A DNA stretch of 64,000 bases, taken from positions 414,146 through 478,145 of the forward strand of contig CAXXGM010000007.1 in assembly GCA_963677325.2 (NCBI GenBank). Direction: 5' to 3'. Every line of letters begins with the position of its first letter. Within the stretch, counting starts at the first letter, position 1. Below, one piece after another: positions 1-64,000 of this stretch. The position numbers and the translations under genes were made by a program. Below the pieces are notes generated by a model. That model searched no databases, had not been told where the DNA came from, and was given only the letters and a program-made list of their open reading frames with translations. The DNA is from Prolixibacteraceae bacterium. Its GTDB lineage: Bacteria > Bacteroidota > Bacteroidia > Bacteroidales > Prolixibacteraceae.

Positions 1-597
1 GCCTCTGTAAAGAAATTGCCTGGACTTGATATTCATCTGTACAAAGCAATTCCATTTGGTGCAGGTCTTGGCGGCGGATCTTCTGATGCAGCCTTTTTTC
101 TTAAGGCATTGAATACGTATTTTGAACTTAAATTATCAAATGAGGAATTGAAGAAATTAGCTCTTCAATTGGGAGCTGATTGCTCTTTCTTTATAGAAAA
201 TACCCCTTCACTTGCAACCGGAATAGGCGAAATATTGGAACCTGTTGAAGTAAATCTTAAAGGATATTGTTTAATACTTATCAAACCCTCTCTGGGTGTG
301 GTCACAAGGGAAGCTTACAGTAAAATTACCCCCCAAATTCCCGATTATCCTCTTTCTGATTCTTTAAAAAAGAAACCTGAAGAATGGATCAAATTCATTA
401 AAAATGATTTTGAGTCTTCCGTTTTTCAGATTTACCCACAAATAGAAATTATTAAAAACCATTTAGCGGAAAAGGGAGCCATTTATGCTTCTATGTCCGG
501 AAGCGGATCCTCTGTTTTCGGACTGTTCAATTCTGAACCGGATCTGACTGAGTTTGATTCAAAAGAGAATTATTTTATCTGGAAAGAGTTATTATGA
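1..597 (+). CDS. ispE: 4-diphosphocytidyl-2-C-methyl-D-erythritol kinase, C-terminal part (5' end lies outside the window)
   Basis: The reading frame is open from base 1. It carries the GHMP-kinase motif 'PFGAGLGGGSSDAAFFL' and a later 'SGSGSSVFG' motif. The stop is TGA at 595-597. Confidence 0.85.
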   Translation, partial: ASVKKLPGLDIHLYKAIPFGAGLGGGSSDAAFFLKALNTYFELKLSNEELKKLALQLGADCSFFIENTPSLATGIGEILEPVEVNLKGYCLILIKPSLGVVTREAYSKITPQIPDYPLSDSLKKKPEEWIKFIKNDFESSVFQIYPQIEIIKNHLAEKGAIYASMSGSGSSVFGLFNSEPDLTEFDSKENYFIWKELL

Positions 598-745
598 GTA
601 ATGTCAAGAATATAATGTCGTATTTTTATACTGAAGGAGTTTAGACTCCAGGCTGAAGGATCGTAATATTCCCCTTTCTCCTTTTCCCTTTAGCCTAAAC
701 ACCTATAGCTTATAAGCCTCATACGCCATTATTTTTAATCCAATT
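598..745. repeat. Arm A of a ~145-nt inverted repeat pair (partner at 4921-5045); built from heptamer-like 'words' (ctgaagg, cctttag, cctaaac)
   Basis: The reverse complement of 4921-5045 aligns by eye with 598-745. Both begin 'gtaatgtcaagaatataatg.cgta' and share 'ctgaaggagtttagact' and 'ctatagc.tataagcctcatac'. Arm A starts 1 nt after the ispE stop. Confidence 0.75.
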
Positions 746-835
746 AATATAAGCAGTCTTTATTTATTGAGGCTCAGGGATTGAATTTTATCAATATGAT
801 AAGCCACATCAAACAACGCTTGTTTTCAATATATT

Positions 836-1246
836 TCAGGGTTTTTTCGGTTCTCCTCTGAAAGCAGGAGGAGGGTTTATCTGTTCCTTCATTCTCACGC
901 TGTCTACAATATAGCGGCTTTCTCCCCTCCAGGCGAGAATTGCATTTTTCTCGAGATAATGTACCACAATTTGATCTCCCTGCATTCTTTGCATCTGACT
1001 GGCCAGGACCGGATCCGTCACAGAGAATAAAAACTTCTCTGAAGCAAGTGGCACATTGGCATTACTTTGCACACTGCTTAAAATCATCTCTCCCTCATAG
1101 GTTTTAAAAATTGTACCCTTCCGTGAAAATTTCTGTAACAATCCGGCACGGTATCCATCACTATAAGTAAAGGAATATTTCCAGTAAAAGAATATCCCTG
1201 AGAACAGGATAATGATAATTAAGAACCAGAATAGTAACTTTTTCAT
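836..1246 (-). CDS. Hypothetical small membrane-anchored protein (136 aa, one N-terminal TM helix)
   Basis: Clean ORF with a hydrophobic N-terminus, 'MKKLLFWFLIIIILFSGIFFYW'. I recognise no family motif. Confidence 0.6.
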   Translation of the reverse strand: MKKLLFWFLIIIILFSGIFFYWKYSFTYSDGYRAGLLQKFSRKGTIFKTYEGEMILSSVQSNANVPLASEKFLFSVTDPVLASQMQRMQGDQIVVHYLEKNAILAWRGESRYIVDSVRMKEQINPPPAFRGEPKKP

Positions 1247-1398
1247 GGGATTCCCTATTTATATAGACAAACTTAATTAAAATTTTCAATATTATAATCA
1301 GCTTTAATTCCCGCCTTCAAACCACAGCGCTATAATTCTTTTGACTATTTTGATTTAAATTGCCATTTTTGTAACATCGAATTAACAAATTAAATTCA

Positions 1399-3084
1399 AT
1401 GGCCGACGAACGACAGATTATTTTTTCAATGTATAAGGTGAGCAAAACTTATCCTCCACAGAAACAGGTTATTAAGGATATTTCGCTCTCGTTTTTTCTT
1501 GGTGCCAAGATTGGAATCATTGGTCTCAATGGATCCGGAAAATCGACCCTCCTCAAGATAATTGCCGGTATTGAAAAGGATTTTCAGGGAGAATTGGCGT
1601 TTTCTCCGGGTTATACTGTTGGACATCTCTCTCAGGAACCTCACCTGGATGAATCCAAAACCGTAATGGGTATTGTTCAGGAAGGCGCCCAGGAGATCGT
1701 GGATATTCTGAATGAATACGAGGAGATTAATCAAAAATTTGCTTTGCCTGAAGTCTATGAGAATCCTGATGTGATGGATAAACTGATGGACCGCCAGGCT
1801 GTATTGCAGGAAAAGATCGATGCTACAGACGCATGGAATCTGAATAATAAGCTGGAACGGGCCATGGATGCACTTCGTTGTCCTGATGGCGATACACCTG
1901 TAAAAATACTCTCCGGAGGTGAGAGACGCCGTGTAGCTCTTTGCAGGCTGCTCCTCAAACAACCCGATATCTTGTTATTGGATGAGCCGACCAACCATCT
2001 TGATGCCGAATCGGTGGAATGGCTGGAGCTTCATCTGCAGCAATACAAGGGAACAGTTATCTGCGTGACGCACGATCGTTATTTCCTTGATCATGTGGCC
2101 GGATGGATCCTTGAACTGGACCGTGGCGAAGGCATTCCCTGGAAAGGCAATTATACCAGTTGGCTGGAGCAGAAACAAAAACGTTTGGAGATGGAAGAAA
2201 AAGGAGTCTCCAAGCGCAGGAAAACTCTTGAAAGAGAGCTTGATTGGGTAAGAATGAGTCCAAAAGCACGTCAGGCGAAGTCTAAAGCAAGATTGGGCGC
2301 CTATGAAAAGCTGTTGAACGAAGATGTGAAGCAGAAAGAAGAAAAGCTGGAAATATTTATTCCCAACGGCCCACGCCTGGGAAGCAGGGTGATTGAAGCC
2401 CATCAGGTTTCAAAAGGCTTCGGTGAAAGGCTGTTGTTTGAAAATCTGGAATTCTCTCTTCCTCCCAACGGAATCGTTGGGGTGATCGGTCCTAACGGCG
2501 CCGGTAAAACCACTTTATTTCGCATGATTCTCGGCATGGAGCAGGTTGATTCCGGTTCTTTTGAAGTGGGTGAAACGGTGAAAATCGGTTATGCCGACCA
2601 GTCACATAAGGATATCGATGATAATAAGACCGTCTACCAGGTCCTGTCAGGCGGAAATGACGAAGTAATTGTAGGTGGAAGGCCTCTCAATGCACGCGCT
2701 TATGTCTCAAGATTCAACTTTAGCGGGTCTGATCAGGAAAAAAAATGCGGGGTACTTTCGGGAGGGGAACGAAACCGTCTTCACCTGGCCCTGACATTAA
2801 AATCTGAGGCCAATGTGCTGTTGCTCGATGAGCCCACCAATGATATCGACATCAACACGCTAAGAGCCCTGGAAGAGGGTTTGGATAATTTTGCCGGGTG
2901 TGCCGTGGTCGTTTCTCATGACCGCTGGTTCCTTGACCGTATTGCAACCCATATCCTGGCTTTTGAAGGAAATTCGCAGGTCTATTATTTTGAAGGATCC
3001 TATTCTGAATACGAGGAAAATAAGAAGAAACGCCTGGGCGATACAACTCCTCACCGGATTCGCTATAAAAAGCTGGGTGTTTGA
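1399..3084 (+). CDS. ettA: ABC-F ATPase, energy-dependent translational throttle EttA
   Basis: 561 aa with two ABC cassettes (Walker A 'GLNGSGKST' and 'GPNGAGKTT', signatures 'LSGGERRR' and 'LSGGERNR'). The N-terminus 'IIFSMYKVSKTYPPQK' and the length are typical of EttA/YjjK. Confidence 0.9.
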   Translation: MADERQIIFSMYKVSKTYPPQKQVIKDISLSFFLGAKIGIIGLNGSGKSTLLKIIAGIEKDFQGELAFSPGYTVGHLSQEPHLDESKTVMGIVQEGAQEIVDILNEYEEINQKFALPEVYENPDVMDKLMDRQAVLQEKIDATDAWNLNNKLERAMDALRCPDGDTPVKILSGGERRRVALCRLLLKQPDILLLDEPTNHLDAESVEWLELHLQQYKGTVICVTHDRYFLDHVAGWILELDRGEGIPWKGNYTSWLEQKQKRLEMEEKGVSKRRKTLERELDWVRMSPKARQAKSKARLGAYEKLLNEDVKQKEEKLEIFIPNGPRLGSRVIEAHQVSKGFGERLLFENLEFSLPPNGIVGVIGPNGAGKTTLFRMILGMEQVDSGSFEVGETVKIGYADQSHKDIDDNKTVYQVLSGGNDEVIVGGRPLNARAYVSRFNFSGSDQEKKCGVLSGGERNRLHLALTLKSEANVLLLDEPTNDIDINTLRALEEGLDNFAGCAVVVSHDRWFLDRIATHILAFEGNSQVYYFEGSYSEYEENKKKRLGDTTPHRIRYKKLGV

Positions 3085-3376
3085 TATTTACTTCACCACA
3101 CCGGGTATCTTGTCTCGTCCTGATTTTTGTTTACAGTTTTGAACTAAGTTTTTCTAACATTTTCTTTTTAATTTCAAATCTTTACTTTTGTCAGCATCAG
3201 ATGAAACGGAAAAAGGCTCTGCTGGCGAGCAACCTTCGAGGGATAAATCTGATTCAGTGAGAATAAAACTTGTCCTGGCAATGATTTCGAGCCGGGACTT
3301 TTTATTTTTATTCTTTCTGATCAGGATGCCTAAAAAAACGCATGTCGCGAAGCGACAAATATTCCAATCAAAGAGT

Positions 3377-4294
3377 TTAGCTGCTTTTTTCAGAAGCGAC
3401 AAAACTAAGGATCTTTTTCTCATCTTTCCCTTTGCTGTAATTATAATTCTTCCAAAGTTTTCTCATTTCACCTGTTTTTGTATGTACCTCACTTGGAGTC
3501 ATCATATTCAAGCTTGAATGAGGCCTTTTCTCGTTATAAATTTGGATGATCTCCATAATTTTAGCGGAGGCTTCCTCAAGGGATTTAAGCTCCAGATGAT
3601 TTAGCCATTCTATTTTCAGGATACCATTTACCCTTTCAGCTACAGCATTCTCCCTGGGATCACCGTTTTCAGTCATGCTTATTTTAAAATGATTCTTTTT
3701 TAAAACTTTTATGTAATCATGACAACAGTACTGTGCTCCCCGGTCAGAATGGTGATAAACCTTCTTTATTCCTTTAGGGATCTGGCTGATGGCCATTTTA
3801 AGAGCATCAACCGTATAGTTCGCACCCAAGGTTTTTCCCAGTGCCCATCCGGTTATCTTTCTGGAATAACCATCGGTGACCAGGCTTAAAAATCCCCATC
3901 CTTGTCTGGTTCTGATAAAAGTTATATCACTAACCAGAAGTTGATGAGGCCCCCTGGGGATAAAGCCCTTTATCAGGTTAGGATACTTTCGCATCCAGTG
4001 ATCACTGTAAGTGGTCCTTACCCTAGATTTCCACCTTCGGGCCAGAAGCCCGTTTTCGCGCAAAAAATCAAAGAACAGATCCCGTCCTAACCGCAGCTCC
4101 CGCGGAAGTTCCGGTTCAATTAATTTAAACAGTTTCCTTCCCCCGATTTTGGGCATCACCTCCCGCTGCTCCTGAACCAGTTGATAGAGGATCTCGGATT
4201 TGACACTTTCCTTGTAATTGTATTTTAATTGCTGATAATAAGCTTGCCTACTCTTGCCAAACAGTTCACACAAAGGATTAACCTGATAGGCCAA
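3377..4294 (-). CDS. IS3-family transposase OrfB (DDE/rve integrase core), probably made as an OrfAB fusion by -1 frameshifting
   Basis: The DDE triad contexts are 'LLVSDITFI', 'HHSDRGAQY' and 'ENAVAERVNGILK'. The frame stays open upstream to the slippery site at 4333-4339; the track's 'M' at 4294 is a TTG codon. Confidence 0.85.
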   Translation of the reverse strand: MAYQVNPLCELFGKSRQAYYQQLKYNYKESVKSEILYQLVQEQREVMPKIGGRKLFKLIEPELPRELRLGRDLFFDFLRENGLLARRWKSRVRTTYSDHWMRKYPNLIKGFIPRGPHQLLVSDITFIRTRQGWGFLSLVTDGYSRKITGWALGKTLGANYTVDALKMAISQIPKGIKKVYHHSDRGAQYCCHDYIKVLKKNHFKISMTENGDPRENAVAERVNGILKIEWLNHLELKSLEEASAKIMEIIQIYNEKRPHSSLNMMTPSEVHTKTGEMRKLWKNYNYSKGKDEKKILSFVASEKSS

Positions 4295-4314
4295 TTCCCC
4301 CCTGTGCAGCTCCT

Positions 4315-4683
4315 CTACTGTTTGGCACCAGAGTTTTTTCTTACCTTGATCTTAAGATCACGCTCTGCAATATCAATCATCTTATTGAGAACAACCGTGC
4401 GCAGACGTTCCTTCTCAAGTTCTTTTTTAAGCTGGCTGTTCTCCAGCTCCAACTCCTGTTCCCTGGGTGTTTTTTGGCTTTGTTCTTTTATCGCTCTTTC
4501 AAATTCAATCTCACGCTCAGTGGGTTTATGGAGGCCAAATTTACGAACCCAATCCGAAATACAACTCCTGCACTTGATACCATATTTTTTCTGAACTTCA
4601 GAAACCGTGGCATCACTCATTAAATACTCCTGGACAACTTTCAGCTTAAAATCGTCCGTGTAACTGTTTACTTTTCTCTTCAT
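4315..4683 (-). CDS. IS3-family transposase OrfA (HTH DNA-binding part)
   Basis: 122 aa containing 'FKLKVVQEYL...VSEVQKKYGI' followed by a coiled-coil/leucine-zipper-like tail. It sits immediately upstream of the DDE ORF and overlaps it. Confidence 0.85.
   Translation of the reverse strand: MKRKVNSYTDDFKLKVVQEYLMSDATVSEVQKKYGIKCRSCISDWVRKFGLHKPTEREIEFERAIKEQSQKTPREQELELENSQLKKELEKERLRTVVLNKMIDIAERDLKIKVRKNSGAKQ
4333..4339 (-). other. Putative programmed -1 ribosomal frameshift heptamer A_AAA_AAC joining orfA to orfB
   Basis: The minus strand reads 'gta aga aaa aac tct' near the end of orfA. A shift to -1 gives '..KKLWCQTVEELHRGELAYQVNPL', which runs continuously into OrfB. Confidence 0.6.
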
Positions 4684-4760
4684 AAAATCCTGAATTTACT
4701 TTACTTTTTAAGTAAACCTATTTCAGGACAAGACATACAACTCTATACCTTTTCCGGTGT

Positions 4761-4815
4761 TTATTCGTAGTTTATTCGTATATTATTCGTATCTAATCGA
4801 ATAAACTACGAATAA
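4761..4815. repeat. Perfect 18-bp inverted repeat (ttattcgtagtttattcg / cgaataaactacgaataa) with a 19-nt spacer; the left part is an 11-nt periodic 'attcgta' triplet
   Basis: Read directly: 4761-4778 is the exact reverse complement of 4798-4815. Confidence 0.85.
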
Positions 4816-4920
4816 TCTACGGATCAGGTATGAATAAATAGCGGGCCGGTTCCTATCAGGGATTATTCGTCCAATTGTTTTGTTCAGCAACAGATATAAA
4901 GAAGTTGATAAGTATTAAGT

Positions 4921-5045
4921 AACAGGAATAAAATAATGTTGTATGAGGCTTATAGGCTATAGGTAAATGGAGAATATTATGAACCATCGGCCTAAAGTCT
5001 AAACTCCTTCAGCCTAAAATTACGGCATTATATTCTTGACATTAC
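4921..5045. repeat. Arm B of the ~145-nt inverted repeat pair (partner at 598-745)
   Basis: See 598-745. I estimate the arms agree at roughly 8-9 of every 10 positions over the first ~75 nt, and arm B has a ~20-nt deletion relative to arm A. Confidence 0.75.
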
Positions 5046-5075
5046 TTACAGCTATTTCAGGAGTCAATATTTTCC

Positions 5076-5083
5076 TATTTTTG
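5076..5083 (+). promoter_or_regulatory. Bacteroidota-type -7 promoter box TATTTTTG
   Basis: Matches TAnnTTTG, 17 nt upstream of the ATG at 5100. Confidence 0.45.
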
Positions 5084-5099
5084 GTCAAAATTAGAATGG

Positions 5100-5624
5100 A
5101 TGAAGAAACTACTTTTCATATTACTCTTTGTGCCTCATTTCTTATTTGCACAAAATTATTCAGGAGAGGTTAAAGTTCCGGGTAAAAATGCCGTTTATTT
5201 ATTTGGTAAAGCCAGGGAATGGTTTGCCGAAAACCATAAGTCACCAGATAAAACACCTTTTACAGAAGATGTTTCCAATGGTAAAATTAAAGGCAGCGGC
5301 CAGTTTTCTTTTATGGTCTATTCCAATGATATTGCCATGAATGTGGCTGCATTTTATAATTTGATCATTACGATCAGGGATAATAGCTATTCCTACTCAT
5401 TTGACAATATTATGCTGGAACGCGGGAGAAAATTTCCCTTGTCAACTTTCAAAGAAGGAATGACGAAGGAAGGAACGGTTGAAATGTTCAAAACTGGAGG
5501 AGTAAAGGCACCAGGCAAGAAAATGATTGAAACGAATATGGATTATAATACGAAAGTGGTCAACCAGTGTGAATCTGAAATTGAACGCATCGCCTCCAGT
5601 ATTGAAGATAAGATGAAAAGCTGA
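5100..5624 (+). CDS. Exported DUF4468-like protein (TBP-like fold family common in Bacteroidota)
   Basis: Signal peptide 'MKKLLFILLFVPHFLFAQ', then 'LFGKAREWFAENHKS', which resembles DUF4468 N-terminal regions. The family assignment is from memory. Confidence 0.55.
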   Translation: MKKLLFILLFVPHFLFAQNYSGEVKVPGKNAVYLFGKAREWFAENHKSPDKTPFTEDVSNGKIKGSGQFSFMVYSNDIAMNVAAFYNLIITIRDNSYSYSFDNIMLERGRKFPLSTFKEGMTKEGTVEMFKTGGVKAPGKKMIETNMDYNTKVVNQCESEIERIASSIEDKMKS

Positions 5625-5643
5625 AATTTAGATAATTCTTTTT

Positions 5644-5700
5644 GAAGAAGGCCGGTCCGGGAACAATTAATATTAATCTAGGGGCCGGCCTTCTTCGTTT
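5644..5700 (+). terminator. Hairpin terminator candidate (12-bp GC-rich stem gaagaaggccgg/ccggccttcttc, long loop, then gtttt)
   Basis: 5644-5655 is the reverse complement of 5685-5696. It lies 20 nt after the stop at 5624. Confidence 0.55.
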
Positions 5701-5762
5701 TGGCTGAAGAGTATTTTTAATTATAAATTTATTATATAATTTAGGAATTCTAAAATCGGCCT

Positions 5763-6974
5763 ATGTTAATCAATAAATCCAATCTTGTACCGGTTCAGAT
5801 TCTTAACGGATTAAAGGCAAAGTATTTTGTGCAGTCATACCGTATCAGTCCAATTCGTCTTGAGATTGATCAAATGCCGGCAGGAGCATGGTTTATAAAT
5901 CTCTATATTTCAAGGATCGGTGATCATATTTACCGGTTTTTGGTTGAAGTCAGTGAAGACAGGCTCACTTTAATTGCAAGTGGTCAGTTGCCGGTTGATT
6001 ATCCTTTCCTTCATCCTGAAAACGGATTTTTCTATGCTGCACTTTTTGATGAAGGCGGGGATATTTCAAAGTTATCACTAATTGATCCCATTCACCTGAG
6101 TTTTCGCAACCCCATTCCTCCGGATCAATATCTTTCTTTTGAACTTGACCTTTCAAAGACTTCTTTCAATATCCTTGAACATGCAAAAAGAAGAGGTAAA
6201 ATTCTGATTGAGGTCAAGTCCGAATCCAAAGTACTGAGAAGTAATCTTCAATATGGCTCCGTCAGAAATTTGCTCATTCCATTCTCTGAGCTGATCAAAA
6301 CGGCCATTCTTGATCATAATCCACGTTTATCTCTGAAGATGATCGAGGATTATCTTGGGTTTGGATTCAGTTACATGGGTATCGGGACGCTTCATACGCT
6401 CATAGAGTTAAATTGTCATACCGATCTTTTTGGAGCTAATCCTGAACTCGAAAACCTTTCTGCTTTATTTTCCATGTTGCGGGCCGATGATCCGCTGGAA
6501 ATCATAGAAGCAATGCGTTATTTTAAAAATAAAAAGATCATTCCGGATTACATCCGGCTTCTTCGTTCGTTGAATAAATCAGGTTCCGGATATCTTTTTA
6601 AACTGGCTTCGCCTCATCAGGAGTATCCGGAAATCTATTTCGATTGGGCTAGGGCACAAATCATCAAGAATATCATTGAAGCCAGTTTGCCTGTAACTGA
6701 TTATGACGAAGTGGTTACGGGAACCTTGACCTGCCTTGATTTTGAAAATCGCAAACGACCTGTATTTTCATTGCATTCAGATGATGATGACCGGATTTAT
6801 AATGGTTTTATTGATCCTGCACTTGATGAATTGATGAATAACAAAGATTTTCAGTTTTGCAGTAAAGTTTATGATTGTACTTTACGGGTATTATTTATAC
6901 CGGAATCAATTAAAAAAGAAGAGCAGTACCGGTATACTTTGCTGCGAATTGAGGAAGTGGGTGATAGAGTATAA
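5763..6974 (+). CDS. Hypothetical cytoplasmic protein, 403 aa, no recognisable domain
   Basis: Long clean ORF with no signal peptide or TM segment. It lies between a terminator and the metal-efflux cluster. Confidence 0.6.
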   Translation: MLINKSNLVPVQILNGLKAKYFVQSYRISPIRLEIDQMPAGAWFINLYISRIGDHIYRFLVEVSEDRLTLIASGQLPVDYPFLHPENGFFYAALFDEGGDISKLSLIDPIHLSFRNPIPPDQYLSFELDLSKTSFNILEHAKRRGKILIEVKSESKVLRSNLQYGSVRNLLIPFSELIKTAILDHNPRLSLKMIEDYLGFGFSYMGIGTLHTLIELNCHTDLFGANPELENLSALFSMLRADDPLEIIEAMRYFKNKKIIPDYIRLLRSLNKSGSGYLFKLASPHQEYPEIYFDWARAQIIKNIIEASLPVTDYDEVVTGTLTCLDFENRKRPVFSLHSDDDDRIYNGFIDPALDELMNNKDFQFCSKVYDCTLRVLFIPESIKKEEQYRYTLLRIEEVGDRV

Positions 6975-7075
6975 TTGCTGAATTTAAATTATGAATCAAT
7001 TTCTAAAGTATAATCATATTTACATATGAAATGAATAATATTTGCACGATTTTTGGTAGATAAATCTTTAAAATT

Positions 7076-7083
7076 TATCTTTG
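7076..7083 (+). promoter_or_regulatory. -7 promoter box TATCTTTG
   Basis: Matches TAnnTTTG only 7 nt before the ATG at 7091, which implies a very short leader or a leaderless transcript. Confidence 0.4.
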
Positions 7084-7090
7084 TAGTAAG

Positions 7091-7510
7091 ATGAGAAAAA
7101 TGGTCTCCATTGTAATGGCCTTTATGGTTCTGCTGTCAGTAGTAAATCTGTCAGTGGCTACGCATCTATGTCAGGGTAAAGTGGTGGACATGAAAATATC
7201 GATTACTGGTCAGAAACCTCATTCCTGCGGCATGGAAGATAATCATGACTCATCACCAATTGGAAGTATTTTCAAAAATAAATGCTGTGCAAATGAATTG
7301 ACATCCCTTAAAGTCGATTCTAATTATTCACCTTCCTACTTTAAAAATCTTCCGGTATTTCAGAACGAGATTCACTTTGCAGCTGCTCTGGTAGCTGATA
7401 TGATGAACTCTCCTGTATTTACCAAAACTTCCAGTTATATTCTTAGTCCGCCGGATATTTTGCCCATACATTCGGTTGATCTGGCTAGTATCTGCGTTTT
7501 CCGTATTTGA
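7091..7510 (+). CDS. Small membrane-anchored Cys-motif protein; first gene of the metal-efflux cluster (resembles the 'HYC_CC_PP'-type family)
   Basis: N-terminal TM helix, then the motifs 'THLCQG', 'KCCANE' and 'SPPD' in that order. The family name is recalled from memory and not verified. Confidence 0.5.
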   Translation: MRKMVSIVMAFMVLLSVVNLSVATHLCQGKVVDMKISITGQKPHSCGMEDNHDSSPIGSIFKNKCCANELTSLKVDSNYSPSYFKNLPVFQNEIHFAAALVADMMNSPVFTKTSSYILSPPDILPIHSVDLASICVFRI

Positions 7511-7602
7511 TTCCTTATAGCATTATCTAACAGGGTAAATTCTCTTTATCCTGCATCTCCGTTTATTCCTATTTTTTTATTAATCAATTTTATTTTTTTA
7601 TT

Positions 7603-7950
7603 ATGAAAACAATAAAAATATTTCTTGCTATATTGGTAATAGTAATCAGTTCAGCATCTAATGCCCATCCGGTGATGGGTAATACAAAAACAGAATCTTT
7701 TAAAGTATCGGGTAATTGCGGCTCATGCAAGGCCCGCATTGAAAAAGCAGCTATGATGGATGGTGTATCAAAAGCCGAATGGAATCAGGATACTAAAAAA
7801 CTCACTGTAGTCTATGATCCCTCAAAGGTAACCAATGACGCCATTCAAAAGAAGATTGCAGCAGTTGGACATGATACCGAAAAGTATAAAGCAGACGACA
7901 AGGCTTACAACAAATTGGATGCCTGTTGCCAATATGAGAGGAAGAAGTAG
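7603..7950 (+). CDS. Secreted heavy-metal-associated (HMA) domain protein with a C-terminal Cys-Cys motif
   Basis: Signal peptide, then 'FKVSGNCGSCKARIEKA', a CxxC HMA ferredoxin-like fold. The C-terminus carries 'LDACCQYE'. The stop is TAG. Confidence 0.8.
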   Translation: MKTIKIFLAILVIVISSASNAHPVMGNTKTESFKVSGNCGSCKARIEKAAMMDGVSKAEWNQDTKKLTVVYDPSKVTNDAIQKKIAAVGHDTEKYKADDKAYNKLDACCQYERKK

Positions 7951-7954
7951 AAGG

Positions 7955-8097
7955 AGGCTTTAGATGTAAGGCTTTAGGCTTAAGACTTAAGACCGAAGGA
8001 GAGTACGGCAGGTTGCGTACGCCTTCAGCCTTACGCCTTCAGCCTTACGCCTTCAGCCTTACGCCTAAAGTCTAAAGTCTAAAGCCTTACACCTAAA
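7955..8097. repeat. Heptamer-built imperfect palindrome; the right arm is 11 tandem 7-mers (gccttca/gccttac/gcctaaa/gtctaaa)
   Basis: Left arm: 'ggctttagatgtaaggctttaggcttaagacttaagaccgaagg'. The reverse complement of the right arm is 'ttttaggtgtaaggctttagactttagactttaggcgtaaggctgaagg'. It fills the HMA-cusA intergenic region. Confidence 0.8.
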
Positions 8098-8106
8098 ATA
8101 ATAGAG

Positions 8107-11100
8107 ATGCTGAATAAGATAATAAAATATTTTCTCCATAACAGGTTAATATCGATGTTGTTGTTGATAGTTTTTATCCTGTTGGGGACAGTGTATGCCC
8201 CTTTTAACTGGCATACAGGATTGCTGCCACGCGATTCGATTCCGGTGGATGCTATTCCGGATATTGGTGATAACCAACAAATCGTATCCACTGAATGGAT
8301 GGGGCGATCCCCCAAAGATATAGAAGACCAGATCACCTATCCGCTCAGCAGTTCTTTGCTGGGTGTTCCGGGAATAAAGACGATCAGGAGTACTTCCATG
8401 TTCGGAATGTCTTTTATCTACCTGATTTTTGATGATAATGTGGAATTTTACTGGAGCCGTTCACGGATTCTGGAAAAATTGAATTCTTTACCTCCCGGAA
8501 CCCTTCCTAAAGATGTTCAGCCGTCCCTTGGACCGGATGCTACTGCACTTGGTCAGATATTCTGGTATACTCTTGAAGGCAGGGATCCCAAGACAGGAAA
8601 ACCGACCGGAGGATGGGATCCACAGGAATTAAGGACTATTCAGGATTTTTACCTGAAGTATTCCCTATCTTCTGCTGAAGGAGTTTCGGAAGTTGCTGGA
8701 ATCGGAGGTTTTGTAAAAGAATATCAGGTGGATGTGGATCCCAATGCCCTGAAAGCTTACAATGTAACCTTAATGGATGTGATGAATGCCGTTCAGAAAA
8801 GTAATTTGGATATTGGGGCAGAAACCATTGAGATGAACAAGGTAGAATATGTGGTCAGGGGCCTTGGTTATATCAAAAACCTGGATGACCTGAGCCAATC
8901 GGTTGTTACCGTTCGTAACAATGTTCCGGTTAAAATCAGTGATATTGGAAGAGTGAATTTCGGACCTGCTCCGAGAAGGGGAGGACTGGATAAGGATGGA
9001 GTGGAAGCCGTTGGTGCAGCTGTGGTTGCACGTTATGGATCCAATCCGATGGCGGTTATTAATAATATAAAGAAGAAGATAGCAGAAGTTGAGCCCGGAC
9101 TTCCTTCCAAAACGCTTGCTGATGGTACTGTTTCAAAAGTTACGGTGGTTCCTTTTTATGACCGTACCGGGCTGATCAGGGAAACCATCGGGACACTTGA
9201 ATCCGCTCTGTCACATGAAATATTGATTTCAATCATCGTTATCATTGTGCTGATCCTCAATTTAAGAGCTTCGTTGATTGTATCCTTTCTGCTCCCTGTT
9301 GGCGTTCTGATGACCTTTATTGCCATGAAATGGATGGGTGTAGAGGCTAATATTGTGGCTCTTTCAGGAATAGCTATTGCCATTGGGGTTATGGTTGATG
9401 TGGGTATTGTGGATGTCGAAAATATTCTCCGGCATCTGGAGATGCCAGAGAATAAAGGAGCAAAGGGAAAACACCTGTTAAATGTGATCTATGAGGCAGC
9501 TGTTGAAGTGAGAGGTGCAGTTACAGTGGCTTTTCTGACCACGGTGGTAAGTTTTCTTCCTGTATTTTCAATGACAGGAGCTGAAGGGAAACTATTTACT
9601 CCCTTAGCCATTACCAAGACTTTTGCTTTGCTGGCATCCTATCTTTTGGGAATGATCGTCCTTCCATCCCTTGTCTTTTATATTTTCTCCATACGGACAG
9701 ATACCAAAAAAGCCAGGAAAGTTTTAAACTGGATACTGATCCTTTCCGGAATCATTCTGTTCATCATCTGGAACTTTTTGCCTGCACTGGTGCTGTCTGC
9801 AATTGGCGTTAACAATTTAATGGCACCTCGCTGGCCGGATAATCAGAAGAAGAATGTAAACAGGATCAATATCATCATCACACTTCTATTGGCAGCCTGG
9901 TATCTTGCTGTAGAGTGGCTCCCCCTTGGGGCACATCAGAGTAACCTGGCCAATTTCCTTTTTGTGGCATTGATTATTTCAGCTATCCTTCTTGCTCTAT
10001 CCATGGTAGTGCATTATTACACTCATATCCTTGATTGGGCCTTGCAAAACAAATGGAAGTTTATGATGCTGCCCATCTTTACCGTCCTGTTCGGAATGTT
10101 TGTTTGGCAGGGTTTCCCGAAAATCTTTGGTTTTATGCCTTTGAAAATAAAAGAAACCGGTATGTGGCAGGGTATCAGCCAAACCTTTCCGGGTATGGGA
10201 AAGGAATTTATGCCTGCCCTTGATGAAGGTTCTTTTCTGCTGATGCCAACCAGTATGCCGCATAGCGGAATTGAGCAAAACCAGGAATATGTGAAGACTC
10301 TGGACCAACGTTTATCAGCCATCCCGGAAGTTGAAATTGCTGTGGGGAAATGGGGAAGAATAAATTCTGCCCTGGACCCGGCACCGGTGCAGATGTTTGA
10401 GAATACGATCAATTATCTTCCGGAATATATCCTCGATGAGAATGGTCACCGGATGATGTTTAAAACCAACCGGTCTGGAGCTTTTGCTCTGAAAGATGGA
10501 TCAGTATATGATCCTGGGAAAGATGGATTCCTTAAATTCGATAAAAGTCAGCTTATCTCTGACAAGAGGGGTGATTTTTTCCGGCAATGGCGGCCTCAGA
10601 TTAAGTCTCCTGATGATATATGGAATGAGATAGTTAAAGTGACTAACATACCGGGACTTACTTCAGCGCCACGATTACAGCCTATTCAGACTCGATTGGT
10701 GATGCTTTCAACAGGTATGCGGGCTCCGATGGGATTGAAGGTATTCGGACCTGATCTGGAAAGTATAGAAAAAGCCGGAATACAATTAGAAAGCGCCTTA
10801 AAACAGATTCCTTCCATTAAAGCCTCCTCTGTTTTTTACGATAGGGCAGTCGGGGCTCCTTACATTGAGATTAAGTTGAATCGCCCCGCCATAGCAAGGT
10901 ATGGAATGACCATAAAGGATGTGCAGGATATTTTGCAGGTGGCAGTAGGAGGTATGGCTTTGACAACATCGGTCGAAGGGCGTGAGCGTTTCCCGGTCCG
11001 GGTGCGTTATGCCCGCGAATTAAGGTCTACTCCCGAGGATATTAAAAATATTCTTATCCCGTCCGCAACAGGAGTCCAGGTTCAGCTGGGGGAACTGGCA

Positions 11101-11916
11101 GACATTGTCTATTCGCGGGGACCCCAGATGATCCGCAGCGAAAACACCTTCCTTAACGGATATGTCATCTTTGATAAGATTGAAGGAAAAGCAGAAGTGG
11201 ATGTGGTGGAACAAGCCCAACAATTTCTGAAAGATAAAATAGCTTCCGGAGGGCTTAAACTTCCTGGAGGGGTAAGTTTTGCCTTTGCCGGAAATTACGA
11301 ACATCAGCTGAGGGCAACCAAACGCCTTATGATTGTGATCCCGATCAGCTTAACTCTGGTACTTCTTCTCCTGTTCTTTCAGTTTAAAACAATGACTGCA
11401 TCCTGGATCCATTTTTCAGGAGTCTTCGTTGCCTTTGCCGGAGGGTTTATCATGTTATGGCTTTATAGCCAGCCATGGTTTTTAAACTTTTCTGTAGCAG
11501 GGACCAACATGCAGCATCTGTTCCAGGTGCATCCCATTAACCTTAGTGTGGCCGTCTGGGTAGGATTTATAGCCCTCTTTGGAATTGCCACCAACGATGG
11601 AGTGATCATGGGAACCTACATCCACCAGGTATTTGAAAAAATGCATCCCAAAACGGTGGAGGAAGTGCGTGAAGCTGTCCTTATGGCCGGCAAAAAGAGG
11701 GTGCGGCCGGCTATGATGACTGCCGCAACAGCTATCATTGCTTTACTGCCCGTCCTTTCATCAACCGGTAAAGGAGCAGACATCATGATCCCAATGGCCA
11801 TTCCTATGTTTGGTGGAATGGTAATCCAGATCATGACCATGTTCGTTGTTCCGGTGCTTCAGTGTTTTTGGAGAGAAGGAGCGGTGAAAAGGAGAGAGAT
11901 GAGAGATGAGAGATGA
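8107..11916 (+). CDS. cusA: CusA/CzcA-family heavy-metal efflux RND permease, long form (1269 aa)
   Basis: Typical HME-RND N-terminus ('IIKYFLHNRL..', 'VDAIPDIGDNQQIV') and conservation throughout. It has two extra segments relative to the ~1045-aa canonical form (see findings). Confidence 0.9.
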   Translation: MLNKIIKYFLHNRLISMLLLIVFILLGTVYAPFNWHTGLLPRDSIPVDAIPDIGDNQQIVSTEWMGRSPKDIEDQITYPLSSSLLGVPGIKTIRSTSMFGMSFIYLIFDDNVEFYWSRSRILEKLNSLPPGTLPKDVQPSLGPDATALGQIFWYTLEGRDPKTGKPTGGWDPQELRTIQDFYLKYSLSSAEGVSEVAGIGGFVKEYQVDVDPNALKAYNVTLMDVMNAVQKSNLDIGAETIEMNKVEYVVRGLGYIKNLDDLSQSVVTVRNNVPVKISDIGRVNFGPAPRRGGLDKDGVEAVGAAVVARYGSNPMAVINNIKKKIAEVEPGLPSKTLADGTVSKVTVVPFYDRTGLIRETIGTLESALSHEILISIIVIIVLILNLRASLIVSFLLPVGVLMTFIAMKWMGVEANIVALSGIAIAIGVMVDVGIVDVENILRHLEMPENKGAKGKHLLNVIYEAAVEVRGAVTVAFLTTVVSFLPVFSMTGAEGKLFTPLAITKTFALLASYLLGMIVLPSLVFYIFSIRTDTKKARKVLNWILILSGIILFIIWNFLPALVLSAIGVNNLMAPRWPDNQKKNVNRINIIITLLLAAWYLAVEWLPLGAHQSNLANFLFVALIISAILLALSMVVHYYTHILDWALQNKWKFMMLPIFTVLFGMFVWQGFPKIFGFMPLKIKETGMWQGISQTFPGMGKEFMPALDEGSFLLMPTSMPHSGIEQNQEYVKTLDQRLSAIPEVEIAVGKWGRINSALDPAPVQMFENTINYLPEYILDENGHRMMFKTNRSGAFALKDGSVYDPGKDGFLKFDKSQLISDKRGDFFRQWRPQIKSPDDIWNEIVKVTNIPGLTSAPRLQPIQTRLVMLSTGMRAPMGLKVFGPDLESIEKAGIQLESALKQIPSIKASSVFYDRAVGAPYIEIKLNRPAIARYGMTIKDVQDILQVAVGGMALTTSVEGRERFPVRVRYARELRSTPEDIKNILIPSATGVQVQLGELADIVYSRGPQMIRSENTFLNGYVIFDKIEGKAEVDVVEQAQQFLKDKIASGGLKLPGGVSFAFAGNYEHQLRATKRLMIVIPISLTLVLLLLFFQFKTMTASWIHFSGVFVAFAGGFIMLWLYSQPWFLNFSVAGTNMQHLFQVHPINLSVAVWVGFIALFGIATNDGVIMGTYIHQVFEKMHPKTVEEVREAVLMAGKKRVRPAMMTAATAIIALLPVLSSTGKGADIMIPMAIPMFGGMVIQIMTMFVVPVLQCFWREGAVKRREMRDER

Positions 11917-12017
11917 GAGAAGAGAGAAGAGAGAAGAGAGAAGAGAGATGAGAGAAGAGAGAAGAGAGAAGAGAGAAGAGAGATGAGAGAAGAGAGATGA
12001 GAGATGAGAGAAGAGAG
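11894..12017. repeat. Heptanucleotide tandem array, ~17.7 copies of GAGAGAT/GAGAGAA
   Basis: Parsed directly; the unit order is TTT AAAA T AAAA T A TT A. The array begins inside the last cusA codons (..REMRDER*) and fills the cusA-OMF intercistronic gap. Confidence 0.9.
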
Positions 12018-12046
12018 CACAATGGACAACGAAGAATAAATAGAAT

Positions 12047-13507
12047 ATGAAGAGCTTAAAATATTATATAATGTTGATGTCACAGCTGATTTTTTGGCAA
12101 TATAGTTTCAGCCAAATATCATCTGACAGTTCAAGGATGGATCAATATCTGGAGATTGCAGTTAAGAACAATCCTGGAATAAAGGCTTCCTTTTCCCAAT
12201 ACCTGGCGGCACTTCAAAGGGTGCCTCAGGTGGGAGCTTTACCGGACCCTCAGGCGGCCATGAATTTTTTTCTAAAGCCAATGGAACAGGTAAGCGGAAA
12301 TCAGATTGGGAGCATAAGTGTGATGCAGATGTTTCCATGGTTTGGAACCCTTAGAAGTTCAAAAGATGAAGCCTCCGGGATGGCTAAGGCAAGATATCAG
12401 CAATTTGAAGCAGATAAAGCGGATCTTTTTTATAAAGTGAAATCGAGCTGGTATCTTCTGAATAAGTACTATCGGCAGGTTAAACTGGTCGAGGAAAATC
12501 TTTCTTTCCTGCAATCATTTGAAAACCTCTCTTTAATAAAATTTCAGTCTCCGGGAGAATCCTCCGGGAGACCGGGATCGCAGGGAATGAATCAAACCCC
12601 CGGTACGAGCAGCAATAGATCAGGAACAGGAAGTACCGGAATGGGAGGAATGAACAATAATTCCCAGACGCCTCAAAATCCTCAGTCAAAGAATTCCATG
12701 TCCTCAGGTGGTGGAGCTTCTATGGGGAGTAAACAGACCGGCCTGTCGGACGTATTAAGAATAAGAATGGAGATCCTCGATCAGCAAAACCGTCTGGCCT
12801 TGTTAAAAGATCAGGTAAAGACCGAAATGGTAACCTTCAATTCTCTTCTGAACAGAAATTCGGGAGCAGAAGTTCCATTCGCTGATTCTATCGGGAAAGA
12901 GCACCTGCCGGTACCTGTATTAGCTATAGCTGACAGTATCATGAAAAATAATCCGATGCTTTCCATGAATGAAGCCGAGAGTCAATCTTATGCCGCAATG
13001 GCAGAGAAATCCCGTAAAATGGGGCTTCCCATGGTGGGTCTGGGATTAAATTACATGTTCATTCAGAAGCAGTCCGGGAATATGTCCATGATGAATGGCA
13101 AGGATATGATCATGCCCATGATTAATTTTTCTATACCGGTTTACCGGAAGAAATATAAGGCAATGAAAAAGGAAGCTGAGCTATTGCAGGAATCAGCTCT
13201 GCAGAAAAACGCTGATTTGAAGAATTCTCTTTTTGTGCAATATCAGCAATTGATTCAGGATTTAAATGAGGCAGACCGGCGGATCAAATTAAATAATGAT
13301 CAGGCGGATCTGGCTAAGAAAACGACGGGTTTGCTGCTTTCGGGTTACACTTCAGGAACGGTGGATTTTGAAGAATTGATCCGGATGCAATACAAAGTCC
13401 TTGATTACAAATTTCAGGGCATAGAAGCTGTCAAAGATTACAATATTGCCATTGCACAGGCAGAGAAATTAATGAATTCTTTCAATGATAAAGAGAATAA
13501 ATTATGA
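12047..13507 (+). CDS. TolC-family outer-membrane efflux factor (CusC-like) with a low-complexity Met/Ser/Gly/Asn-rich insertion
   Basis: Signal peptide plus OMF-type helical repeats ('YLEIAVKNNPGIKA', 'DYNIAIAQAEKL'). Its position lies between cusA and cusB, and it overlaps cusB by 4 nt (ATGA). Confidence 0.8.
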   Translation: MKSLKYYIMLMSQLIFWQYSFSQISSDSSRMDQYLEIAVKNNPGIKASFSQYLAALQRVPQVGALPDPQAAMNFFLKPMEQVSGNQIGSISVMQMFPWFGTLRSSKDEASGMAKARYQQFEADKADLFYKVKSSWYLLNKYYRQVKLVEENLSFLQSFENLSLIKFQSPGESSGRPGSQGMNQTPGTSSNRSGTGSTGMGGMNNNSQTPQNPQSKNSMSSGGGASMGSKQTGLSDVLRIRMEILDQQNRLALLKDQVKTEMVTFNSLLNRNSGAEVPFADSIGKEHLPVPVLAIADSIMKNNPMLSMNEAESQSYAAMAEKSRKMGLPMVGLGLNYMFIQKQSGNMSMMNGKDMIMPMINFSIPVYRKKYKAMKKEAELLQESALQKNADLKNSLFVQYQQLIQDLNEADRRIKLNNDQADLAKKTTGLLLSGYTSGTVDFEELIRMQYKVLDYKFQGIEAVKDYNIAIAQAEKLMNSFNDKENKL

Positions 13508-15312
13508 AAAGCAAAATTTTAAATAAAAAGAATATCAGAAGCGCTTTACTTATTGTGGCAGGGATCCTGCTGGGATGGCTTTTATTTCATAGCCCTGGTC
13601 AAAAGAATGCTAAACATTCAGCTGAAAATGCTTCAGCTGATACAGCGCAGCATAAACAAATATGGACTTGTGCCATGCATCCCCAGATCAGAATGGATCA
13701 TCCCGGAAAATGTCCGATCTGCGGGATGGATCTGATCCCATTGGTAAAATCCAATACTACGATTGAGGAGAATGCCATTCAGATGAGTGAATCGGCCATG
13801 AAGCTTGCTGAAGTCCAGACTACTCTCGTAGGTCGGGGAATAGCATCAAAAGAAGTTCGTTTGTATGGAAAAATACAGCCTGACGAACGTCTGCTGGTAT
13901 CCCAGTCTGCACATGTACCTGGCCGGATTGAGCAGTTGCTTGTTAATTTTACGGGAGAAAATGTAAGTAAAGGCCAGTTAATAGCCAGGATCTATTCTCC
14001 TGAGTTGATCACTGCACAGAAAGAATTGTTGGAATCCAAAACACTTGAGGATAAATATCCTGCGGTTTTAGAAGCGGCCCGTGAAAAATTACGGCTCTGG
14101 AAACTTTCGGATCAGCAGATTGCCGGAATTGAGAAATCCGGAACAGTAAAATCCATCTTTGATATTTATGCTACAAGATCCGGTATTGTAGCTGACCGGA
14201 AAGTAAGCGCTGGGGATTATGTCAGTCAGGGACAAGTACTTTTTGATCTGGCTGATCTCTCCCAATTGTGGGCTGTTTTTGATGTTTATGAGGCTGATCT
14301 GCCCTGGATTTCAATGGGCGCTAATGTGGAGTTTACAACACAGGCTGTTCCGGGAAAGACTTTTAATGGTCGTATTTCCTTTATTGACCCGGTCGTTGAT
14401 CCTTCAACACGAATTACAAAGATAAGAGTTGAACTTCCCAACACAGGAATGCAGTTTAAACCTGAAATGTTTTTAAATGGCATTATACATTCAGGTCAGA
14501 AATCCACAGGTGAACAGCTTATTGTACCCAAATCGGCCGTTCTCTGGACAGGCACGCGGTCTGTTGTTTATGTCAGAATTCCCGGCGCTGCTCAACCGGC
14601 CTTCAAAATGAGGGAGGTGATCCTTGGAAATTCTATGCATGATCGCTACGAAGTTGTTGACGGTCTGAAGAGCGGAGAGGAGGTTGTCACAAACGGAACA
14701 TTCAGTGTGGATGCCGCCGCCCAACTGGAAGGAAAACCCAGCATGATGAACCCGGAAGGTGAGACTGCCAACATCATGCCCGGGATGGATATGTCCGGTG
14801 GTGATCACCCGAAAAGTGGTTCAGTAAATGAGCAGGGAAATTCAAATGCCTCAGCGTTTAAGGTCAATATGGATTTTATCATGCAGCTTAACCCGGTTTA
14901 CGATCAATACATTGTACTTAAAAATGCCCTTGTGCAAAGTGATGTGAATAAAACAAGGGATGCATCAAAAAATATGGGAATAGCTCTGTCGAAAGTTAAC
15001 AGTACTCTGCTTAGCGGCCATGCTCATCAGCAATGGATGGAAATCCTGAATGATATGAATAAGCAGCTCAGTACGCTTGGCAATTCAGGTAATATTCAGG
15101 ATCAGCGGCTTGCTTTTTCCGGATTGAGCAATGATCTCTACCATGCAGTGAAAAGCTTTGGCCTGATGAAGAAGACGGTTTATTATCAATTCTGTCCGAT
15201 GTTTAATAAAACAGGGGCTTATTGGCTAAGCGAATCCAAGGAAATCCGGAATCCATATTACGGCGATGCGATGCTCAGTTGTGGAGAGACAAAAGAAACA
15301 ATGAAATTTTAA
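13504..15312 (+). CDS. cusB: Efflux RND periplasmic adaptor (CusB-like) with an N-terminal heavy-metal-binding domain and a DUF3347-like C-terminal module
   Basis: 'WTCAMHPQIRMDHPGKCPICGMDL' is an HMBD/YHS-like motif. The membrane-fusion core shows 'GRIEQLLVNFTGENVSKGQLIARIYSPEL'. A Met-rich linker 'IMPGMDMSGGDH' precedes a helical C-terminal module. Confidence 0.85.
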   Translation: MKSKILNKKNIRSALLIVAGILLGWLLFHSPGQKNAKHSAENASADTAQHKQIWTCAMHPQIRMDHPGKCPICGMDLIPLVKSNTTIEENAIQMSESAMKLAEVQTTLVGRGIASKEVRLYGKIQPDERLLVSQSAHVPGRIEQLLVNFTGENVSKGQLIARIYSPELITAQKELLESKTLEDKYPAVLEAAREKLRLWKLSDQQIAGIEKSGTVKSIFDIYATRSGIVADRKVSAGDYVSQGQVLFDLADLSQLWAVFDVYEADLPWISMGANVEFTTQAVPGKTFNGRISFIDPVVDPSTRITKIRVELPNTGMQFKPEMFLNGIIHSGQKSTGEQLIVPKSAVLWTGTRSVVYVRIPGAAQPAFKMREVILGNSMHDRYEVVDGLKSGEEVVTNGTFSVDAAAQLEGKPSMMNPEGETANIMPGMDMSGGDHPKSGSVNEQGNSNASAFKVNMDFIMQLNPVYDQYIVLKNALVQSDVNKTRDASKNMGIALSKVNSTLLSGHAHQQWMEILNDMNKQLSTLGNSGNIQDQRLAFSGLSNDLYHAVKSFGLMKKTVYYQFCPMFNKTGAYWLSESKEIRNPYYGDAMLSCGETKETMKF

Positions 15313-15490
15313 TATTGGTGTCCAGCTAAATAATTTTGAAACCAGGGTGAATTTTATTTGGCAAGGAATAACCACTTCGTGGTTCTCGAAATCCCGGAGA
15401 AGCAATGTAGTTGAACATCTAATCTTCTGAATTTTATTGGAAAACTGTGAATTTTTAGAATAGAATTTTTCAGATGTTTAAAAAATATAC

Positions 15491-15498
15491 TATTTTTG
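15491..15498 (+). promoter_or_regulatory. -7 promoter box TATTTTTG of a small stand-alone transcription unit
   Basis: Matches TAnnTTTG, 27 nt before the ATG at 15525 and ~130 nt before the terminator at 15629-15660. Confidence 0.4.
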
Positions 15499-15524
15499 AA
15501 GTGATAAAGTTTCAGAACAAAACA

Positions 15525-15608
15525 ATGAAGTCATCTTTCACCCATGCTATGGATATGCGCTCAATGTTTATTAAACAGTTGAGGGTGACCTTCTTTGTTC
15601 TAAGATAA
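15525..15608 (+). CDS. Candidate 27-aa small ORF (MKSSFTHAMDMRSMFIKQLRVTFFVLR), or the body of a small RNA
   Basis: Not in the ORF track because it is too short. It is framed by a promoter box and a strong terminator. Coding status is unproven. Confidence 0.25.
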   Translation: MKSSFTHAMDMRSMFIKQLRVTFFVLR

Positions 15609-15628
15609 AATTTACAATACCCAACAGG

Positions 15629-15660
15629 AAAGCCCCTCAATCATTGAGGGGCTTTTTTTG
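15629..15660 (+). terminator. Rho-independent terminator (agcccctcaa / ttgaggggct + T7)
   Basis: 10-bp GC-rich stem, 3-nt loop and a run of seven T, read directly. Confidence 0.8.
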
Positions 15661-15677
15661 TTTTAAAACCAGGTAAA

Positions 15678-16124
15678 ATGAAAGATCTGATTTTTAAAAT
15701 TGATGGTGAGTCACTCACGCCGGCCTGCTTTGAAGCAAAAGCACGCAATTTTAAACTGGTAATCAACGAACCTTTTGTATCGGGAAATGAAGATGACCGG
15801 GTAGCAAATTCCATGGAGTTGCTCCTTGCCAGTTATGCCGGATGTATAAATGCTGCAGCACATCTTTCCGCAATCGAACTGGGAATAAATGTAGAGAAGA
15901 TCTGCATCTCTGTAAGCGGAAGTTTTAATCCGGCCAGGCTGTTGGGAGAATCTGAGAGCGGCCGGGCCGGTTTTAAACAAATTGATATTGAATTTTCCCC
16001 TGTTTCCAATGCAACCGGAGATATGATGGGAGAATGGCTGGACATGATTAAAAAAAGATGTCCGATCAATGAGAATATTGTTTATCCCACTCCGGTGTAT
16101 TTTAATGAAAGAATTAAGAATTAA
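15678..16124 (+). CDS. OsmC/Ohr-family peroxiredoxin-like protein
   Basis: 148 aa. 'ELLLASYAGCINAAAHL' and a second Cys in 'KKRCPINE' fit the OsmC two-Cys pattern. Confidence 0.7.
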   Translation: MKDLIFKIDGESLTPACFEAKARNFKLVINEPFVSGNEDDRVANSMELLLASYAGCINAAAHLSAIELGINVEKICISVSGSFNPARLLGESESGRAGFKQIDIEFSPVSNATGDMMGEWLDMIKKRCPINENIVYPTPVYFNERIKN

Positions 16125-16216
16125 GAATTAAGAATTAAGAATTAAGAATTAAGAATTAAGAATTAAGAATTAAGAATTAAGAATTAAGAATTAAGAATAA
16201 AGAATTAAGAATAATT
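16111..16216. repeat. Heptanucleotide tandem array, ~12.6 perfect + ~2.5 degenerate copies of GAATTAA (=AAGAATT)
   Basis: Read directly. The OsmC stop codon (16122-16124) lies inside the array, and the array fills the whole convergent gap up to the stop of the minus-strand gene at 16216. Confidence 0.9.
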
Positions 16217-17730
16217 CAAAATTCCTTGTCATAATTTTCTGTTTTTACTTCATCCGGAGCCCATTCTTTTATTGTTATTAGTGATGGAAAGGCTCTTGGT
16301 TTGTATATCGACTGGTCATAAAATACCCTCAAACACTCCTGGATTCCTTCTGTAACACTTGGATGAGGATGAATGCTTTGGATCGCTTTGTAAAGTGGAA
16401 TATCCGAGTTGATCAGGTAGGCGATGGAAACAATAAAGGCTGAGGCTTGCGGACCCGCGGCGCGCATTCCCAGAATCTCGTCCTTGCCGTCATTGCTGAT
16501 CAGTATTTTTATGAATCCATTGGTGTTTCTCATAGCAATAGCCCTGTCCACCAACTCGTTTGAATAAAAAGCAACCTTGTAGGCGATGTTTTTCTTTTGA
16601 AGCATCTTCTCATTGGCCCCAACGGCGGCCAATTCAGGTTTAAAAAACATGAGTGTTGGCATTTTCATGTAATTCAAACCTTCGGTCGGTTTGCCATACA
16701 GAGATTCCACCACATAACGGGCCTGTTCTTCAGCAATCCCATACAGAGCTTTACGCCCTGCAACATCTCCGATTGCAAATATGTTGGAGCCTTTCTCCTG
16801 TTCGCCTTCTTCACCTTCTCCCAAAAATTTAAGATAGCCCTTTTGATCTAAAGGAACATTCGCATTCTCAAGCCCTATTCCTTCAATATTGGGTACACGC
16901 CCGATTGAAATGAGGATCGCATCAACTTCGATTACCTGGCTGTGCCCGTCATCAAAATCAAGAACCACCTCCAGATGTTCCTGTTCCTTTCGTACCGTTC
17001 GCAATGAGGCGGTATGGTGGATGATAACCCCGTTTTTGCGGAGATTCTCCGAAACAAAGTCGCTCACATCATCGTCTTCAAAAGGAATCACCCTACGGAG
17101 TCGGTCAAGGAGATGAACTTCCGTCTGCCCGAAATTTGAAAAGATGGTGGCAAATTCACATCCTACAATACCTGACCCGAGAATCATCATTCTTTCCGGG
17201 AACTTATCCAGGTTCAGTAATCCGTCTGAATCAAAGATGCGTTGCTGGTCAACCGGCAATTCCGGAAGCGGTCTTGGCCGCGAGCCGGTAGCAATAATGA
17301 TATTCTCTGCTTCGATTGTTTCCGTCCCTTGCTGGGTTTTGATCTCAAGTGTATGAGGATCCAGAAATTTTGCAAATCCCTGCTTAAAAACGATGCTTCC
17401 CAAACCCTCTTTTTTATTGGCATAAGTCTCGATCTGCGAGAGCATCTGGTATTGTTTGGTCTTCGCTGCTGTAATAACTGTTTTTTTTACCTGGTTGTAA
17501 TCAACCTGGAGTCCTGAGGCCCGGTAACCCCGGTCGATTGCTGCCGCAACGGCATAATCCGCTGAAAGTTCCCACATTGTTTTTGAAGTAAGGGCGCCGT
17601 TCATAATCCCGATCCCTCCGAGGTGCCCCGCCTCAATCAAACAAACGTTTTTATCAAAATCAACGGCTCTCATGGTCGCAGCAAAACCTCCCGGCCCGCT
17701 TCCTATTACTGCAAGATCAAATTTCGTCAT
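16216..17730 (-). CDS. Dihydrolipoyl-dehydrogenase-family FAD/NAD(P) oxidoreductase lacking the redox-active CxxxxC disulfide
   Basis: Contains the FAD motif 'DLAVIGSGPGGFAA', the NAD motif 'MMILGSGIVGCEF', and 'HPHPSVTEG' (His-Glu dyad) in the dimerisation domain. The canonical 'GGTCLNVGCIPSK' reads 'GGIGIMNGALTSK' here. I chose the start at the ATG 'MTKFD' because a -7 box sits inside the longer ORF. Confidence 0.8.
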   Translation of the reverse strand: MTKFDLAVIGSGPGGFAATMRAVDFDKNVCLIEAGHLGGIGIMNGALTSKTMWELSADYAVAAAIDRGYRASGLQVDYNQVKKTVITAAKTKQYQMLSQIETYANKKEGLGSIVFKQGFAKFLDPHTLEIKTQQGTETIEAENIIIATGSRPRPLPELPVDQQRIFDSDGLLNLDKFPERMMILGSGIVGCEFATIFSNFGQTEVHLLDRLRRVIPFEDDDVSDFVSENLRKNGVIIHHTASLRTVRKEQEHLEVVLDFDDGHSQVIEVDAILISIGRVPNIEGIGLENANVPLDQKGYLKFLGEGEEGEQEKGSNIFAIGDVAGRKALYGIAEEQARYVVESLYGKPTEGLNYMKMPTLMFFKPELAAVGANEKMLQKKNIAYKVAFYSNELVDRAIAMRNTNGFIKILISNDGKDEILGMRAAGPQASAFIVSIAYLINSDIPLYKAIQSIHPHPSVTEGIQECLRVFYDQSIYKPRAFPSLITIKEWAPDEVKTENYDKEF

Positions 17731-17751
17731 ACCATTCAAATTGCTGTTTAA

Positions 17752-17759
17752 CAAATTTA
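17752..17759 (-). promoter_or_regulatory. -7 promoter box (minus strand TAAATTTG)
   Basis: The plus strand reads 'caaattta', 22 nt upstream of the ATG at 17730. Confidence 0.4.
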
Positions 17760-17813
17760 ACAAAGTTTCAGATGGGAAAGGAAGATTTTTTTATCTGAAA
17801 GGAATATTCAACT

Positions 17814-17838
17814 AATTAACGTGAGTTCGATCTAAACT
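17814..17838. repeat. Solo copy of the ~20-nt terminal motif of the MITE-like element (aacgtgagttcgatctaa)
   Basis: Near-identical to the ends of the element at 29096-29338 and to 50514-50535. Confidence 0.6.
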
Positions 17839-18596
17839 AAGGCACTTGATTTTTCTAAATAATAGTTGTGAAACAGCATCGTAAGTTTTAAATTAAAGAA
17901 AATAAGTCAATCATAAATGATTTTAACAGGCCAACTATGAAGTTGAAATAATGTTGAAATTAATTATTGAATAATTATTTATTATTTAACTGATTATTAT
18001 GATATTATATCTGATAATTAGTTGATTTAATTGCGAAAATTAAAATTAGGTATAAGGGGCTAAATGTTAACCGGCGAATGCAAGTAGATGTTTATATATT
18101 CAAACTCCCTTGTTCAAAAGAAACCGATCAATTTTTAATTTGATTCAAAGCAGAGTTAAGATTACACTCTCCAATTTGTATTTTCCCCTATACCAGCTCC
18201 GTACCAAGTCCGGTATCGGACTTATTTTTTGCTTACTGCACGAGGCCGGAGAATATTCGATCCGATCATTGAGAATAAGCTCAGGGGGTATTTATTGCAT
18301 CACAACGGATAAAAACATCATAATACAAAGGTATTCAAATTATTAAACAGGTAAAAAATAAAATATGGCAACGATATTGCAATCCTGTGTCTTCGCTGAG
18401 ACCGAACTCATATTAAATTATTGAAATTATGTATATTCATTGAATCTTTTTATAACTTTGCTTAAGTTATAAAATATCCATTGCACTCTTTCACTTATCT
18501 AAAAAATAAAAGAATACTAATCAAACAAGTCGTTCGAATTTTTTAATTTAACATTTATTTGATATTGAAATTCCTTTGGGACAGTCTTTAAATCTC

Positions 18597-18604
18597 TAAA
18601 TTTG
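18597..18604 (+). promoter_or_regulatory. -7 promoter box TAAATTTG for the CoA-transferase/mmd operon (a second candidate, TAACTTTG, lies at 18453-18460)
   Basis: Matches TAnnTTTG, 29 nt before the ATG at 18633. Confidence 0.45.
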
Positions 18605-18632
18605 CGGCAAAATTTAATCGCAATATTTTAGT

Positions 18633-19940
18633 ATGAAAGAAGTTAAATATGTATCTGCAAAAGAGGCTGTAAGCGTAATTAAATCCGGCGATCGTGTTCA
18701 CTTAAGTGCGGTCGCAGTTACTCCGTTGAAACTGATCGATGCCATGGTCGAAAGAGGCCGCGCCGGAGAAATAAAAAATGTAACTATACAACACATTCAC
18801 ATCGAAGGGCCTGTTGAATTTGCAAATCCTGAATTTGAAGGTATATTTAATTCTTCTCAGTTTTTTGTGGGAGCAAATATGCGTAAGCAAACCCAATCAG
18901 GGTACGCCGATTATGTTCCTGTTTTCCTCAGTGAAACCCAGAAACTGATCCGTGATGGGTATTTGAAGGTGAATGTAGCGATGATCATGGTTTCTCTCCC
19001 TGATAAACACGGATTTGTATCACTTGGGACTTCAGTCGATGCGACCCGTGCTGCAGTCGAAAATGCTGATACTGTAATTGCATTGGTTAATCCTAATGTT
19101 CCGCGATGCTGGGGTGATGCTATGATCCCATTGAGCATGATCGATATTTTTGTTGAGGACGATTCTCCACTATATGCCGTAAACCAGGCTCCACTTTCTG
19201 ATACTGAAAAACTGATTGGTATCAATGTCGCCAACCTGGTTGAAGATGGCGCCTGTTTGCAACTGGGTATCGGCGGGATCCCCAATGCAGTGCTTGCCCA
19301 ATTGGGAAATCACAAGGACCTTGGGGTTCATAGTGAAATGTTTGCTGATGGTATTCTTCCTTTGGTGGAAAAGGGAGTAGTCAACGGGAGTAAGAAAAGA
19401 GTTGATAAAGGAAAGATGGTAGCCTGCTTCCTTTTGGGATCAAAGGCTCTTTATGATTTTGTGGACGACAACCCAATGGTGGCCATGATGGATGTTGCTC
19501 ATACAAATGATGTTAAGACGATTCGTAAACTGGATAAAATGACCGCCATCAACTCGGCTTTAGCCATTGATCTTACCGGCCAGGTATGTGCAGATTCTAT
19601 CGGAATTAAACATTTCTCAGGCGTTGGTGGCCAGATAGACTTTATCCGCGGCGCAGGTTATTCATTAGGAGGAAAACCAATTATTGCTATGTCTTCTCAA
19701 ACTCCAAAGGGAATATCAAAGATTTCGCCTGTACTGATGGAAGGATCGGGAGTGGTATCCACCAGGGCTAACATGCATTGGGTAGTAACCGAATACGGGG
19801 CAGTAAACCTTTACGGCAAGACTCTCCAGGAAAGAGCTAAACTGCTTACATCAATTGCACACCCCGATCATCGTGATATGCTGGAAAAAGCTGCCTTCGA
19901 AAGATTCGGCCCGCATTATCATTTTATTCCTGAAATTTAA
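18633..19940 (+). CDS. Acetyl-CoA hydrolase/transferase-family CoA-transferase (4-hydroxybutyrate / succinate-propionate CoA-transferase type)
   Basis: 435 aa. 'LQLGIGGIPNAV', 'HSEMFADG' and 'SGVGGQIDFIRGA' are typical of this family. It is the first gene of an operon with mce/mmdA. Confidence 0.8.
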   Translation: MKEVKYVSAKEAVSVIKSGDRVHLSAVAVTPLKLIDAMVERGRAGEIKNVTIQHIHIEGPVEFANPEFEGIFNSSQFFVGANMRKQTQSGYADYVPVFLSETQKLIRDGYLKVNVAMIMVSLPDKHGFVSLGTSVDATRAAVENADTVIALVNPNVPRCWGDAMIPLSMIDIFVEDDSPLYAVNQAPLSDTEKLIGINVANLVEDGACLQLGIGGIPNAVLAQLGNHKDLGVHSEMFADGILPLVEKGVVNGSKKRVDKGKMVACFLLGSKALYDFVDDNPMVAMMDVAHTNDVKTIRKLDKMTAINSALAIDLTGQVCADSIGIKHFSGVGGQIDFIRGAGYSLGGKPIIAMSSQTPKGISKISPVLMEGSGVVSTRANMHWVVTEYGAVNLYGKTLQERAKLLTSIAHPDHRDMLEKAAFERFGPHYHFIPEI

Positions 19941-19978
19941 TATAACTGAATAAAAGAACGAACTTTTAAAATATATAA

Positions 19979-20383
19979 ATGATGAAAGCAAAACGCATAG
20001 AGCATATTGGAATTGCAGTAGAAAATCTTGAAGCTGCTGTTTCTTATTATGAAACTCTTTTAGGTACTACTTGTTATGCTATTGAAGAAGTTGCAGATCA
20101 AAAAGTTAAAACAGCTTTCTTTAAAGTTGGAGAAACTAAAATCGAACTTCTTGAATCTACTGATCCTCAAGGACCCATTGGAAAATTCATTGAGAAAAAA
20201 GGACAGGGAATACATCACATCGCTTTTGCCGTTGACGATGTTAACAATGCTTTGCAGGAAGTTAAAGAAGCAGGCATACAGGTTATTGATCAACAGGGAC
20301 GTAAGGGAGCAGAAGGTCTCACAATTGGCTTTTTACATCCGAAATCAACATTTGGAACTCTTACTGAATTGTGCAGTGAGTAA
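19979..20383 (+). CDS. mce: Methylmalonyl-CoA epimerase (VOC/glyoxalase fold)
   Basis: 134 aa. 'IEHIGIAVENLEAA', 'KIELLES' and 'GIHHIAFAVDD' match, and it sits directly upstream of the carboxyltransferase. Confidence 0.85.
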   Translation: MMKAKRIEHIGIAVENLEAAVSYYETLLGTTCYAIEEVADQKVKTAFFKVGETKIELLESTDPQGPIGKFIEKKGQGIHHIAFAVDDVNNALQEVKEAGIQVIDQQGRKGAEGLTIGFLHPKSTFGTLTELCSE

Positions 20384-20401
20384 TTATAAACTATCTTTAA
20401 A

Positions 20402-21961
20402 ATGAGCAATCAGGACAAAATCAGACAGTTGATCGACCTTCGGGCGAAGGCCAAATTGGGTGGCGGGGAAAAAAGGATTCTGACCCAGCATTCAAAGAAT
20501 AAACTTACCGCACGTGAACGTATCGATTTGATTCTTGATGAAGGAAGCTTCGAAGAGTTTGATATGTTCGTTACCCATCGTTGTACCAATTTCGGAATGG
20601 AGAATAAAAAATTTCTCAGCGATGGTGTTGTAACTGGTCGTGGAACCATTGATGGCCGTACTGTTTTTATTTTCTCCCAGGATTTTACTGTATTCGGAGG
20701 ATCTCTTTCCGAAACTTATGCACAAAAGATCTGCAAAGTAATGGATATGGCCATGAAAGTGGGTGCTCCGGTTATTGGAATCAATGATTCCGGCGGTGCG
20801 CGAATCCAGGAAGGCGTCAATTCCCTGGCCGGTTATGCTGAAATCTTTCAGCGCAACATCATGGCTTCAGGAGTTATTCCGCAAATTTCTGCGATCTTTG
20901 GACCCTGTGCCGGTGGCGCAGTTTATTCGCCTGCACTGACTGACTTTATCGTAATGAGTAAGGATACCAGTTATATGTTTGTAACTGGTCCCAAGGTGGT
21001 GAAGACGGTGACCGGTGAAGAAGTTACTGATGAACAGCTGGGAGGGGCAGTTGTCCATGGCTCAAAATCAGGCGTAACTTCCCTTATTGCTGATAATGAA
21101 GAAGAAGGATTGCTCCTGATTCGTAAACTTCTGTCTTATTTACCTCAAAATAATCTTGAAGATCCGCCAATTGCTTTTTGTGATGATCCGATTGATCGTC
21201 TGGATGATAATCTGAATGAAATAATTCCTGAGAATCCGAATAAACCTTATGATATTAAAGATGTAATTCATTCTATCGTGGATTATGGCGAATTCCTCGA
21301 GATTCATCGTAACTATGCCCAGAATGTTGTAGTCGGTTTCGCCAGATTTAACGGAATGCCTGTCGGTATTGTTGCCAATCAGCCTGCATATCTCGCCGGA
21401 GTACTGGATATCAATGCTTCAAGAAAGGCAGCAAGGTTTATCCGTTTCTGTGATGCATTCAATGTCCCATTGGTAACTCTTGAAGATGTACCCGGATTCT
21501 TGCCTGGAACGGCACAGGAATATGGAGGTATCATCATTCATGGAGCCAAACTTCTTTACGCATACGGGGAAGCTACAGTACCAAAAATCACCGTTATTCT
21601 TCGTAAAGCTTATGGCGGCGCTTATTGTGTGATGAGTTCAAAGCATCTTCGCGGAGACCTCAACTATGCATGGCCACAGGCTGAAATTGCTGTAATGGGC
21701 CCCAAAGGCGCTATTGAAGTGCTTCATAGCAAGGAAATAGCTAAAATGACTGATGATGCTGAACGTGAGGCGTTTATTAAACAGGCAGAGGAAGAATATA
21801 AAAATGAATTTGCCAATCCGTATAATGCTGCTAAATTCGGCTATATAGATGATGTCATTGAACCACGTAATACCCGTTTCCGTATAATCAGGGCCTTACA
21901 AGCTTTGGCGACCAAGAAGGATTTCATGCCTGCTAAAAAACATTCTAATATTCCGTTATAG
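20402..21961 (+). CDS. mmdA: Methylmalonyl-CoA decarboxylase alpha subunit / acyl-CoA carboxyltransferase
   Basis: 519 aa of the carboxyltransferase family ('[16 protein letters not shown]', '[12 protein letters not shown]', '[11 protein letters not shown]'). The stop is TAG. Confidence 0.85.
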
Positions 21962-21971
21962 TACTTTTATT

Positions 21972-22424
21972 ATGACAAAGAAAAGATGTAGTTTATTGAA
22001 AATAGGTCTTTCCCTGTTTTCGTTGATGGGGATAATGGGACCTGGCTTCTCTCAGAATGCGGTGACAAACACAAATCAATCCGATGTTGGAAATGCGGTT
22101 GTTTATAACCAAAGCGGAATCGGAACCTCCATTTTAATTGTCTTTGCCGTTTTGATTATTGTTCTTCTGGTATTTAAATATTTTGGGAAATTAATGGCAG
22201 GAGAGGATAAAAAGCCGGTTCACGATGAAGTAAAATCTGAAGTTCCTGTTGTTGCTAAAAATGACGTGGAAGGTGAAGTGCATGCGGCTATTGCGATGGC
22301 CCTTTATTTATACAGCAATGAATTACATGATCAGGAAAATCCTGTGATTACCATGATAAAAGTTTCACGGACTTATTCACCATGGAGTTCTAAAATATAT
22401 GGATTAAGAAAATCACCAAGATAA
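21972..22424 (+). CDS. OadG/MmdD-like small membrane subunit of the Na+-pumping decarboxylase
   Basis: One central TM helix, the C-terminal 'SPWSSKIYGLR' motif seen in Bacteroidota OadG-like proteins, and a position between mmdA and the biotin carrier. Confidence 0.6.
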   Translation: MTKKRCSLLKIGLSLFSLMGIMGPGFSQNAVTNTNQSDVGNAVVYNQSGIGTSILIVFAVLIIVLLVFKYFGKLMAGEDKKPVHDEVKSEVPVVAKNDVEGEVHAAIAMALYLYSNELHDQENPVITMIKVSRTYSPWSSKIYGLRKSPR

Positions 22425-22436
22425 AAGGCTCTTAAA

Positions 22437-22877
22437 ATGAAAAAATTTAAGTTTACCATAAACGGGAATCAATATGAGGCTGAAATTGCAAATATTGAAG
22501 AAAACAATGCTGAGGTCATTGTCAATGGTGTAAAATATAATGTGGAAATGCAGTTAAGTACACAGATTTCCAAGACTCCAAAATTAGTACGTAGTGTTTC
22601 AGTCCCTTCTACTGATGTTCATCCATCTGTTGCAAAAACCAGAAACCCTTCGGCTCCCAAAGGGGGCGGAAATATTCAGTCCCCTCTGCCAGGAACCATT
22701 CTTGACATTCTTGTGAATGAAGGAGATACTGTTAAAATTGGCCAGCGTCTTCTTGTCCTTGAAGCAATGAAGATGGAAAACAATATTGAAGCGGATAAGG
22801 CTGGAACAATTCTTTCGATTGCAAAGAAGAAGGGTGATGCAGTTATGGAGGGTGATATCCTGATTGTAATAGGATAA
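22437..22877 (+). CDS. Biotin carboxyl carrier protein (MmdC-like)
   Basis: C-terminal biotinyl domain with 'LLVLEAMKMENNIEA'. Confidence 0.85.
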   Translation: MKKFKFTINGNQYEAEIANIEENNAEVIVNGVKYNVEMQLSTQISKTPKLVRSVSVPSTDVHPSVAKTRNPSAPKGGGNIQSPLPGTILDILVNEGDTVKIGQRLLVLEAMKMENNIEADKAGTILSIAKKKGDAVMEGDILIVIG

Positions 22878-22900
22878 ATCTTTCAAAACATAAAAGATAA

Positions 22901-22930
22901 AAAAGCGGTCAATCTGATCGCTTTTTTTAT
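22901..22930. terminator. Bidirectional terminator candidate (aaaagcg...cgctttt flanked by A and T runs)
   Basis: Short stem with flanking A6/T7 runs, between convergent genes. Confidence 0.45.
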
Positions 22931-22937
22931 TTTCCAA

Positions 22938-23525
22938 TTATTGTTTCTCTTTTTCTTTTTTAGAATATACTTTAGCCGCTGTTTCCAATTCAGAATACCA
23001 CTTTGGTCCATATCTTCTGATGAGAGGTTCCTTTAAATATTGCCATAATGGAATACGGCTTATTCTCCCGTAGCTGCGCCCACCCTTACAGATATCCAGC
23101 TGCTGATAATTCAATGCGTCAAATCGCTTGTATTCGGTGATTCTGATGGGGAATAAATGACAGGAGACCGGCTTCCTGAATGCAATTTTTCCCTCCAGGC
23201 AAGCCCTTTCGATCGCACATTTTGTATTTCCTGCTTCATCCACAAACGTGTATACACATTCATTGTTTCCTACCAGAGGAGTAACGAGATCGCCATCCTT
23301 GTCAATAACTGAAAAGCCCTGTTTTTTAATTTCGTCTCTGTTCCTATCTGAAAGATAACTTTCAAATTCAGGATACGATTGTTTTATCGCGTTTACTTCT
23401 TCTACAGTGACCGGGGCTCCGCTGTCACCTTCTATGCAGCAGGCTCCCTGACATTTTTCCAGGTCACAGCAGAACTCTTCTTCGAGGATATCAAGACTTA
23501 TAATTGTTTTATCTATTTGCAGCAT
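22938..23525 (-). CDS. DUF3109-family Cys-rich protein
   Basis: 195 aa with 'FCCDLEKCQGACCIEGDSGAP' near the N-terminus. The pattern is recalled for DUF3109. Confidence 0.55.
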   Translation of the reverse strand: MLQIDKTIISLDILEEEFCCDLEKCQGACCIEGDSGAPVTVEEVNAIKQSYPEFESYLSDRNRDEIKKQGFSVIDKDGDLVTPLVGNNECVYTFVDEAGNTKCAIERACLEGKIAFRKPVSCHLFPIRITEYKRFDALNYQQLDICKGGRSYGRISRIPLWQYLKEPLIRRYGPKWYSELETAAKVYSKKEKEKQ

Positions 23526-23560
23526 GTATTATTCCTCCCGGAAACATTTGTCTGAACTGG

Positions 23561-23622
23561 GATTAAGCAGATTAGAAGATTATGCAGATTGTTCCGGCTA
23601 TAATCTACTGTATCTGCTTAAT
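23561..23622 (-). terminator. Long hairpin downstream of gpmI (gattaagcagat ... atctgcttaatc, with an inner agattat/ataatct pairing)
   Basis: 12-bp perfect outer stem, read directly, 7 nt after the gpmI stop. Confidence 0.5.
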
Positions 23623-23628
23623 CTGAAT

Positions 23629-25161
23629 TTATTTTTGTATTAAAACTTTACCTGTCATTTCATCTGGAACAGGTAATCCCATTATCGTCAGTAAAGTCGG
23701 AGCTACATCCGCAAGAATTCCATTTGCAGCTTTACTGTTTTTGTTTTGTGTAATCCAGATGAAAGGAACAGGATTCAGCGAGTGGGCTGTGTTTTCAGAA
23801 CCGTCAGGATTAAGTGAATTGTCTGCATTCCCGTGATCGGCAATAATCACCACCTCATAACCGTTGGCAACAGCTGTCTCAACCACTTCTTTTACGCATT
23901 GATCAACAGTTTTCACTGCTGCTTCAATTGCGGTATAGATACCGGTGTGTCCTACCATATCTCCATTGGCAAAGTTGAGGCAGATAAAATCGGCACTTTT
24001 TTTATTCAGCTCGCCCACAATGGCATCCTTTACCAGCAGTGCCGACATTTCCGGCTGAAGATCGTAAGTTGCTACTTTAGGTGAGGGAATCAGCATCCTT
24101 TGTTCTCCATCAAACACCTTCTCGCGGCCGCCTGAGAAGAAAAATGTAACGTGAGCATATTTTTCAGTTTCAGCGATACGTATTTGTTTTAAACCTGCAT
24201 TGGACACGACTTCACCTATTGTATTGGAGACATTATCCTTATTAAATATGACTTCAATACCCTTAAAACTTTCTTTGTAATTGGTCATCGTGTACCATTG
24301 CAGAGGAATTGTTTTCATTCCCTGTTCAGGATGTTCCTCCTGTGTAAACACAATAGTCAGTTCACGAAGGCGGTCTGTCCGGTAATTGAAACAAATGACC
24401 ACATCTCCTTCTTTGATGATGGTAAGGGGTTGGTTATTCTCATTTGTTATAACAACAGGACGGATAAATTCATCGGTAATGCCTTTGTCGTATGATTCAC
24501 GTACGGCAGATAGGATATCCTTATATTTTTCTCCTTCCGCTTTTGTCAGAAGATCATAAGCCAGTTTTACCCTGTCCCAGTTGCTGTCGCGGTCCATTCC
24601 ATAATAACGGCCAACGAGAGTTGCAAATTTTGCATTGGTTTTTTCCAGTGCTTTTAAATCCTCTTCTATGAATCCATAGGCTGAACGGGGATCAGTATCC
24701 CGGCCGTCGGTCAAGGCATGGACAAAGATATTTTCCAACCCTATTTCCGTGGCAATCTGGGCCAGCGCAATCATATGTGAACTTAAGGCATGCACTCCTC
24801 CTGGGCCTATCAAACCGATCAGGTGTACCTGCTTGTTATTTTCCTTGGCATAATGATATGCTTTCAGAATCTGGGGATGCTTCCAAAGTGTTTTTTCCCT
24901 TACTGCCTTATTAATTTTAACCAGATCCTGGTAAAGAACCCTGCCAGCACCGATATTCAGGTGGCCAACTTCTGAATTTCCCATTTGTCCTTCCGGCAAG
25001 CCCACTTCTTCGCCGCAGGCCAGAAGCTGACTGTGGGGATAGTTTTTATACAATGAATCTATAAAAGGGGTGGGTGTGGAATAGATTACATCCGAGTTTG
25101 TATGGTCTCCAATTCCCCAGCCATCGAGGATCATCAGCATTGTTTTTTGAATATCAGCCAT
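23629..25161 (-). CDS. gpmI: 2,3-bisphosphoglycerate-independent phosphoglycerate mutase
   Basis: 510 aa with '[10 protein letters not shown]', '[14 protein letters not shown]' and 'ADHGNAD'. Confidence 0.92.
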
Positions 25162-25200
25162 GTTATTTTAATAAATTGAAATTCAGAAATTAAATTGCCG

Positions 25201-25208
25201 CAAAAATA
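25201..25208 (-). promoter_or_regulatory. -7 promoter box (minus strand TATTTTTG)
   Basis: The plus strand reads 'caaaaata', 40 nt upstream of the gpmI ATG. Confidence 0.4.
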
Positions 25209-25471
25209 GATTTTTCCTTCCATTTGGAACCGGTTGAACTCAACCAATTCTGTTTTTTTAAAAAATTCTTCACATTAAAAGGAGGATTTGTCCCGGATGG
25301 AATAAATTGATCTGCTCAATTCGCTTTCAGGCGGGAGTAGAATCGTACTGTTTATGTATTTGTAGCGTACTTTATTTGGTATACATACAAATGAGATACG
25401 GATCAGATAAGGACATGGTACGAACAAACTCCGAAGTTGATATAGCCGGGGTACGAAGATGATATAAAGAG

Positions 25472-25503
25472 AAATCCTCATCTGAATCGTCAGATGAGGA
25501 TTT
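25472..25503 (-). terminator. Terminator hairpin (perfect 14-bp stem aaatcctcatctga/tcagatgaggattt, 4-nt loop)
   Basis: Read directly. It lies 30 nt downstream of the stop of the DUF1573 gene, followed on the minus strand by 'ctctttat'. Confidence 0.7.
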
Positions 25504-25532
25504 AACCGGTTTTATCTGAGTGAGTTGATGTA

Positions 25533-25958
25533 TTATTTTACTGTTCCTTTTATTTGTAATATCACCGGGTTGGGATCTGCATTGGTTTTAACTGTGATCG
25601 TTTTAATGAAATTTCCAGGTGCTGCAGCATTGTAAGTGGCTGATACTGTTGAAGACTTTCCCGGAAGTATCGGTTTTTTTGAATATTCCAGGTTCGTACA
25701 ACCACAGGAGGCTTGGGCTGATGTGATTACAAGTGGCTCTTTGCCGTTATTGGTAAGGGTAAATTCAGCCGTTTTTGGAATATTCTGAGCTATTTCACCG
25801 AAATCATTAACAATTTTATCCCATTTTGCAATAGGAGCATCGGGATTAACCGGAGCTGCTTGTGGGGCCGGTGCAGCTGGTGCAGCAGACTGGGTCTGAG
25901 CATTAAGCTGCATTAAACCCAAAAAAGGAATAACAAATAGAATTAGAAATTTTTTCAT
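25533..25958 (-). CDS. Exported DUF1573-domain protein
   Basis: Signal peptide, an Ala/Pro-rich linker, and 'ITSAQASCGCTNLEY', the CGC motif characteristic of DUF1573. The start could be 25958 or 25970. Confidence 0.75.
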   Translation of the reverse strand: MKKFLILFVIPFLGLMQLNAQTQSAAPAAPAPQAAPVNPDAPIAKWDKIVNDFGEIAQNIPKTAEFTLTNNGKEPLVITSAQASCGCTNLEYSKKPILPGKSSTVSATYNAAAPGNFIKTITVKTNADPNPVILQIKGTVK

Positions 25959-26179
25959 TATACTATACATTGATAAATTCTACGGGCAAAGATGATAATT
26001 TTTTTTGGAATCCTTTTATGATAAAAATGTAAAACAATCTAAATGAATGTAAAAGAACTATAAAAAGGATACCGTTTGCAGGAGACACATGTCCTTTCAG
26101 CGGTTCGAACTATGATCTTGTCAGGTCGGGGCGCCTGGTATCTTAAGATCAGACACTGAGAATATTTTTAATATTTATT

Positions 26180-26187
26180 TACATTTG
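26180..26187 (+). promoter_or_regulatory. -7 promoter box TACATTTG
   Basis: Matches TAnnTTTG, 24 nt before the ATG at 26211. Confidence 0.45.
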
Positions 26188-26210
26188 TGAGGACGTTAAT
26201 TATACTTTCC

Positions 26211-26855
26211 ATGAAAAATCTTATTTTTCTTTCAGTGTTAGTATCATTCACATTAACAGGATTTCCATAGAAAAAAGAGGTATTGTTTAACGGGAAAGAC
26301 TTTAATGATTATACTGTCTGTTCCAAAGATCCGAACGCTGATGTGGCACTTCTGTTTACTATGAAAAATGGAATTGTGGAAACACCAGGAACACCTCTGG
26401 GATATATACGCACGAACAAACAATTCTCCAATTATAAGCTTCATGTGGAGTGGCGCTGGCCTGAAAAACCGGGGAATAGCGGGGTATTGATTCATGTCAA
26501 TGGTCCAGACCTAATCTGGCCTTCCCATTATCAGGGTCAGCTGAAAGCCGGAGATGCAGGCGATTTTGTTCTTCATGGGGCAGGAGAGACTGTTACGATC
26601 CGGGATACCGTATTTACTTCTTCATCTAAAGTAAAGCCCTTAATAAGAAAAGAAAAGACATCCAGTGAGAAGAAGCCAGGGGAATGGAACAGTATGGACG
26701 TGGTGGCAAAAGGCAATATCCTGACAATAAAAGTGAATGGCGTTCTTCAAAATACAGCTAAAAACTGCTCTCTTACTAAAGGGGCCATTGGTTTACAAGC
26801 TGAAGGAGCCAAAATTCAATTCAGAAATATCTGGGTGAAAGAGTTGAAGAAATAG
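26211..26855 (+). pseudogene. DUF1080 (3-keto-disaccharide hydrolase-like) exported protein interrupted by an in-frame TAG between the signal peptide and the domain
   Basis: ATG 26211 encodes 'MKNLIFLSVLVSFTLTGFP', then TAG at 26268-26270. The same frame continues 'KKEVLFNGKDFNDY...GLQAEGAKIQFRNIWVKEL'. The track's ORF at 26283 starts at a TTG in that same frame. Confidence 0.5.
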
Positions 26856-26900
26856 ATTTCAGCATCTATTTTTATAGTCTGGGGATTTGCCGAATATTTT

Positions 26901-27299
26901 TTACATTTTTATGTTTTCCCGGAAGATCTTTCTTTTTTTTCGATAACTGAGTATAAAGAGTACTCCAACAATTACAAATGGGATATTGATGATGAGGACA
27001 TCCCCTGCTGACATCCATACAGAATGGGTCCGATGTAAGTTTGTAGAAAAAATGAAAGGAATTAATAACAATCCTACCAGAAGGAAAAGAATTCCGCCCA
27101 TTAATTCACGTTTCCAGGAAAGAATCAATAAAATTACAAGAACATACGATGGGATGAGATGCTTTAAAAATTTTGGGATCTGATCTCGTAAATTCCCGTC
27201 GGGTGTGAAAGAATCAAGAGCAAACATGCTGATGAACAGTATACCCATGATGGCAAGAATTCTTGGAATCCAATGAAAATAAGATACGATTTTTTTCAT
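26901..27299 (-). CDS. Hypothetical integral membrane protein (about 4 TM helices)
   Basis: 132 aa, strongly hydrophobic, with no recognisable motif. Confidence 0.55.
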   Translation of the reverse strand: MKKIVSYFHWIPRILAIMGILFISMFALDSFTPDGNLRDQIPKFLKHLIPSYVLVILLILSWKRELMGGILFLLVGLLLIPFIFSTNLHRTHSVWMSAGDVLIINIPFVIVGVLFILSYRKKRKIFRENIKM

Positions 27300-27414
27300 C
27301 TGATTATAATTTGTTTTTTACTGACCAGATAGAACTCTCCCATAATCATGCTTCTTTGTGAGAAAGATTTTCTCATGGTCGTTTCACATCATTACTGCAG
27401 ATTTTAAAAATACC

Positions 27415-27422
27415 TATATTTG
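27415..27422 (+). promoter_or_regulatory. -7 promoter box TATATTTG
   Basis: Matches TAnnTTTG, 49 nt before the ATG at 27471. Confidence 0.4.
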
Positions 27423-27470
27423 AACTTTAAGAATCTAAATAATATAGGAAAGATATAAAAATAAACGGAA

Positions 27471-27941
27471 ATGGCAACTATAGACAACGAAACCCGGTTT
27501 AAGGAACTCAATCTTTTATTACCTCCGGCTCCAATGCCTAAAGGTGTATATACACCAATATTGCAGGCAGAGAATTACATTTATGTTTCCGGTCACCTTC
27601 CTGTTAAACTGGACGGTTCTTTTATGAAAGGGAAAATAGGTCTTGATATTGATATGGAAGAAGGTAAAATGGCCGCACAACAAGCAGGACTTTCCATTTT
27701 ATCTACCCTAATCAACTATCTCGGCAGTTTAAACAGGATTAAGCGGGTGATAAAGGTTTTCGGCATGGCCAATACGACCGTGGATTTTGAAAAGCATCCT
27801 TACGTGATCAACGGATGCAGCGAATTATTTGCCTCAGTTTTCGGCCCCGAAAATGGAGTAGGAGTGAGGAGCGCCGTTGGAATGGGAAGCCTGCCTGAGA
27901 ATGCTGCTGTTGAAATAGAAGCAATTTTTGAACTTGATTGA
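27471..27941 (+). CDS. RidA/YjgF-family reactive-intermediate (enamine/imine) deaminase
   Basis: 156 aa. 'YIYVSGHLP' and the C-terminal 'LPENAAVEIEAIF' are typical of the YjgF/RidA fold. Confidence 0.8.
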   Translation: MATIDNETRFKELNLLLPPAPMPKGVYTPILQAENYIYVSGHLPVKLDGSFMKGKIGLDIDMEEGKMAAQQAGLSILSTLINYLGSLNRIKRVIKVFGMANTTVDFEKHPYVINGCSELFASVFGPENGVGVRSAVGMGSLPENAAVEIEAIFELD

Positions 27942-27958
27942 AGAATTAGAACAAGGAA

Positions 27959-29074
27959 ATGTCAGATGATTTGAATTGGTATGAGATCAGGGAAATTGAT
28001 GAAATTGATTCTCCTTCGCTGGTAGTTTACAAAGACAGGATTTTGAGCAATCTTGGGACGATGACCGGGATGGCCGGAAGTCCCGATAGACTGATGCCTC
28101 ATGTGAAAACACATAAAATGGAGATGATTATCAAATTGCATCTTTCATTGGGGATACGGAATTTTAAATGCGCGACCATTGCAGAAGCCGAAATGACAGG
28201 TGCAGCAGGCGGCGAAAATGTCCTGATTGCACTCCAACCGGTTGGTCCTAAATTCGGGAGATTGGTTAACCTTATCAGAAAATTTCCTTCCGTAAATTAT
28301 TCTGTCATCATTGATAATCCCGGTACTGTTAAACTACTGGATGCTAAAATGTCTGAAGCAGGAGCAAGAATCGGAGTCTATATCGATGTGAACACCGGAA
28401 TGAACCGGACAGGTATCGCTCCGGGGGAAGAAGCCCGCGAACTTGTTCTATTGTGTTCATCTTTAAAACAGGTTGTATTTCTTGGCTTTCATGCCTATGA
28501 CGGACATAATACGCTTACGGATTTAAATGAGAGAAAGGCCCTTTGTACCCGGGATTTTAAAGCTGTGTATGAACTTCTGGCCTGGTCAGAAGAAACACTG
28601 GGGAGAAAGCTCAACCTTGTTTCAGGAGGTACTCCGACCTTTCCCATACATGCGAAGATGAGCGACACAATATGTAGTCCAGGAACTACTGTGTTATGGG
28701 ATGCTGCTTCCAGAGACCGCTTTCCGGATTTGTCCTTTGAATATGCTGCCGTTCTCATCACAAGAGTTGTTTCAGTTGTTGGAAGGAATTTGATTTGCCT
28801 TGACCTTGGACATAAAGCCATTGCTGCTGAGACGCCTCTTCCAAGAGTACGGTTTTTGAATCATCCTGAAGCGATACCTGTCTCTCAAAGTGAAGAGCAT
28901 CTTGTGGTCAGAGTACCGGAAGTAGGAAACTACCAACCCGGAGATGTGTTCTATGGTATTCCATGGCATATCTGTCCTACCTGTGCTTTGTACCCCGAAG
29001 TTATTGTTGCGGAAGATCATCATTGGATTGATAATTGGGCCGTTACAGCACGGAACAGATTTATCAGTGTTTGA
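27959..29074 (+). CDS. D-serine deaminase / D-threonine aldolase-like PLP enzyme (alanine racemase N-terminal fold, DSD1 type)
   Basis: 371 aa with the PLP-lysine context 'PHVKTHKM', plus 'HAYDGH'. It is paired with RidA. Confidence 0.7.
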   Translation: MSDDLNWYEIREIDEIDSPSLVVYKDRILSNLGTMTGMAGSPDRLMPHVKTHKMEMIIKLHLSLGIRNFKCATIAEAEMTGAAGGENVLIALQPVGPKFGRLVNLIRKFPSVNYSVIIDNPGTVKLLDAKMSEAGARIGVYIDVNTGMNRTGIAPGEEARELVLLCSSLKQVVFLGFHAYDGHNTLTDLNERKALCTRDFKAVYELLAWSEETLGRKLNLVSGGTPTFPIHAKMSDTICSPGTTVLWDAASRDRFPDLSFEYAAVLITRVVSVVGRNLICLDLGHKAIAAETPLPRVRFLNHPEAIPVSQSEEHLVVRVPEVGNYQPGDVFYGIPWHICPTCALYPEVIVAEDHHWIDNWAVTARNRFISV

Positions 29075-29095
29075 TTCCTGATTTTAATCTTCCTG

Positions 29096-29338
29096 AATAA
29101 CCTGAGCTCGATCTAAGCAATGGATAAGACAATGCTTGATTGTTTGAGCGTTAATGTTGTCTTCGATAACCTAATCTTTAAAAAAACACCTTAGATGGGA
29201 TTAATTTTACGCTTTCACTAACCTAATTACCTGATTAAATTAGGTTATTAGGTTGGTTTTTCTCCCTCGACCATGACTACTGAGGTGTTTTCGACAGATT
29301 AGGTTATCTATTCCTTAGATCGAACTCACGTTGAATAA
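29096..29338. mobile_element. MITE-like non-coding element (~243 bp) with ~22-bp terminal inverted repeats and nested internal palindromes
   Basis: The left end is 'aataacctgagctcgatctaag' and the right end is 'cttagatcgaactcacgttgaataa'. Inner pairs are 'gataacctaatct'/'agattaggttatc', 'aacacct'/'aggtgtt' and the central 'aacctaat..attaggtt'. Motif copies also occur at 17814-17838 and 50514-50535. Confidence 0.5.
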
Positions 29339-29444
29339 TAAATTTAAAAACTGGCCTCATGATTCAGGTCTGCCGTAAAGATTAGAAAGAGGGTGTTTCC
29401 AAAGAAAAGCTTCAGGAACAAAACAGGTTAAAGGAGCTAACGCA

Positions 29445-32400
29445 TTAGCCGGCGCTTAATGGCAAGGTGATTGTAAATGTGCTTCCGACTCCAAATTCGG
29501 ATTTGACACTTATCGTACCATGAAGTAAGTCCATTAATTTCTTGCTGATTGATAATCCTAATCCGGTCCCCTCATGTTTTCTGGTAAGATCATTTTCAAC
29601 CTGAATAAATGGGTTGAAGAGTTTGCCCAGATTCTCCTCTTTAATACCGATTCCTGTATCGGAAACTTCTATCTTTAATGAATCGTTGTCTTTATAACAT
29701 TTAATATTTACAGACCCCTTGTCGGTGAATTTGACCGCATTATTTAATAAATTCAGGATTACCTGACGAGTCCGTTGTCTGTCATTCACGATTTCACCGA
29801 TCTCCGGAATTATTTCAAAATTGAGGGAAAGTCCTTTATTCGTTGTGGCCAACTTCTCCAGTTTTATGACCTCTTCTATTAATTCTTCGATATTGAAAGA
29901 TTCGTAGATGGGTGTCAATTGTCCAGCTTCAATTTTAGAAAGGTCTAAAATATCATTGATCAAGGTTAGAAGATGCCGGCCACTCAGTTGGACCATTCCA
30001 AGCTGTTTCTTTTGTTCTTCATTTAGTTGCCCGGCTTTTTCCTGTAAAAGAATTCCGCTGAATCCTATGATTGAGTTAAGGGGTGTGCGAAGTTCATGGG
30101 ACATGGTTGCCAGAAAGGCCGATTTGAGCCGGTCCGCCGATTCGGCACGTTCCTTCGCAGATTCCAATTCAGCTGTCCTTCTCTTAACTGTCTCTTCCAG
30201 GTATAGACCATAATTTTTCAGCGCCTCCTCTGCCTGTTTACGTTCGGTGATCAAATCAAAAACCGTGACAAAATATTCCTTTACCGGACTGTAGACAGAA
30301 ATATCAAGCCATATACTCAGAGATTTAAGATAAATCTCAAACCGCTCCGGTTTCCCCGATAAGGCCACCCTGCTGCAGGCTTCAAATAAATCAGGATCAT
30401 CTTCCATAATGTGAGGAATCACCTCAGAAACTTTCCTTCCGGTAACATTTTTTAGTCCCGTCAAAGTTTCAAATGATTGGTTAACGTCCAGGTACATGTA
30501 ATCCGTAGGGCGCCCGTCCTCATACAACATTTTATAGTAGGCAAAACCCTCCACCATATTTTCAAAAAGAGAACGGAACTTCCTTTCACTTTCTTTTAAT
30601 TCTTCTTCAGCCTCTTTGCGTTCGCGTTCGTTTTCAATTGCTTCAATAGCAAATGAAATATTGGACGTGACATCTTTAAACAGTTGAACTTCTTCCGGAT
30701 TAAAATAGTACGTTCGATCAGCATACAATGAAAATGTACCGACAACCTTATTATAAACCTTTATCGGCAGAGTCACAGATGACTTGAGACCATGCTTCTG
30801 CGCCTCTTTCCACCACTTGACCATTCTCGGATCACTGGATATATCATTGCAGATGACCTCCTTCCCGGTAATAATGGCTAATTTAGCAGGCCCCATCTCA
30901 TTAGTATTATCTAAACTCAGAAATGTAATTATTTTTGCAAAGAATTCATCTTCCAAACCATTCCACGCAACAGGTCTCACCATCTTTTCTTTTTCATCAA
31001 TCATGCCAATCCAGGACATCCGGAATTTACCGAACCGAACTGAAATATTGCAAATCTCTTTAAACAGAGCATCCTTTTCATGAATATTGATGATCGCATG
31101 ATTAATATGGCTGAGAACCGCTAAAATTCGACTGGCTTTTATGATTTCATTTTCTGCCTGCCTGTGACTTGTGATATCACGGATTGATTCTATTGCACCA
31201 ATACGGTTACCCTTATCATCAAACAAAGGGGCCCACTTGATCCATATATAGGCGCCTTTGCCTTTGTAAAGGGCAGAAGCAAATATTTCTGCCTCAACTG
31301 TATTTCCTTTCTTTTTTACATTTTCAAATCTGGACAATAATAATTCTTCATTGTTGGTTTCTATAATTTCCATAAGAGTCATCCGATGATCACCATAGAA
31401 GGGTGCAGAATAAATCTGCGCCCCCTGCCCTATCATCTCATCTTTACTAATCCCTGTCATCTCCTCAATGGCTTTGTTCCAGGCGACTACTTTATTCCCA
31501 TTATCGAGTACAAAGGTTGCGTCCGGCAGAAAATCAATGATGCTGCTCAGTTTTTGTCTGGATTCTTTCAATGCCTCTTCAGCTATTTTTTGCTCGGTGA
31601 TATCCATCACAAGAGATGTGACTCCAATTGTATTTCCTGTCTGATCAACAAGAGGGGTATTAAACCACTCACAATAAATTATTCTCCCATCCTTGGTGAG
31701 ATTCTCGTTGGAACTTCGTAGCCCGCCGGTCTGTTTTACAATTGAATCCCAAATATCTTCTATCGGGGGAACAACAGATTTTGGAACAATCAGGCTCCAG
31801 TATTTTCCTATGGCTTCCTCACGCGTATATCCAAACATCTTGATAGCAGCCGGGTTCCATTCCCTGATATAACCGTCCATGTCAAATTCAACGACCGCGA
31901 GTGGTGTTTGCTGAACATGCAGGGCCAACTTCTCCAAGGTAAGTTCCAGTGTTTTTTCTGCCCGTCTTCGTTCGGTGATATCCTGTAGGATACAATGTGT
32001 CTGCTTGAATTCCCCGTTAATATCATGGCCTATCTTGCCATCAAAAGCGATGAATAATGGATTGCCATTTTTATGAATCATCTCAAATTCACTATGAATC
32101 TCGCCTTTAGCTTTGAATAAGGGGAAACGTTCCCGGAAGCTTTCCCGGTAAGACGGAGAAATAAAGTCGCCAAACCACTTTCCGATTACTTCTCCGCGGG
32201 TATAACCCAATGTATCGAGCCATCGCTGGTTTACCTCGATTAAATTGCCGTCATTGTCAAGCGACTGATACCCAAGGGGAGCCTGGTTAAATAGCATATG
32301 GAATCGCTCCTCGCTCTCTTTCAGGGCAATTTCAGCTTTCTTGCGCTCAGTGGTCACTTCCGTGTACATGACAATGCCCCCGATCTCCCCATCAACATGG

Positions 32401-33167
32401 CGCCAGGGGCGACATTCCCAACGGTTATAAGTAATAGAACCATCGGGACGTTCAAAAAAATCATCCTCGCTGCGTTCAATGGCTCCAGCCAGGCAGCGTT
32501 GGTGAACATCTTTCCATCTTTGGGGCAACTCAGGAAATATATCATAGAGGTTTTTTCCTATAACATCCTCTTCCCTGACATTATAATCCTGGAGATAACG
32601 ATTGCTCACTGCAATATACCGGATATCCCTATCGAGGACTGCAATGGCATTAGGATCGTGTTTTACAATATAGTGCATGATCTCCTCGCTGTCATGGAGC
32701 TCTTTTTCCGCTTTTTTCCGCTCAGAAATATCCTCGATTAAAGCAACAAAATAAAGAAATTGACCATTTCCATCATATATGGCGATAAATGTGACAGCTT
32801 CGCAGGAAATGGTCTGATCTTTACGAATAAAACGCTTTTCTGTCTTAAAAACCGGGATTACTCCGGACTTAAGCTTGTTTAATGATTCAATATCCTTTTC
32901 AATATATCGCATATAGGAAATATCCAAGAAGGAAAGGTTCATCAGTTCCTGCTTTGAATAACCCAGGATCCGGCAAAATGCTTCATTCAGTTCCAGAAAA
33001 TGCAAATCAGCTCCGATGATGGCCAATCCTATGCCACTCTCATCAAACATGTTCCATATAGCTGAATTTCTTATGTCTGAAAGATATTCCGAAGTGCTGG
33101 TCTGGATTCTCATGGTGTACAAATAAATGGCATTAAAAATTCGTAAAGTATGAAAAGCACTTGCCAT
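29445..33167 (-). CDS. Cytoplasmic multi-PAS/GAF sensor histidine kinase (HisKA + HATPase_c, no receiver domain)
   Basis: H-box 'MSHELRTPLNSIIGFS', N-box 'ILNLLNNAVKFT' and G-boxes 'DTGIGI' and 'GTGLGLSI'. Upstream there are about seven PAS-like repeats and one GAF-like segment. The start could be 33167 or 33113. Confidence 0.85.
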   Translation of the reverse strand: MASAFHTLRIFNAIYLYTMRIQTSTSEYLSDIRNSAIWNMFDESGIGLAIIGADLHFLELNEAFCRILGYSKQELMNLSFLDISYMRYIEKDIESLNKLKSGVIPVFKTEKRFIRKDQTISCEAVTFIAIYDGNGQFLYFVALIEDISERKKAEKELHDSEEIMHYIVKHDPNAIAVLDRDIRYIAVSNRYLQDYNVREEDVIGKNLYDIFPELPQRWKDVHQRCLAGAIERSEDDFFERPDGSITYNRWECRPWRHVDGEIGGIVMYTEVTTERKKAEIALKESEERFHMLFNQAPLGYQSLDNDGNLIEVNQRWLDTLGYTRGEVIGKWFGDFISPSYRESFRERFPLFKAKGEIHSEFEMIHKNGNPLFIAFDGKIGHDINGEFKQTHCILQDITERRRAEKTLELTLEKLALHVQQTPLAVVEFDMDGYIREWNPAAIKMFGYTREEAIGKYWSLIVPKSVVPPIEDIWDSIVKQTGGLRSSNENLTKDGRIIYCEWFNTPLVDQTGNTIGVTSLVMDITEQKIAEEALKESRQKLSSIIDFLPDATFVLDNGNKVVAWNKAIEEMTGISKDEMIGQGAQIYSAPFYGDHRMTLMEIIETNNEELLLSRFENVKKKGNTVEAEIFASALYKGKGAYIWIKWAPLFDDKGNRIGAIESIRDITSHRQAENEIIKASRILAVLSHINHAIINIHEKDALFKEICNISVRFGKFRMSWIGMIDEKEKMVRPVAWNGLEDEFFAKIITFLSLDNTNEMGPAKLAIITGKEVICNDISSDPRMVKWWKEAQKHGLKSSVTLPIKVYNKVVGTFSLYADRTYYFNPEEVQLFKDVTSNISFAIEAIENERERKEAEEELKESERKFRSLFENMVEGFAYYKMLYEDGRPTDYMYLDVNQSFETLTGLKNVTGRKVSEVIPHIMEDDPDLFEACSRVALSGKPERFEIYLKSLSIWLDISVYSPVKEYFVTVFDLITERKQAEEALKNYGLYLEETVKRRTAELESAKERAESADRLKSAFLATMSHELRTPLNSIIGFSGILLQEKAGQLNEEQKKQLGMVQLSGRHLLTLINDILDLSKIEAGQLTPIYESFNIEELIEEVIKLEKLATTNKGLSLNFEIIPEIGEIVNDRQRTRQVILNLLNNAVKFTDKGSVNIKCYKDNDSLKIEVSDTGIGIKEENLGKLFNPFIQVENDLTRKHEGTGLGLSISKKLMDLLHGTISVKSEFGVGSTFTITLPLSAG

Positions 33168-33201
33168 AGTTATTAAATATATGAAAATATGGCGAATCTT
33201 T

Positions 33202-33209
33202 CAAATATA
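33202..33209 (-). promoter_or_regulatory. -7 promoter box (minus strand TATATTTG) for the histidine kinase
   Basis: The plus strand reads 'caaatata', between the array terminator and the kinase start. Confidence 0.35.
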
Positions 33210-33237
33210 TTAACAGACGATTTTGGATAAAAATGAT

Positions 33238-33266
33238 AAATGCAGGAATTAAAGATTCCTGCATTT
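33238..33266 (-). terminator. Terminator hairpin ending the eight-gene array (perfect 12-bp stem aaatgcaggaat/attcctgcattt, 5-nt loop)
   Basis: Read directly. On the minus strand it is followed by 'atcattttta'. Confidence 0.6.
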
Positions 33267-33468
33267 AGATGTAAACATATAATTTAGAAAAGATTAGAAT
33301 GCGGTTCTCATTTCGTGTGCCGGCAACGGCTTTTTATCGTAGAAAGATTTCTCTGATCTAAGGAAATAACAGCTATCGAAATGTCTTTTTACAAATTCTT
33401 CAACCATGTCAATTTATAATTTTGACATTTTAGTCCTGCATTTGACTTTACATACCGGGTAGAGCTTT

Positions 33469-34305
33469 TTAAAACACAATCGATTTATCAATGTTCACGA
33501 TTCGAATGATGTCGCAGGTTTCCGGATTAAAGATGATGAGTCCGCCACTGAAATATTTAATCATTCCTCCGCCAAAATCTCCGGTGACATACACCAGGCT
33601 GTTGTCCTTGAGAGCATAGATTCCCTCTCTTGTAGCAATGTAAAGGATGCCATTTTTTGAATCAACGGCCATTGATTGGATCTCACTCTCTTTCTGAAAC
33701 CCGGCCACTAAATTCAGCACTTTGCTTTGGGGAGAAAATGAAAACACTCCGCTTCCAATCGCAAGATAAAGCGAATCGCTCATTTCTACCACCGTAGTGA
33801 TAGGTTTGGGGGAAACCAAGAGTTGTTTGTATTTTCCTCCTTTTGCGAAAGCATAGAGTTTGTATTGTTTATCTTCCCTGGATTGATCGAATAAATACAT
33901 CACCTCTTTCCCTGCCGCTATTTTCATGTCTGCCCTGGGTAATTGGACCAGTGTGTCAAGGTTTCCTTCAGCGTTCATATAACCCAGGACATTGTTTCTT
34001 ATCGCCATTAGAAGACCGTCCTTTGTATAAGCATATGAATTTACCGGATTCCCATCCACCTTGTTTCCCAATTGTGATATTCCTCCCCACCCCAATAAAT
34101 AAATCTTGTCGCCGGTGGAGAGAGTGATGTATTTGCCGGGGGACATATCTATGGCGCTGATAAAATGGCTTTTTTTAAGTGTTGAATCCAACATGTTGCT
34201 GCTTAGCATTACTTCATAACGCAGGGAGTCTTTCTGCTGGGCAAAAGCTGATTGGACAAGAAACAGAAACAAAATTACCAGAGAGTAGATTATTGGTTTT
34301 TTCAT
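33469..34305 (-). CDS. Exported hypothetical protein, beta-propeller-like repeat pattern (array gene 8)
   Basis: Signal peptide 'LFLVQSAFAQQ'. About six ~40-aa segments each carry a hydrophobic strand plus Gly (YLLGWGG, LMAIRNNVLGY, LYAFAKGG, LYLAIGSGVFSF, ILYIATREGIYAL, LIIFNPE). Confidence 0.6.
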   Translation of the reverse strand: MKKPIIYSLVILFLFLVQSAFAQQKDSLRYEVMLSSNMLDSTLKKSHFISAIDMSPGKYITLSTGDKIYLLGWGGISQLGNKVDGNPVNSYAYTKDGLLMAIRNNVLGYMNAEGNLDTLVQLPRADMKIAAGKEVMYLFDQSREDKQYKLYAFAKGGKYKQLLVSPKPITTVVEMSDSLYLAIGSGVFSFSPQSKVLNLVAGFQKESEIQSMAVDSKNGILYIATREGIYALKDNSLVYVTGDFGGGMIKYFSGGLIIFNPETCDIIRIVNIDKSIVF

Positions 34306-34323
34306 GGTTTGTGAATTAAAAAC

Positions 34324-35445
34324 TTAATATTTTCTCAGACCTACTTTCCAGTCATCCGAAACATGTGAATAGATATTTTTATTTTTAAGCAGCTCCATCC
34401 CTTTGGATTCCATGAGAGCAAAATTAGCCGCATCTTTAGCATCATCTATTTCGCCGGAAATAAAATCTTTTCCCTGTTCGGCGTATGATTTTGCAGTTTG
34501 AACCCCGGTTTTATAAAGCGCATTTGAGGAGATTTTGGCCCGCAGATCGACATTGCCGACTTCATCCATTCTTGCAATGTTCCCGCTGATAGCTGCATCG
34601 GAAGCATCTTTAAGGTAGGACATTGTTTCCTTTTTGATGTTCAGCATGTACCGGCCGGCCAAAGCTGCCACGCGTCCTCCCTGGAAAGTTTCTATCTTGT
34701 TAATGGCTGCCTCTAAATATTGATCCGGTCCACTCTCTGCAGGAGCATTTGATTCTTCCATCTTATAGCTGTTGGGAGGAACCTGTGCCCATGCGTTATT
34801 ATCCCAGCCAATTTTGAGACCCTGCCTGAGCAGGTTTTGCCGTTCAATATCTTCCCTGGACATTGGAGCAGGTTTCATATCCAAAGGCTTGAACTCAATG
34901 TCACCGGCAATGAGTGTTTTTAACTTAATCATGTTTGTGCTCAACACCTTGTAGGATTCCATCATCTTTTCATATCTCGCCTGCGCTATAGAATCATTGT
35001 AGCGTCTCTCGGCTTCTGCTCTTGCAGCAAGAATGGCAGCCTGCCGACGCTCTGCTTCAATGGCCTGTGGGCTTTTTTGTGTGCTGCCGCTGCTGAAAAT
35101 CATCCCGATAAAAGCGCTTGCAAGACCGCTTGCAATTTGCATCTTCACGGCATTTTGGAAAAGGGCTGCTTGAGAAATAGTATTTGCAACATTTGTTGGT
35201 CTTTGAGCCGGAGTAACAGTATGGTGGTCTGTATTCCCACTCGATACCTTTTGTCCGGCAATGTTTTCCAATTGTTCAAGTGCACTTCCACCTTTAACGC
35301 CTGTATCAAAGCCATTACCACTATTAGCCTTATACGTTTCTATTTTCTCCCCAGTTGTTATACCAATCTGGGAGAGAGCAATATTTGGAAGTAATAAGCT
35401 TAGGAATAATCCCATAAAAATCTGAAGTTTTAAGTGCTTTTTCAT
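34324..35445 (-). CDS. Exported hypothetical protein with an Ala/Arg/Glu-rich coiled-coil centre (array gene 7)
   Basis: Signal peptide 'LLLPNIALSQ', a hydrophobic stretch 'MQIASGLASAFIGMIFSSG', then 'AIEAERRQAAILAARAEAERRYNDSIAQARYEKMM'. I recognise no family. Confidence 0.6.
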   Translation of the reverse strand: MKKHLKLQIFMGLFLSLLLPNIALSQIGITTGEKIETYKANSGNGFDTGVKGGSALEQLENIAGQKVSSGNTDHHTVTPAQRPTNVANTISQAALFQNAVKMQIASGLASAFIGMIFSSGSTQKSPQAIEAERRQAAILAARAEAERRYNDSIAQARYEKMMESYKVLSTNMIKLKTLIAGDIEFKPLDMKPAPMSREDIERQNLLRQGLKIGWDNNAWAQVPPNSYKMEESNAPAESGPDQYLEAAINKIETFQGGRVAALAGRYMLNIKKETMSYLKDASDAAISGNIARMDEVGNVDLRAKISSNALYKTGVQTAKSYAEQGKDFISGEIDDAKDAANFALMESKGMELLKNKNIYSHVSDDWKVGLRKY

Positions 35446-35486
35446 AGCTTTTGTTTTAATTGGTTATATCCTTCACTGTTTGCTGT

Positions 35487-36332
35487 TTACTTATTTATTC
35501 CTGCTTCCCATTCGTAAATCTTATCCTGTGCATTTCTTGCATCCGGAGAACCCGGTAAGATAAGCATGTACTTTTTCATGCTTAGAATAGCCTGGTCAAA
35601 TTGCCTTAGCTGGGCATAGATCAATGCCATGTTGAAGTAAGCATCCGGGAAACCTGTTTCGTTTATCTGAAGGGCCTGCTTAAAATAGTTGAGGGCCTGA
35701 CCATAGTCTTTTGTTTGCGTGGCGGCATTTGCCTGAACGATGAATTTCCTTTGTTCTTCAGAAACCGGTTGTTTTGCAGCCTGTCCTTTATACTTTTCGA
35801 CAACCGAAGCAAACCGTGTCAACTCAGATCCAACAGACTCGGTGATGGTTTGTCTTTTAATAAAATACAAATCGTCCGCAAGCCGGCACATTAAATCGTA
35901 ATCCAGACTGTAAATATCGGTCAAATTTTCTCCAAATTGAATGCCAATCTGATACATTACAACATGTTTCCCGCTTTCTTTTTGGAGCCGGTTTCCCCAG
36001 ACAAAAAATACGTCATTAGATGATTTAGCAATATCAAGATTAAAGTTTATCAGCGAGGTCGTAATAAGGAATCCATCACCTTCCATGACCGCTTTATCAA
36101 TAAGTGTCCGGTTACTGGTCAATTTTACCCTGACATAAGGTTTGCTGGAATAAAAATGTACCGTCTCTTTTTTGTTTAAGATACTCAGTATTTCCTGCTG
36201 AGCCTCTTTAATCGTGCGAATATTTTCCGGAAGTTTGGACTTGTACTGATCGAGAGTTTGTGCATGAGTTGCGAAAGTCAGCCCAAACATGATAGCTGAA
36301 ACAAAGAACATTTCAAATCGGATCTTTTTCAT
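35487..36332 (-). CDS. Array paralogue 6: signal peptide + variable N-domain + conserved TPR-like C-module ending DKIYEWE
   Basis: '..PVSEEQRKFIVQANAATQTKDY..AYFNMALIYAQLRQFDQAI..ARNAQDKIYEWEAGINK'. I chose the start at 'MKKIRFEMFF' (36332) to avoid overlapping the upstream gene; the track starts at 36368. Confidence 0.7.
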   Translation of the reverse strand: MKKIRFEMFFVSAIMFGLTFATHAQTLDQYKSKLPENIRTIKEAQQEILSILNKKETVHFYSSKPYVRVKLTSNRTLIDKAVMEGDGFLITTSLINFNLDIAKSSNDVFFVWGNRLQKESGKHVVMYQIGIQFGENLTDIYSLDYDLMCRLADDLYFIKRQTITESVGSELTRFASVVEKYKGQAAKQPVSEEQRKFIVQANAATQTKDYGQALNYFKQALQINETGFPDAYFNMALIYAQLRQFDQAILSMKKYMLILPGSPDARNAQDKIYEWEAGINK

Positions 36333-36354
36333 ATTTTCAGTTTTAGTAAGTCGA

Positions 36355-37218
36355 TTATTTCGCCACATTCAATTCCCATTCGTAAATTTTATCCTGAGCG
36401 CTTCGTGCATCCGAACCATCCGGTTCCAGCAGAAGGTATTTCTTCATATAGAAGATAGCAGCATCAAAATTGCTTACCTGTGCCGAAAGCAAGGCTAAAT
36501 TGGAATAGGCCGCCGGATATGCAGTTGGGTCTATTTCAACTGCTTTTTTATACAGTTCAATGGCCTTGTCAAACATTTTCTTTTCATTCAGAGAATTGGC
36601 CTGTACAATGAACCTCCTTTGCTCTTCCGAAACAGCTGGTTTTATTTTTAATTCGCGATACTTTGCGGCTATTGATTTAAAAAGGCTGAGCAATGAATCA
36701 TTTTGTTGAATACTATTGAACGGCTGTTCACTATAAAGATGATAGTATTGCTGAAAAAAACATAAATAATTGGCTAATTGTTTGAAATTCCCAGTGTTCG
36801 CTTCAGTAGTGAATCTTAATCCTCCAAGTCTTATCGTGTAACCGCTCCAACTGGGTGGTACGTCGTCAACCCGAATAATTTCAATAGGTGTTTTCAGTAA
36901 TTTCGAAAAAAGCCAGGTACTTGCTTTATTACGTTTATAGGTAATATTAAATCCATCATCAGAAACAGAAACATCTTTGGGGAAACTGCTGGGCCTGTTA
37001 CGATCATCCCAACTTTCGGTTTCCCTTAATAATTTTGCCAGGCTATTTTTTGCCTCATTAAATTCAGCCTTGGGAATAACTGGATAATAATAATGCTTTT
37101 CATTCTGTGTCTTTGTCTGTGCATTTGAAGCGGCACTCAAAAGCACAACAGCTAATAATGTGATTAATCTAAGTTTGATGTTCATTTGACCCGGTTTAGT
37201 GCTCAAAAGAGTTTTCAT
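36355..37218 (-). CDS. Array paralogue 5 (same architecture)
   Basis: '..PAVSEEQRRFIVQANSLNEKKMF..AYSNLALLSAQVSNFDAAIFYMKKYLLLEP..SAQDKIYEWELNVAK'. An alternative start 'MNIKLRL' is at 37185. Confidence 0.7.
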   Translation of the reverse strand: MKTLLSTKPGQMNIKLRLITLLAVVLLSAASNAQTKTQNEKHYYYPVIPKAEFNEAKNSLAKLLRETESWDDRNRPSSFPKDVSVSDDGFNITYKRNKASTWLFSKLLKTPIEIIRVDDVPPSWSGYTIRLGGLRFTTEANTGNFKQLANYLCFFQQYYHLYSEQPFNSIQQNDSLLSLFKSIAAKYRELKIKPAVSEEQRRFIVQANSLNEKKMFDKAIELYKKAVEIDPTAYPAAYSNLALLSAQVSNFDAAIFYMKKYLLLEPDGSDARSAQDKIYEWELNVAK

Positions 37219-37253
37219 TTTTTAAGGTTCTTTAGTTTCAGTCTAAGAATTGA

Positions 37254-38081
37254 TTATTTAGCTATCATGGCTTCCCATTCATAAATTTTATCCTGAGCAT
37301 TACGTGCATCTGAAGCATCAGGTACAAGAAGCACGTATTTTTTCATATTCAAAATAGCCATGTCAAATAAACGTTCTCCAGCATACAACAAAGACATATT
37401 ATAATAAGCTTCAGGGTACGCGATTGGATTCACTTCAACAACCTTTTTATAGACTCCTGCAGCTTTTATATATTCCTTCGCCTGAGAGAAAAGATTAGCC
37501 TGAACAATGTATTTTCTCTGTTCTTCTGATAATGAAGGTTTTGGATTTGCATTGCGATATTGCTCAACCAATGGCATGAAGCCTTTTAATTGGTATTCGG
37601 CATTCTTCACATTAAACTTATGTTGTAAACTATACAGAATATCACATAAATCTTTGGCCTTTTCAAGGCTGATATGGTCAAATTTAAAACGGAAGTTATT
37701 CTTCAATTGAAGGTAGTAAAATACCCTCATTTCTTGACTTTTGTTTAAATATTGTTCCTTATTAACTGACAAACCAGAATCAAAATCATCAAAGTTGATA
37801 ACTATTTTATCAGTTTTATTTGATAGGATACAGATATTATCATTATTTATCTCAACATTTTTATAAGATACAGTTTGGTCGTTTGATAATATCCAACATG
37901 ACTTGAGTAACCGATAAAGTGTTTCCTTATCTTTATCAAATGTTAAATCAAAACTTATAACTTTAGGCTGATAATTGGTCCAAGGAATTGAAGTATTATG
38001 CGAATCTTCCTTTATTTGAGCATAACATGCTATTGCATAAGAAAACAAGATAGTCGACAATAAATACTGAATATATTTCAT
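37254..38081 (-). CDS. Array paralogue 4 (same architecture)
   Basis: '..PSLSEEQRKYIVQANLFSQAKEY..AYYNMSLLYAGERLFDMAI..ARNAQDKIYEWEAMIAK'. Confidence 0.7.
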   Translation of the reverse strand: MKYIQYLLSTILFSYAIACYAQIKEDSHNTSIPWTNYQPKVISFDLTFDKDKETLYRLLKSCWILSNDQTVSYKNVEINNDNICILSNKTDKIVINFDDFDSGLSVNKEQYLNKSQEMRVFYYLQLKNNFRFKFDHISLEKAKDLCDILYSLQHKFNVKNAEYQLKGFMPLVEQYRNANPKPSLSEEQRKYIVQANLFSQAKEYIKAAGVYKKVVEVNPIAYPEAYYNMSLLYAGERLFDMAILNMKKYVLLVPDASDARNAQDKIYEWEAMIAK

Positions 38082-38304
38082 AATATTATTAATTAAAATC
38101 TATTTTCCTTAATCTTCTGTTTACCTCTTCACCTAAAGTGCATATTTATTCACTAATCACCAGTCTATATCTGCTCTATGTTTGGTCCGTATTTGGTTCG
38201 CTTCCGGTTCGTAATTGAAAAAGAAAGAAATTTAAAGAAGTTTGCATAATTATTGATTATATTTTGCATAATTATACGCTTTGTCTCCATTTAGTAATTA
38301 ATTG

Positions 38305-39102
38305 TTATTTACCCAACTCTCCTTCCCATTCATAAATTTTATCCCGGGCACTGCGGGAGTCTGAAGCCTCAGGCTCGAGAAGAAGGTACTTCTTCATATA
38401 GAAGATAGCGGCATCAAAATTGTTTACCTGTGCCGAAAGCAAGGCTAAATTGGAATAAGCACCCGGATACGCAGTCGGATCTATTTCAACTGCTTTTTTA
38501 TACAATTCGATGGCTTTCCCGTACATTTTTTGTTGATTATTTGAATTAGCCTGTACGATAAATTTTCTTTGCTCTTCCGAAACTGGCGGTTTCACTTTCA
38601 TTTCCCGATACTTTGCGGCTATCGGTTCAAAGAGATTAAGCTGAGTCTCATAACGCTTTTTTTGGGTCTGATTTTGTATAAAGATTAGATTTTGTCTCAA
38701 CTCCTCCAATTTATTAAAATTACTTTTGACCCACCCATTGGTGATAAATTCATATTTATCGAGCACCAGTACGATTTTGGTTTTTCTATAATTTGCAGAT
38801 GGGATGGAATCATCGAGGAAGTCTGTAAAATAAATGGCCGAATTTTGCTTGTCAATTTTGAATTCAATCCTGTCATCCATTACCGCCAGATCTTTCGGGG
38901 TGCCGCTTAACTGATTTCGTTTATCGTAAATCTCAACTTTATCATTTAATATTTTGGCTATGTCCGCTTTTACTTCCCCTATTTTTTTATTGGCCTGAGT
39001 TAGCGGAGTGCTGCCGGCATTCAAACTTTTTTTGGATTGTGCAAGTGCATTAAATGTCAAAAGCACCAAAGTCAATAAGGTCAGTGATCGAAGGATTTTC
39101 AT
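38305..39102 (-). CDS. Array paralogue 3 (same architecture; N-domain related to paralogue 1, C-module closest to paralogue 5)
   Basis: '..PPVSEEQRKFIVQANSNNQQKMY..AYSNLALLSAQVNNFDAAIFYMKKYLLLEP..SARDKIYEWEGELGK'. Confidence 0.7.
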   Translation of the reverse strand: MKILRSLTLLTLVLLTFNALAQSKKSLNAGSTPLTQANKKIGEVKADIAKILNDKVEIYDKRNQLSGTPKDLAVMDDRIEFKIDKQNSAIYFTDFLDDSIPSANYRKTKIVLVLDKYEFITNGWVKSNFNKLEELRQNLIFIQNQTQKKRYETQLNLFEPIAAKYREMKVKPPVSEEQRKFIVQANSNNQQKMYGKAIELYKKAVEIDPTAYPGAYSNLALLSAQVNNFDAAIFYMKKYLLLEPEASDSRSARDKIYEWEGELGK

Positions 39103-39131
39103 AGGTTTAATTTATATTTATTTTTTACTTT

Positions 39132-39929
39132 TCATTTAGCCATCATGGCCTCCCACTCATAGATCTTATCCTGGGCGCTGCGCGCATCCGGAGCATCGGG
39201 TACCAGTTTCAGGTACTTTTTCATGCGATTAATAGCCTCATCATATCGACCAACCATAACAAAAAGCAAGGCCTGATTATTGTACACCATGGGATTAGTG
39301 GGATCAAGCAGAATTGCTTTTTCGTAAAATTCGATGGCTTGATTATAATTCTTTGATTGAGTCATCGCGTTGGCCTGTACTATAAACCTTCGTTCGTCTT
39401 CCGATATTGGAGGTTTTTCTTTTAGCGCCCGGTATTTAGCTGCGATCAAGTCAAAATCTTCAGCATCTTTCAAATTAACAAAATGTTGCATGTTTTGAAA
39501 ATAGACCAGATCATCAGCGAATCTTTTAGCAAATTCTAAGTCCCGGATTCTCCAGTAAAGTGTCAAATCAGGCAATACCATTTCGTATACTTTCCCGAGG
39601 TACGAATATTCCAAAATTTCAATCTTTTGTTTGGTAGTATATAGAAACAGGTATTTATCCAATTTTTTTGTGACATTAAACGAGACCCCATTTTTCGTGA
39701 TAACCACCTCTTTATCTTCGGGTATATATTGAGTCTTTAGCGATTTGCCTAAATTTACACTGTAAACCTTACCTAACATCTCGGAGAATTCCTTTTTGAC
39801 TGAGTCCAGTTTTTCAAGGGTGTTGTATCTGAGCGTTCCGCTATACACCGGAGTGATTTTTTGAGCTGTTGCCGGGACAGTTATGGAAACCAATAATGCG
39901 CAGATGATTGAATAGATATTTTTCTTCAT
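39132..39929 (-). CDS. Array paralogue 2 (same architecture)
   Basis: '..PPISEDERRFIVQANAMTQSKNY..VYNNQALLFVMVGRYDEAI..ARSAQDKIYEWEAMMAK'. Confidence 0.7.
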   Translation of the reverse strand: MKKNIYSIICALLVSITVPATAQKITPVYSGTLRYNTLEKLDSVKKEFSEMLGKVYSVNLGKSLKTQYIPEDKEVVITKNGVSFNVTKKLDKYLFLYTTKQKIEILEYSYLGKVYEMVLPDLTLYWRIRDLEFAKRFADDLVYFQNMQHFVNLKDAEDFDLIAAKYRALKEKPPISEDERRFIVQANAMTQSKNYNQAIEFYEKAILLDPTNPMVYNNQALLFVMVGRYDEAINRMKKYLKLVPDAPDARSAQDKIYEWEAMMAK

Positions 39930-40002
39930 AATCTTTTAGTCTAAAAACGTTTCAATTCTCCTGGATAAACTGTTCCCGGTTTCACTGTTTACCGTTCTCC
40001 GT

Positions 40003-40821
40003 TTACTTACTTATCATCGCCTCCCATTCATAAATTTTATCCTGGGCGCTTCTGGCATCTGAAGCTTCCGGTTCGAGTAGCAGGTACCATTTCATATAGG
40101 TTATTGCTGCTTTAAAATCATTTACCTGCGCACTAAGCAAAGCTAAATTTGAATAACCAGCCGGATAGGCTACCGCATCCGTGTCAATGACCTTTCTATA
40201 AAGCTCTATCGCTTTACTGTAATTTTTCTGTTGACTGAATAAATTGGCCTGAACGATAAATTTTCTCAGTTCTTCCGATAGGGGAGGTTTGACGCTCAAG
40301 GCACGATACTCTTTTATCTTTTGTAAAAACGCGGCCATGTTAGCCTCTTCCTTCTTAATTTTAAAATCTTTCTGAATAATGATCAGATTTTGCCTTAATT
40401 CAACAAGCCTCTTGTAATTGTTATTAAAACCTCCGGATATCAAATCGAAATTCAGCAGAGATAAAATTGATTTATTCTTCTTAAAATAGACAGCTGGAAT
40501 GGGGTCACCGGCCAGGTCGGTAAAATAAATAGCAGTATTCTGATCTTTGATTTTGAATTCAATCCGATCGTCCAAAACCTTTATGTCCTGAGGAGAATCT
40601 CTCAATTGAGTTTTTTTGTCGAAAACCTCTATTTTTTCCTTTAGAATATCAGCAATGGTGGCCTTCACCTGAACAATATCCTGTTCCGGTTGAGATTTTG
40701 GATCAATTATGACTGAACTGTTTTTGTCATTGATTACATTTCCTAAAGGTCTGGACTGCCCAAATGCAGCAAATGTGCAAAATGCGAGGGTCAATGCTGT
40801 TATTAATCGGATGGTTTTCAT
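40003..40821 (-). CDS. Array paralogue 1 (same architecture; first gene of the array)
   Basis: '..PPLSEELRKFIVQANLFSQQKNY..GYSNLALLSAQVNDFKAAI..ARSAQDKIYEWEAMISK'. Confidence 0.7.
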   Translation of the reverse strand: MKTIRLITALTLAFCTFAAFGQSRPLGNVINDKNSSVIIDPKSQPEQDIVQVKATIADILKEKIEVFDKKTQLRDSPQDIKVLDDRIEFKIKDQNTAIYFTDLAGDPIPAVYFKKNKSILSLLNFDLISGGFNNNYKRLVELRQNLIIIQKDFKIKKEEANMAAFLQKIKEYRALSVKPPLSEELRKFIVQANLFSQQKNYSKAIELYRKVIDTDAVAYPAGYSNLALLSAQVNDFKAAITYMKWYLLLEPEASDARSAQDKIYEWEAMISK

Positions 40822-41166
40822 GGCAAAATGTTGTATTAGCTTTTACAATTCGGTTATTGATAATTTATTAGTGACAGCTACCCTTATCCAATAAACATTG
40901 GGCATACTGTTCCGAAAATAAATTCAACTAAAATATAAATTATTTCCTTAGAGTGGACAATTTATTTTAGTTTCTATGAATTAATCTATTCATTCTCAGT
41001 CCTTCGTTCTGTAAATTGAATCCATATGATATATAGAAAGTTAATTGATGTAATTCAACCTGTTTTTGAAACATTTTAATTCTGTTTGTTCCGATTGCTG
41101 AATTGGAATAAACCTTCGGCCGAAGCCTGACCTCAACGGGATTGGCTCGTACTATCTGTATCCCAT

Positions 41167-41267
41167 CTGTGCACTTTCTGTGCTATTTCAGCACAGAAAC
41201 TGCACAGAAACTGCACAGAAACTGCACAGAAACTGCACAGAAACTGCACAGTAAGTGCACAGTGAAA
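41167..41267. repeat. 11-nt tandem repeat (gcacagaaact x5 perfect + 2 degenerate) preceded by two inverted units, giving a 17-bp hairpin
   Basis: Read directly. 'ctgtgcactttctgtgc' (41167-41183) is the near reverse complement of the first direct units. The direct units start at 41191. Confidence 0.9.
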
Positions 41268-41314
41268 CCAGCTTTGATATCTTCTTTGTAGTTTAAGGAA
41301 CTATCTTCTTAAAT

Positions 41315-42169
41315 TTAGTTAGCTGCTTTTTTGAAAGTCCTGTGGATTGATTTCAGCAATCCCTGAGGGGTCCATTCCGGCACGATCATCCTGCGGACAG
41401 TTTGCAAAGGGAAAGCCGAATCGCGTGGTGTTGCGAGCGAAAAAGAAAGTTTAAAATATTTATTTAACTCTTCGGCCCCTTTGTGGTTATATATCCCATC
41501 CGGGTAAGCCCAGTATTCTATTGGACTGTTCACGATTTTCTCCAGCTTTTTTTTCGGGTCTGTTACCTCTTTTCGCCAGTCGGATTCATCTTTATATTTG
41601 GTCACCATCACATGATCCCAACTATGCAGCCCAACGCAATGGCCGGCTTTTGACAGCTGTGCAATCTGTTCGGTGGTCATGTAATTCTTCTTGTTGTAGG
41701 TGATGGTCATGATGAAGAAAACTCCTCTGAATCCATACTTCTCCATCACCGGAGCTGCAATCATAAAATGCTCAATTCTTGAATCATCAAATGTGATCAT
41801 CACCGGCTTTTGAGGCAAAGCCTTATTATAAACGAGATAGTCATACAGCTGAGCTGGCAGAATAGAGTGATAACCGCTATCAGCCAGTATTTTCATGTCA
41901 GCTTCAAATGTTGCGGGAGTCACCTCATATTCGCTTTTCCGGTCCGTGCCTATACGATGGTAGCAAAGGACCGGTATTTCCGGCTTGGCAAGAATTTTGT
42001 CCGGAGTATTAGGTATCGGTTTTACCTCCGCGGTGTCCTTTACTGCAACCGGGTTGGTTGTCGCGTCCAATTTTGAGGTTCGTTGGTGTTGTTTGGGTGG
42101 ATTACAACTTACAACAGTTGATCCCAGGAATATCGGAATTAAAAGAAAAAATATTGTTTTCGTTTTCAT
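41315..42169 (-). CDS. Polysaccharide deacetylase (NodB homology, CE4) lipoprotein
   Basis: Lipobox 'LGSTVVSC', and NodB motifs 'VMITFDDSRIEH' and 'HSWDH'. Confidence 0.75.
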   Translation of the reverse strand: MKTKTIFFLLIPIFLGSTVVSCNPPKQHQRTSKLDATTNPVAVKDTAEVKPIPNTPDKILAKPEIPVLCYHRIGTDRKSEYEVTPATFEADMKILADSGYHSILPAQLYDYLVYNKALPQKPVMITFDDSRIEHFMIAAPVMEKYGFRGVFFIMTITYNKKNYMTTEQIAQLSKAGHCVGLHSWDHVMVTKYKDESDWRKEVTDPKKKLEKIVNSPIEYWAYPDGIYNHKGAEELNKYFKLSFSLATPRDSAFPLQTVRRMIVPEWTPQGLLKSIHRTFKKAAN

Positions 42170-42557
42170 ATAAAGTGCTCTTCAATAAATCATTGTGTTT
42201 GCAAAAGAAGCCTTGTTCGTTTCTACAATAGTAAATAAAAAATCAGCTTGTTAAAGTCAAAACGACGAAGAATTGTTATATATATTTCACAAAACAGGAA
42301 ATTGATTTCTGAGGCATTTTTTTAATTCAAACTTCTCTGTTAAACCAGGTTCTCGCCTTAACCGACAATTATTCACAGCACTTGAATTTAATTCTCTTCC
42401 TGTTTTAAGCTAATCCGGCTTGATTTTTGTATCTTGTATTTGCTAATTAATTGTTCTTTAACGGTCTGATGGAACCTGCCTGATAATCACAAACTCGTAT
42501 GAGTAAATGTAGAATGGTTCGTTTCATTAAACCAAAAGTTCAGGAAGGAGAAATTTT

Positions 42558-42902
42558 ATGATAGTAAAAGATCTTTCATTTGGCACCATCAATATTGATG
42601 GGGAGACTTACAGAAAGGATGTGATCATCGATAATGGTTCGGTAAAAAAAAGGGAAAAGGAAGCATCTAAAAAATACGCTGACCGGTACGGTCATACTCC
42701 GTTATCATCCGATGAGAACATTCCATGGAACTGCAGGCGTCTTGTTGTCGGGACAGGGCAAAGTTCAGCTCTGCCCGTTATGGAAGAAGTCCGTAATGTG
42801 GCGGCTCGGAAAGGTGTCGAGCTGAAGATTATGAGCACCCCGGAAGCTGTTAAGCATCTCAATGATCCGGATACCAATTTTGTTCTTCATTTAACCTGTT
42901 GA
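42558..42902 (+). CDS. Mth938-like (DUF498) domain protein
   Basis: 114 aa. 'FGTINIDGETYRKDVII' and 'LVVGTGQSSALPV' fit the Mth938/NDUFAF3-like pattern. Unusually for this window, it is preceded by a strong SD-like 'aggaaggag'. Confidence 0.55.
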   Translation: MIVKDLSFGTINIDGETYRKDVIIDNGSVKKREKEASKKYADRYGHTPLSSDENIPWNCRRLVVGTGQSSALPVMEEVRNVAARKGVELKIMSTPEAVKHLNDPDTNFVLHLTC

Positions 42903-42939
42903 AAGTTATAAATTTCAGCATTAAGCCTTCAGACCCGGC

Positions 42940-43182
42940 ATGGAATTAACTCCAATAAATGTAGAATCTTATTCCGGATATAAAACGGATGAATACCCGA
43001 AATGCTTTTATCTGAATTATACAAGATATGATATTCAGGAGATCACCGACCGCTGGTATCAGGCTGAATCAAATCCTGATTGGCCGGTTTCGGATTATTT
43101 CAAAATCATTACGATTGCGGGCAATCAATACTTAATCAAACATGATCTTGAAAGAGATGAATGGTTTTTGGTTATTGATTAA
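42940..43182 (+). CDS. Hypothetical 80-aa protein, apparently co-transcribed with the Mth938-like gene
   Basis: Clean ORF 37 nt downstream, with no recognisable motif. Confidence 0.45.
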   Translation: MELTPINVESYSGYKTDEYPKCFYLNYTRYDIQEITDRWYQAESNPDWPVSDYFKIITIAGNQYLIKHDLERDEWFLVID

Positions 43183-43265
43183 TAGGCTGTAAGCTGTAGG
43201 CTGAAGACTGAAGGCTACAGACTTCAGTCTTCGGCCTAAAGCCTGCAGTCTAAAGCCTAAAGTCA
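43183..43265. repeat. Heptamer-built imperfect palindrome (taggctg/taagctg/aagactg ... cagtctt/aagcctg/cagtcta) filling a convergent intergenic gap
   Basis: 'ggctgaagactgaagg' pairs with 'cttcagtcttcggcc'. The 7-nt periodicity was read directly. It starts 1 nt after the stop at 43182. Confidence 0.8.
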
Positions 43266-43273
43266 ACTGATGG

Positions 43274-44344
43274 TTATCTCTTTAACAGATTGTTTTTTTT
43301 TGTTGTAAATGAGTCTATTTCGTTATTGTTTCCCAACAGCGTGATGTCAATGTCAAAATTCCTGATTTCACCTGGTTCCAGGTATTGGATGTTTTTTTTA
43401 TTTTCAGGATCTAACCGGCCTCCGACAAAACAATTGCACGGCTCCATTCCCATGACATACTCTCCTTCGCCCATTTGTTTCCACTGAGTGAAATTGAATA
43501 GCTGATTTTTATTGAAAGAGAGAGCTACTCCAATTTCAAGCTTCTTATTGATCAAAGCTGCACGGGTTTCACCATCATTATCCGAAGCAAGATCATGATA
43601 GAAAACCTGTTCAGCAAAACCGGGAGTAGGTTGCTGGCACTGATTGTATGAAGCTTCACCCTTAGCCGCTTCCTGATCTTTGGGTTTTAGTTTCAGGGTG
43701 GGGGTCACCAGCAGGGAATCCTTATCAAGTAAGGGATATCCCAAGTTAAAATGGAATAAAAGCATGAGCGGTTCCCGGTTGAATCCTAAATTTTCAACGG
43801 TGTTTTGGATGGTTATTTTATTTTCTCCGTATTTACAGATAATTTTCCTTCCGAGTCTTAAATTTTCTCCAAAAACCCGGGCTTCACGTATTTTCCCGCT
43901 GATGGTTAACACCGGGACATCGTCAATCCATTCTGTGGAGGCACATATTTCCTCTGCGGGAGTATTGGATATCCGGCCATGCAAGCCAAACGATTCACCA
44001 TTTTCTTCACAAGGGCCTCCAACATTACGCAAACCACAGGTAGTGAAAAACCCGGAATGAAAACTACGCAAAAAGCCGATGCCATTCTGATCATAGTATT
44101 GCGGAGCTACAATGCCGGTTTTGCTGATATAGCTGCAATTATACCCTTTGAATGATAATCCGGCGATGTCAAGGCACCTGTCAGCGAGAATTGTAAATAC
44201 AAGCCCCGAACCGTTGTTGACGTCGAAAGCTCTTACTCCGTCAGCTTTTCCACCCACAAGCGTATATTCCTTAATTCCAAATAGCTGGCTGAAGTCTCCT
44301 ACATATTTGAGCATCTGCCTTTTGTTTAAATTAGTTGTAGTCAT
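43274..44344 (-). CDS. Aldose-1-epimerase-like (DUF4432-type mutarotase fold) protein
   Basis: About 356-366 aa, containing 'FGLHGRISNTPAEE'. It lies downstream of GH38. The family is recalled from memory. The start could be 44344 or 44374. Confidence 0.5.
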   Translation of the reverse strand: MTTTNLNKRQMLKYVGDFSQLFGIKEYTLVGGKADGVRAFDVNNGSGLVFTILADRCLDIAGLSFKGYNCSYISKTGIVAPQYYDQNGIGFLRSFHSGFFTTCGLRNVGGPCEENGESFGLHGRISNTPAEEICASTEWIDDVPVLTISGKIREARVFGENLRLGRKIICKYGENKITIQNTVENLGFNREPLMLLFHFNLGYPLLDKDSLLVTPTLKLKPKDQEAAKGEASYNQCQQPTPGFAEQVFYHDLASDNDGETRAALINKKLEIGVALSFNKNQLFNFTQWKQMGEGEYVMGMEPCNCFVGGRLDPENKKNIQYLEPGEIRNFDIDITLLGNNNEIDSFTTKKNNLLKR

Positions 44345-44360
44345 AATTAAATTTCTTGTT

Positions 44361-47048
44361 CTATTTAATTCCAATTGTAACGATTTCGTGTGGTTTCAGA
44401 TTTATTTTGATTGAATGACCTTTGATTTCGGGAGCTAAGGCATTTTTGAGAGGAAGTTCAATCAAATTAAGCCTGTTTGCTGATTTGACCACCATGGGAA
44501 GTTTAACAGTGGCAGTTGTTTCCTTTCCCTGTGTTTCGAATAACCGGATTATAAGCTCTTCCTTTTCCTCTGACTTTTTTATCCCTGACAGCATTACATT
44601 TTCAGAAGAAACAGAAATAAATGAATCTTCTTCAGGACGGGTTGCATGATTTTTGACCAGAGCCAAAGAAGGAGGTTCGGCTGCATAAACCGGCACATTA
44701 AAGTCATCACCTTCACTCCATACATTATTTTTCCAGTCGCCCTGATGTGGATAAAGTGCATAGCTGATGTTGAATTTTCCAAGATTGGGATAGATATCCG
44801 GATTGCCTGCTGACCTCATCAGCGTCAGCCTCAAATCTCCATTATGAAAGGAATTCCCGTATTTGGACTTATTCAATAGGGCTATTCCATCTCTCCCGTC
44901 TGTCACATCAACCCATTTCTGTGCAGGGACTTCCTGTCCGTCATTGGTTTCAGGGTCAACGCCATATATTTTTGACTGGGACTTTTGGTATGAAGGGGCA
45001 TCTTTCCCATTGATTTTACCGTCAATGGGTCTTTCGATCACATCAAAAGGTACCTGGCTGTAAAAACGGGGATTTTCTACAGCCAAAGGGAACAGCGCTC
45101 TTAACATGGGAGAATCGGTGGAGTCGCTTCCGGTTTCAAGCCAGTTCACTTCCATATCGTAATCAATGCGCGGATAAGAACGGTACAGGTAAGTGCGTTC
45201 GGTAAACCTGGATTTACCCCATGTCTTAACCGTTTCGATGCAAGCTCTTACAGGTCCATTTTCTACAATCTTTACGCTTTTCACGTTGGCAACATCTTCT
45301 TCCTTTACTATTTTATTGATCACCCAGGACTTCATTCCACCTTTTTTATTTTCGAGGTAAATCTTCAACTTATTAAGCTGGCCGCCTTGTTTTACATATT
45401 CTTTATTCGAGCGTTTATCAAAAAGACTAACGATCCCACCTGTCTTCATATCAAATTTAATCCGGAAAAAATCGGTATCAAAAGTGTTATCATTAAATGG
45501 AATAGTCTTGTTGATCTCTCCCGGTTTGTTCATGTCAAGGTAAAAGGTTTTGTAACCGCAGGCCGGCATATCATCCACCACGAACTCCACTTTTGAAGTA
45601 TACCCGGGAGGAGTTGATTTTCCCCAGACTATCTGTGCAGGATAGGTTTTGCCGGAAGCATCGCGTACCAAAACCGAAGCAACAGGACCTTGTCCGTTGT
45701 CGACAGGGATAATTTTATTTGATCCGTAAAAATCGCCCCAACTGCCAATTTTAGCGGTAGCCGGTTTTTCGTTTGTAAAAACATTGGCTTCAACGATTGC
45801 TTTCCGTCCTTTAGGCTGAAGATTAAAGGCCACAACAGGCTGCCCCAATCCGGTCTGAAATTTAACCTCATCAGCCATTTTACGGAAAGCGTTGTTGCGC
45901 AGCTCGGTTGTTTTGCGAAGCGCCTCAATATACCTGGCCACGTTTTCTTTGTTGGATTCGTTAATAGCCGAGCCGGGGAGTATATCGTGAAATTGGTTGA
46001 AAGTAACAGTTTCCCAGATTTCCCTCAGTTCTTTTGACGGGTAGGTATCACCCTTCAGCCAGCGGAGGGCGTTGAAGAATTCGCTCCCGTAAAGTAGATT
46101 CTCACAACTCCGGTTCCCTTCCTTGATATCAGAAACATTGGTATAGCAGCCTTCAAAAATAAACTGCATTTCACCACGGTGGGTTGGGCGTCCGTCCATC
46201 TCTTTGGAGGCTCTTTGAAAGAAATTACCCGCCGTGGTGAATTTTACGGCTGGGTAGTCCGGTGTCTTATCAAGTTGGTGAACCATTTCTATATTTGCAC
46301 GGGTGGGGCCTCCGCCATGATCGCCAACTCCTGTGATTTGAAGTATCCGGTGTTTGTCAGGAGAGAATTTATTGACCTCATTTCTCATTTCCGGAGTAAT
46401 ATTACCATTGTAGGTGTCATTCGCATAACACAATACCCTCGATGAGTCCGGCGCTACCCACCAAAATGTCCCCAGGTATGGTTTGCAGCGGTGAAAATAG
46501 AAATAATCACAACCGGCCAATTTCAGAATTTGAGGCATTTGGGATATGTGACCAAAATTATCAGGAAGCCAGCCCACTTTAGACATCCGCCCAAAGTGGT
46601 TTTGGAAATACCGCTGTCCCAAAAGGAATGAACGGGTAATCGCTTCCCCGGAAGAAAGGTTCTCGTCGCCTTCGGTCCACATTCCTCCAACCGGCTCAAG
46701 ACGTCCTTCTTTCACATACTTTTTAACCTGTTCAAATAAAGGAGGATCCACTTTTTCCACAAAATTATAGACTGCGGCCTGGCTTTGAACCATGGTATAA
46801 TCAGGAAATTCTTTCATAAAAGCCACAACCTGACGAAGGTTGTCGTTGCACATCTGCATGGTTTCAGAATAAGTCCACAACCAGTTCATATCCATGTGGG
46901 CATGGCCAACTACCTGGATGGTGTCTTTGGTCGATTTGATTTTTGTTTGCTGTCCAAAAACTTCATTCCCTAAAAGGAAGGAACATATAATCACTGAAAT
47001 CAAGCCTGAATAAGTGACTGATGTCTGATTGATCTGATGAACTTTCAT
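44361..47048 (-). CDS. GH38 alpha-mannosidase (exported)
   Basis: 'VVGHAHMDMNWLW' and 'NQFHDILPGS' are GH38 signatures. A signal peptide follows 'MKVHQINQ'. The track ORF extends to 47144. Confidence 0.85.
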   Translation of the reverse strand: MKVHQINQTSVTYSGLISVIICSFLLGNEVFGQQTKIKSTKDTIQVVGHAHMDMNWLWTYSETMQMCNDNLRQVVAFMKEFPDYTMVQSQAAVYNFVEKVDPPLFEQVKKYVKEGRLEPVGGMWTEGDENLSSGEAITRSFLLGQRYFQNHFGRMSKVGWLPDNFGHISQMPQILKLAGCDYFYFHRCKPYLGTFWWVAPDSSRVLCYANDTYNGNITPEMRNEVNKFSPDKHRILQITGVGDHGGGPTRANIEMVHQLDKTPDYPAVKFTTAGNFFQRASKEMDGRPTHRGEMQFIFEGCYTNVSDIKEGNRSCENLLYGSEFFNALRWLKGDTYPSKELREIWETVTFNQFHDILPGSAINESNKENVARYIEALRKTTELRNNAFRKMADEVKFQTGLGQPVVAFNLQPKGRKAIVEANVFTNEKPATAKIGSWGDFYGSNKIIPVDNGQGPVASVLVRDASGKTYPAQIVWGKSTPPGYTSKVEFVVDDMPACGYKTFYLDMNKPGEINKTIPFNDNTFDTDFFRIKFDMKTGGIVSLFDKRSNKEYVKQGGQLNKLKIYLENKKGGMKSWVINKIVKEEDVANVKSVKIVENGPVRACIETVKTWGKSRFTERTYLYRSYPRIDYDMEVNWLETGSDSTDSPMLRALFPLAVENPRFYSQVPFDVIERPIDGKINGKDAPSYQKSQSKIYGVDPETNDGQEVPAQKWVDVTDGRDGIALLNKSKYGNSFHNGDLRLTLMRSAGNPDIYPNLGKFNISYALYPHQGDWKNNVWSEGDDFNVPVYAAEPPSLALVKNHATRPEEDSFISVSSENVMLSGIKKSEEKEELIIRLFETQGKETTATVKLPMVVKSANRLNLIELPLKNALAPEIKGHSIKINLKPHEIVTIGIK

Positions 47049-47405
47049 TGAAATATTTTTTGGACTATTAATTAAAATCATGACCTTCTTTTCTATAAGC
47101 AGGGGTAAAATATGTACATGCTGATTTAAATGAACTATTGGCATAATTCAAATAGTGAATGAGTTTACCGGGATGAGAATTTAAGACACAAAAATTTTCC
47201 TTATCACAGGATGTAAAAGGATTCCGGATTAATGGCTCAAAAGCATTGATGACTTCTTCTCCCATCTGTTTTAGTTAGTTAAATACAAACAGGTTAGTTA
47301 TCTCCTGTACGCAATGACAGGAATAATACAATAGTACAAAATTAAAAGATCAGGCCTACACTTTTTGGTGAGATTTATTTCTTTTAAATAATTATGTTTT
47401 TACTT

Positions 47406-47413
47406 TACCTTTG
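47406..47413 (+). promoter_or_regulatory. -7 promoter box TACCTTTG
   Basis: Matches TAnnTTTG, 78 nt before the ATG at 47491. Confidence 0.3.
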
Positions 47414-47490
47414 TTCATGAGCGAGCATAAATTTTAATCAATTCAGATGAGTATCCGTCTTTTAATTATACATTTATAATAAATAAAACA

Positions 47491-47970
47491 ATGAATGACT
47501 TTAAAGAAAACAATCAGGAGTTACTGCGTTTGGTTCAGGAATATGAACCAAAATTACTGAACCTTTCCGAAGAAGTGATAACAAAAAGAAGAAACAGCCA
47601 AAACAGATCCATCAAGCAAATATTAGGGCACATGGTGGACTCCGCTTCGAATAATATTCACCGGATCGTCCATCTCCAATATCAGCCCAGTCCTTTGATT
47701 TATCCGGATTATGCAAATCTTGGCAATAATGACAGATGGATCGCTATTCAAAATTACCAGGAAGAGAATTGGGAAGATTTGATTCAGCTATGGAAATACT
47801 CCAATTTGCACATCATCCATGTGATCAACAATGTCAATACGGAAAAACTGGATAATCCCTGGATTACAGCCTTAAACGAGAAAGTCACTTTAAAAGAAAT
47901 GATTGTTGACTATCTGTCTCATTTTAAGTTGCACATCAAAGAAATTGAGGAATTGATCAATAAAGAATGA
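47491..47970 (+). CDS. DinB/YfiT-like four-helix-bundle protein
   Basis: 159 aa with 'ILGHMVDSASNNIHR' and a late 'YLSHFKLH', matching the His-triad pattern of the DinB superfamily. Confidence 0.6.
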   Translation: MNDFKENNQELLRLVQEYEPKLLNLSEEVITKRRNSQNRSIKQILGHMVDSASNNIHRIVHLQYQPSPLIYPDYANLGNNDRWIAIQNYQEENWEDLIQLWKYSNLHIIHVINNVNTEKLDNPWITALNEKVTLKEMIVDYLSHFKLHIKEIEELINKE

Positions 47971-47991
47971 ACCCGATAGATATTTAACCTT

Positions 47992-48543
47992 ATGAAAAAC
48001 GTTACTTGCCTATTTATAATCTGCTTAACACTTGGACTTATCTCACAATCTCTTGCGCAAAATCAACGCAACAATTGTATCAGGGGTAAGGCAGAACCTA
48101 TTGTCAAGAAGTCAATCTTTCCAAAATCTAATTTCCAACTTCAGGCAGACAGCTTAACAGCAATCGAAACGGTTGACTTTAAAAATGGCGACAAATTGAC
48201 AATAAGAAACTGGGGATGTGAATACTATTGTCTGACTTTTAAATTTGAGACATCTCGTTTTCAAAAGGATACAACTAACCTTGAATTTTGGTTTAAAGTT
48301 TCTTCAAAACTGATGGCTGAAGTTCTTGAAGGAATAGATGCACCGGTTGACCTAAAAAGAGGAATTGCTTCTTTTGATGATTATATCGGAAAAGACAAGA
48401 AGAACAATTACAGGAACTTAGAACCAGGTAAAGAAATTTACTTTGGGCTTAGAGAGCCGAAGGAATTTGTAACTTTTGATAGAATTCAAAAGTTATCAGA
48501 CAAAAAATTCTTAGTAACGTTAACCTTTGCAGTCCCACTGTAA
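47992..48543 (+). CDS. Hypothetical exported protein
   Basis: Signal peptide 'LGLISQSLAQ' and no recognisable motif. Confidence 0.5.
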   Translation: MKNVTCLFIICLTLGLISQSLAQNQRNNCIRGKAEPIVKKSIFPKSNFQLQADSLTAIETVDFKNGDKLTIRNWGCEYYCLTFKFETSRFQKDTTNLEFWFKVSSKLMAEVLEGIDAPVDLKRGIASFDDYIGKDKKNNYRNLEPGKEIYFGLREPKEFVTFDRIQKLSDKKFLVTLTFAVPL

Positions 48544-48654
48544 TGTAGTAAAGATTGTCAGTGAATGTCCTGCTGCAACTTTTTATATCCAAAATGAATT
48601 TATAGTAAAGGTTGGTTCATCACCAGCTTTTACTACTTATGCAAATCAATATTT

Positions 48655-50079
48655 CTATTTCTCAGGAGCCCAATCATCAGTTCGGAAGGATGAAACGGGT
48701 AAACCATTCGTGCCGAATAAATCACCTACTGCATAATCTTTAAATGCGTATCGAACGGCAATAGGTTGCGGAACTAAAAGAGAAAGAACCTGCACTCCTG
48801 TTCCTGTAATAAATGCTTTAGCCGGATAAAATCTTTTATTAGGTCCGGCGGTTTCAAAGCAGGATAATTCTTTTCCATAAGAGGTTAAACCATTGGGAGC
48901 ATTATCAAACGTCAGATTGATGGTCTGGCCGGAGATTTTGTAATCTTTCGGCACAGGGCTTTTTCCGTCAATTCCTTTAATCTTGTATGTCTGCTCTAAG
49001 GCAAGCATTGCCAGACGTCTTGATCCGGCTGGCTTATTTGAAGGGTGAATACAATGCTCTTCGCCAAGATCCATGATGCATGCCATGCCGATATTTGGAA
49101 TGGCTGTTGAGGCCTTTAACTGCGCTTCACGAAGGTAAGCTGAACTCAGAGCGCCTGTGCCATAATCGTAAGGTGCAATCTGCACGTAGTAGAATGAGAA
49201 ATCGCCGATTCCCCATTGAACCCTCCAGTCCTCAACCAAGCCTGGCATCAATTTCTGGTATTCTGCCGGCTGACCGGCATTGGCTTCCCCCTGATACCAG
49301 ATAGCTCCACGAATGCCATATCCTACCATAGGATTAATCATGGCATTGAACAAAACCGTGGGTGTTTGCTGCGACAAGTTCCCTGTTTGTTTTTCTTCCG
49401 GCAGTTTGACCCAGTCGAATTTTTTATTGCCGCTCTTGCTGATCCATGGTTCTATCCGGGTGCCTCCCCAACTTGTATTAATCAAACCGACCGGAACATT
49501 CAAAACCTGGTTTAACATTAATCCAAAAAAGTAGGCCGTTGCACTGAACCCGGATACATTTTCCGGTTCGCATGGATTCCATTGTCCGGTAAAGTCATCA
49601 AGGGGGGTAACGCTGGTGCCCTTTTTTACAGTAAAAAGACGAATGTTGGGATTGGTGGACTGGGCAATAGCCTCTGTAGAACCTACAACCGGTTGATTAA
49701 TGAAACCCTTCACAGGCATTTCCATGTTGGATTGTCCTGAACAGACCCATACTTCTCCAAGGAGAACATTTTTGAGTTTCAGGCTTTTCCCATCACTGAT
49801 GGTGATTTCGTAAGGTCCCCCGGCTTTAATTGTGGCGACTTTCAATTTCCAGTTTCCGTCGTTACCTGACCGTGTGCTGTAACTTTTGTTATTCCAGGAG
49901 GTGGTGACTCTCACAGGAGAATTTGCTGAAGCTTTACCCCATATAGTTACATCGCTTTGCTGCTGTAACACCATGTTGTTGCAGAAGATGGATGGCAATT
50001 TTATTTCTGCCGGGAGGTTTAGTGAGGTAAAGAATCCCACCAAAGTAATCGTTAAAGCGTAAAAATACTTTCGTTTCAT
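48655..50079 (-). CDS. Sialate O-acetylesterase (SGNH/SASA family)
   Basis: Signal peptide and 'GEVWVCSGQSNME' (catalytic Ser block), plus 'GAIWYQGEAN'. Confidence 0.75.
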   Translation of the reverse strand: MKRKYFYALTITLVGFFTSLNLPAEIKLPSIFCNNMVLQQQSDVTIWGKASANSPVRVTTSWNNKSYSTRSGNDGNWKLKVATIKAGGPYEITISDGKSLKLKNVLLGEVWVCSGQSNMEMPVKGFINQPVVGSTEAIAQSTNPNIRLFTVKKGTSVTPLDDFTGQWNPCEPENVSGFSATAYFFGLMLNQVLNVPVGLINTSWGGTRIEPWISKSGNKKFDWVKLPEEKQTGNLSQQTPTVLFNAMINPMVGYGIRGAIWYQGEANAGQPAEYQKLMPGLVEDWRVQWGIGDFSFYYVQIAPYDYGTGALSSAYLREAQLKASTAIPNIGMACIMDLGEEHCIHPSNKPAGSRRLAMLALEQTYKIKGIDGKSPVPKDYKISGQTINLTFDNAPNGLTSYGKELSCFETAGPNKRFYPAKAFITGTGVQVLSLLVPQPIAVRYAFKDYAVGDLFGTNGLPVSSFRTDDWAPEK

Positions 50080-50513
50080 CTTGATTAATTATGTTTTATA
50101 ATCTGGTATAATAAAGAATCAGGGATTAAAATGTCACCACCAAAAATAATATATTTTATAACTTAATTTATTAGAAATGAACATTAAGTATATGAGATGA
50201 AATAACGTCGTATTTTAGATTGACGAATTTTATTTTAAAAATGAATTTCATTTTATTATATTATGTAAATTCTCTTTAAAAAAGCCGGGACGAACCTGGT
50301 ACGAAGCGAATACGGACTTAATACGAGGAGAGTCTATGTGAAATTTTGCTGTATTATTGTTAAATAACAAAGGGATTGCAAACTACGACAGCAATTTATT
50401 CTCATTACTTAGTTACATCGACCTGCAAGTTTATGCATATTCAAAGCCATTTTATACTATTAACTAACCACCTTATCCGAAATTGATAGTTTCACCCTCT
50501 TTTAGTTGATAGC

Positions 50514-50535
50514 TTATATCGAACTCAGGTTAATA
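50514..50535. repeat. Solo copy of the MITE terminal motif (tatatcgaactcaggttaataa)
   Basis: Matches the right end of the element at 29096-29338. Confidence 0.55.
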
Positions 50536-50574
50536 AATCAAGAGGGTGCCTTTTCGGACACCCTCTTGATTTAT
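50531..50574 (-). terminator. gyrB terminator hairpin (perfect 17-bp stem aataaatcaagagggtg/caccctcttgatttatt, 10-nt loop)
   Basis: Read directly, 19 nt downstream of the gyrB stop. Confidence 0.65.
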
Positions 50575-50592
50575 TATTTTCTTGTTTTTCAA

Positions 50593-52581
<1,989 letters not shown>

Positions 52582-52899
52582 TCAATAATCTCTCCTCATC
52601 TCAAATGGACAATATTTTGACAAAGTCAATAATATTCTTAAGAATTTAAATTATCCTTTATTTTGGGAAAGATTCTACCCACTTTAACGTGGTTTGCAAA
52701 GGTAATAAAATAGATGAAATTATCAATAAAACTGAATGTAATATTGACTGCTTTTTAATTGAAAAATAGGAATAATTTTTGCTGTTATAGCTATGAATAC
52801 CTGTAATTTAAATTTAATATGAATAAATCTTTTTTTCCGTTTTTCTTTAAAATAAAATCTTTACTTTAACTGCAGTAAACTTGAAAATTTATCTCTGGT

Positions 52900-54633
52900 T
52901 CAAAAGGAAAAAGTAATACCTGCAATTAATCTTAAACCTTGTGATGTATAACCAGTATATTGTTCATAATGTTGATTGAGCAGGTTGTCTATTCTCCCGA
53001 AGATTTTAAAATTTGATTTTAACTCATAGTCTGCTCCAACATTTAACTGATAGACAGGTTTCAGGTTTATTTTCATATTTTCACCAGGAGTTATTATTAG
53101 TCCATAACGTTCTCCTGTAACTTTCATATCAGTAAATCCCGTTATCTTGGCATTTAATCTTATTCCTGCTGTACCTTCAATATCAAAATCCGGCATTTGA
53201 GGGGCAAATGATAGATGATCAGGTGTATAGTTATAATAATTTCCTTTTAACAAAAAATAATAATCCCTGTCTTTCACATAGGACAGCTCCGCAGAGAAAT
53301 TAGTTATCCCGGTGTTATCATAGACCAGGTCAAAGGAATTGTTATAAGTGAATGGTGACGCCTGATTTATTGATCTAAGGACATAAAAATGCATGTCATT
53401 CACGTTTTCATACTTAAGTTCTACTTTGTAATTAAATTCCTTGTTGATTTTCCCTTTTAATCCTCCTGAGAGAATATATTGATGATCTTCATTTAATACA
53501 TTGTGAACAGGATTAACCCAATTGTTCTCATAAGAAATAGCTGAATAATTGCAGTTTTGAAGGTAGCCGTTGATCCCTGCATAGAGAGTCAGAATGTCTT
53601 TTACCGGACTAAAAGTAAATTCAATTTTTGGATATAATTTTATATCATCCTCACCAACCAGATTTGAACCTACGGAGTAAAGACTAAATCCTCCGCTGAA
53701 TACCCAATTTTCACCTGAGAATTGTGCTGAAGGAGCCAACTTTAACAAACCGACGCTTTTATTATCTATTGTATTAATTGTCGTATCAAGAAGCCCGTTG
53801 GTCGTATAATGTTCATAAGAAGTTTCCAGTATTCCTTTAAATTTTTCAAATTGATAATTAAAATCAGCTGATAAACCAATTGCTTTCTCTTGTTGTCCTG
53901 TTTTTGAATCAAAAAAATGATACCATAATCCGCTTTTATATTTTAAAAGGTTTTTGCTGTCATCATTGCTTTTAAGCCCAACCTGAATTTTTGCTTTCTG
54001 GAATTGCTGCTTCTCCCCCAATAAAGGTGGTTTTAAAGACGAAAAGACTGGAATAACATCCGGATATCCATAGTATCTGAATACATCCCTGTCATACGAC
54101 AAATTTCCTGATAAGGTAGAGCCTCCGATTATCTGGTTCCCATAAATTTCACCTTTGTTATTGCTATAGGGAGAATCAACAATATCACCTTTGGAGAGCT
54201 TCGTAGTTCCTTGTGAAGAAAAATGCTTCAGGTGTAAACCATAAGATCCATTTTTACATTTGTTATTACTCAGAAAAAAATCACCATATGTGCTGTTGTA
54301 CATGCCTGCACCTAATTTTAGGTAGCCTATTCCATTATTTTGGTCTGCTTCAGCCTTAAGCTCCTGTATGCTAACAGGTCCGGATTTAAATGCTGAAGAA
54401 ATTGGTCTGCTGTCAATGGAATAATTGAATTCAGGAGTAAATCTGGCCGTGTCTTCAATGACCGGTAATTGATTTAATTTATTAGCTGTTGAAATATTTG
54501 GACGGTAAGGTTTGATTACCTCTACCTCCTTGTTCAGTTTAGTGGTATCTTTTTGACCGAAAACATGGTTTATATGGATGACAAAAGATAACAGAATCAA
54601 AATGAATATTTGGGAATATATTTTTTTCATCAT
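52900..54633 (-). CDS. Outer-membrane beta-barrel protein (putative-porin type)
   Basis: Signal peptide, alternating beta-strand pattern rich in Y/G/N, and a C-terminal 'LIAGITFSF' beta-signal ending in Phe. Confidence 0.6.
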   Translation of the reverse strand: MMKKIYSQIFILILLSFVIHINHVFGQKDTTKLNKEVEVIKPYRPNISTANKLNQLPVIEDTARFTPEFNYSIDSRPISSAFKSGPVSIQELKAEADQNNGIGYLKLGAGMYNSTYGDFFLSNNKCKNGSYGLHLKHFSSQGTTKLSKGDIVDSPYSNNKGEIYGNQIIGGSTLSGNLSYDRDVFRYYGYPDVIPVFSSLKPPLLGEKQQFQKAKIQVGLKSNDDSKNLLKYKSGLWYHFFDSKTGQQEKAIGLSADFNYQFEKFKGILETSYEHYTTNGLLDTTINTIDNKSVGLLKLAPSAQFSGENWVFSGGFSLYSVGSNLVGEDDIKLYPKIEFTFSPVKDILTLYAGINGYLQNCNYSAISYENNWVNPVHNVLNEDHQYILSGGLKGKINKEFNYKVELKYENVNDMHFYVLRSINQASPFTYNNSFDLVYDNTGITNFSAELSYVKDRDYYFLLKGNYYNYTPDHLSFAPQMPDFDIEGTAGIRLNAKITGFTDMKVTGERYGLIITPGENMKINLKPVYQLNVGADYELKSNFKIFGRIDNLLNQHYEQYTGYTSQGLRLIAGITFSF

Positions 54634-54654
54634 TGCTTAAATTTAGTTCTCAGT

Positions 54655-57600
54655 TTATTTTTCTGAAGATTGTTTGTTAGCTCCTGAGGGATCTTTTAAC
54701 TCCAATTCCTTTAGATAAGTTTCTGCTTCAGTAATGATGCCGTCGTCTTTCACTGAATAATTTTCAATCACACTTTTTAAGGTATGAATAGCCTGGAAGT
54801 AATCATTTTGTTTTTCGTAATTATGAGCTAATAAAATAAAACTTTTGGCAAGCCAGTACTGGTGAGGAGTATTTTTGTCAATAAAATCAAGCACTTCATT
54901 TTCAGCATCTTTATACTTTCCGCTGTTGTAAAAAAACTCGCACATGCGGTATTTTGCTTCTGAACCTTCTACGGATTTTGTGTCATTTGATAATTTTTTC
55001 CATAAGGGTAATGCTTTAGATGGATCATTAAGCTCAGCAAGTGCTTTTGCCGTTTTATATGAAGCTTCACGATCCAACTCTGCAGGAATATTTTCCATGC
55101 TTCTTATTTTCCAACCCAGTCTGGAAACTGCATTGAAATTTTTCAATTCATAATTACAACGCATTTGTCCTGCAAGAGAAGTTAAAAGATTGTTATTGTT
55201 ATTCGATACCTTCTCAAGTCTTTCATAATAAATTAAGGCCTTTTTATAGTTGTCGTTTTTATAAAGTAATTCAGAAACATTGATCAGCGAATTTTCTGTA
55301 AAAGCATTATCCGACTGAGAAAGTACAAATTCATAATCATGGATTGCTTCTTCAAAATTATTATCACGATATTCACAGTCCGCTTTATAGAAATGAGCAT
55401 TCATTTCAAAATTTCCTGAAGGAAATTTATCCAGGTATTTGATTAATTCTTGCTTGGCACGCGAATCCTTTGACATGTATAGTTTTTCGGCAGCTAAATA
55501 GGTAAGCGAGTCCTTCTCATTTTCGGAAGGCGAGGCATCTTTCCCAAGACTTCTTGCATAGGAAATGTATTCATCTACTTTATTTGTCTCAAGTAAACTG
55601 TTTTTTATACCAGTCATGGCGGCTTTGGATTCTGAACTGCTGCGGTAATTTTCAGTAACCTGTTTGTAGTATTTTATGGATGCATCAAAATCATTTCTGT
55701 TATAAGCTAATAATCCCAACTGAACTAATGCTTTAGGGTTATATGAACTTTGAGGATATGTTTGAATGAGAGTCTGATAACTTTCAGCAGCTTTCTCTTC
55801 ATTTTTCATTTGCTCATAGGCTTTTCCCGTTTCGAAAAGCGCATCATCAAGATAATTGGATTTGGGGAAGGCAACAGGAATCTTGCTTAAATCATCAATC
55901 TTTGCCTGATTATCCAGCATCAGTCCGTGGCAGAAGGCTTTCTGAAAAAGTGCGTAGTCTGCATCTGCTCCTCCCAACAAATATGCCTTTTCGTAATAGG
56001 CGATTGCTTCATTAAAATTTCTTTCACCATAATAACAATCTCCCGTACGGTTTAAAGCATCAGCATAAATCGGGGAATTCTTATCCGGGTTAGCAGATAG
56101 ATATTTTAAAAACCAGGAAGTGGCTGAAGCAAATTGGTCTTTATTAAAAAGGATATATCCGATGTTATAGTTTGAAATTGGGAATTCTTTTCTACCCGAC
56201 GCCCCAGGGATGCTTTGAAATTTTTTGTAATCTGAAATTGCAGCATCCGCATTGCCGGTTCGAAAATTTGATTCGCCACGCCAGTAGTATGCTAAAGCAT
56301 TTATTTCATTATTGCCGCCAACCTCAATCGTTTTATTAAAGAGCTTAATTGCTTCATTGAATTTCATGTCTCTGAAATATTCAATTCCCCTGTTGAAGGC
56401 AACCCTTTGATAGGCCTTCTTTATGGCAGGGCTTTTTACTTTAATTTTCTCGAGTGAAGCAAGTGCATCCTTGTAATTGCGCGTGGTCATAAAAACCTTT
56501 ACCAGGTAATTATACGCTTCGTCATTATTTTCTGAATCGGGATATTCAGAAATATACTTGTCGAAAGCTTTTATCGCTTCATTAAAAGGTGAATAATCCA
56601 GCTCATAGGTTATTTTAGCATATTGAAATAACGCATCTTTTCGTATTTTAGGATCAAAGTTCATGTCTGAGGCATTTTGAAAGGCAATCATAGCTCTTTT
56701 TTTATCCCCCTTTTTGATATAAAGTCCAGCCAGATGATAATAGGCATTTTGAGAAATAGGATCTTTTCCCTTGACTGATTTTTCAAAATTCACTATTCCT
56801 TTATCCGTTTGTCCGGAATTAGTATAACAGAATCCCGCAATATAATATTCATTTGGAGTTACATTCGTACTCTTCAGAAAATGATCTGTATAGGGAATCG
56901 CATCATTATATTTCTTAAGCTGGTAGAAAGATATAGCGAGTATTTTGGATACCTCTGTTTTCCTTGGTTCAGAAGCTACTGCAAAAATTGCCGGAGCAAT
57001 TTCTATAACCTGCAGATAATCTTCTTTTGCATAAGCAACCTGAGCTTTATAGAAGGAAATCTGGCCTGAATATTGTGATGAATGTTCCAGTCCTGTTAAT
57101 TCCTGCAGAGCCTCATCATATTTCCCTTCCAAAAAATTAAGGTGCCCTCTGTAAAATTGAGATGATTCTGCATATGGTCCTCTCTTCCCCTTTAATTCGT
57201 TGAAGAATAATTTTGCTTTGACATGATCTCCTGTTTGAAGATTACAAAAACCGGATTTAAAACAATATTCATCAAGATCTTTCTTTAGAAGAGAATACCG
57301 GTCTATTTTTTGATAATAACTCAAAGCTGATTTGTAATGTTTTAATCCAAATTCAGTATTGGCCAAATGAAAATAGACCGTGTTAATATGGGGTGAATTG
57401 GGGTATTTTTTTATAAAATGCTCCAGAATATCTCTTCCGTTTTTATTTCCCATTTCCATCTGGCACATGGAAATGTAAAACTCAATTTCGTCCTCATTGA
57501 TGGTTGGCGATTTTGAAAAATCTTTTAGATTTTCAAATTCATGCAGTGCAGCTCCATATTTCTCAGCAGAGAAAAGCTCTTTTGCCATGCGCATTTTTTC

Positions 57601-57699
57601 TTCATTGCTTGTTGACTTCCCAAAAGGCTGTGAATAAGCGGAAGAGTTTATTAAAAGAACAAAGATTAATACTTTTAAATATAAAAAATTATCTTTCAT
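54655..57699 (-). CDS. Large exported tetratricopeptide-repeat protein (~1014 aa)
   Basis: Signal peptide 'LINSSAYSQ', then more than 15 TPR-like A-x-x-x-Y/F..A helix pairs. The start is taken at 'MKDNFLYLK'; the track ORF extends to 57795. Confidence 0.7.
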   Translation of the reverse strand: MKDNFLYLKVLIFVLLINSSAYSQPFGKSTSNEEKMRMAKELFSAEKYGAALHEFENLKDFSKSPTINEDEIEFYISMCQMEMGNKNGRDILEHFIKKYPNSPHINTVYFHLANTEFGLKHYKSALSYYQKIDRYSLLKKDLDEYCFKSGFCNLQTGDHVKAKLFFNELKGKRGPYAESSQFYRGHLNFLEGKYDEALQELTGLEHSSQYSGQISFYKAQVAYAKEDYLQVIEIAPAIFAVASEPRKTEVSKILAISFYQLKKYNDAIPYTDHFLKSTNVTPNEYYIAGFCYTNSGQTDKGIVNFEKSVKGKDPISQNAYYHLAGLYIKKGDKKRAMIAFQNASDMNFDPKIRKDALFQYAKITYELDYSPFNEAIKAFDKYISEYPDSENNDEAYNYLVKVFMTTRNYKDALASLEKIKVKSPAIKKAYQRVAFNRGIEYFRDMKFNEAIKLFNKTIEVGGNNEINALAYYWRGESNFRTGNADAAISDYKKFQSIPGASGRKEFPISNYNIGYILFNKDQFASATSWFLKYLSANPDKNSPIYADALNRTGDCYYGERNFNEAIAYYEKAYLLGGADADYALFQKAFCHGLMLDNQAKIDDLSKIPVAFPKSNYLDDALFETGKAYEQMKNEEKAAESYQTLIQTYPQSSYNPKALVQLGLLAYNRNDFDASIKYYKQVTENYRSSSESKAAMTGIKNSLLETNKVDEYISYARSLGKDASPSENEKDSLTYLAAEKLYMSKDSRAKQELIKYLDKFPSGNFEMNAHFYKADCEYRDNNFEEAIHDYEFVLSQSDNAFTENSLINVSELLYKNDNYKKALIYYERLEKVSNNNNNLLTSLAGQMRCNYELKNFNAVSRLGWKIRSMENIPAELDREASYKTAKALAELNDPSKALPLWKKLSNDTKSVEGSEAKYRMCEFFYNSGKYKDAENEVLDFIDKNTPHQYWLAKSFILLAHNYEKQNDYFQAIHTLKSVIENYSVKDDGIITEAETYLKELELKDPSGANKQSSEK

Positions 57700-57810
57700 A
57701 ATTTGCTTTAGCTGTCTCAATTTATGTGTTCGCAATGCTACACAATAATTTTTGTTTTCTTTACCCGTGAAATGGTTTTCTCCCACAAAAATCATTAAAA
57801 AACATTAGTT

Positions 57811-58623
57811 TTGTACTCACTGGTCGTACAAATTTATAATAAATTAATAACTGTGCTACAGACGGAGTCAATAATTGAATTGAAGAATGCAGACATTTAT
57901 CAGTATGAAAACCTTGTTCTGCAGAATATTGATCTTTCAATTGCCAAAGGTGAATTCCTTTATATAATTGGCAAAGTTGGAAGCGGCAAAACCAGTTTGC
58001 TTAAAACTTTCTATAATGAATTACCTCTGATTTCCGGGGAAGGTATTGTGGCCGGTCATCATCTGGAGAAAATTCGTCAGAAGGAAATTCCCTTTCTTCG
58101 CCGCAAATTAGGTATTGTTTTTCAGGATTTTCAACTCCTTACTGATAGGAATGTTTTTCAGAACCTTGAATTTGTGCTGAGGGCTACCGGTTGGAAACAG
58201 GAAAATGTAATCCGGGAACGCATCGGAAAAGTGCTTGAAATGGTGGATATGCAATTTTCAGAGACAAGAATGCCACACAGATTATCTGGTGGAGAGCAGC
58301 AGCGAATTGTTATTGCCAGAGCCTTGCTGAATAATCCTGAAATAATCCTGGCCGATGAACCCACTGGTAACCTTGATCCTGAAACTTCCGAATCAATTTT
58401 GCTTGTCCTCAAAGAAATAAATGCGGAAGGAAAAACGATTGTTATGGCCACCCATGATTATCCGATTATTCAGAAATTTCCTGCCCGTAAAATTATCTGT
58501 GAAAACAAGAAAATAAAAGAGATCGCCATCGAAGAAAATATTATTGATTTTGATTCATTGCTCGAAAATGAAATTACTCCTGCTGACTCTCCGGATTTTC
58601 AATCCGAAACGGATTTATCGTAG
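57811..58623 (+). CDS. ftsE: FtsE-like cell-division ABC ATPase (the true start is probably the GTG at 57853)
   Basis: Walker A 'GKVGSGKTS', signature 'LSGGEQQR' and Walker B 'ILADEP'. 'IELKNADIY' resembles FtsE N-termini. There is a ~45-aa C-terminal extension. Confidence 0.65.
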   Translation: MYSLVVQIYNKLITVLQTESIIELKNADIYQYENLVLQNIDLSIAKGEFLYIIGKVGSGKTSLLKTFYNELPLISGEGIVAGHHLEKIRQKEIPFLRRKLGIVFQDFQLLTDRNVFQNLEFVLRATGWKQENVIRERIGKVLEMVDMQFSETRMPHRLSGGEQQRIVIARALLNNPEIILADEPTGNLDPETSESILLVLKEINAEGKTIVMATHDYPIIQKFPARKIICENKKIKEIAIEENIIDFDSLLENEITPADSPDFQSETDLS

Positions 58624-58800
58624 GGGAATTCTCTTCCTACCTTCTCCGTATCTTCTCCGTACCATGTTTGGAATATCATTCGGGAGAATTAGAGTGAAAT
58701 ATAGATTGCCGGCTCTTGGAATCTTAACACTATTGCTGCATGAACAATTCCTGATTAGGCCGTTGAATATAGCTCTGAATATCTTATAGACAAACAATTT

Positions 58801-59826
58801 ATGTTTAAGCTTTCACATAACCTTTCCCTTAAAGAATACAATACTTTTGGCCTTGACGTGAAGGCCGGATATTTTTTATCAATTCAATCTGCTGATGATT
58901 TAATCTCTTTTTTCTCTGATAACAAACAATTTCGTCAGGAAAAGCGATTAATATTAGGCGGGGGCAGCAATCTGCTTTTTCTTGAAGATTTTCAGGGATT
59001 GATTATATACCCGCGGATGAAGGGTATAGACATTAAATCGGAGAATGAAGATACCATAGAAGTGGAAGTCGGAGCCGGAGAAGTTTGGGATGATTTCGTT
59101 GCACTTTGTGTTGAGAAAGGTTGGGGTGGGGTGGAAAACCTTTCATTAATTCCCGGAAATGTTGGTTCGGTGCCCGTCCAGAATATTGGCGCGTATGGAA
59201 TGGAAGCTGAAACATCGATTTTTAAGGTGAATGCTTTAAACCTCCAGGATTTAAGCAAAAGGGTTTTTACACACGATGAATGTCATTTTGGATATAGAAA
59301 CAGTTGTTTCAAAAATGAATTCAAGGATTTATTTATGATATCTTCTGTAGTGTTCCTTTTAAAAAAGAAATATAAGCTTAATTTTTCTTATGGGGCCTTG
59401 CAATTGGAAACGGCTAAAATTGGTCCGTTAAATTTGAAAAATCTTCGCCAGGCTGTAATTTCAATCAGGGAATCAAAATTGCCCGATCCTAAAAAAAATG
59501 GAAATGCTGGAAGTTTTTTTAAAAATCCTTTTATCAGCTCTGAGTTGTCTGAAAAAATGCGTAATCAATATCCGGAAATTCCTTTATATCCTTGCCCGGA
59601 CGGAATCTTTAAAACTTCTGCAGCATGGTTGATTGAAAGAGCAGGCTGGAAAGGAAAATCATACAAAAACGCTGCAGTCCATGATAAACAGGCCTTGGTT
59701 ATTGTGAATAAAGGAAACGCAACGGGTGAAGAAATCTTTGAATTATCAGAACAGATAAGACAGGACGTCAATTCAAAATTCGGCATTCTTCTTGAACTCG
59801 AAGTAAATATTATCGGTACAAAATAG
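58801..59826 (+). CDS. murB: UDP-N-acetylenolpyruvoylglucosamine reductase
   Basis: 341 aa with 'LILGGGSNLLF', 'LIPGNVGSVPVQNIGAYG' and 'GSFFKNP'. Confidence 0.9.
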   Translation: MFKLSHNLSLKEYNTFGLDVKAGYFLSIQSADDLISFFSDNKQFRQEKRLILGGGSNLLFLEDFQGLIIYPRMKGIDIKSENEDTIEVEVGAGEVWDDFVALCVEKGWGGVENLSLIPGNVGSVPVQNIGAYGMEAETSIFKVNALNLQDLSKRVFTHDECHFGYRNSCFKNEFKDLFMISSVVFLLKKKYKLNFSYGALQLETAKIGPLNLKNLRQAVISIRESKLPDPKKNGNAGSFFKNPFISSELSEKMRNQYPEIPLYPCPDGIFKTSAAWLIERAGWKGKSYKNAAVHDKQALVIVNKGNATGEEIFELSEQIRQDVNSKFGILLELEVNIIGTK

Positions 59827-59866
59827 TGAACCTGGCTTCTTAGGCTATAGCCGTGGCATTTAACTC

Positions 59867-61108
59867 CTACCTCAGTATTTTATTTCTGTTAAGTGCCGCC
59901 TGGTATTTTCTGGCGTAATTTAGATGTTCTGTAAAAGTTTTTGAGAAATTATGATACCCTGAGAAATCTTCTTTAGCACAAAAATACATGTAATCGCTTA
60001 ATTCTGCATTTAGTACTGCATCGATGCTTTGTATCTCAGGAAAGTTAATTGGTCCCGGAGGCAGTCCTTTATACTTATAAGTATTATAGGGAGAATCAAT
60101 TTCAGTGTATTTATCCAGAATTCTTTTAATTGAGAAATCACCAAGAGCAAATTTAACAGTGGGATCTGCCTGAAGATTCCAGTTTTTGCGCAGTCTGTTG
60201 ATGTAAACTCCTGCTATTTTTGGTTTTTCATCTTCCTTGACAGATTCTTCTTGAACGATAGAGGCAAGTGTAATTACTTCCCCGATGGATAGTTTAAGGT
60301 TTTTTGCTTTTGATTTACGAACATCGTTCCAGAAAATGTCGTATTCTTTTTTCATCCTTTCAATGAATCTCCTGGGGGAGGTTGTCCAATAAAATTCATA
60401 AGTATTGGGGATAAACAGGCTGGTGAAACTTTCGTGGGTAAAACCCATTGATTTCGCAATGCTGTCGTTATTCAGACAGCGGAGGAAAGAAATGGAATCA
60501 CTTTCAAAACATTGTGCTAACCTGCCAGCCAGATTCTCTCTGAACCGAATATTATTAAAAGTTACTCTTACGGGAGTTTGTTGTCCTGAGCTTAGTACAT
60601 TAAGAATTTTAATGTTGTTCCATCCCGCTTCGATCCTGTAGGCGCCTGGTTTTATCTGAGCAGGATATTTTTTTTTCAAAGCCAGCCAATTGAAGGATTC
60701 TACATTATCAAGTATATCCTGGCTTTTCAATATTTCCAGCACCTGTGGGTAATCTGTACCTTTCCTGATATATACCATCACAGTTTTCTTGACATTCAAG
60801 TTGTACAATTTCGGATGTGTAATTAATATCCAGATTACAGCGCACACCATCGCAACTGTGGCAGGAAAAATAAATATAAGACGAATATTACGGAACTTCA
60901 ATGAGGTAATATAACTCAGGTCCGAAAAAGATTTCATCTGCTTAACCTTCGTTAAAAGCAATTTCATCTTTATGAAAGAAGCACGCGGAAGCGGTTTTCC
61001 CGATTTTATGAATGCAATCCATTTCGAAAAGAAAGCAACCGGTTTAATTGCTGAAAATTTAACTCCGGAGAATAGGTCTCTTACCTTTTGGTGTAGCCTT
61101 TGAAACAT
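59867..61108 (-). CDS. mltG: Endolytic murein transglycosylase MltG (YceG-like) with an N-terminal extension
   Basis: 'LASIVQEE', 'LQADPTVKF' and 'SPYNTYKYKGLPPGPI'. The -7 box at 61125-61132 supports the long start. Confidence 0.8.
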   Translation of the reverse strand: MFQRLHQKVRDLFSGVKFSAIKPVAFFSKWIAFIKSGKPLPRASFIKMKLLLTKVKQMKSFSDLSYITSLKFRNIRLIFIFPATVAMVCAVIWILITHPKLYNLNVKKTVMVYIRKGTDYPQVLEILKSQDILDNVESFNWLALKKKYPAQIKPGAYRIEAGWNNIKILNVLSSGQQTPVRVTFNNIRFRENLAGRLAQCFESDSISFLRCLNNDSIAKSMGFTHESFTSLFIPNTYEFYWTTSPRRFIERMKKEYDIFWNDVRKSKAKNLKLSIGEVITLASIVQEESVKEDEKPKIAGVYINRLRKNWNLQADPTVKFALGDFSIKRILDKYTEIDSPYNTYKYKGLPPGPINFPEIQSIDAVLNAELSDYMYFCAKEDFSGYHNFSKTFTEHLNYARKYQAALNRNKILR

Positions 61109-61124
61109 AGAAAAATTTAAAATG

Positions 61125-61132
61125 CAAAGGTA
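61125..61132 (-). promoter_or_regulatory. -7 promoter box (minus strand TACCTTTG) for mltG
   Basis: The plus strand reads 'caaaggta', 17 nt upstream of the ATG at 61108. Confidence 0.4.
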
Positions 61133-61193
61133 AAAAAATCAATTTAGTTATAATGGTGTGATTTGTTATGTAAAGAACATCCGTAAAATTTTG

Positions 61194-61201
61194 TAATTTT
61201 G
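61194..61201 (+). promoter_or_regulatory. -7 promoter box TAATTTTG for the flavodiiron gene
   Basis: Matches TAnnTTTG, 35 nt before the ATG at 61236. Confidence 0.4.
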
Positions 61202-61235
61202 CCTTTGAATTTAATTCACTAAAAAAGTGTTCATT

Positions 61236-62429
61236 ATGCATCAGATCAAGCTGGCAGATAATATATTTTACCTCGGATTTAATGATCGAAGAACTCATCT
61301 TTTCGAAAATATTTGGCCTCTTCCCAATGGCGTTTCATATAATTCATACTTGATTGCAGACGAAAAAATAGCCTTGATTGATACGGTAGAACGACATTTT
61401 ATCGAAGATTATTTTCAAAAAATTGAAGAGATAATAGGAGATAAAGCGATTGATTATTTAATCATTAATCATATGGAACCGGACCATTCCGGAGCCATGA
61501 AATCGATTGTAAACAGGTATCCTGGAATCACTCTGGTGGGAAATAAGAAAACTTTTGCAATCGTTGAAAATTTTGGCATCCCCACCACGCACATTAAAAT
61601 AGTGGAGGATAATGAAACATTGGATCTGGGTCATACAAAGCTCCGGTTTCAGACAATTCCAATGGTCCATTGGCCTGAAACAATGGTCACTTATGATGAA
61701 AAGGATCAGATTCTTTTCTCCGGTGATGCTTTTGGCAGTTTTGGCACTCTTGATGGGGGAGTCTTTGACGATGAGTTAAATCTTGAATTTTATGAAAATG
61801 AAAGTATGCGCTATTTTACCAATATTGTTGGGAAATATTGTCCGCATACCCAACGCGCATTGAAAAAATTATCGGGCCTTCAGATAAAGATGATTGCTGC
61901 AACACATGGACCTGTCTGGCGAACAGACCTTAATTGGATTTTGGATCGATATAATAAATGGAGTACCTATTCCTCAGAAAACGGTGTAGTAATCGTTTAT
62001 GGTTCAATGTATGGAAATACAGAAAAAATGGCTGAAGTCATCGCGAGGCAGCTTAGTGAAAGAGGCATTAAAAATATACGAATTTATGATTCTTCGAAAA
62101 CGCATCCTTCTTATATCATCAATGATATTTTCAGATTCAAGGGTGCTGTGATCGGAAGTTGTGCCTATAACAATGAGATGTTCCCCAATGTTGAAAGCCT
62201 GCTTTCTAAAATTGAACATATGGGTATAAAGGACCGTTTCCTGGGAATTTTTGGGAACTTTCTCTGGAGTGGGGGAGGTGTTAGCAATCTCAAAAAATTT
62301 GCTGAAAATATTAAATGGGAAATAATTTATGAGCCCGTTGAAGAAAAGGGAAATTTAAAGAAGGACCAATTTTTGAAATGTGTAGAATTGGCAAATGCAA
62401 TGGCGGATAAACTCAATTCAGTACAATAA
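61236..62429 (+). CDS. FprA-type flavodiiron protein (metallo-beta-lactamase-like + flavodoxin domains)
   Basis: 'LIINHMEPDHSG' is the di-iron ligand motif. The C-terminal flavodoxin shows 'VVIVYGSMYGNTEKMA'. Confidence 0.85.
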   Translation: MHQIKLADNIFYLGFNDRRTHLFENIWPLPNGVSYNSYLIADEKIALIDTVERHFIEDYFQKIEEIIGDKAIDYLIINHMEPDHSGAMKSIVNRYPGITLVGNKKTFAIVENFGIPTTHIKIVEDNETLDLGHTKLRFQTIPMVHWPETMVTYDEKDQILFSGDAFGSFGTLDGGVFDDELNLEFYENESMRYFTNIVGKYCPHTQRALKKLSGLQIKMIAATHGPVWRTDLNWILDRYNKWSTYSSENGVVIVYGSMYGNTEKMAEVIARQLSERGIKNIRIYDSSKTHPSYIINDIFRFKGAVIGSCAYNNEMFPNVESLLSKIEHMGIKDRFLGIFGNFLWSGGGVSNLKKFAENIKWEIIYEPVEEKGNLKKDQFLKCVELANAMADKLNSVQ

Positions 62430-62433
62430 TTGG

Positions 62434-62472
62434 AAAAAAAGAAGCCTTTCCCCGGGAAAGACTTCTTTTTTC
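62434..62472. terminator. Bidirectional terminator (A7-agaagcctttcc ccgg gaaagacttct-T6)
   Basis: Imperfect ~12-bp stem flanked by A and T runs, between convergent genes. Confidence 0.55.
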
Positions 62473-62480
62473 AGAAATTT

Positions 62481-63287
62481 CTATTTTAAAATAAACCGAA
62501 ACGGGAGGTTATAGCTAACTCTCACTGTCTTGCCACCTTGCCTTCCGGGTGTCCATTTCGGCATAAGTTTCAATACACGAATAGCCTCTTCGTCGCATCC
62601 GCTTCCTATTCCTCTGGTCAACGATATATTGCTTATTGAACCGTTTTTATCAATAACAAAATTTATAATTACTGTTCCTGATACCCCCATTTCCTGCGCC
62701 AGAACAGGGTAATGTAGATTTGTTTTGATAAAGTTCATCATTTCCTTTTCCCCTCCCGGAAATTGGGGCATCTGTTCCACGATGACAAATGGGGCTTCAG
62801 CGTCCTCTGATATTTTGGCATGTTCAGCCGCTACGGCGATCGGAGCGCTGATGTCATCAGTACCCTTATCATAATTTACTGCGCCAATAGCTGCTTTTTC
62901 TTCGACTACCTCTTTTTGCATTTTAGGTTCGTCCTCTTCGCTGACTTGCTCGTCTGGTCTGATCACGGGTGGAGTAAACTTAATTGTATTCCGCACCTGC
63001 TGGGGTGGCGGAGGAGGTACTTCCTTTAGAATATTATTTTCCTTTGGTTTTTCCAGTTTTATATCAGTTAAGGATCTTATTCGTACCTCGACTTCTTTTT
63101 TCTTGGGAATAATACTGCGAATCATGGAGGGTAGGGCGGCTGCGAAAATAACCAGCAGGCAGGCAGTAATCAGAGCGATAAAATGTCTTCTGGGAGAATT
63201 CTTCCTCAGCTCATACGCTCCATAGGACTGATTTTTACCTTCAAAAACCAAGTCACACCATTCTATGGAAAAGATGTCAGTTTTCAT
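62481..63287 (-). CDS. tonB: Energy transducer TonB
   Basis: N-terminal TM anchor, a Pro-rich linker 'EVPPPPPQQ', and the C-terminal TonB domain 'PQFPGGEKEMMNFI...GTVIINFVIDKNG..'. Confidence 0.8.
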   Translation of the reverse strand: MKTDIFSIEWCDLVFEGKNQSYGAYELRKNSPRRHFIALITACLLVIFAAALPSMIRSIIPKKKEVEVRIRSLTDIKLEKPKENNILKEVPPPPPQQVRNTIKFTPPVIRPDEQVSEEDEPKMQKEVVEEKAAIGAVNYDKGTDDISAPIAVAAEHAKISEDAEAPFVIVEQMPQFPGGEKEMMNFIKTNLHYPVLAQEMGVSGTVIINFVIDKNGSISNISLTRGIGSGCDEEAIRVLKLMPKWTPGRQGGKTVRVSYNLPFRFILK

Positions 63288-63592
63288 GATTTTCTAAAGA
63301 TAAATTCACTTATCAGAGTCCGGTGACAGCGATTTCCAATGAGGATCATGAATTGATTGGATGATTAATCATTTAATCTAAGCAATCATCAGGTCCCTGT
63401 GAAAATCTTTAACCTTGCAGGACCACCTAAAAGATAAGAAAAAATTTATCAAAAACCAAAAAAAAAGTTAACAACAATCGCAATGGAAATGACCAATAAT
63501 TTCGTATTTTTTATTTTCCAAAATTATTTTTGATTTAAGATGGAGGTATAGGTAATAGGCTTAAAGAAAATATTTATTCGGAATTTTCAAGG

Positions 63593-64000
63593 TTATTTTT
63601 CAAAAAATTCCTGCTCGAGCATGAGGCACATTGCATGATATACCGGCATATGTAATTCCTGTATGTCAGGGGTTGAGATCCGGGGAACACGAATAATCAC
63701 ATCGCATAAATTCAACATTTTCCCGCCTGTAAGTCCTGTAAGTCCAATGTTCACCATTTCTTTTGCTTTAGCCACCTGCAAAGCTCGGATAACATTAATT
63801 GAATTTCCTGATGTACTGATGCCCCAAAGAATATCCCCGGGATTCCCATAGCCAAAAACCTGTTGAGCAAAAACCATATCGGCAGCCACATCGTTAGCAA
63901 AGGCAGTATTGAGCACCGAGTTGGATGTAAGTGAAATAGCCGGAAGAGCGCCTTGCAGATGCCCTGTAATATAATCACTGATTTCAGGAAAAATATTCTG
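63593..64000 (-). CDS. gmhA: SIS-domain phosphoheptose isomerase-like protein, C-terminal part (5' end lies outside the window)
   Basis: 'ALPAISLTSNSVLNTAFANDVAADMVFAQQ' and 'DILWGISTSGNSINV'. The frame stays open to the window edge; the track 'M' at 63916 is an internal GTG/Val. Confidence 0.7.
   Translation of the reverse strand, partial: QNIFPEISDYITGHLQGALPAISLTSNSVLNTAFANDVAADMVFAQQVFGYGNPGDILWGISTSGNSINVIRALQVAKAKEMVNIGLTGLTGGKMLNLCDVIIRVPRISTPDIQELHMPVYHAMCLMLEQEFFEK

Follow-up and report, generated by a model that had tools for sequence, protein, structure and literature searches.

Eight consecutive genes in the window (the whole 64,000-nucleotide stretch of Prolixibacteraceae DNA analysed here) form one co-oriented, terminator-closed unit for Sec-exported proteins. 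We tentatively propose, at a probability of roughly 35%, that they specify a periplasmic hub-and-adaptor complex with the product of gene 7 as its putative hub. The genes run along the minus strand from 40821 to 33469 [Table 1], as laid out in an earlier note on this DNA, with gaps of 18-73 nt and one of 223 nt (in order, 73, 29, 223, 68, 22, 41 and 18 nt, using internal starts for genes 5 and 6). These starts, MNIK at 37185 and MKKIRF at 36332, were chosen by alignment with the other paralogues; the longest reading frame of gene 6 would overlap gene 5. The hairpin said to end the array (12 bp, 33238-33266) is real and counts 13 pairs; on the minus strand between 33100 and 41400, no other strong terminator-like site occurs outside coding sequence. 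The 223-nt gap between genes 3 and 4, in which no terminator-like site was seen on the minus strand, may contain an internal promoter. A polysaccharide deacetylase gene lies directly upstream of the operon on the same strand.

Table 1 Features of the eight-gene array, in window coordinates
Feature	Position	Strand	Description
Gene 1, TPR-adaptor paralogue	40003..40821	-	272 aa; signal peptide, N-domain 22-181, TPR C-module 182-272
Gene 2, TPR-adaptor paralogue	39132..39929	-	265 aa; ORF, Pfam, family HMM
Gene 3, TPR-adaptor paralogue	38305..39102	-	265 aa; ORF, Pfam, AlphaFold2 model
AT-rich non-coding gap, genes 3/4	38082..38304	-	223 nt; no promoter identified
Gene 4, TPR-adaptor paralogue	37254..38081	-	275 aa; ORF, Pfam, family HMM
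Gene 5, TPR-adaptor paralogue	36355..37185	-	276 aa from MNIK start; longest ORF starts 37218
Gene 6, TPR-adaptor paralogue	35487..36332	-	281 aa from MKKIRF start; longest ORF starts 36368
Gene 7, proposed hub	34324..35445	-	373 aa; ORF, profile, predicted structure
Gene 8, exported beta-rich protein	33469..34305	-	278 aa; about six repeat units of ~40 aa, propeller-like
Intrinsic-terminator-like hairpin	33237..33267	-	13 pairs, 5-nt loop, then T-rich tail TCATTTTTAT; ~200 nt past gene 8

That every product begins with a Sec signal peptide was supported: all eight carry a predicted type-I signal peptide, with an n-region, then an h-region, then a small residue ahead of Gln at +1, in keeping with the Bacteroidetes Q-rule, under which Gln is expected at +1 after cleavage (PMC5837995). 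The Cys flagged earlier as a possible lipobox in gene 4 falls at position -3 of the cleavage site and probably forms none; since the candidate lipobox, AIAC, precedes by one residue the A-x-A↓Q site common to the six paralogues, type-I cleavage appears more likely. Desulfobacterota homologues carry L-x-G-C lipoboxes instead. In some family variants a two-helix membrane hairpin separates an extra N-terminal region from the N-domain-TPR part, a topology that would place the latter outside the cytoplasm; the invariant Cys residues of the long gene 7 type were also counted toward export.

The single architecture ascribed to the first six genes was borne out by a family profile that detected all six with E-values of 1e-66 to 1e-124 (1e-111 for gene 1), a similarity therefore far beyond chance. 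Their common plan is an alpha/beta N-domain, a 42-residue connecting helix and a two-repeat TPR with a capping helix (DKIYEWE). In the AlphaFold2 model of gene 3 (pLDDT 91), these elements appear as a helix at 41-53, about eight short strands at 57-122, a helix at 126-167 and TPR helices at 176-264. The C-module, previously called TPR-like, is a genuine TPR as judged by that model, by Pfam TPR_1 matches above the gathering cut-off in five of the six paralogues (gene 1, 28.1 bits against 27.8), and by Foldseek superposition of the gene 3 module on consensus TPR structures at an rmsd of 1.3-1.4 Å. Over its 91 aa the module is 49-82% identical among the paralogues (mean 60%), that of gene 4 being the most divergent; the invariance claimed for it holds for SEEQRKFIVQAN and DKIYEWE, the only near-invariant elements, and not for the module as a whole. 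Among 76 unique sequences, 33 of 100 positions were at least 90% conserved, including R179, N186 and N218 on the A-helices and seven consecutive residues of the capping helix, and this conservation of helix-A residues and DKIYEWE spans three phyla; members from different phyla are about as alike (57-58% identity) as the paralogues are (60%). The segment directly N-terminal to the TPR, AAKYRxLKxKPxVSEEQR, is conserved in every member.

The N-domains, described as hypervariable in the earlier note, proved to be 18-44% identical among the six paralogues (mean 27%). Being alignable, and found at full length by one HMM, they have not diverged past the point of alignment. For each of them, other genomes contain closer relatives than its own array does, the subfamily of gene 2 being common to L010, L012 and L008/L009. 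Judged by these comparisons, the N-domains are old subfamilies shared between genomes rather than hypervariable sequences. Only D77, L139 and F158 are near-invariant, so that no catalytic signature is apparent, and the N-domain is a novel, alpha/beta, non-enzymatic domain. It is confined to the TPR-adaptor family (144 representative clusters), with the TPR module at the end of all clusters checked for architecture except P0423, where the N-domain is joined to a putative beta-barrel with a terminal Phe. The conservation pattern agrees well with the notion of a constant, putatively docking module fused to a diversified one and accompanied by partners, save for the supposed hypervariability; the immunity-array and variable-envelope-protein options gained no specific support.

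Synteny of the TPR genes with gene 7 across three phyla is a new result. In Bacteroidota, Ignavibacteria and Desulfobacterota together, some 27 independent loci have a single gene 7 relative with 1-6 immediately adjacent TPR genes. Same-strand TPR-family genes (1-6) adjoin the gene 7 relative in 22 of the 24 loci found with the gene 7 profile, and in all five loci reached from TPR members the gene 7 relative is immediately downstream; L013 and L026 hold a gene 7-like gene with no TPR gene adjoining. Co-occurrence of DKIYEWE-module genes with both partners, as the earlier note envisaged, extends to gene 7 generally and to gene 8 within a subset of the Bacteroidota, where the latter follows gene 7 in 12 loci. 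No other conserved flanking gene was seen around the loci compared.

Gene 7 comprises, in order, a signal peptide, a SALEQLENxxGxK motif, an amphipathic helix (~92-116) and an Ala/Arg/Glu helix (126-170) that ends in YEKMMESYK; a predicted disordered stretch with FKPLD (185-189), a helical C-terminal region and a DDWKVGLRKY tail follow. The coiled coil noted earlier is supported by the predicted helix 126-170 in an otherwise low-confidence model. Because this monomer model is poor (pLDDT 50, and below 50 in the stretch holding the FKxLD segment), its state of oligomerisation, like disorder around the motif, can be suggested only weakly. Universal to the family is the N-terminal core alone (profile positions 50-177), with the amphipathic helix, the coiled-coil-type helix, YEKMMxSYK and the FKxLD motif in a predicted disordered stretch. 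At least four different C-terminal regions, differing by lineage, follow it, among them a Gly-rich hydrophobic one (L030 type); a [DE]xWK tail is common to the helical and FecR-like types. Gene 8 is the most conserved member of the array (72-86% identity to close homologues), and one gene 8 family follows two gene 7 C-terminal types, that of the window and that of L030. Its six propeller-like blades may be real, as suggested by sub-cut-off matches to the PorZ propeller in Pfam and NCBIfam (E-values of 0.029 and 0.004; 15.1 against 27 bits and 15.6 against 260 bits) and by weak repetition within the sequence (hhalign E 0.007, at a reported probability of just 5.3%). Searches of Pfam, NCBIfam, PDB, PHROGs and PADLOC matched neither the N-domain nor gene 7 or gene 8; for these the earlier view that the array falls outside characterised families stands, the generic TPR alone being matched.

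In the proposed complex, all adaptors would dock in the periplasm, through their conserved TPR grooves, on one short conserved segment of gene 7, the candidates being the FKxLD/YEKMM region of the core and the tail, [DE]xWK, at the C-terminus. Multimerisation of gene 7 through its long helix would let one hub hold several adaptors simultaneously, each offering through its N-domain a different binding surface for a different client or ligand. Output or anchoring would come from the C-terminal region of gene 7, which varies with lineage, joined here by the propeller-like gene 8 product. Against this reading, the eight-gene module encodes no client, enzyme or membrane machine, and the two loci without an adjoining TPR gene (L013 and L026) also count against it. 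Docking of this kind is suggested by the superposition of the C-module, with its conserved Asn, Arg and Lys on the A-helices, on peptide-binding TPRs (CTPR3 and Hop/SGT/Tom70-type clamps; 1na0/1na3, 3kd7, 2vyi and 3lca) at 1.3-2 Å over ~85-90 columns, with Foldseek E-values of only ~1e-3. Clamps of the Hop/SGT/Tom70 type hold a short partner peptide. Unlike these three-repeat, cytosolic proteins, the C-module is exported, has two full repeats plus a capping helix, and is most conserved in that capping helix (DKIYEWE). Alternatively, the partner of the conserved TPR surface could be some other member of the family or a housekeeping component of the envelope whose gene lies elsewhere.

Self-assembly of the TPR proteins into a periplasmic scaffold, each groove gripping a conserved segment of the next subunit in a hetero-oligomeric coat or lattice nucleated or anchored by genes 7 and 8, appears improbable. 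MamA, the magnetosome TPR scaffold, is cytoplasmic, has five repeats and self-assembles through its TPR groove. It was the recurrent best named NCBIfam match for five of the six paralogues (E 3e-6 to 1.5e-4), with scores of 21-27 bits where the cut-off is 200; the conserved AAKYR segment could serve as groove ligand, and TPR gene copy number ranges from 1 to 6. However, the paralogues carry an N-domain and the locus offers no magnetosome context, some loci have just one TPR gene (L006, L019, L020 and L029), and self-assembly alone leaves the strict adjacency of gene 7 unexplained.

Several known envelope TPR proteins act by docking partners (NlpI-Prc/MepS, LbcA-CtpA, CpoB(YbgF)-TolA, BamD, PilF/PilW); CpoB, like the paralogues, has a long helix and, towards the C-terminus, a TPR, and NlpI and LbcA are lipoproteins, as are the Desulfobacterota family members. 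By this precedent, the paralogues might serve envelope proteolysis or the control of cell-wall hydrolases, each bringing its own periplasmic substrate to a protease or hydrolase whose gene lies outside the locus, with genes 7 and 8 as regulators or substrates, and the upstream deacetylase gene would fit. This too is improbable: the window proteins are without lipoboxes, the deacetylase is not a conserved neighbour, no protease or hydrolase gene is conserved at any of the ~27 loci, and no tol, bam, pil or protease gene adjoins the array. The paralogues score far below the NCBIfam cut-offs (24.6 of 250 bits for NlpI with gene 2, 16-17 of 90 for YbgF, 15.6-19.8 of 81 for BamD, 15-19 of 154 for PilW), and known periplasmic TPR adaptors lack a tandem panel of paralogues bearing a dedicated N-domain.

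Somewhat less improbable, though still unlikely, is that gene 7 encodes an exported polymorphic effector, toxic or membrane-active, whose constant N-terminal core is a handling region and whose unrelated C-terminal regions (at least four) are exchangeable 'warheads'. On this view the TPR proteins would keep it bound or neutralised within the periplasm of the producing cell, with gene 8 as an additional protector. Paralogue arrays beside a polymorphic protein recall toxin-immunity loci. SycD/LcrH, the class II chaperones of type III secretion translocators, are likewise small TPR proteins paired with a coiled-coil partner bearing an amphipathic or hydrophobic helix, features seen in gene 7, whose L030 type also has a Gly-rich hydrophobic C-terminal region. 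These chaperones are cytoplasmic, come from injectisome loci and bind a short linear motif in their groove. All array proteins, in contrast, carry predicted signal peptides, and the LcrH match of gene 2 reached 24.6 bits, far below the cut-off of 104.8. Moreover, a toxin domain, a secretion-system gene and a PADLOC match were all sought and none was found; gene 7 is preceded, not followed, by the TPR genes; and the same gene 8 family follows two gene 7 C-terminal types, unlike a cognate immunity gene. What is constant is the TPR in the adaptors and the core in gene 7, so that specificity does not track the variable 'warhead'.

The position of a conserved ~90-aa module at the extreme C-terminus behind variable N-terminal parts is also that of the C-terminal domains of type IX secretion cargo. 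The TPR might accordingly be a sorting or attachment tag, recognised by genes 7 and 8, which would take the N-domain cargo to the outer membrane or surface; the PorZ-like matches of gene 8 and the beta-barrel fusion P0423 are consistent with this. We consider it very improbable, as the PorZ matches fall under the cut-off, the TPR differs from the Ig-like type IX C-terminal domain, no Por_Secre_tail domain was matched, and the locus encodes no outer-membrane translocon. Ignavibacteria and Desulfobacterota, which are not known to have type IX secretion, possess the module as well.

A hub with docked adaptors would differ from the cohesin-dockerin system of the cellulosome in its unrelated folds, its periplasmic rather than extracellular location, its non-enzymatic variable domains and a gene 7 without repeated receptor modules. 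By analogy only, the two would share a logic, in which a constant C-terminal docking module is combined with variable modules and encoded beside one scaffold.

The array of eight genes described in the earlier note is real and has more support than that note could give it: it is a self-contained, exported, multi-family module that is conserved across three phyla, and its parts are collected in the table below. Genes 5 and 6 have in-frame ATGs upstream of the starts that align with their paralogues; with the aligned starts, the intergenic gaps along the array come to 73, 29, 223, 68, 22, 41 and 18 nt, exactly the spacing reported in the earlier note. The hairpin with which that note had closed the array proved real as well, and is the sole strong minus-strand terminator-like site outside coding sequence in the array region. 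The surroundings are ordinary chromosomal sequence of ~40% G+C.

Positions of the array, of its component features and of neighbouring features in the window
Feature	Position	Strand	Remarks
Eight-gene array	40821-33469	-	consecutive ORFs of 265-373 aa (ORF calling)
Gene 5, aligned start	37185	-	MNIK
Gene 6, aligned start	36332	-	MKKIRF
Gene 7	34324-35445	-	proposed coiled-coil hub; publicly annotated as P0121
Gene 8	33469-34305	-	beta-rich, putatively propeller-like
Hairpin	33267-33237	-	13 pairs, 5-nt loop, T-rich tail; end of array
PAS/histidine-kinase gene	29445-33167	-	1240 aa, multi-PAS/GAF; directly downstream of the array terminator
Tandem repeat	41166-41262		11-bp unit, ~6.5 copies, 96% match
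Polysaccharide deacetylase gene	41315-42169		upstream of array; followed by glycoside-hydrolase genes and gyrB
DUF4432, GH38 alpha-mannosidase and SASA-type acetylesterase genes	43274-50079

Upon inspection of the sequences, all eight products were found to begin with a basic N-terminus and a hydrophobic core, followed by a small residue and then Gln, the predicted cleavage sites being, in array order, FG/Q, TA/Q, LA/Q, YA/Q, NA/Q, HA/Q, LS/Q and FA/Q. A Gln at +1 is the hallmark of proteins cleaved by signal peptidase I in Bacteroidetes (the Q-rule, PMC5837995), and all eight predicted signal peptides conform to it, each having a small residue at -1 as well. The canonical lipobox [LVI][ASTVI][GAS]C occurs in no protein of the window, which sets the array products apart from bacterial lipoproteins; the candidate in gene 4, AIAC, is non-canonical, with Ala at -3, and lies immediately before the A-x-A/Q site shared by the paralogues. 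Lipoboxes (L-x-G-C) were found instead in Desulfobacterota homologues, the long type of gene 7 harbors invariant Cys residues, and in one sub-group of adaptors an additional N-terminal region precedes a membrane hairpin of two helices, a predicted topology that would put the part comprising the N-domain and the TPR outside the cytoplasm. The export of the window proteins is thus independently supported by their relatives.

A single family profile covers all six paralogues (genes 1 to 6) over their full length (E = 1e-66 to 1e-124). Pfam TPR_1 scored 28.1-40.8 bits in genes 1, 2, 3, 5 and 6 (cut-off 27.8); gene 4 scored under the cut-off, yet in the C-module it shares 53-62% identity with the remaining paralogues. 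The AlphaFold2 model of gene 3 (mean pLDDT 91.3, pTM 0.80) reached pLDDT 97-98 over residues 176-264, and Foldseek placed approximately this segment on consensus and peptide-binding TPRs with an rmsd of 1.3-2 A (1.3-1.4 A for CTPR structures, with a target-normalised TM-score of up to 0.89). Both in repeat score and in fold, the C-terminal 91 residues are therefore a genuine TPR belonging to the TPR superfamily (Pfam TPR_1/TPR_2/TPR_8 clan). In the same model, the signal peptide is followed by a disordered stretch (22-34), a helix (41-53), some eight short strands (57-122) and a single 42-residue helix (126-167) that carries both the 'LRQNLIFIQ' and 'AAKYR' elements singled out in the earlier note, ahead of two TPR repeats and a capping helix bearing DKIYEWE. 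Compared with the PDB and BFVD, this model yielded essentially only TPR-type or weak, uninformative Foldseek matches.

Among the six paralogues, identity is 18-44% between N-domains (mean 27%) and 49-82% between C-modules (mean 60%). The description of the C-module as invariant must consequently be restricted to the SEEQRKFIVQAN and DKIYEWE motifs, and does not extend to its remainder. The N-domains, for their part, cannot be called hypervariable: five of the six are clearly closer to a relative in another genome (45-57% identity) than to any member of the array, and the gene 3 N-domain differs from its orthologue at L001, a locus in another genome, just as much as gene 7 does in the same genome pair (54% and 55% identity, respectively). 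The gene 5 N-domain has a best outside match of 39%, about level with its best match in the array (37%, gene 3). The array is thus a panel of old, differentiated N-domain subfamilies, of which genomes carry differing subsets of one to six.

The only near-invariant residues of the N-domain are D77, L139 and F158 and, with almost no invariant residue, the domain shows no catalytic signature. A search of 1.84 billion representative proteins with its profile returned 144 hits (representative clusters) and found the domain nowhere outside this family. All but one of the clusters were of a length compatible with the same architecture, and the ten longest were scanned with Pfam; apart from the membrane-hairpin variants and one putative barrel fusion, no informative fusion was present among the 144 hits. 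The former are five relatives of 425-487 aa (P0349, P0363, P0370, P0379 and P0398) in which a signal peptide, an extra region of ~150 aa and two hydrophobic helices precede the N-domain and the TPR with DKIYEWE, the loop of the two-helix hairpin being a conserved RP(F/I)PD; judged from their sequences, they look like an inner-membrane-anchored form of the adaptor. The latter, P0423, joins a gene 2-type N-domain to a beta-rich region of ~250 aa that ends in GISCSF and stands in place of the TPR. This region resembles an outer-membrane barrel, although the single case may be a gene-calling artefact.

Homologues of genes 7 and 8 were searched for in a collection of 5.8 billion proteins, which yielded 60 relatives of gene 7 and 111 of gene 8, none with a Pfam domain. 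Those with names came from Bacteroidales/Bacteroidota MAGs and were nearly all 'hypothetical', one gene 7 relative being labelled a YhcB/DUF1043-family membrane-anchored protein. The public annotation of gene 7 (363 aa) begins at Met11; since homologues are alignable from the MKK start that lies upstream, a 373-aa form with a complete predicted signal peptide is more likely. Only profile positions ~50-177 of gene 7 are universal. They include a short motif behind the signal peptide, SA[LI]xQLExxxGxK or, in other lineages, CxxCG...H...C, then an amphipathic helix and a long helix rich in Ala, Gln, Glu and Arg that ends in YEKMMxSYK; the FKxLD motif of this core falls where pLDDT drops below 50 in a low-confidence AlphaFold2 model (pLDDT 50) unusable for fold search. 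Past the core, at least four differing C-terminal regions were found: the helical type of the window; a type of ~500 aa, alignable to it, that contains large insertions and whose end has invariant Cys; a FecR-like type (Pfam 24.1 bits, cut-off 24); and two more at loci L015 and L030. A [DE]xW(W)K tail no more than nine residues from the C-terminus is common to the helical and FecR-like types. Many gene 7 relatives (those at L009, L003, L018, L022, L027, L016, L023 and L028) display CxxCG-x5-7-H-x3-C immediately behind the signal peptide, at the place taken by SALEQLENIAGQK in the window protein; the motif may bind a metal or form a disulfide knot. As for gene 8, a putative propeller is hinted at by propeller matches below threshold and by faint internal repetition (hhalign E 0.007 with a reported probability of 5.3%).

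The conserved neighbourhood emerged from both ends of the module. When one genome per species was scanned with the gene 7 profile, 24 loci were obtained, in which ORFs were called and scanned with the profiles of the three families: one to six TPR-family genes directly adjoined the gene 7 relative on its own strand in 22 of them, and gene 8 followed gene 7 in the nine close Bacteroidales loci. Conversely, starting from TPR members on long contigs, a gene 7 relative was directly downstream in all five loci, two of which also had gene 8. The neighbourhood search of related loci found no third conserved flanking gene. In Bacteroidota, the loci belong to Bacteroidales/Bacteroidia, including Microbacter and Odoribacter MAGs; the others come from Ignavibacteria, Desulfuromonadaceae, Desulfobacteraceae, Desulfovibrionaceae and other 'delta-proteobacterial' MAGs. 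The carriers are anaerobes of peat, fen and sediment, known almost only from metagenomes. Neither gene 3 nor gene 7 had plasmid matches, and no relatives were found in IMG/VR, so that the idea of a mobile-element or phage origin of the module was set aside. One Ignavibacteria MAG holds two copies of the module on different contigs (L023 and L024), each with four to six TPR genes and a FecR-like gene 7, and in each, one TPR gene is broken into ORFs of 137 and 177 aa and is probably a frameshifted pseudogene.

Of 100 positions in the 76 unique C-modules from three phyla, 33 are conserved to at least 90%. They include canonical structural TPR positions together with R179, V183 and N186 of the first A-helix, N218 of the second A-helix, D248 and R250, and an uninterrupted run in the capping helix (D254-K-I-Y-E-W-E260). 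The C-modules of the window are 57-58% identical to those of Ignavibacteria and Desulfobacterota, and 60% to each other. A TPR surface thus frozen across phyla argues for one shared, equally conserved ligand, and gene 7, whose universal part is the core alone, is the only protein always encoded with the adaptors. Such a constraint, equal between phyla and within the operon, and the expansion to panels of up to six adaptors point to a specific, undescribed envelope function; both the pattern of conservation and the architecture of the panel are out of the ordinary. Of the four protein modules, three (adaptor N-domain, gene 7 hub and gene 8) have no relative in curated families or solved structures and nonetheless keep one neighbourhood across Bacteroidota, Ignavibacteria and Desulfobacterota.

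The reading that we favor, to which we assign a probability of about one in three, starts from what was observed of anatomy, export signals, homology, synteny and conservation pattern; docking and oligomerisation, like the diversity of clients and any role in physiology, are inferred. Each adaptor would dock through its TPR module on a short linear segment of gene 7, either the FKxLD/YEKMM region of the core or the WK tail, gene 7 would multimerise via its long helix, and the diversified N-domains would supply several binding specificities, with the swapped C-terminal region of gene 7, here together with gene 8, providing output or anchoring. If docking holds, periplasmic protein complexes would gain a new organising principle from the module, which would also furnish a very small, conserved docking pair of proteins; should the hypothesis fail, what is left is a family of unknown function with clear limits, not a system. 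Peptide-in-groove docking by TPRs is seen in Hop/SGT-type clamps and NlpI/LbcA adaptors, and the module probably works alike; cohesin-dockerin assemblies are alike in logic. Both likenesses are analogies, not memberships.

Stated at its broadest, the proposal that this is either an unrecognised cross-phylum periplasmic machine or, failing that, a Sec-exported polymorphic effector of a new class, with TPR proteins as its dedicated handlers, remains rather doubtful. In the machine version, a near-invariant two-repeat TPR 'dockerin' would plug up to six interchangeable N-domain receptors, a set particular to each genome, onto a single coiled-coil hub with a lineage-swapped C-terminal output domain (helical, ~500-aa, FecR-like or Gly-rich), and the whole would serve the envelope as a modular system for the recognition of many ligands or clients. 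The effector version, in which the TPR proteins would handle an exported polymorphic protein, is unlikely in its own right. Gene 7 carries a predicted signal peptide, and its C-terminal regions differ between lineages; as to a polymorphic toxin-immunity system, its types lack a toxin-family match in Pfam, NCBIfam and the PDB, and two of its C-terminal types are each followed by a gene 8 of the same family.

Pfam, NCBIfam, PADLOC and PHROGs gave generic TPR matches only for the eight proteins; the N-domain, gene 7 and gene 8 had no detectable relatives in these collections or in the PDB, where profile searches with all three and with the long gene 7 type returned nothing below E = 0.1. The searchable literature held nothing relevant on the motifs, on tandem TPR paralogues in Bacteroidales or on the arrangement. 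Known systems (CpoB/YbgF, NlpI, BamD, PilW, MamA, LcrH/SycD, PorZ and type IX domains, toxin domains and PADLOC systems) each fell far below the curated cut-off and missed their defining genomic context. For Tol-Pal CpoB/YbgF, TIGR02795 scored 16-17 bits (cut-off 90.1), and neither the window neighbourhood nor related loci held tol/pal genes. That the adaptors serve a protease or hydrolase in the manner of NlpI/LbcA is improbable: the score was 24.6 bits (cut-off 250), the window proteins have no lipobox, and no conserved protease gene lay in the neighbourhoods examined. A self-assembling scaffold resembling MamA is a similarly poor prospect, with 14-27 bits against 200 for NF040959, exported proteins and no mam genes. 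Type III class II chaperones of the LcrH/SycD kind (TIGR02552) were set aside at 24.6 bits (cut-off 104.8), given the signal peptides and a locus devoid of type III secretion genes. The C-terminal position of the TPR module would suit a sorting tag, a reading that we consider very unlikely; type IX cargo was rejected since no Por_Secre_tail C-terminal domain matched, and PorZ scored 15.1 bits for PorZ_N_b_propeller (cut-off 27) and 15.6 for T9SS_PorZ (cut-off 260). Anti-phage defence was represented by two weak single-protein PADLOC matches (E 2e-4 and 0.012), and phage proteins by one PHROGs family of unknown function, over the TPR region. The module is thus not assignable to any known system, and is new in the sense of being unplaceable rather than of a proven new function.

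Among the neighbours of the module, histidine-kinase-like genes occur within a few kb of five loci (the window and four others); as their positions and orientations vary, this proximity is probably due to chance. The genes at the far side of the deacetylase suggest a glycan-degradation context, and glycoside hydrolase genes also lie beside L001 (GH1/GH2), L003 (GH28), L029 (GH2) and L030 (GH3); such genes being abundant in Bacteroidota, this may mean nothing. Just past the stop of the deacetylase gene and 340-440 nt upstream of gene 1, the tandem repeat of the unit CTGTGCAGTTT gave rise to spurious microRNA matches in Rfam, which returned nothing else. The repeat is followed by an inverted partial copy with which hairpin formation is possible, and may serve as a terminator or as an array of regulator-binding sites, or be a spacer prone to slippage.
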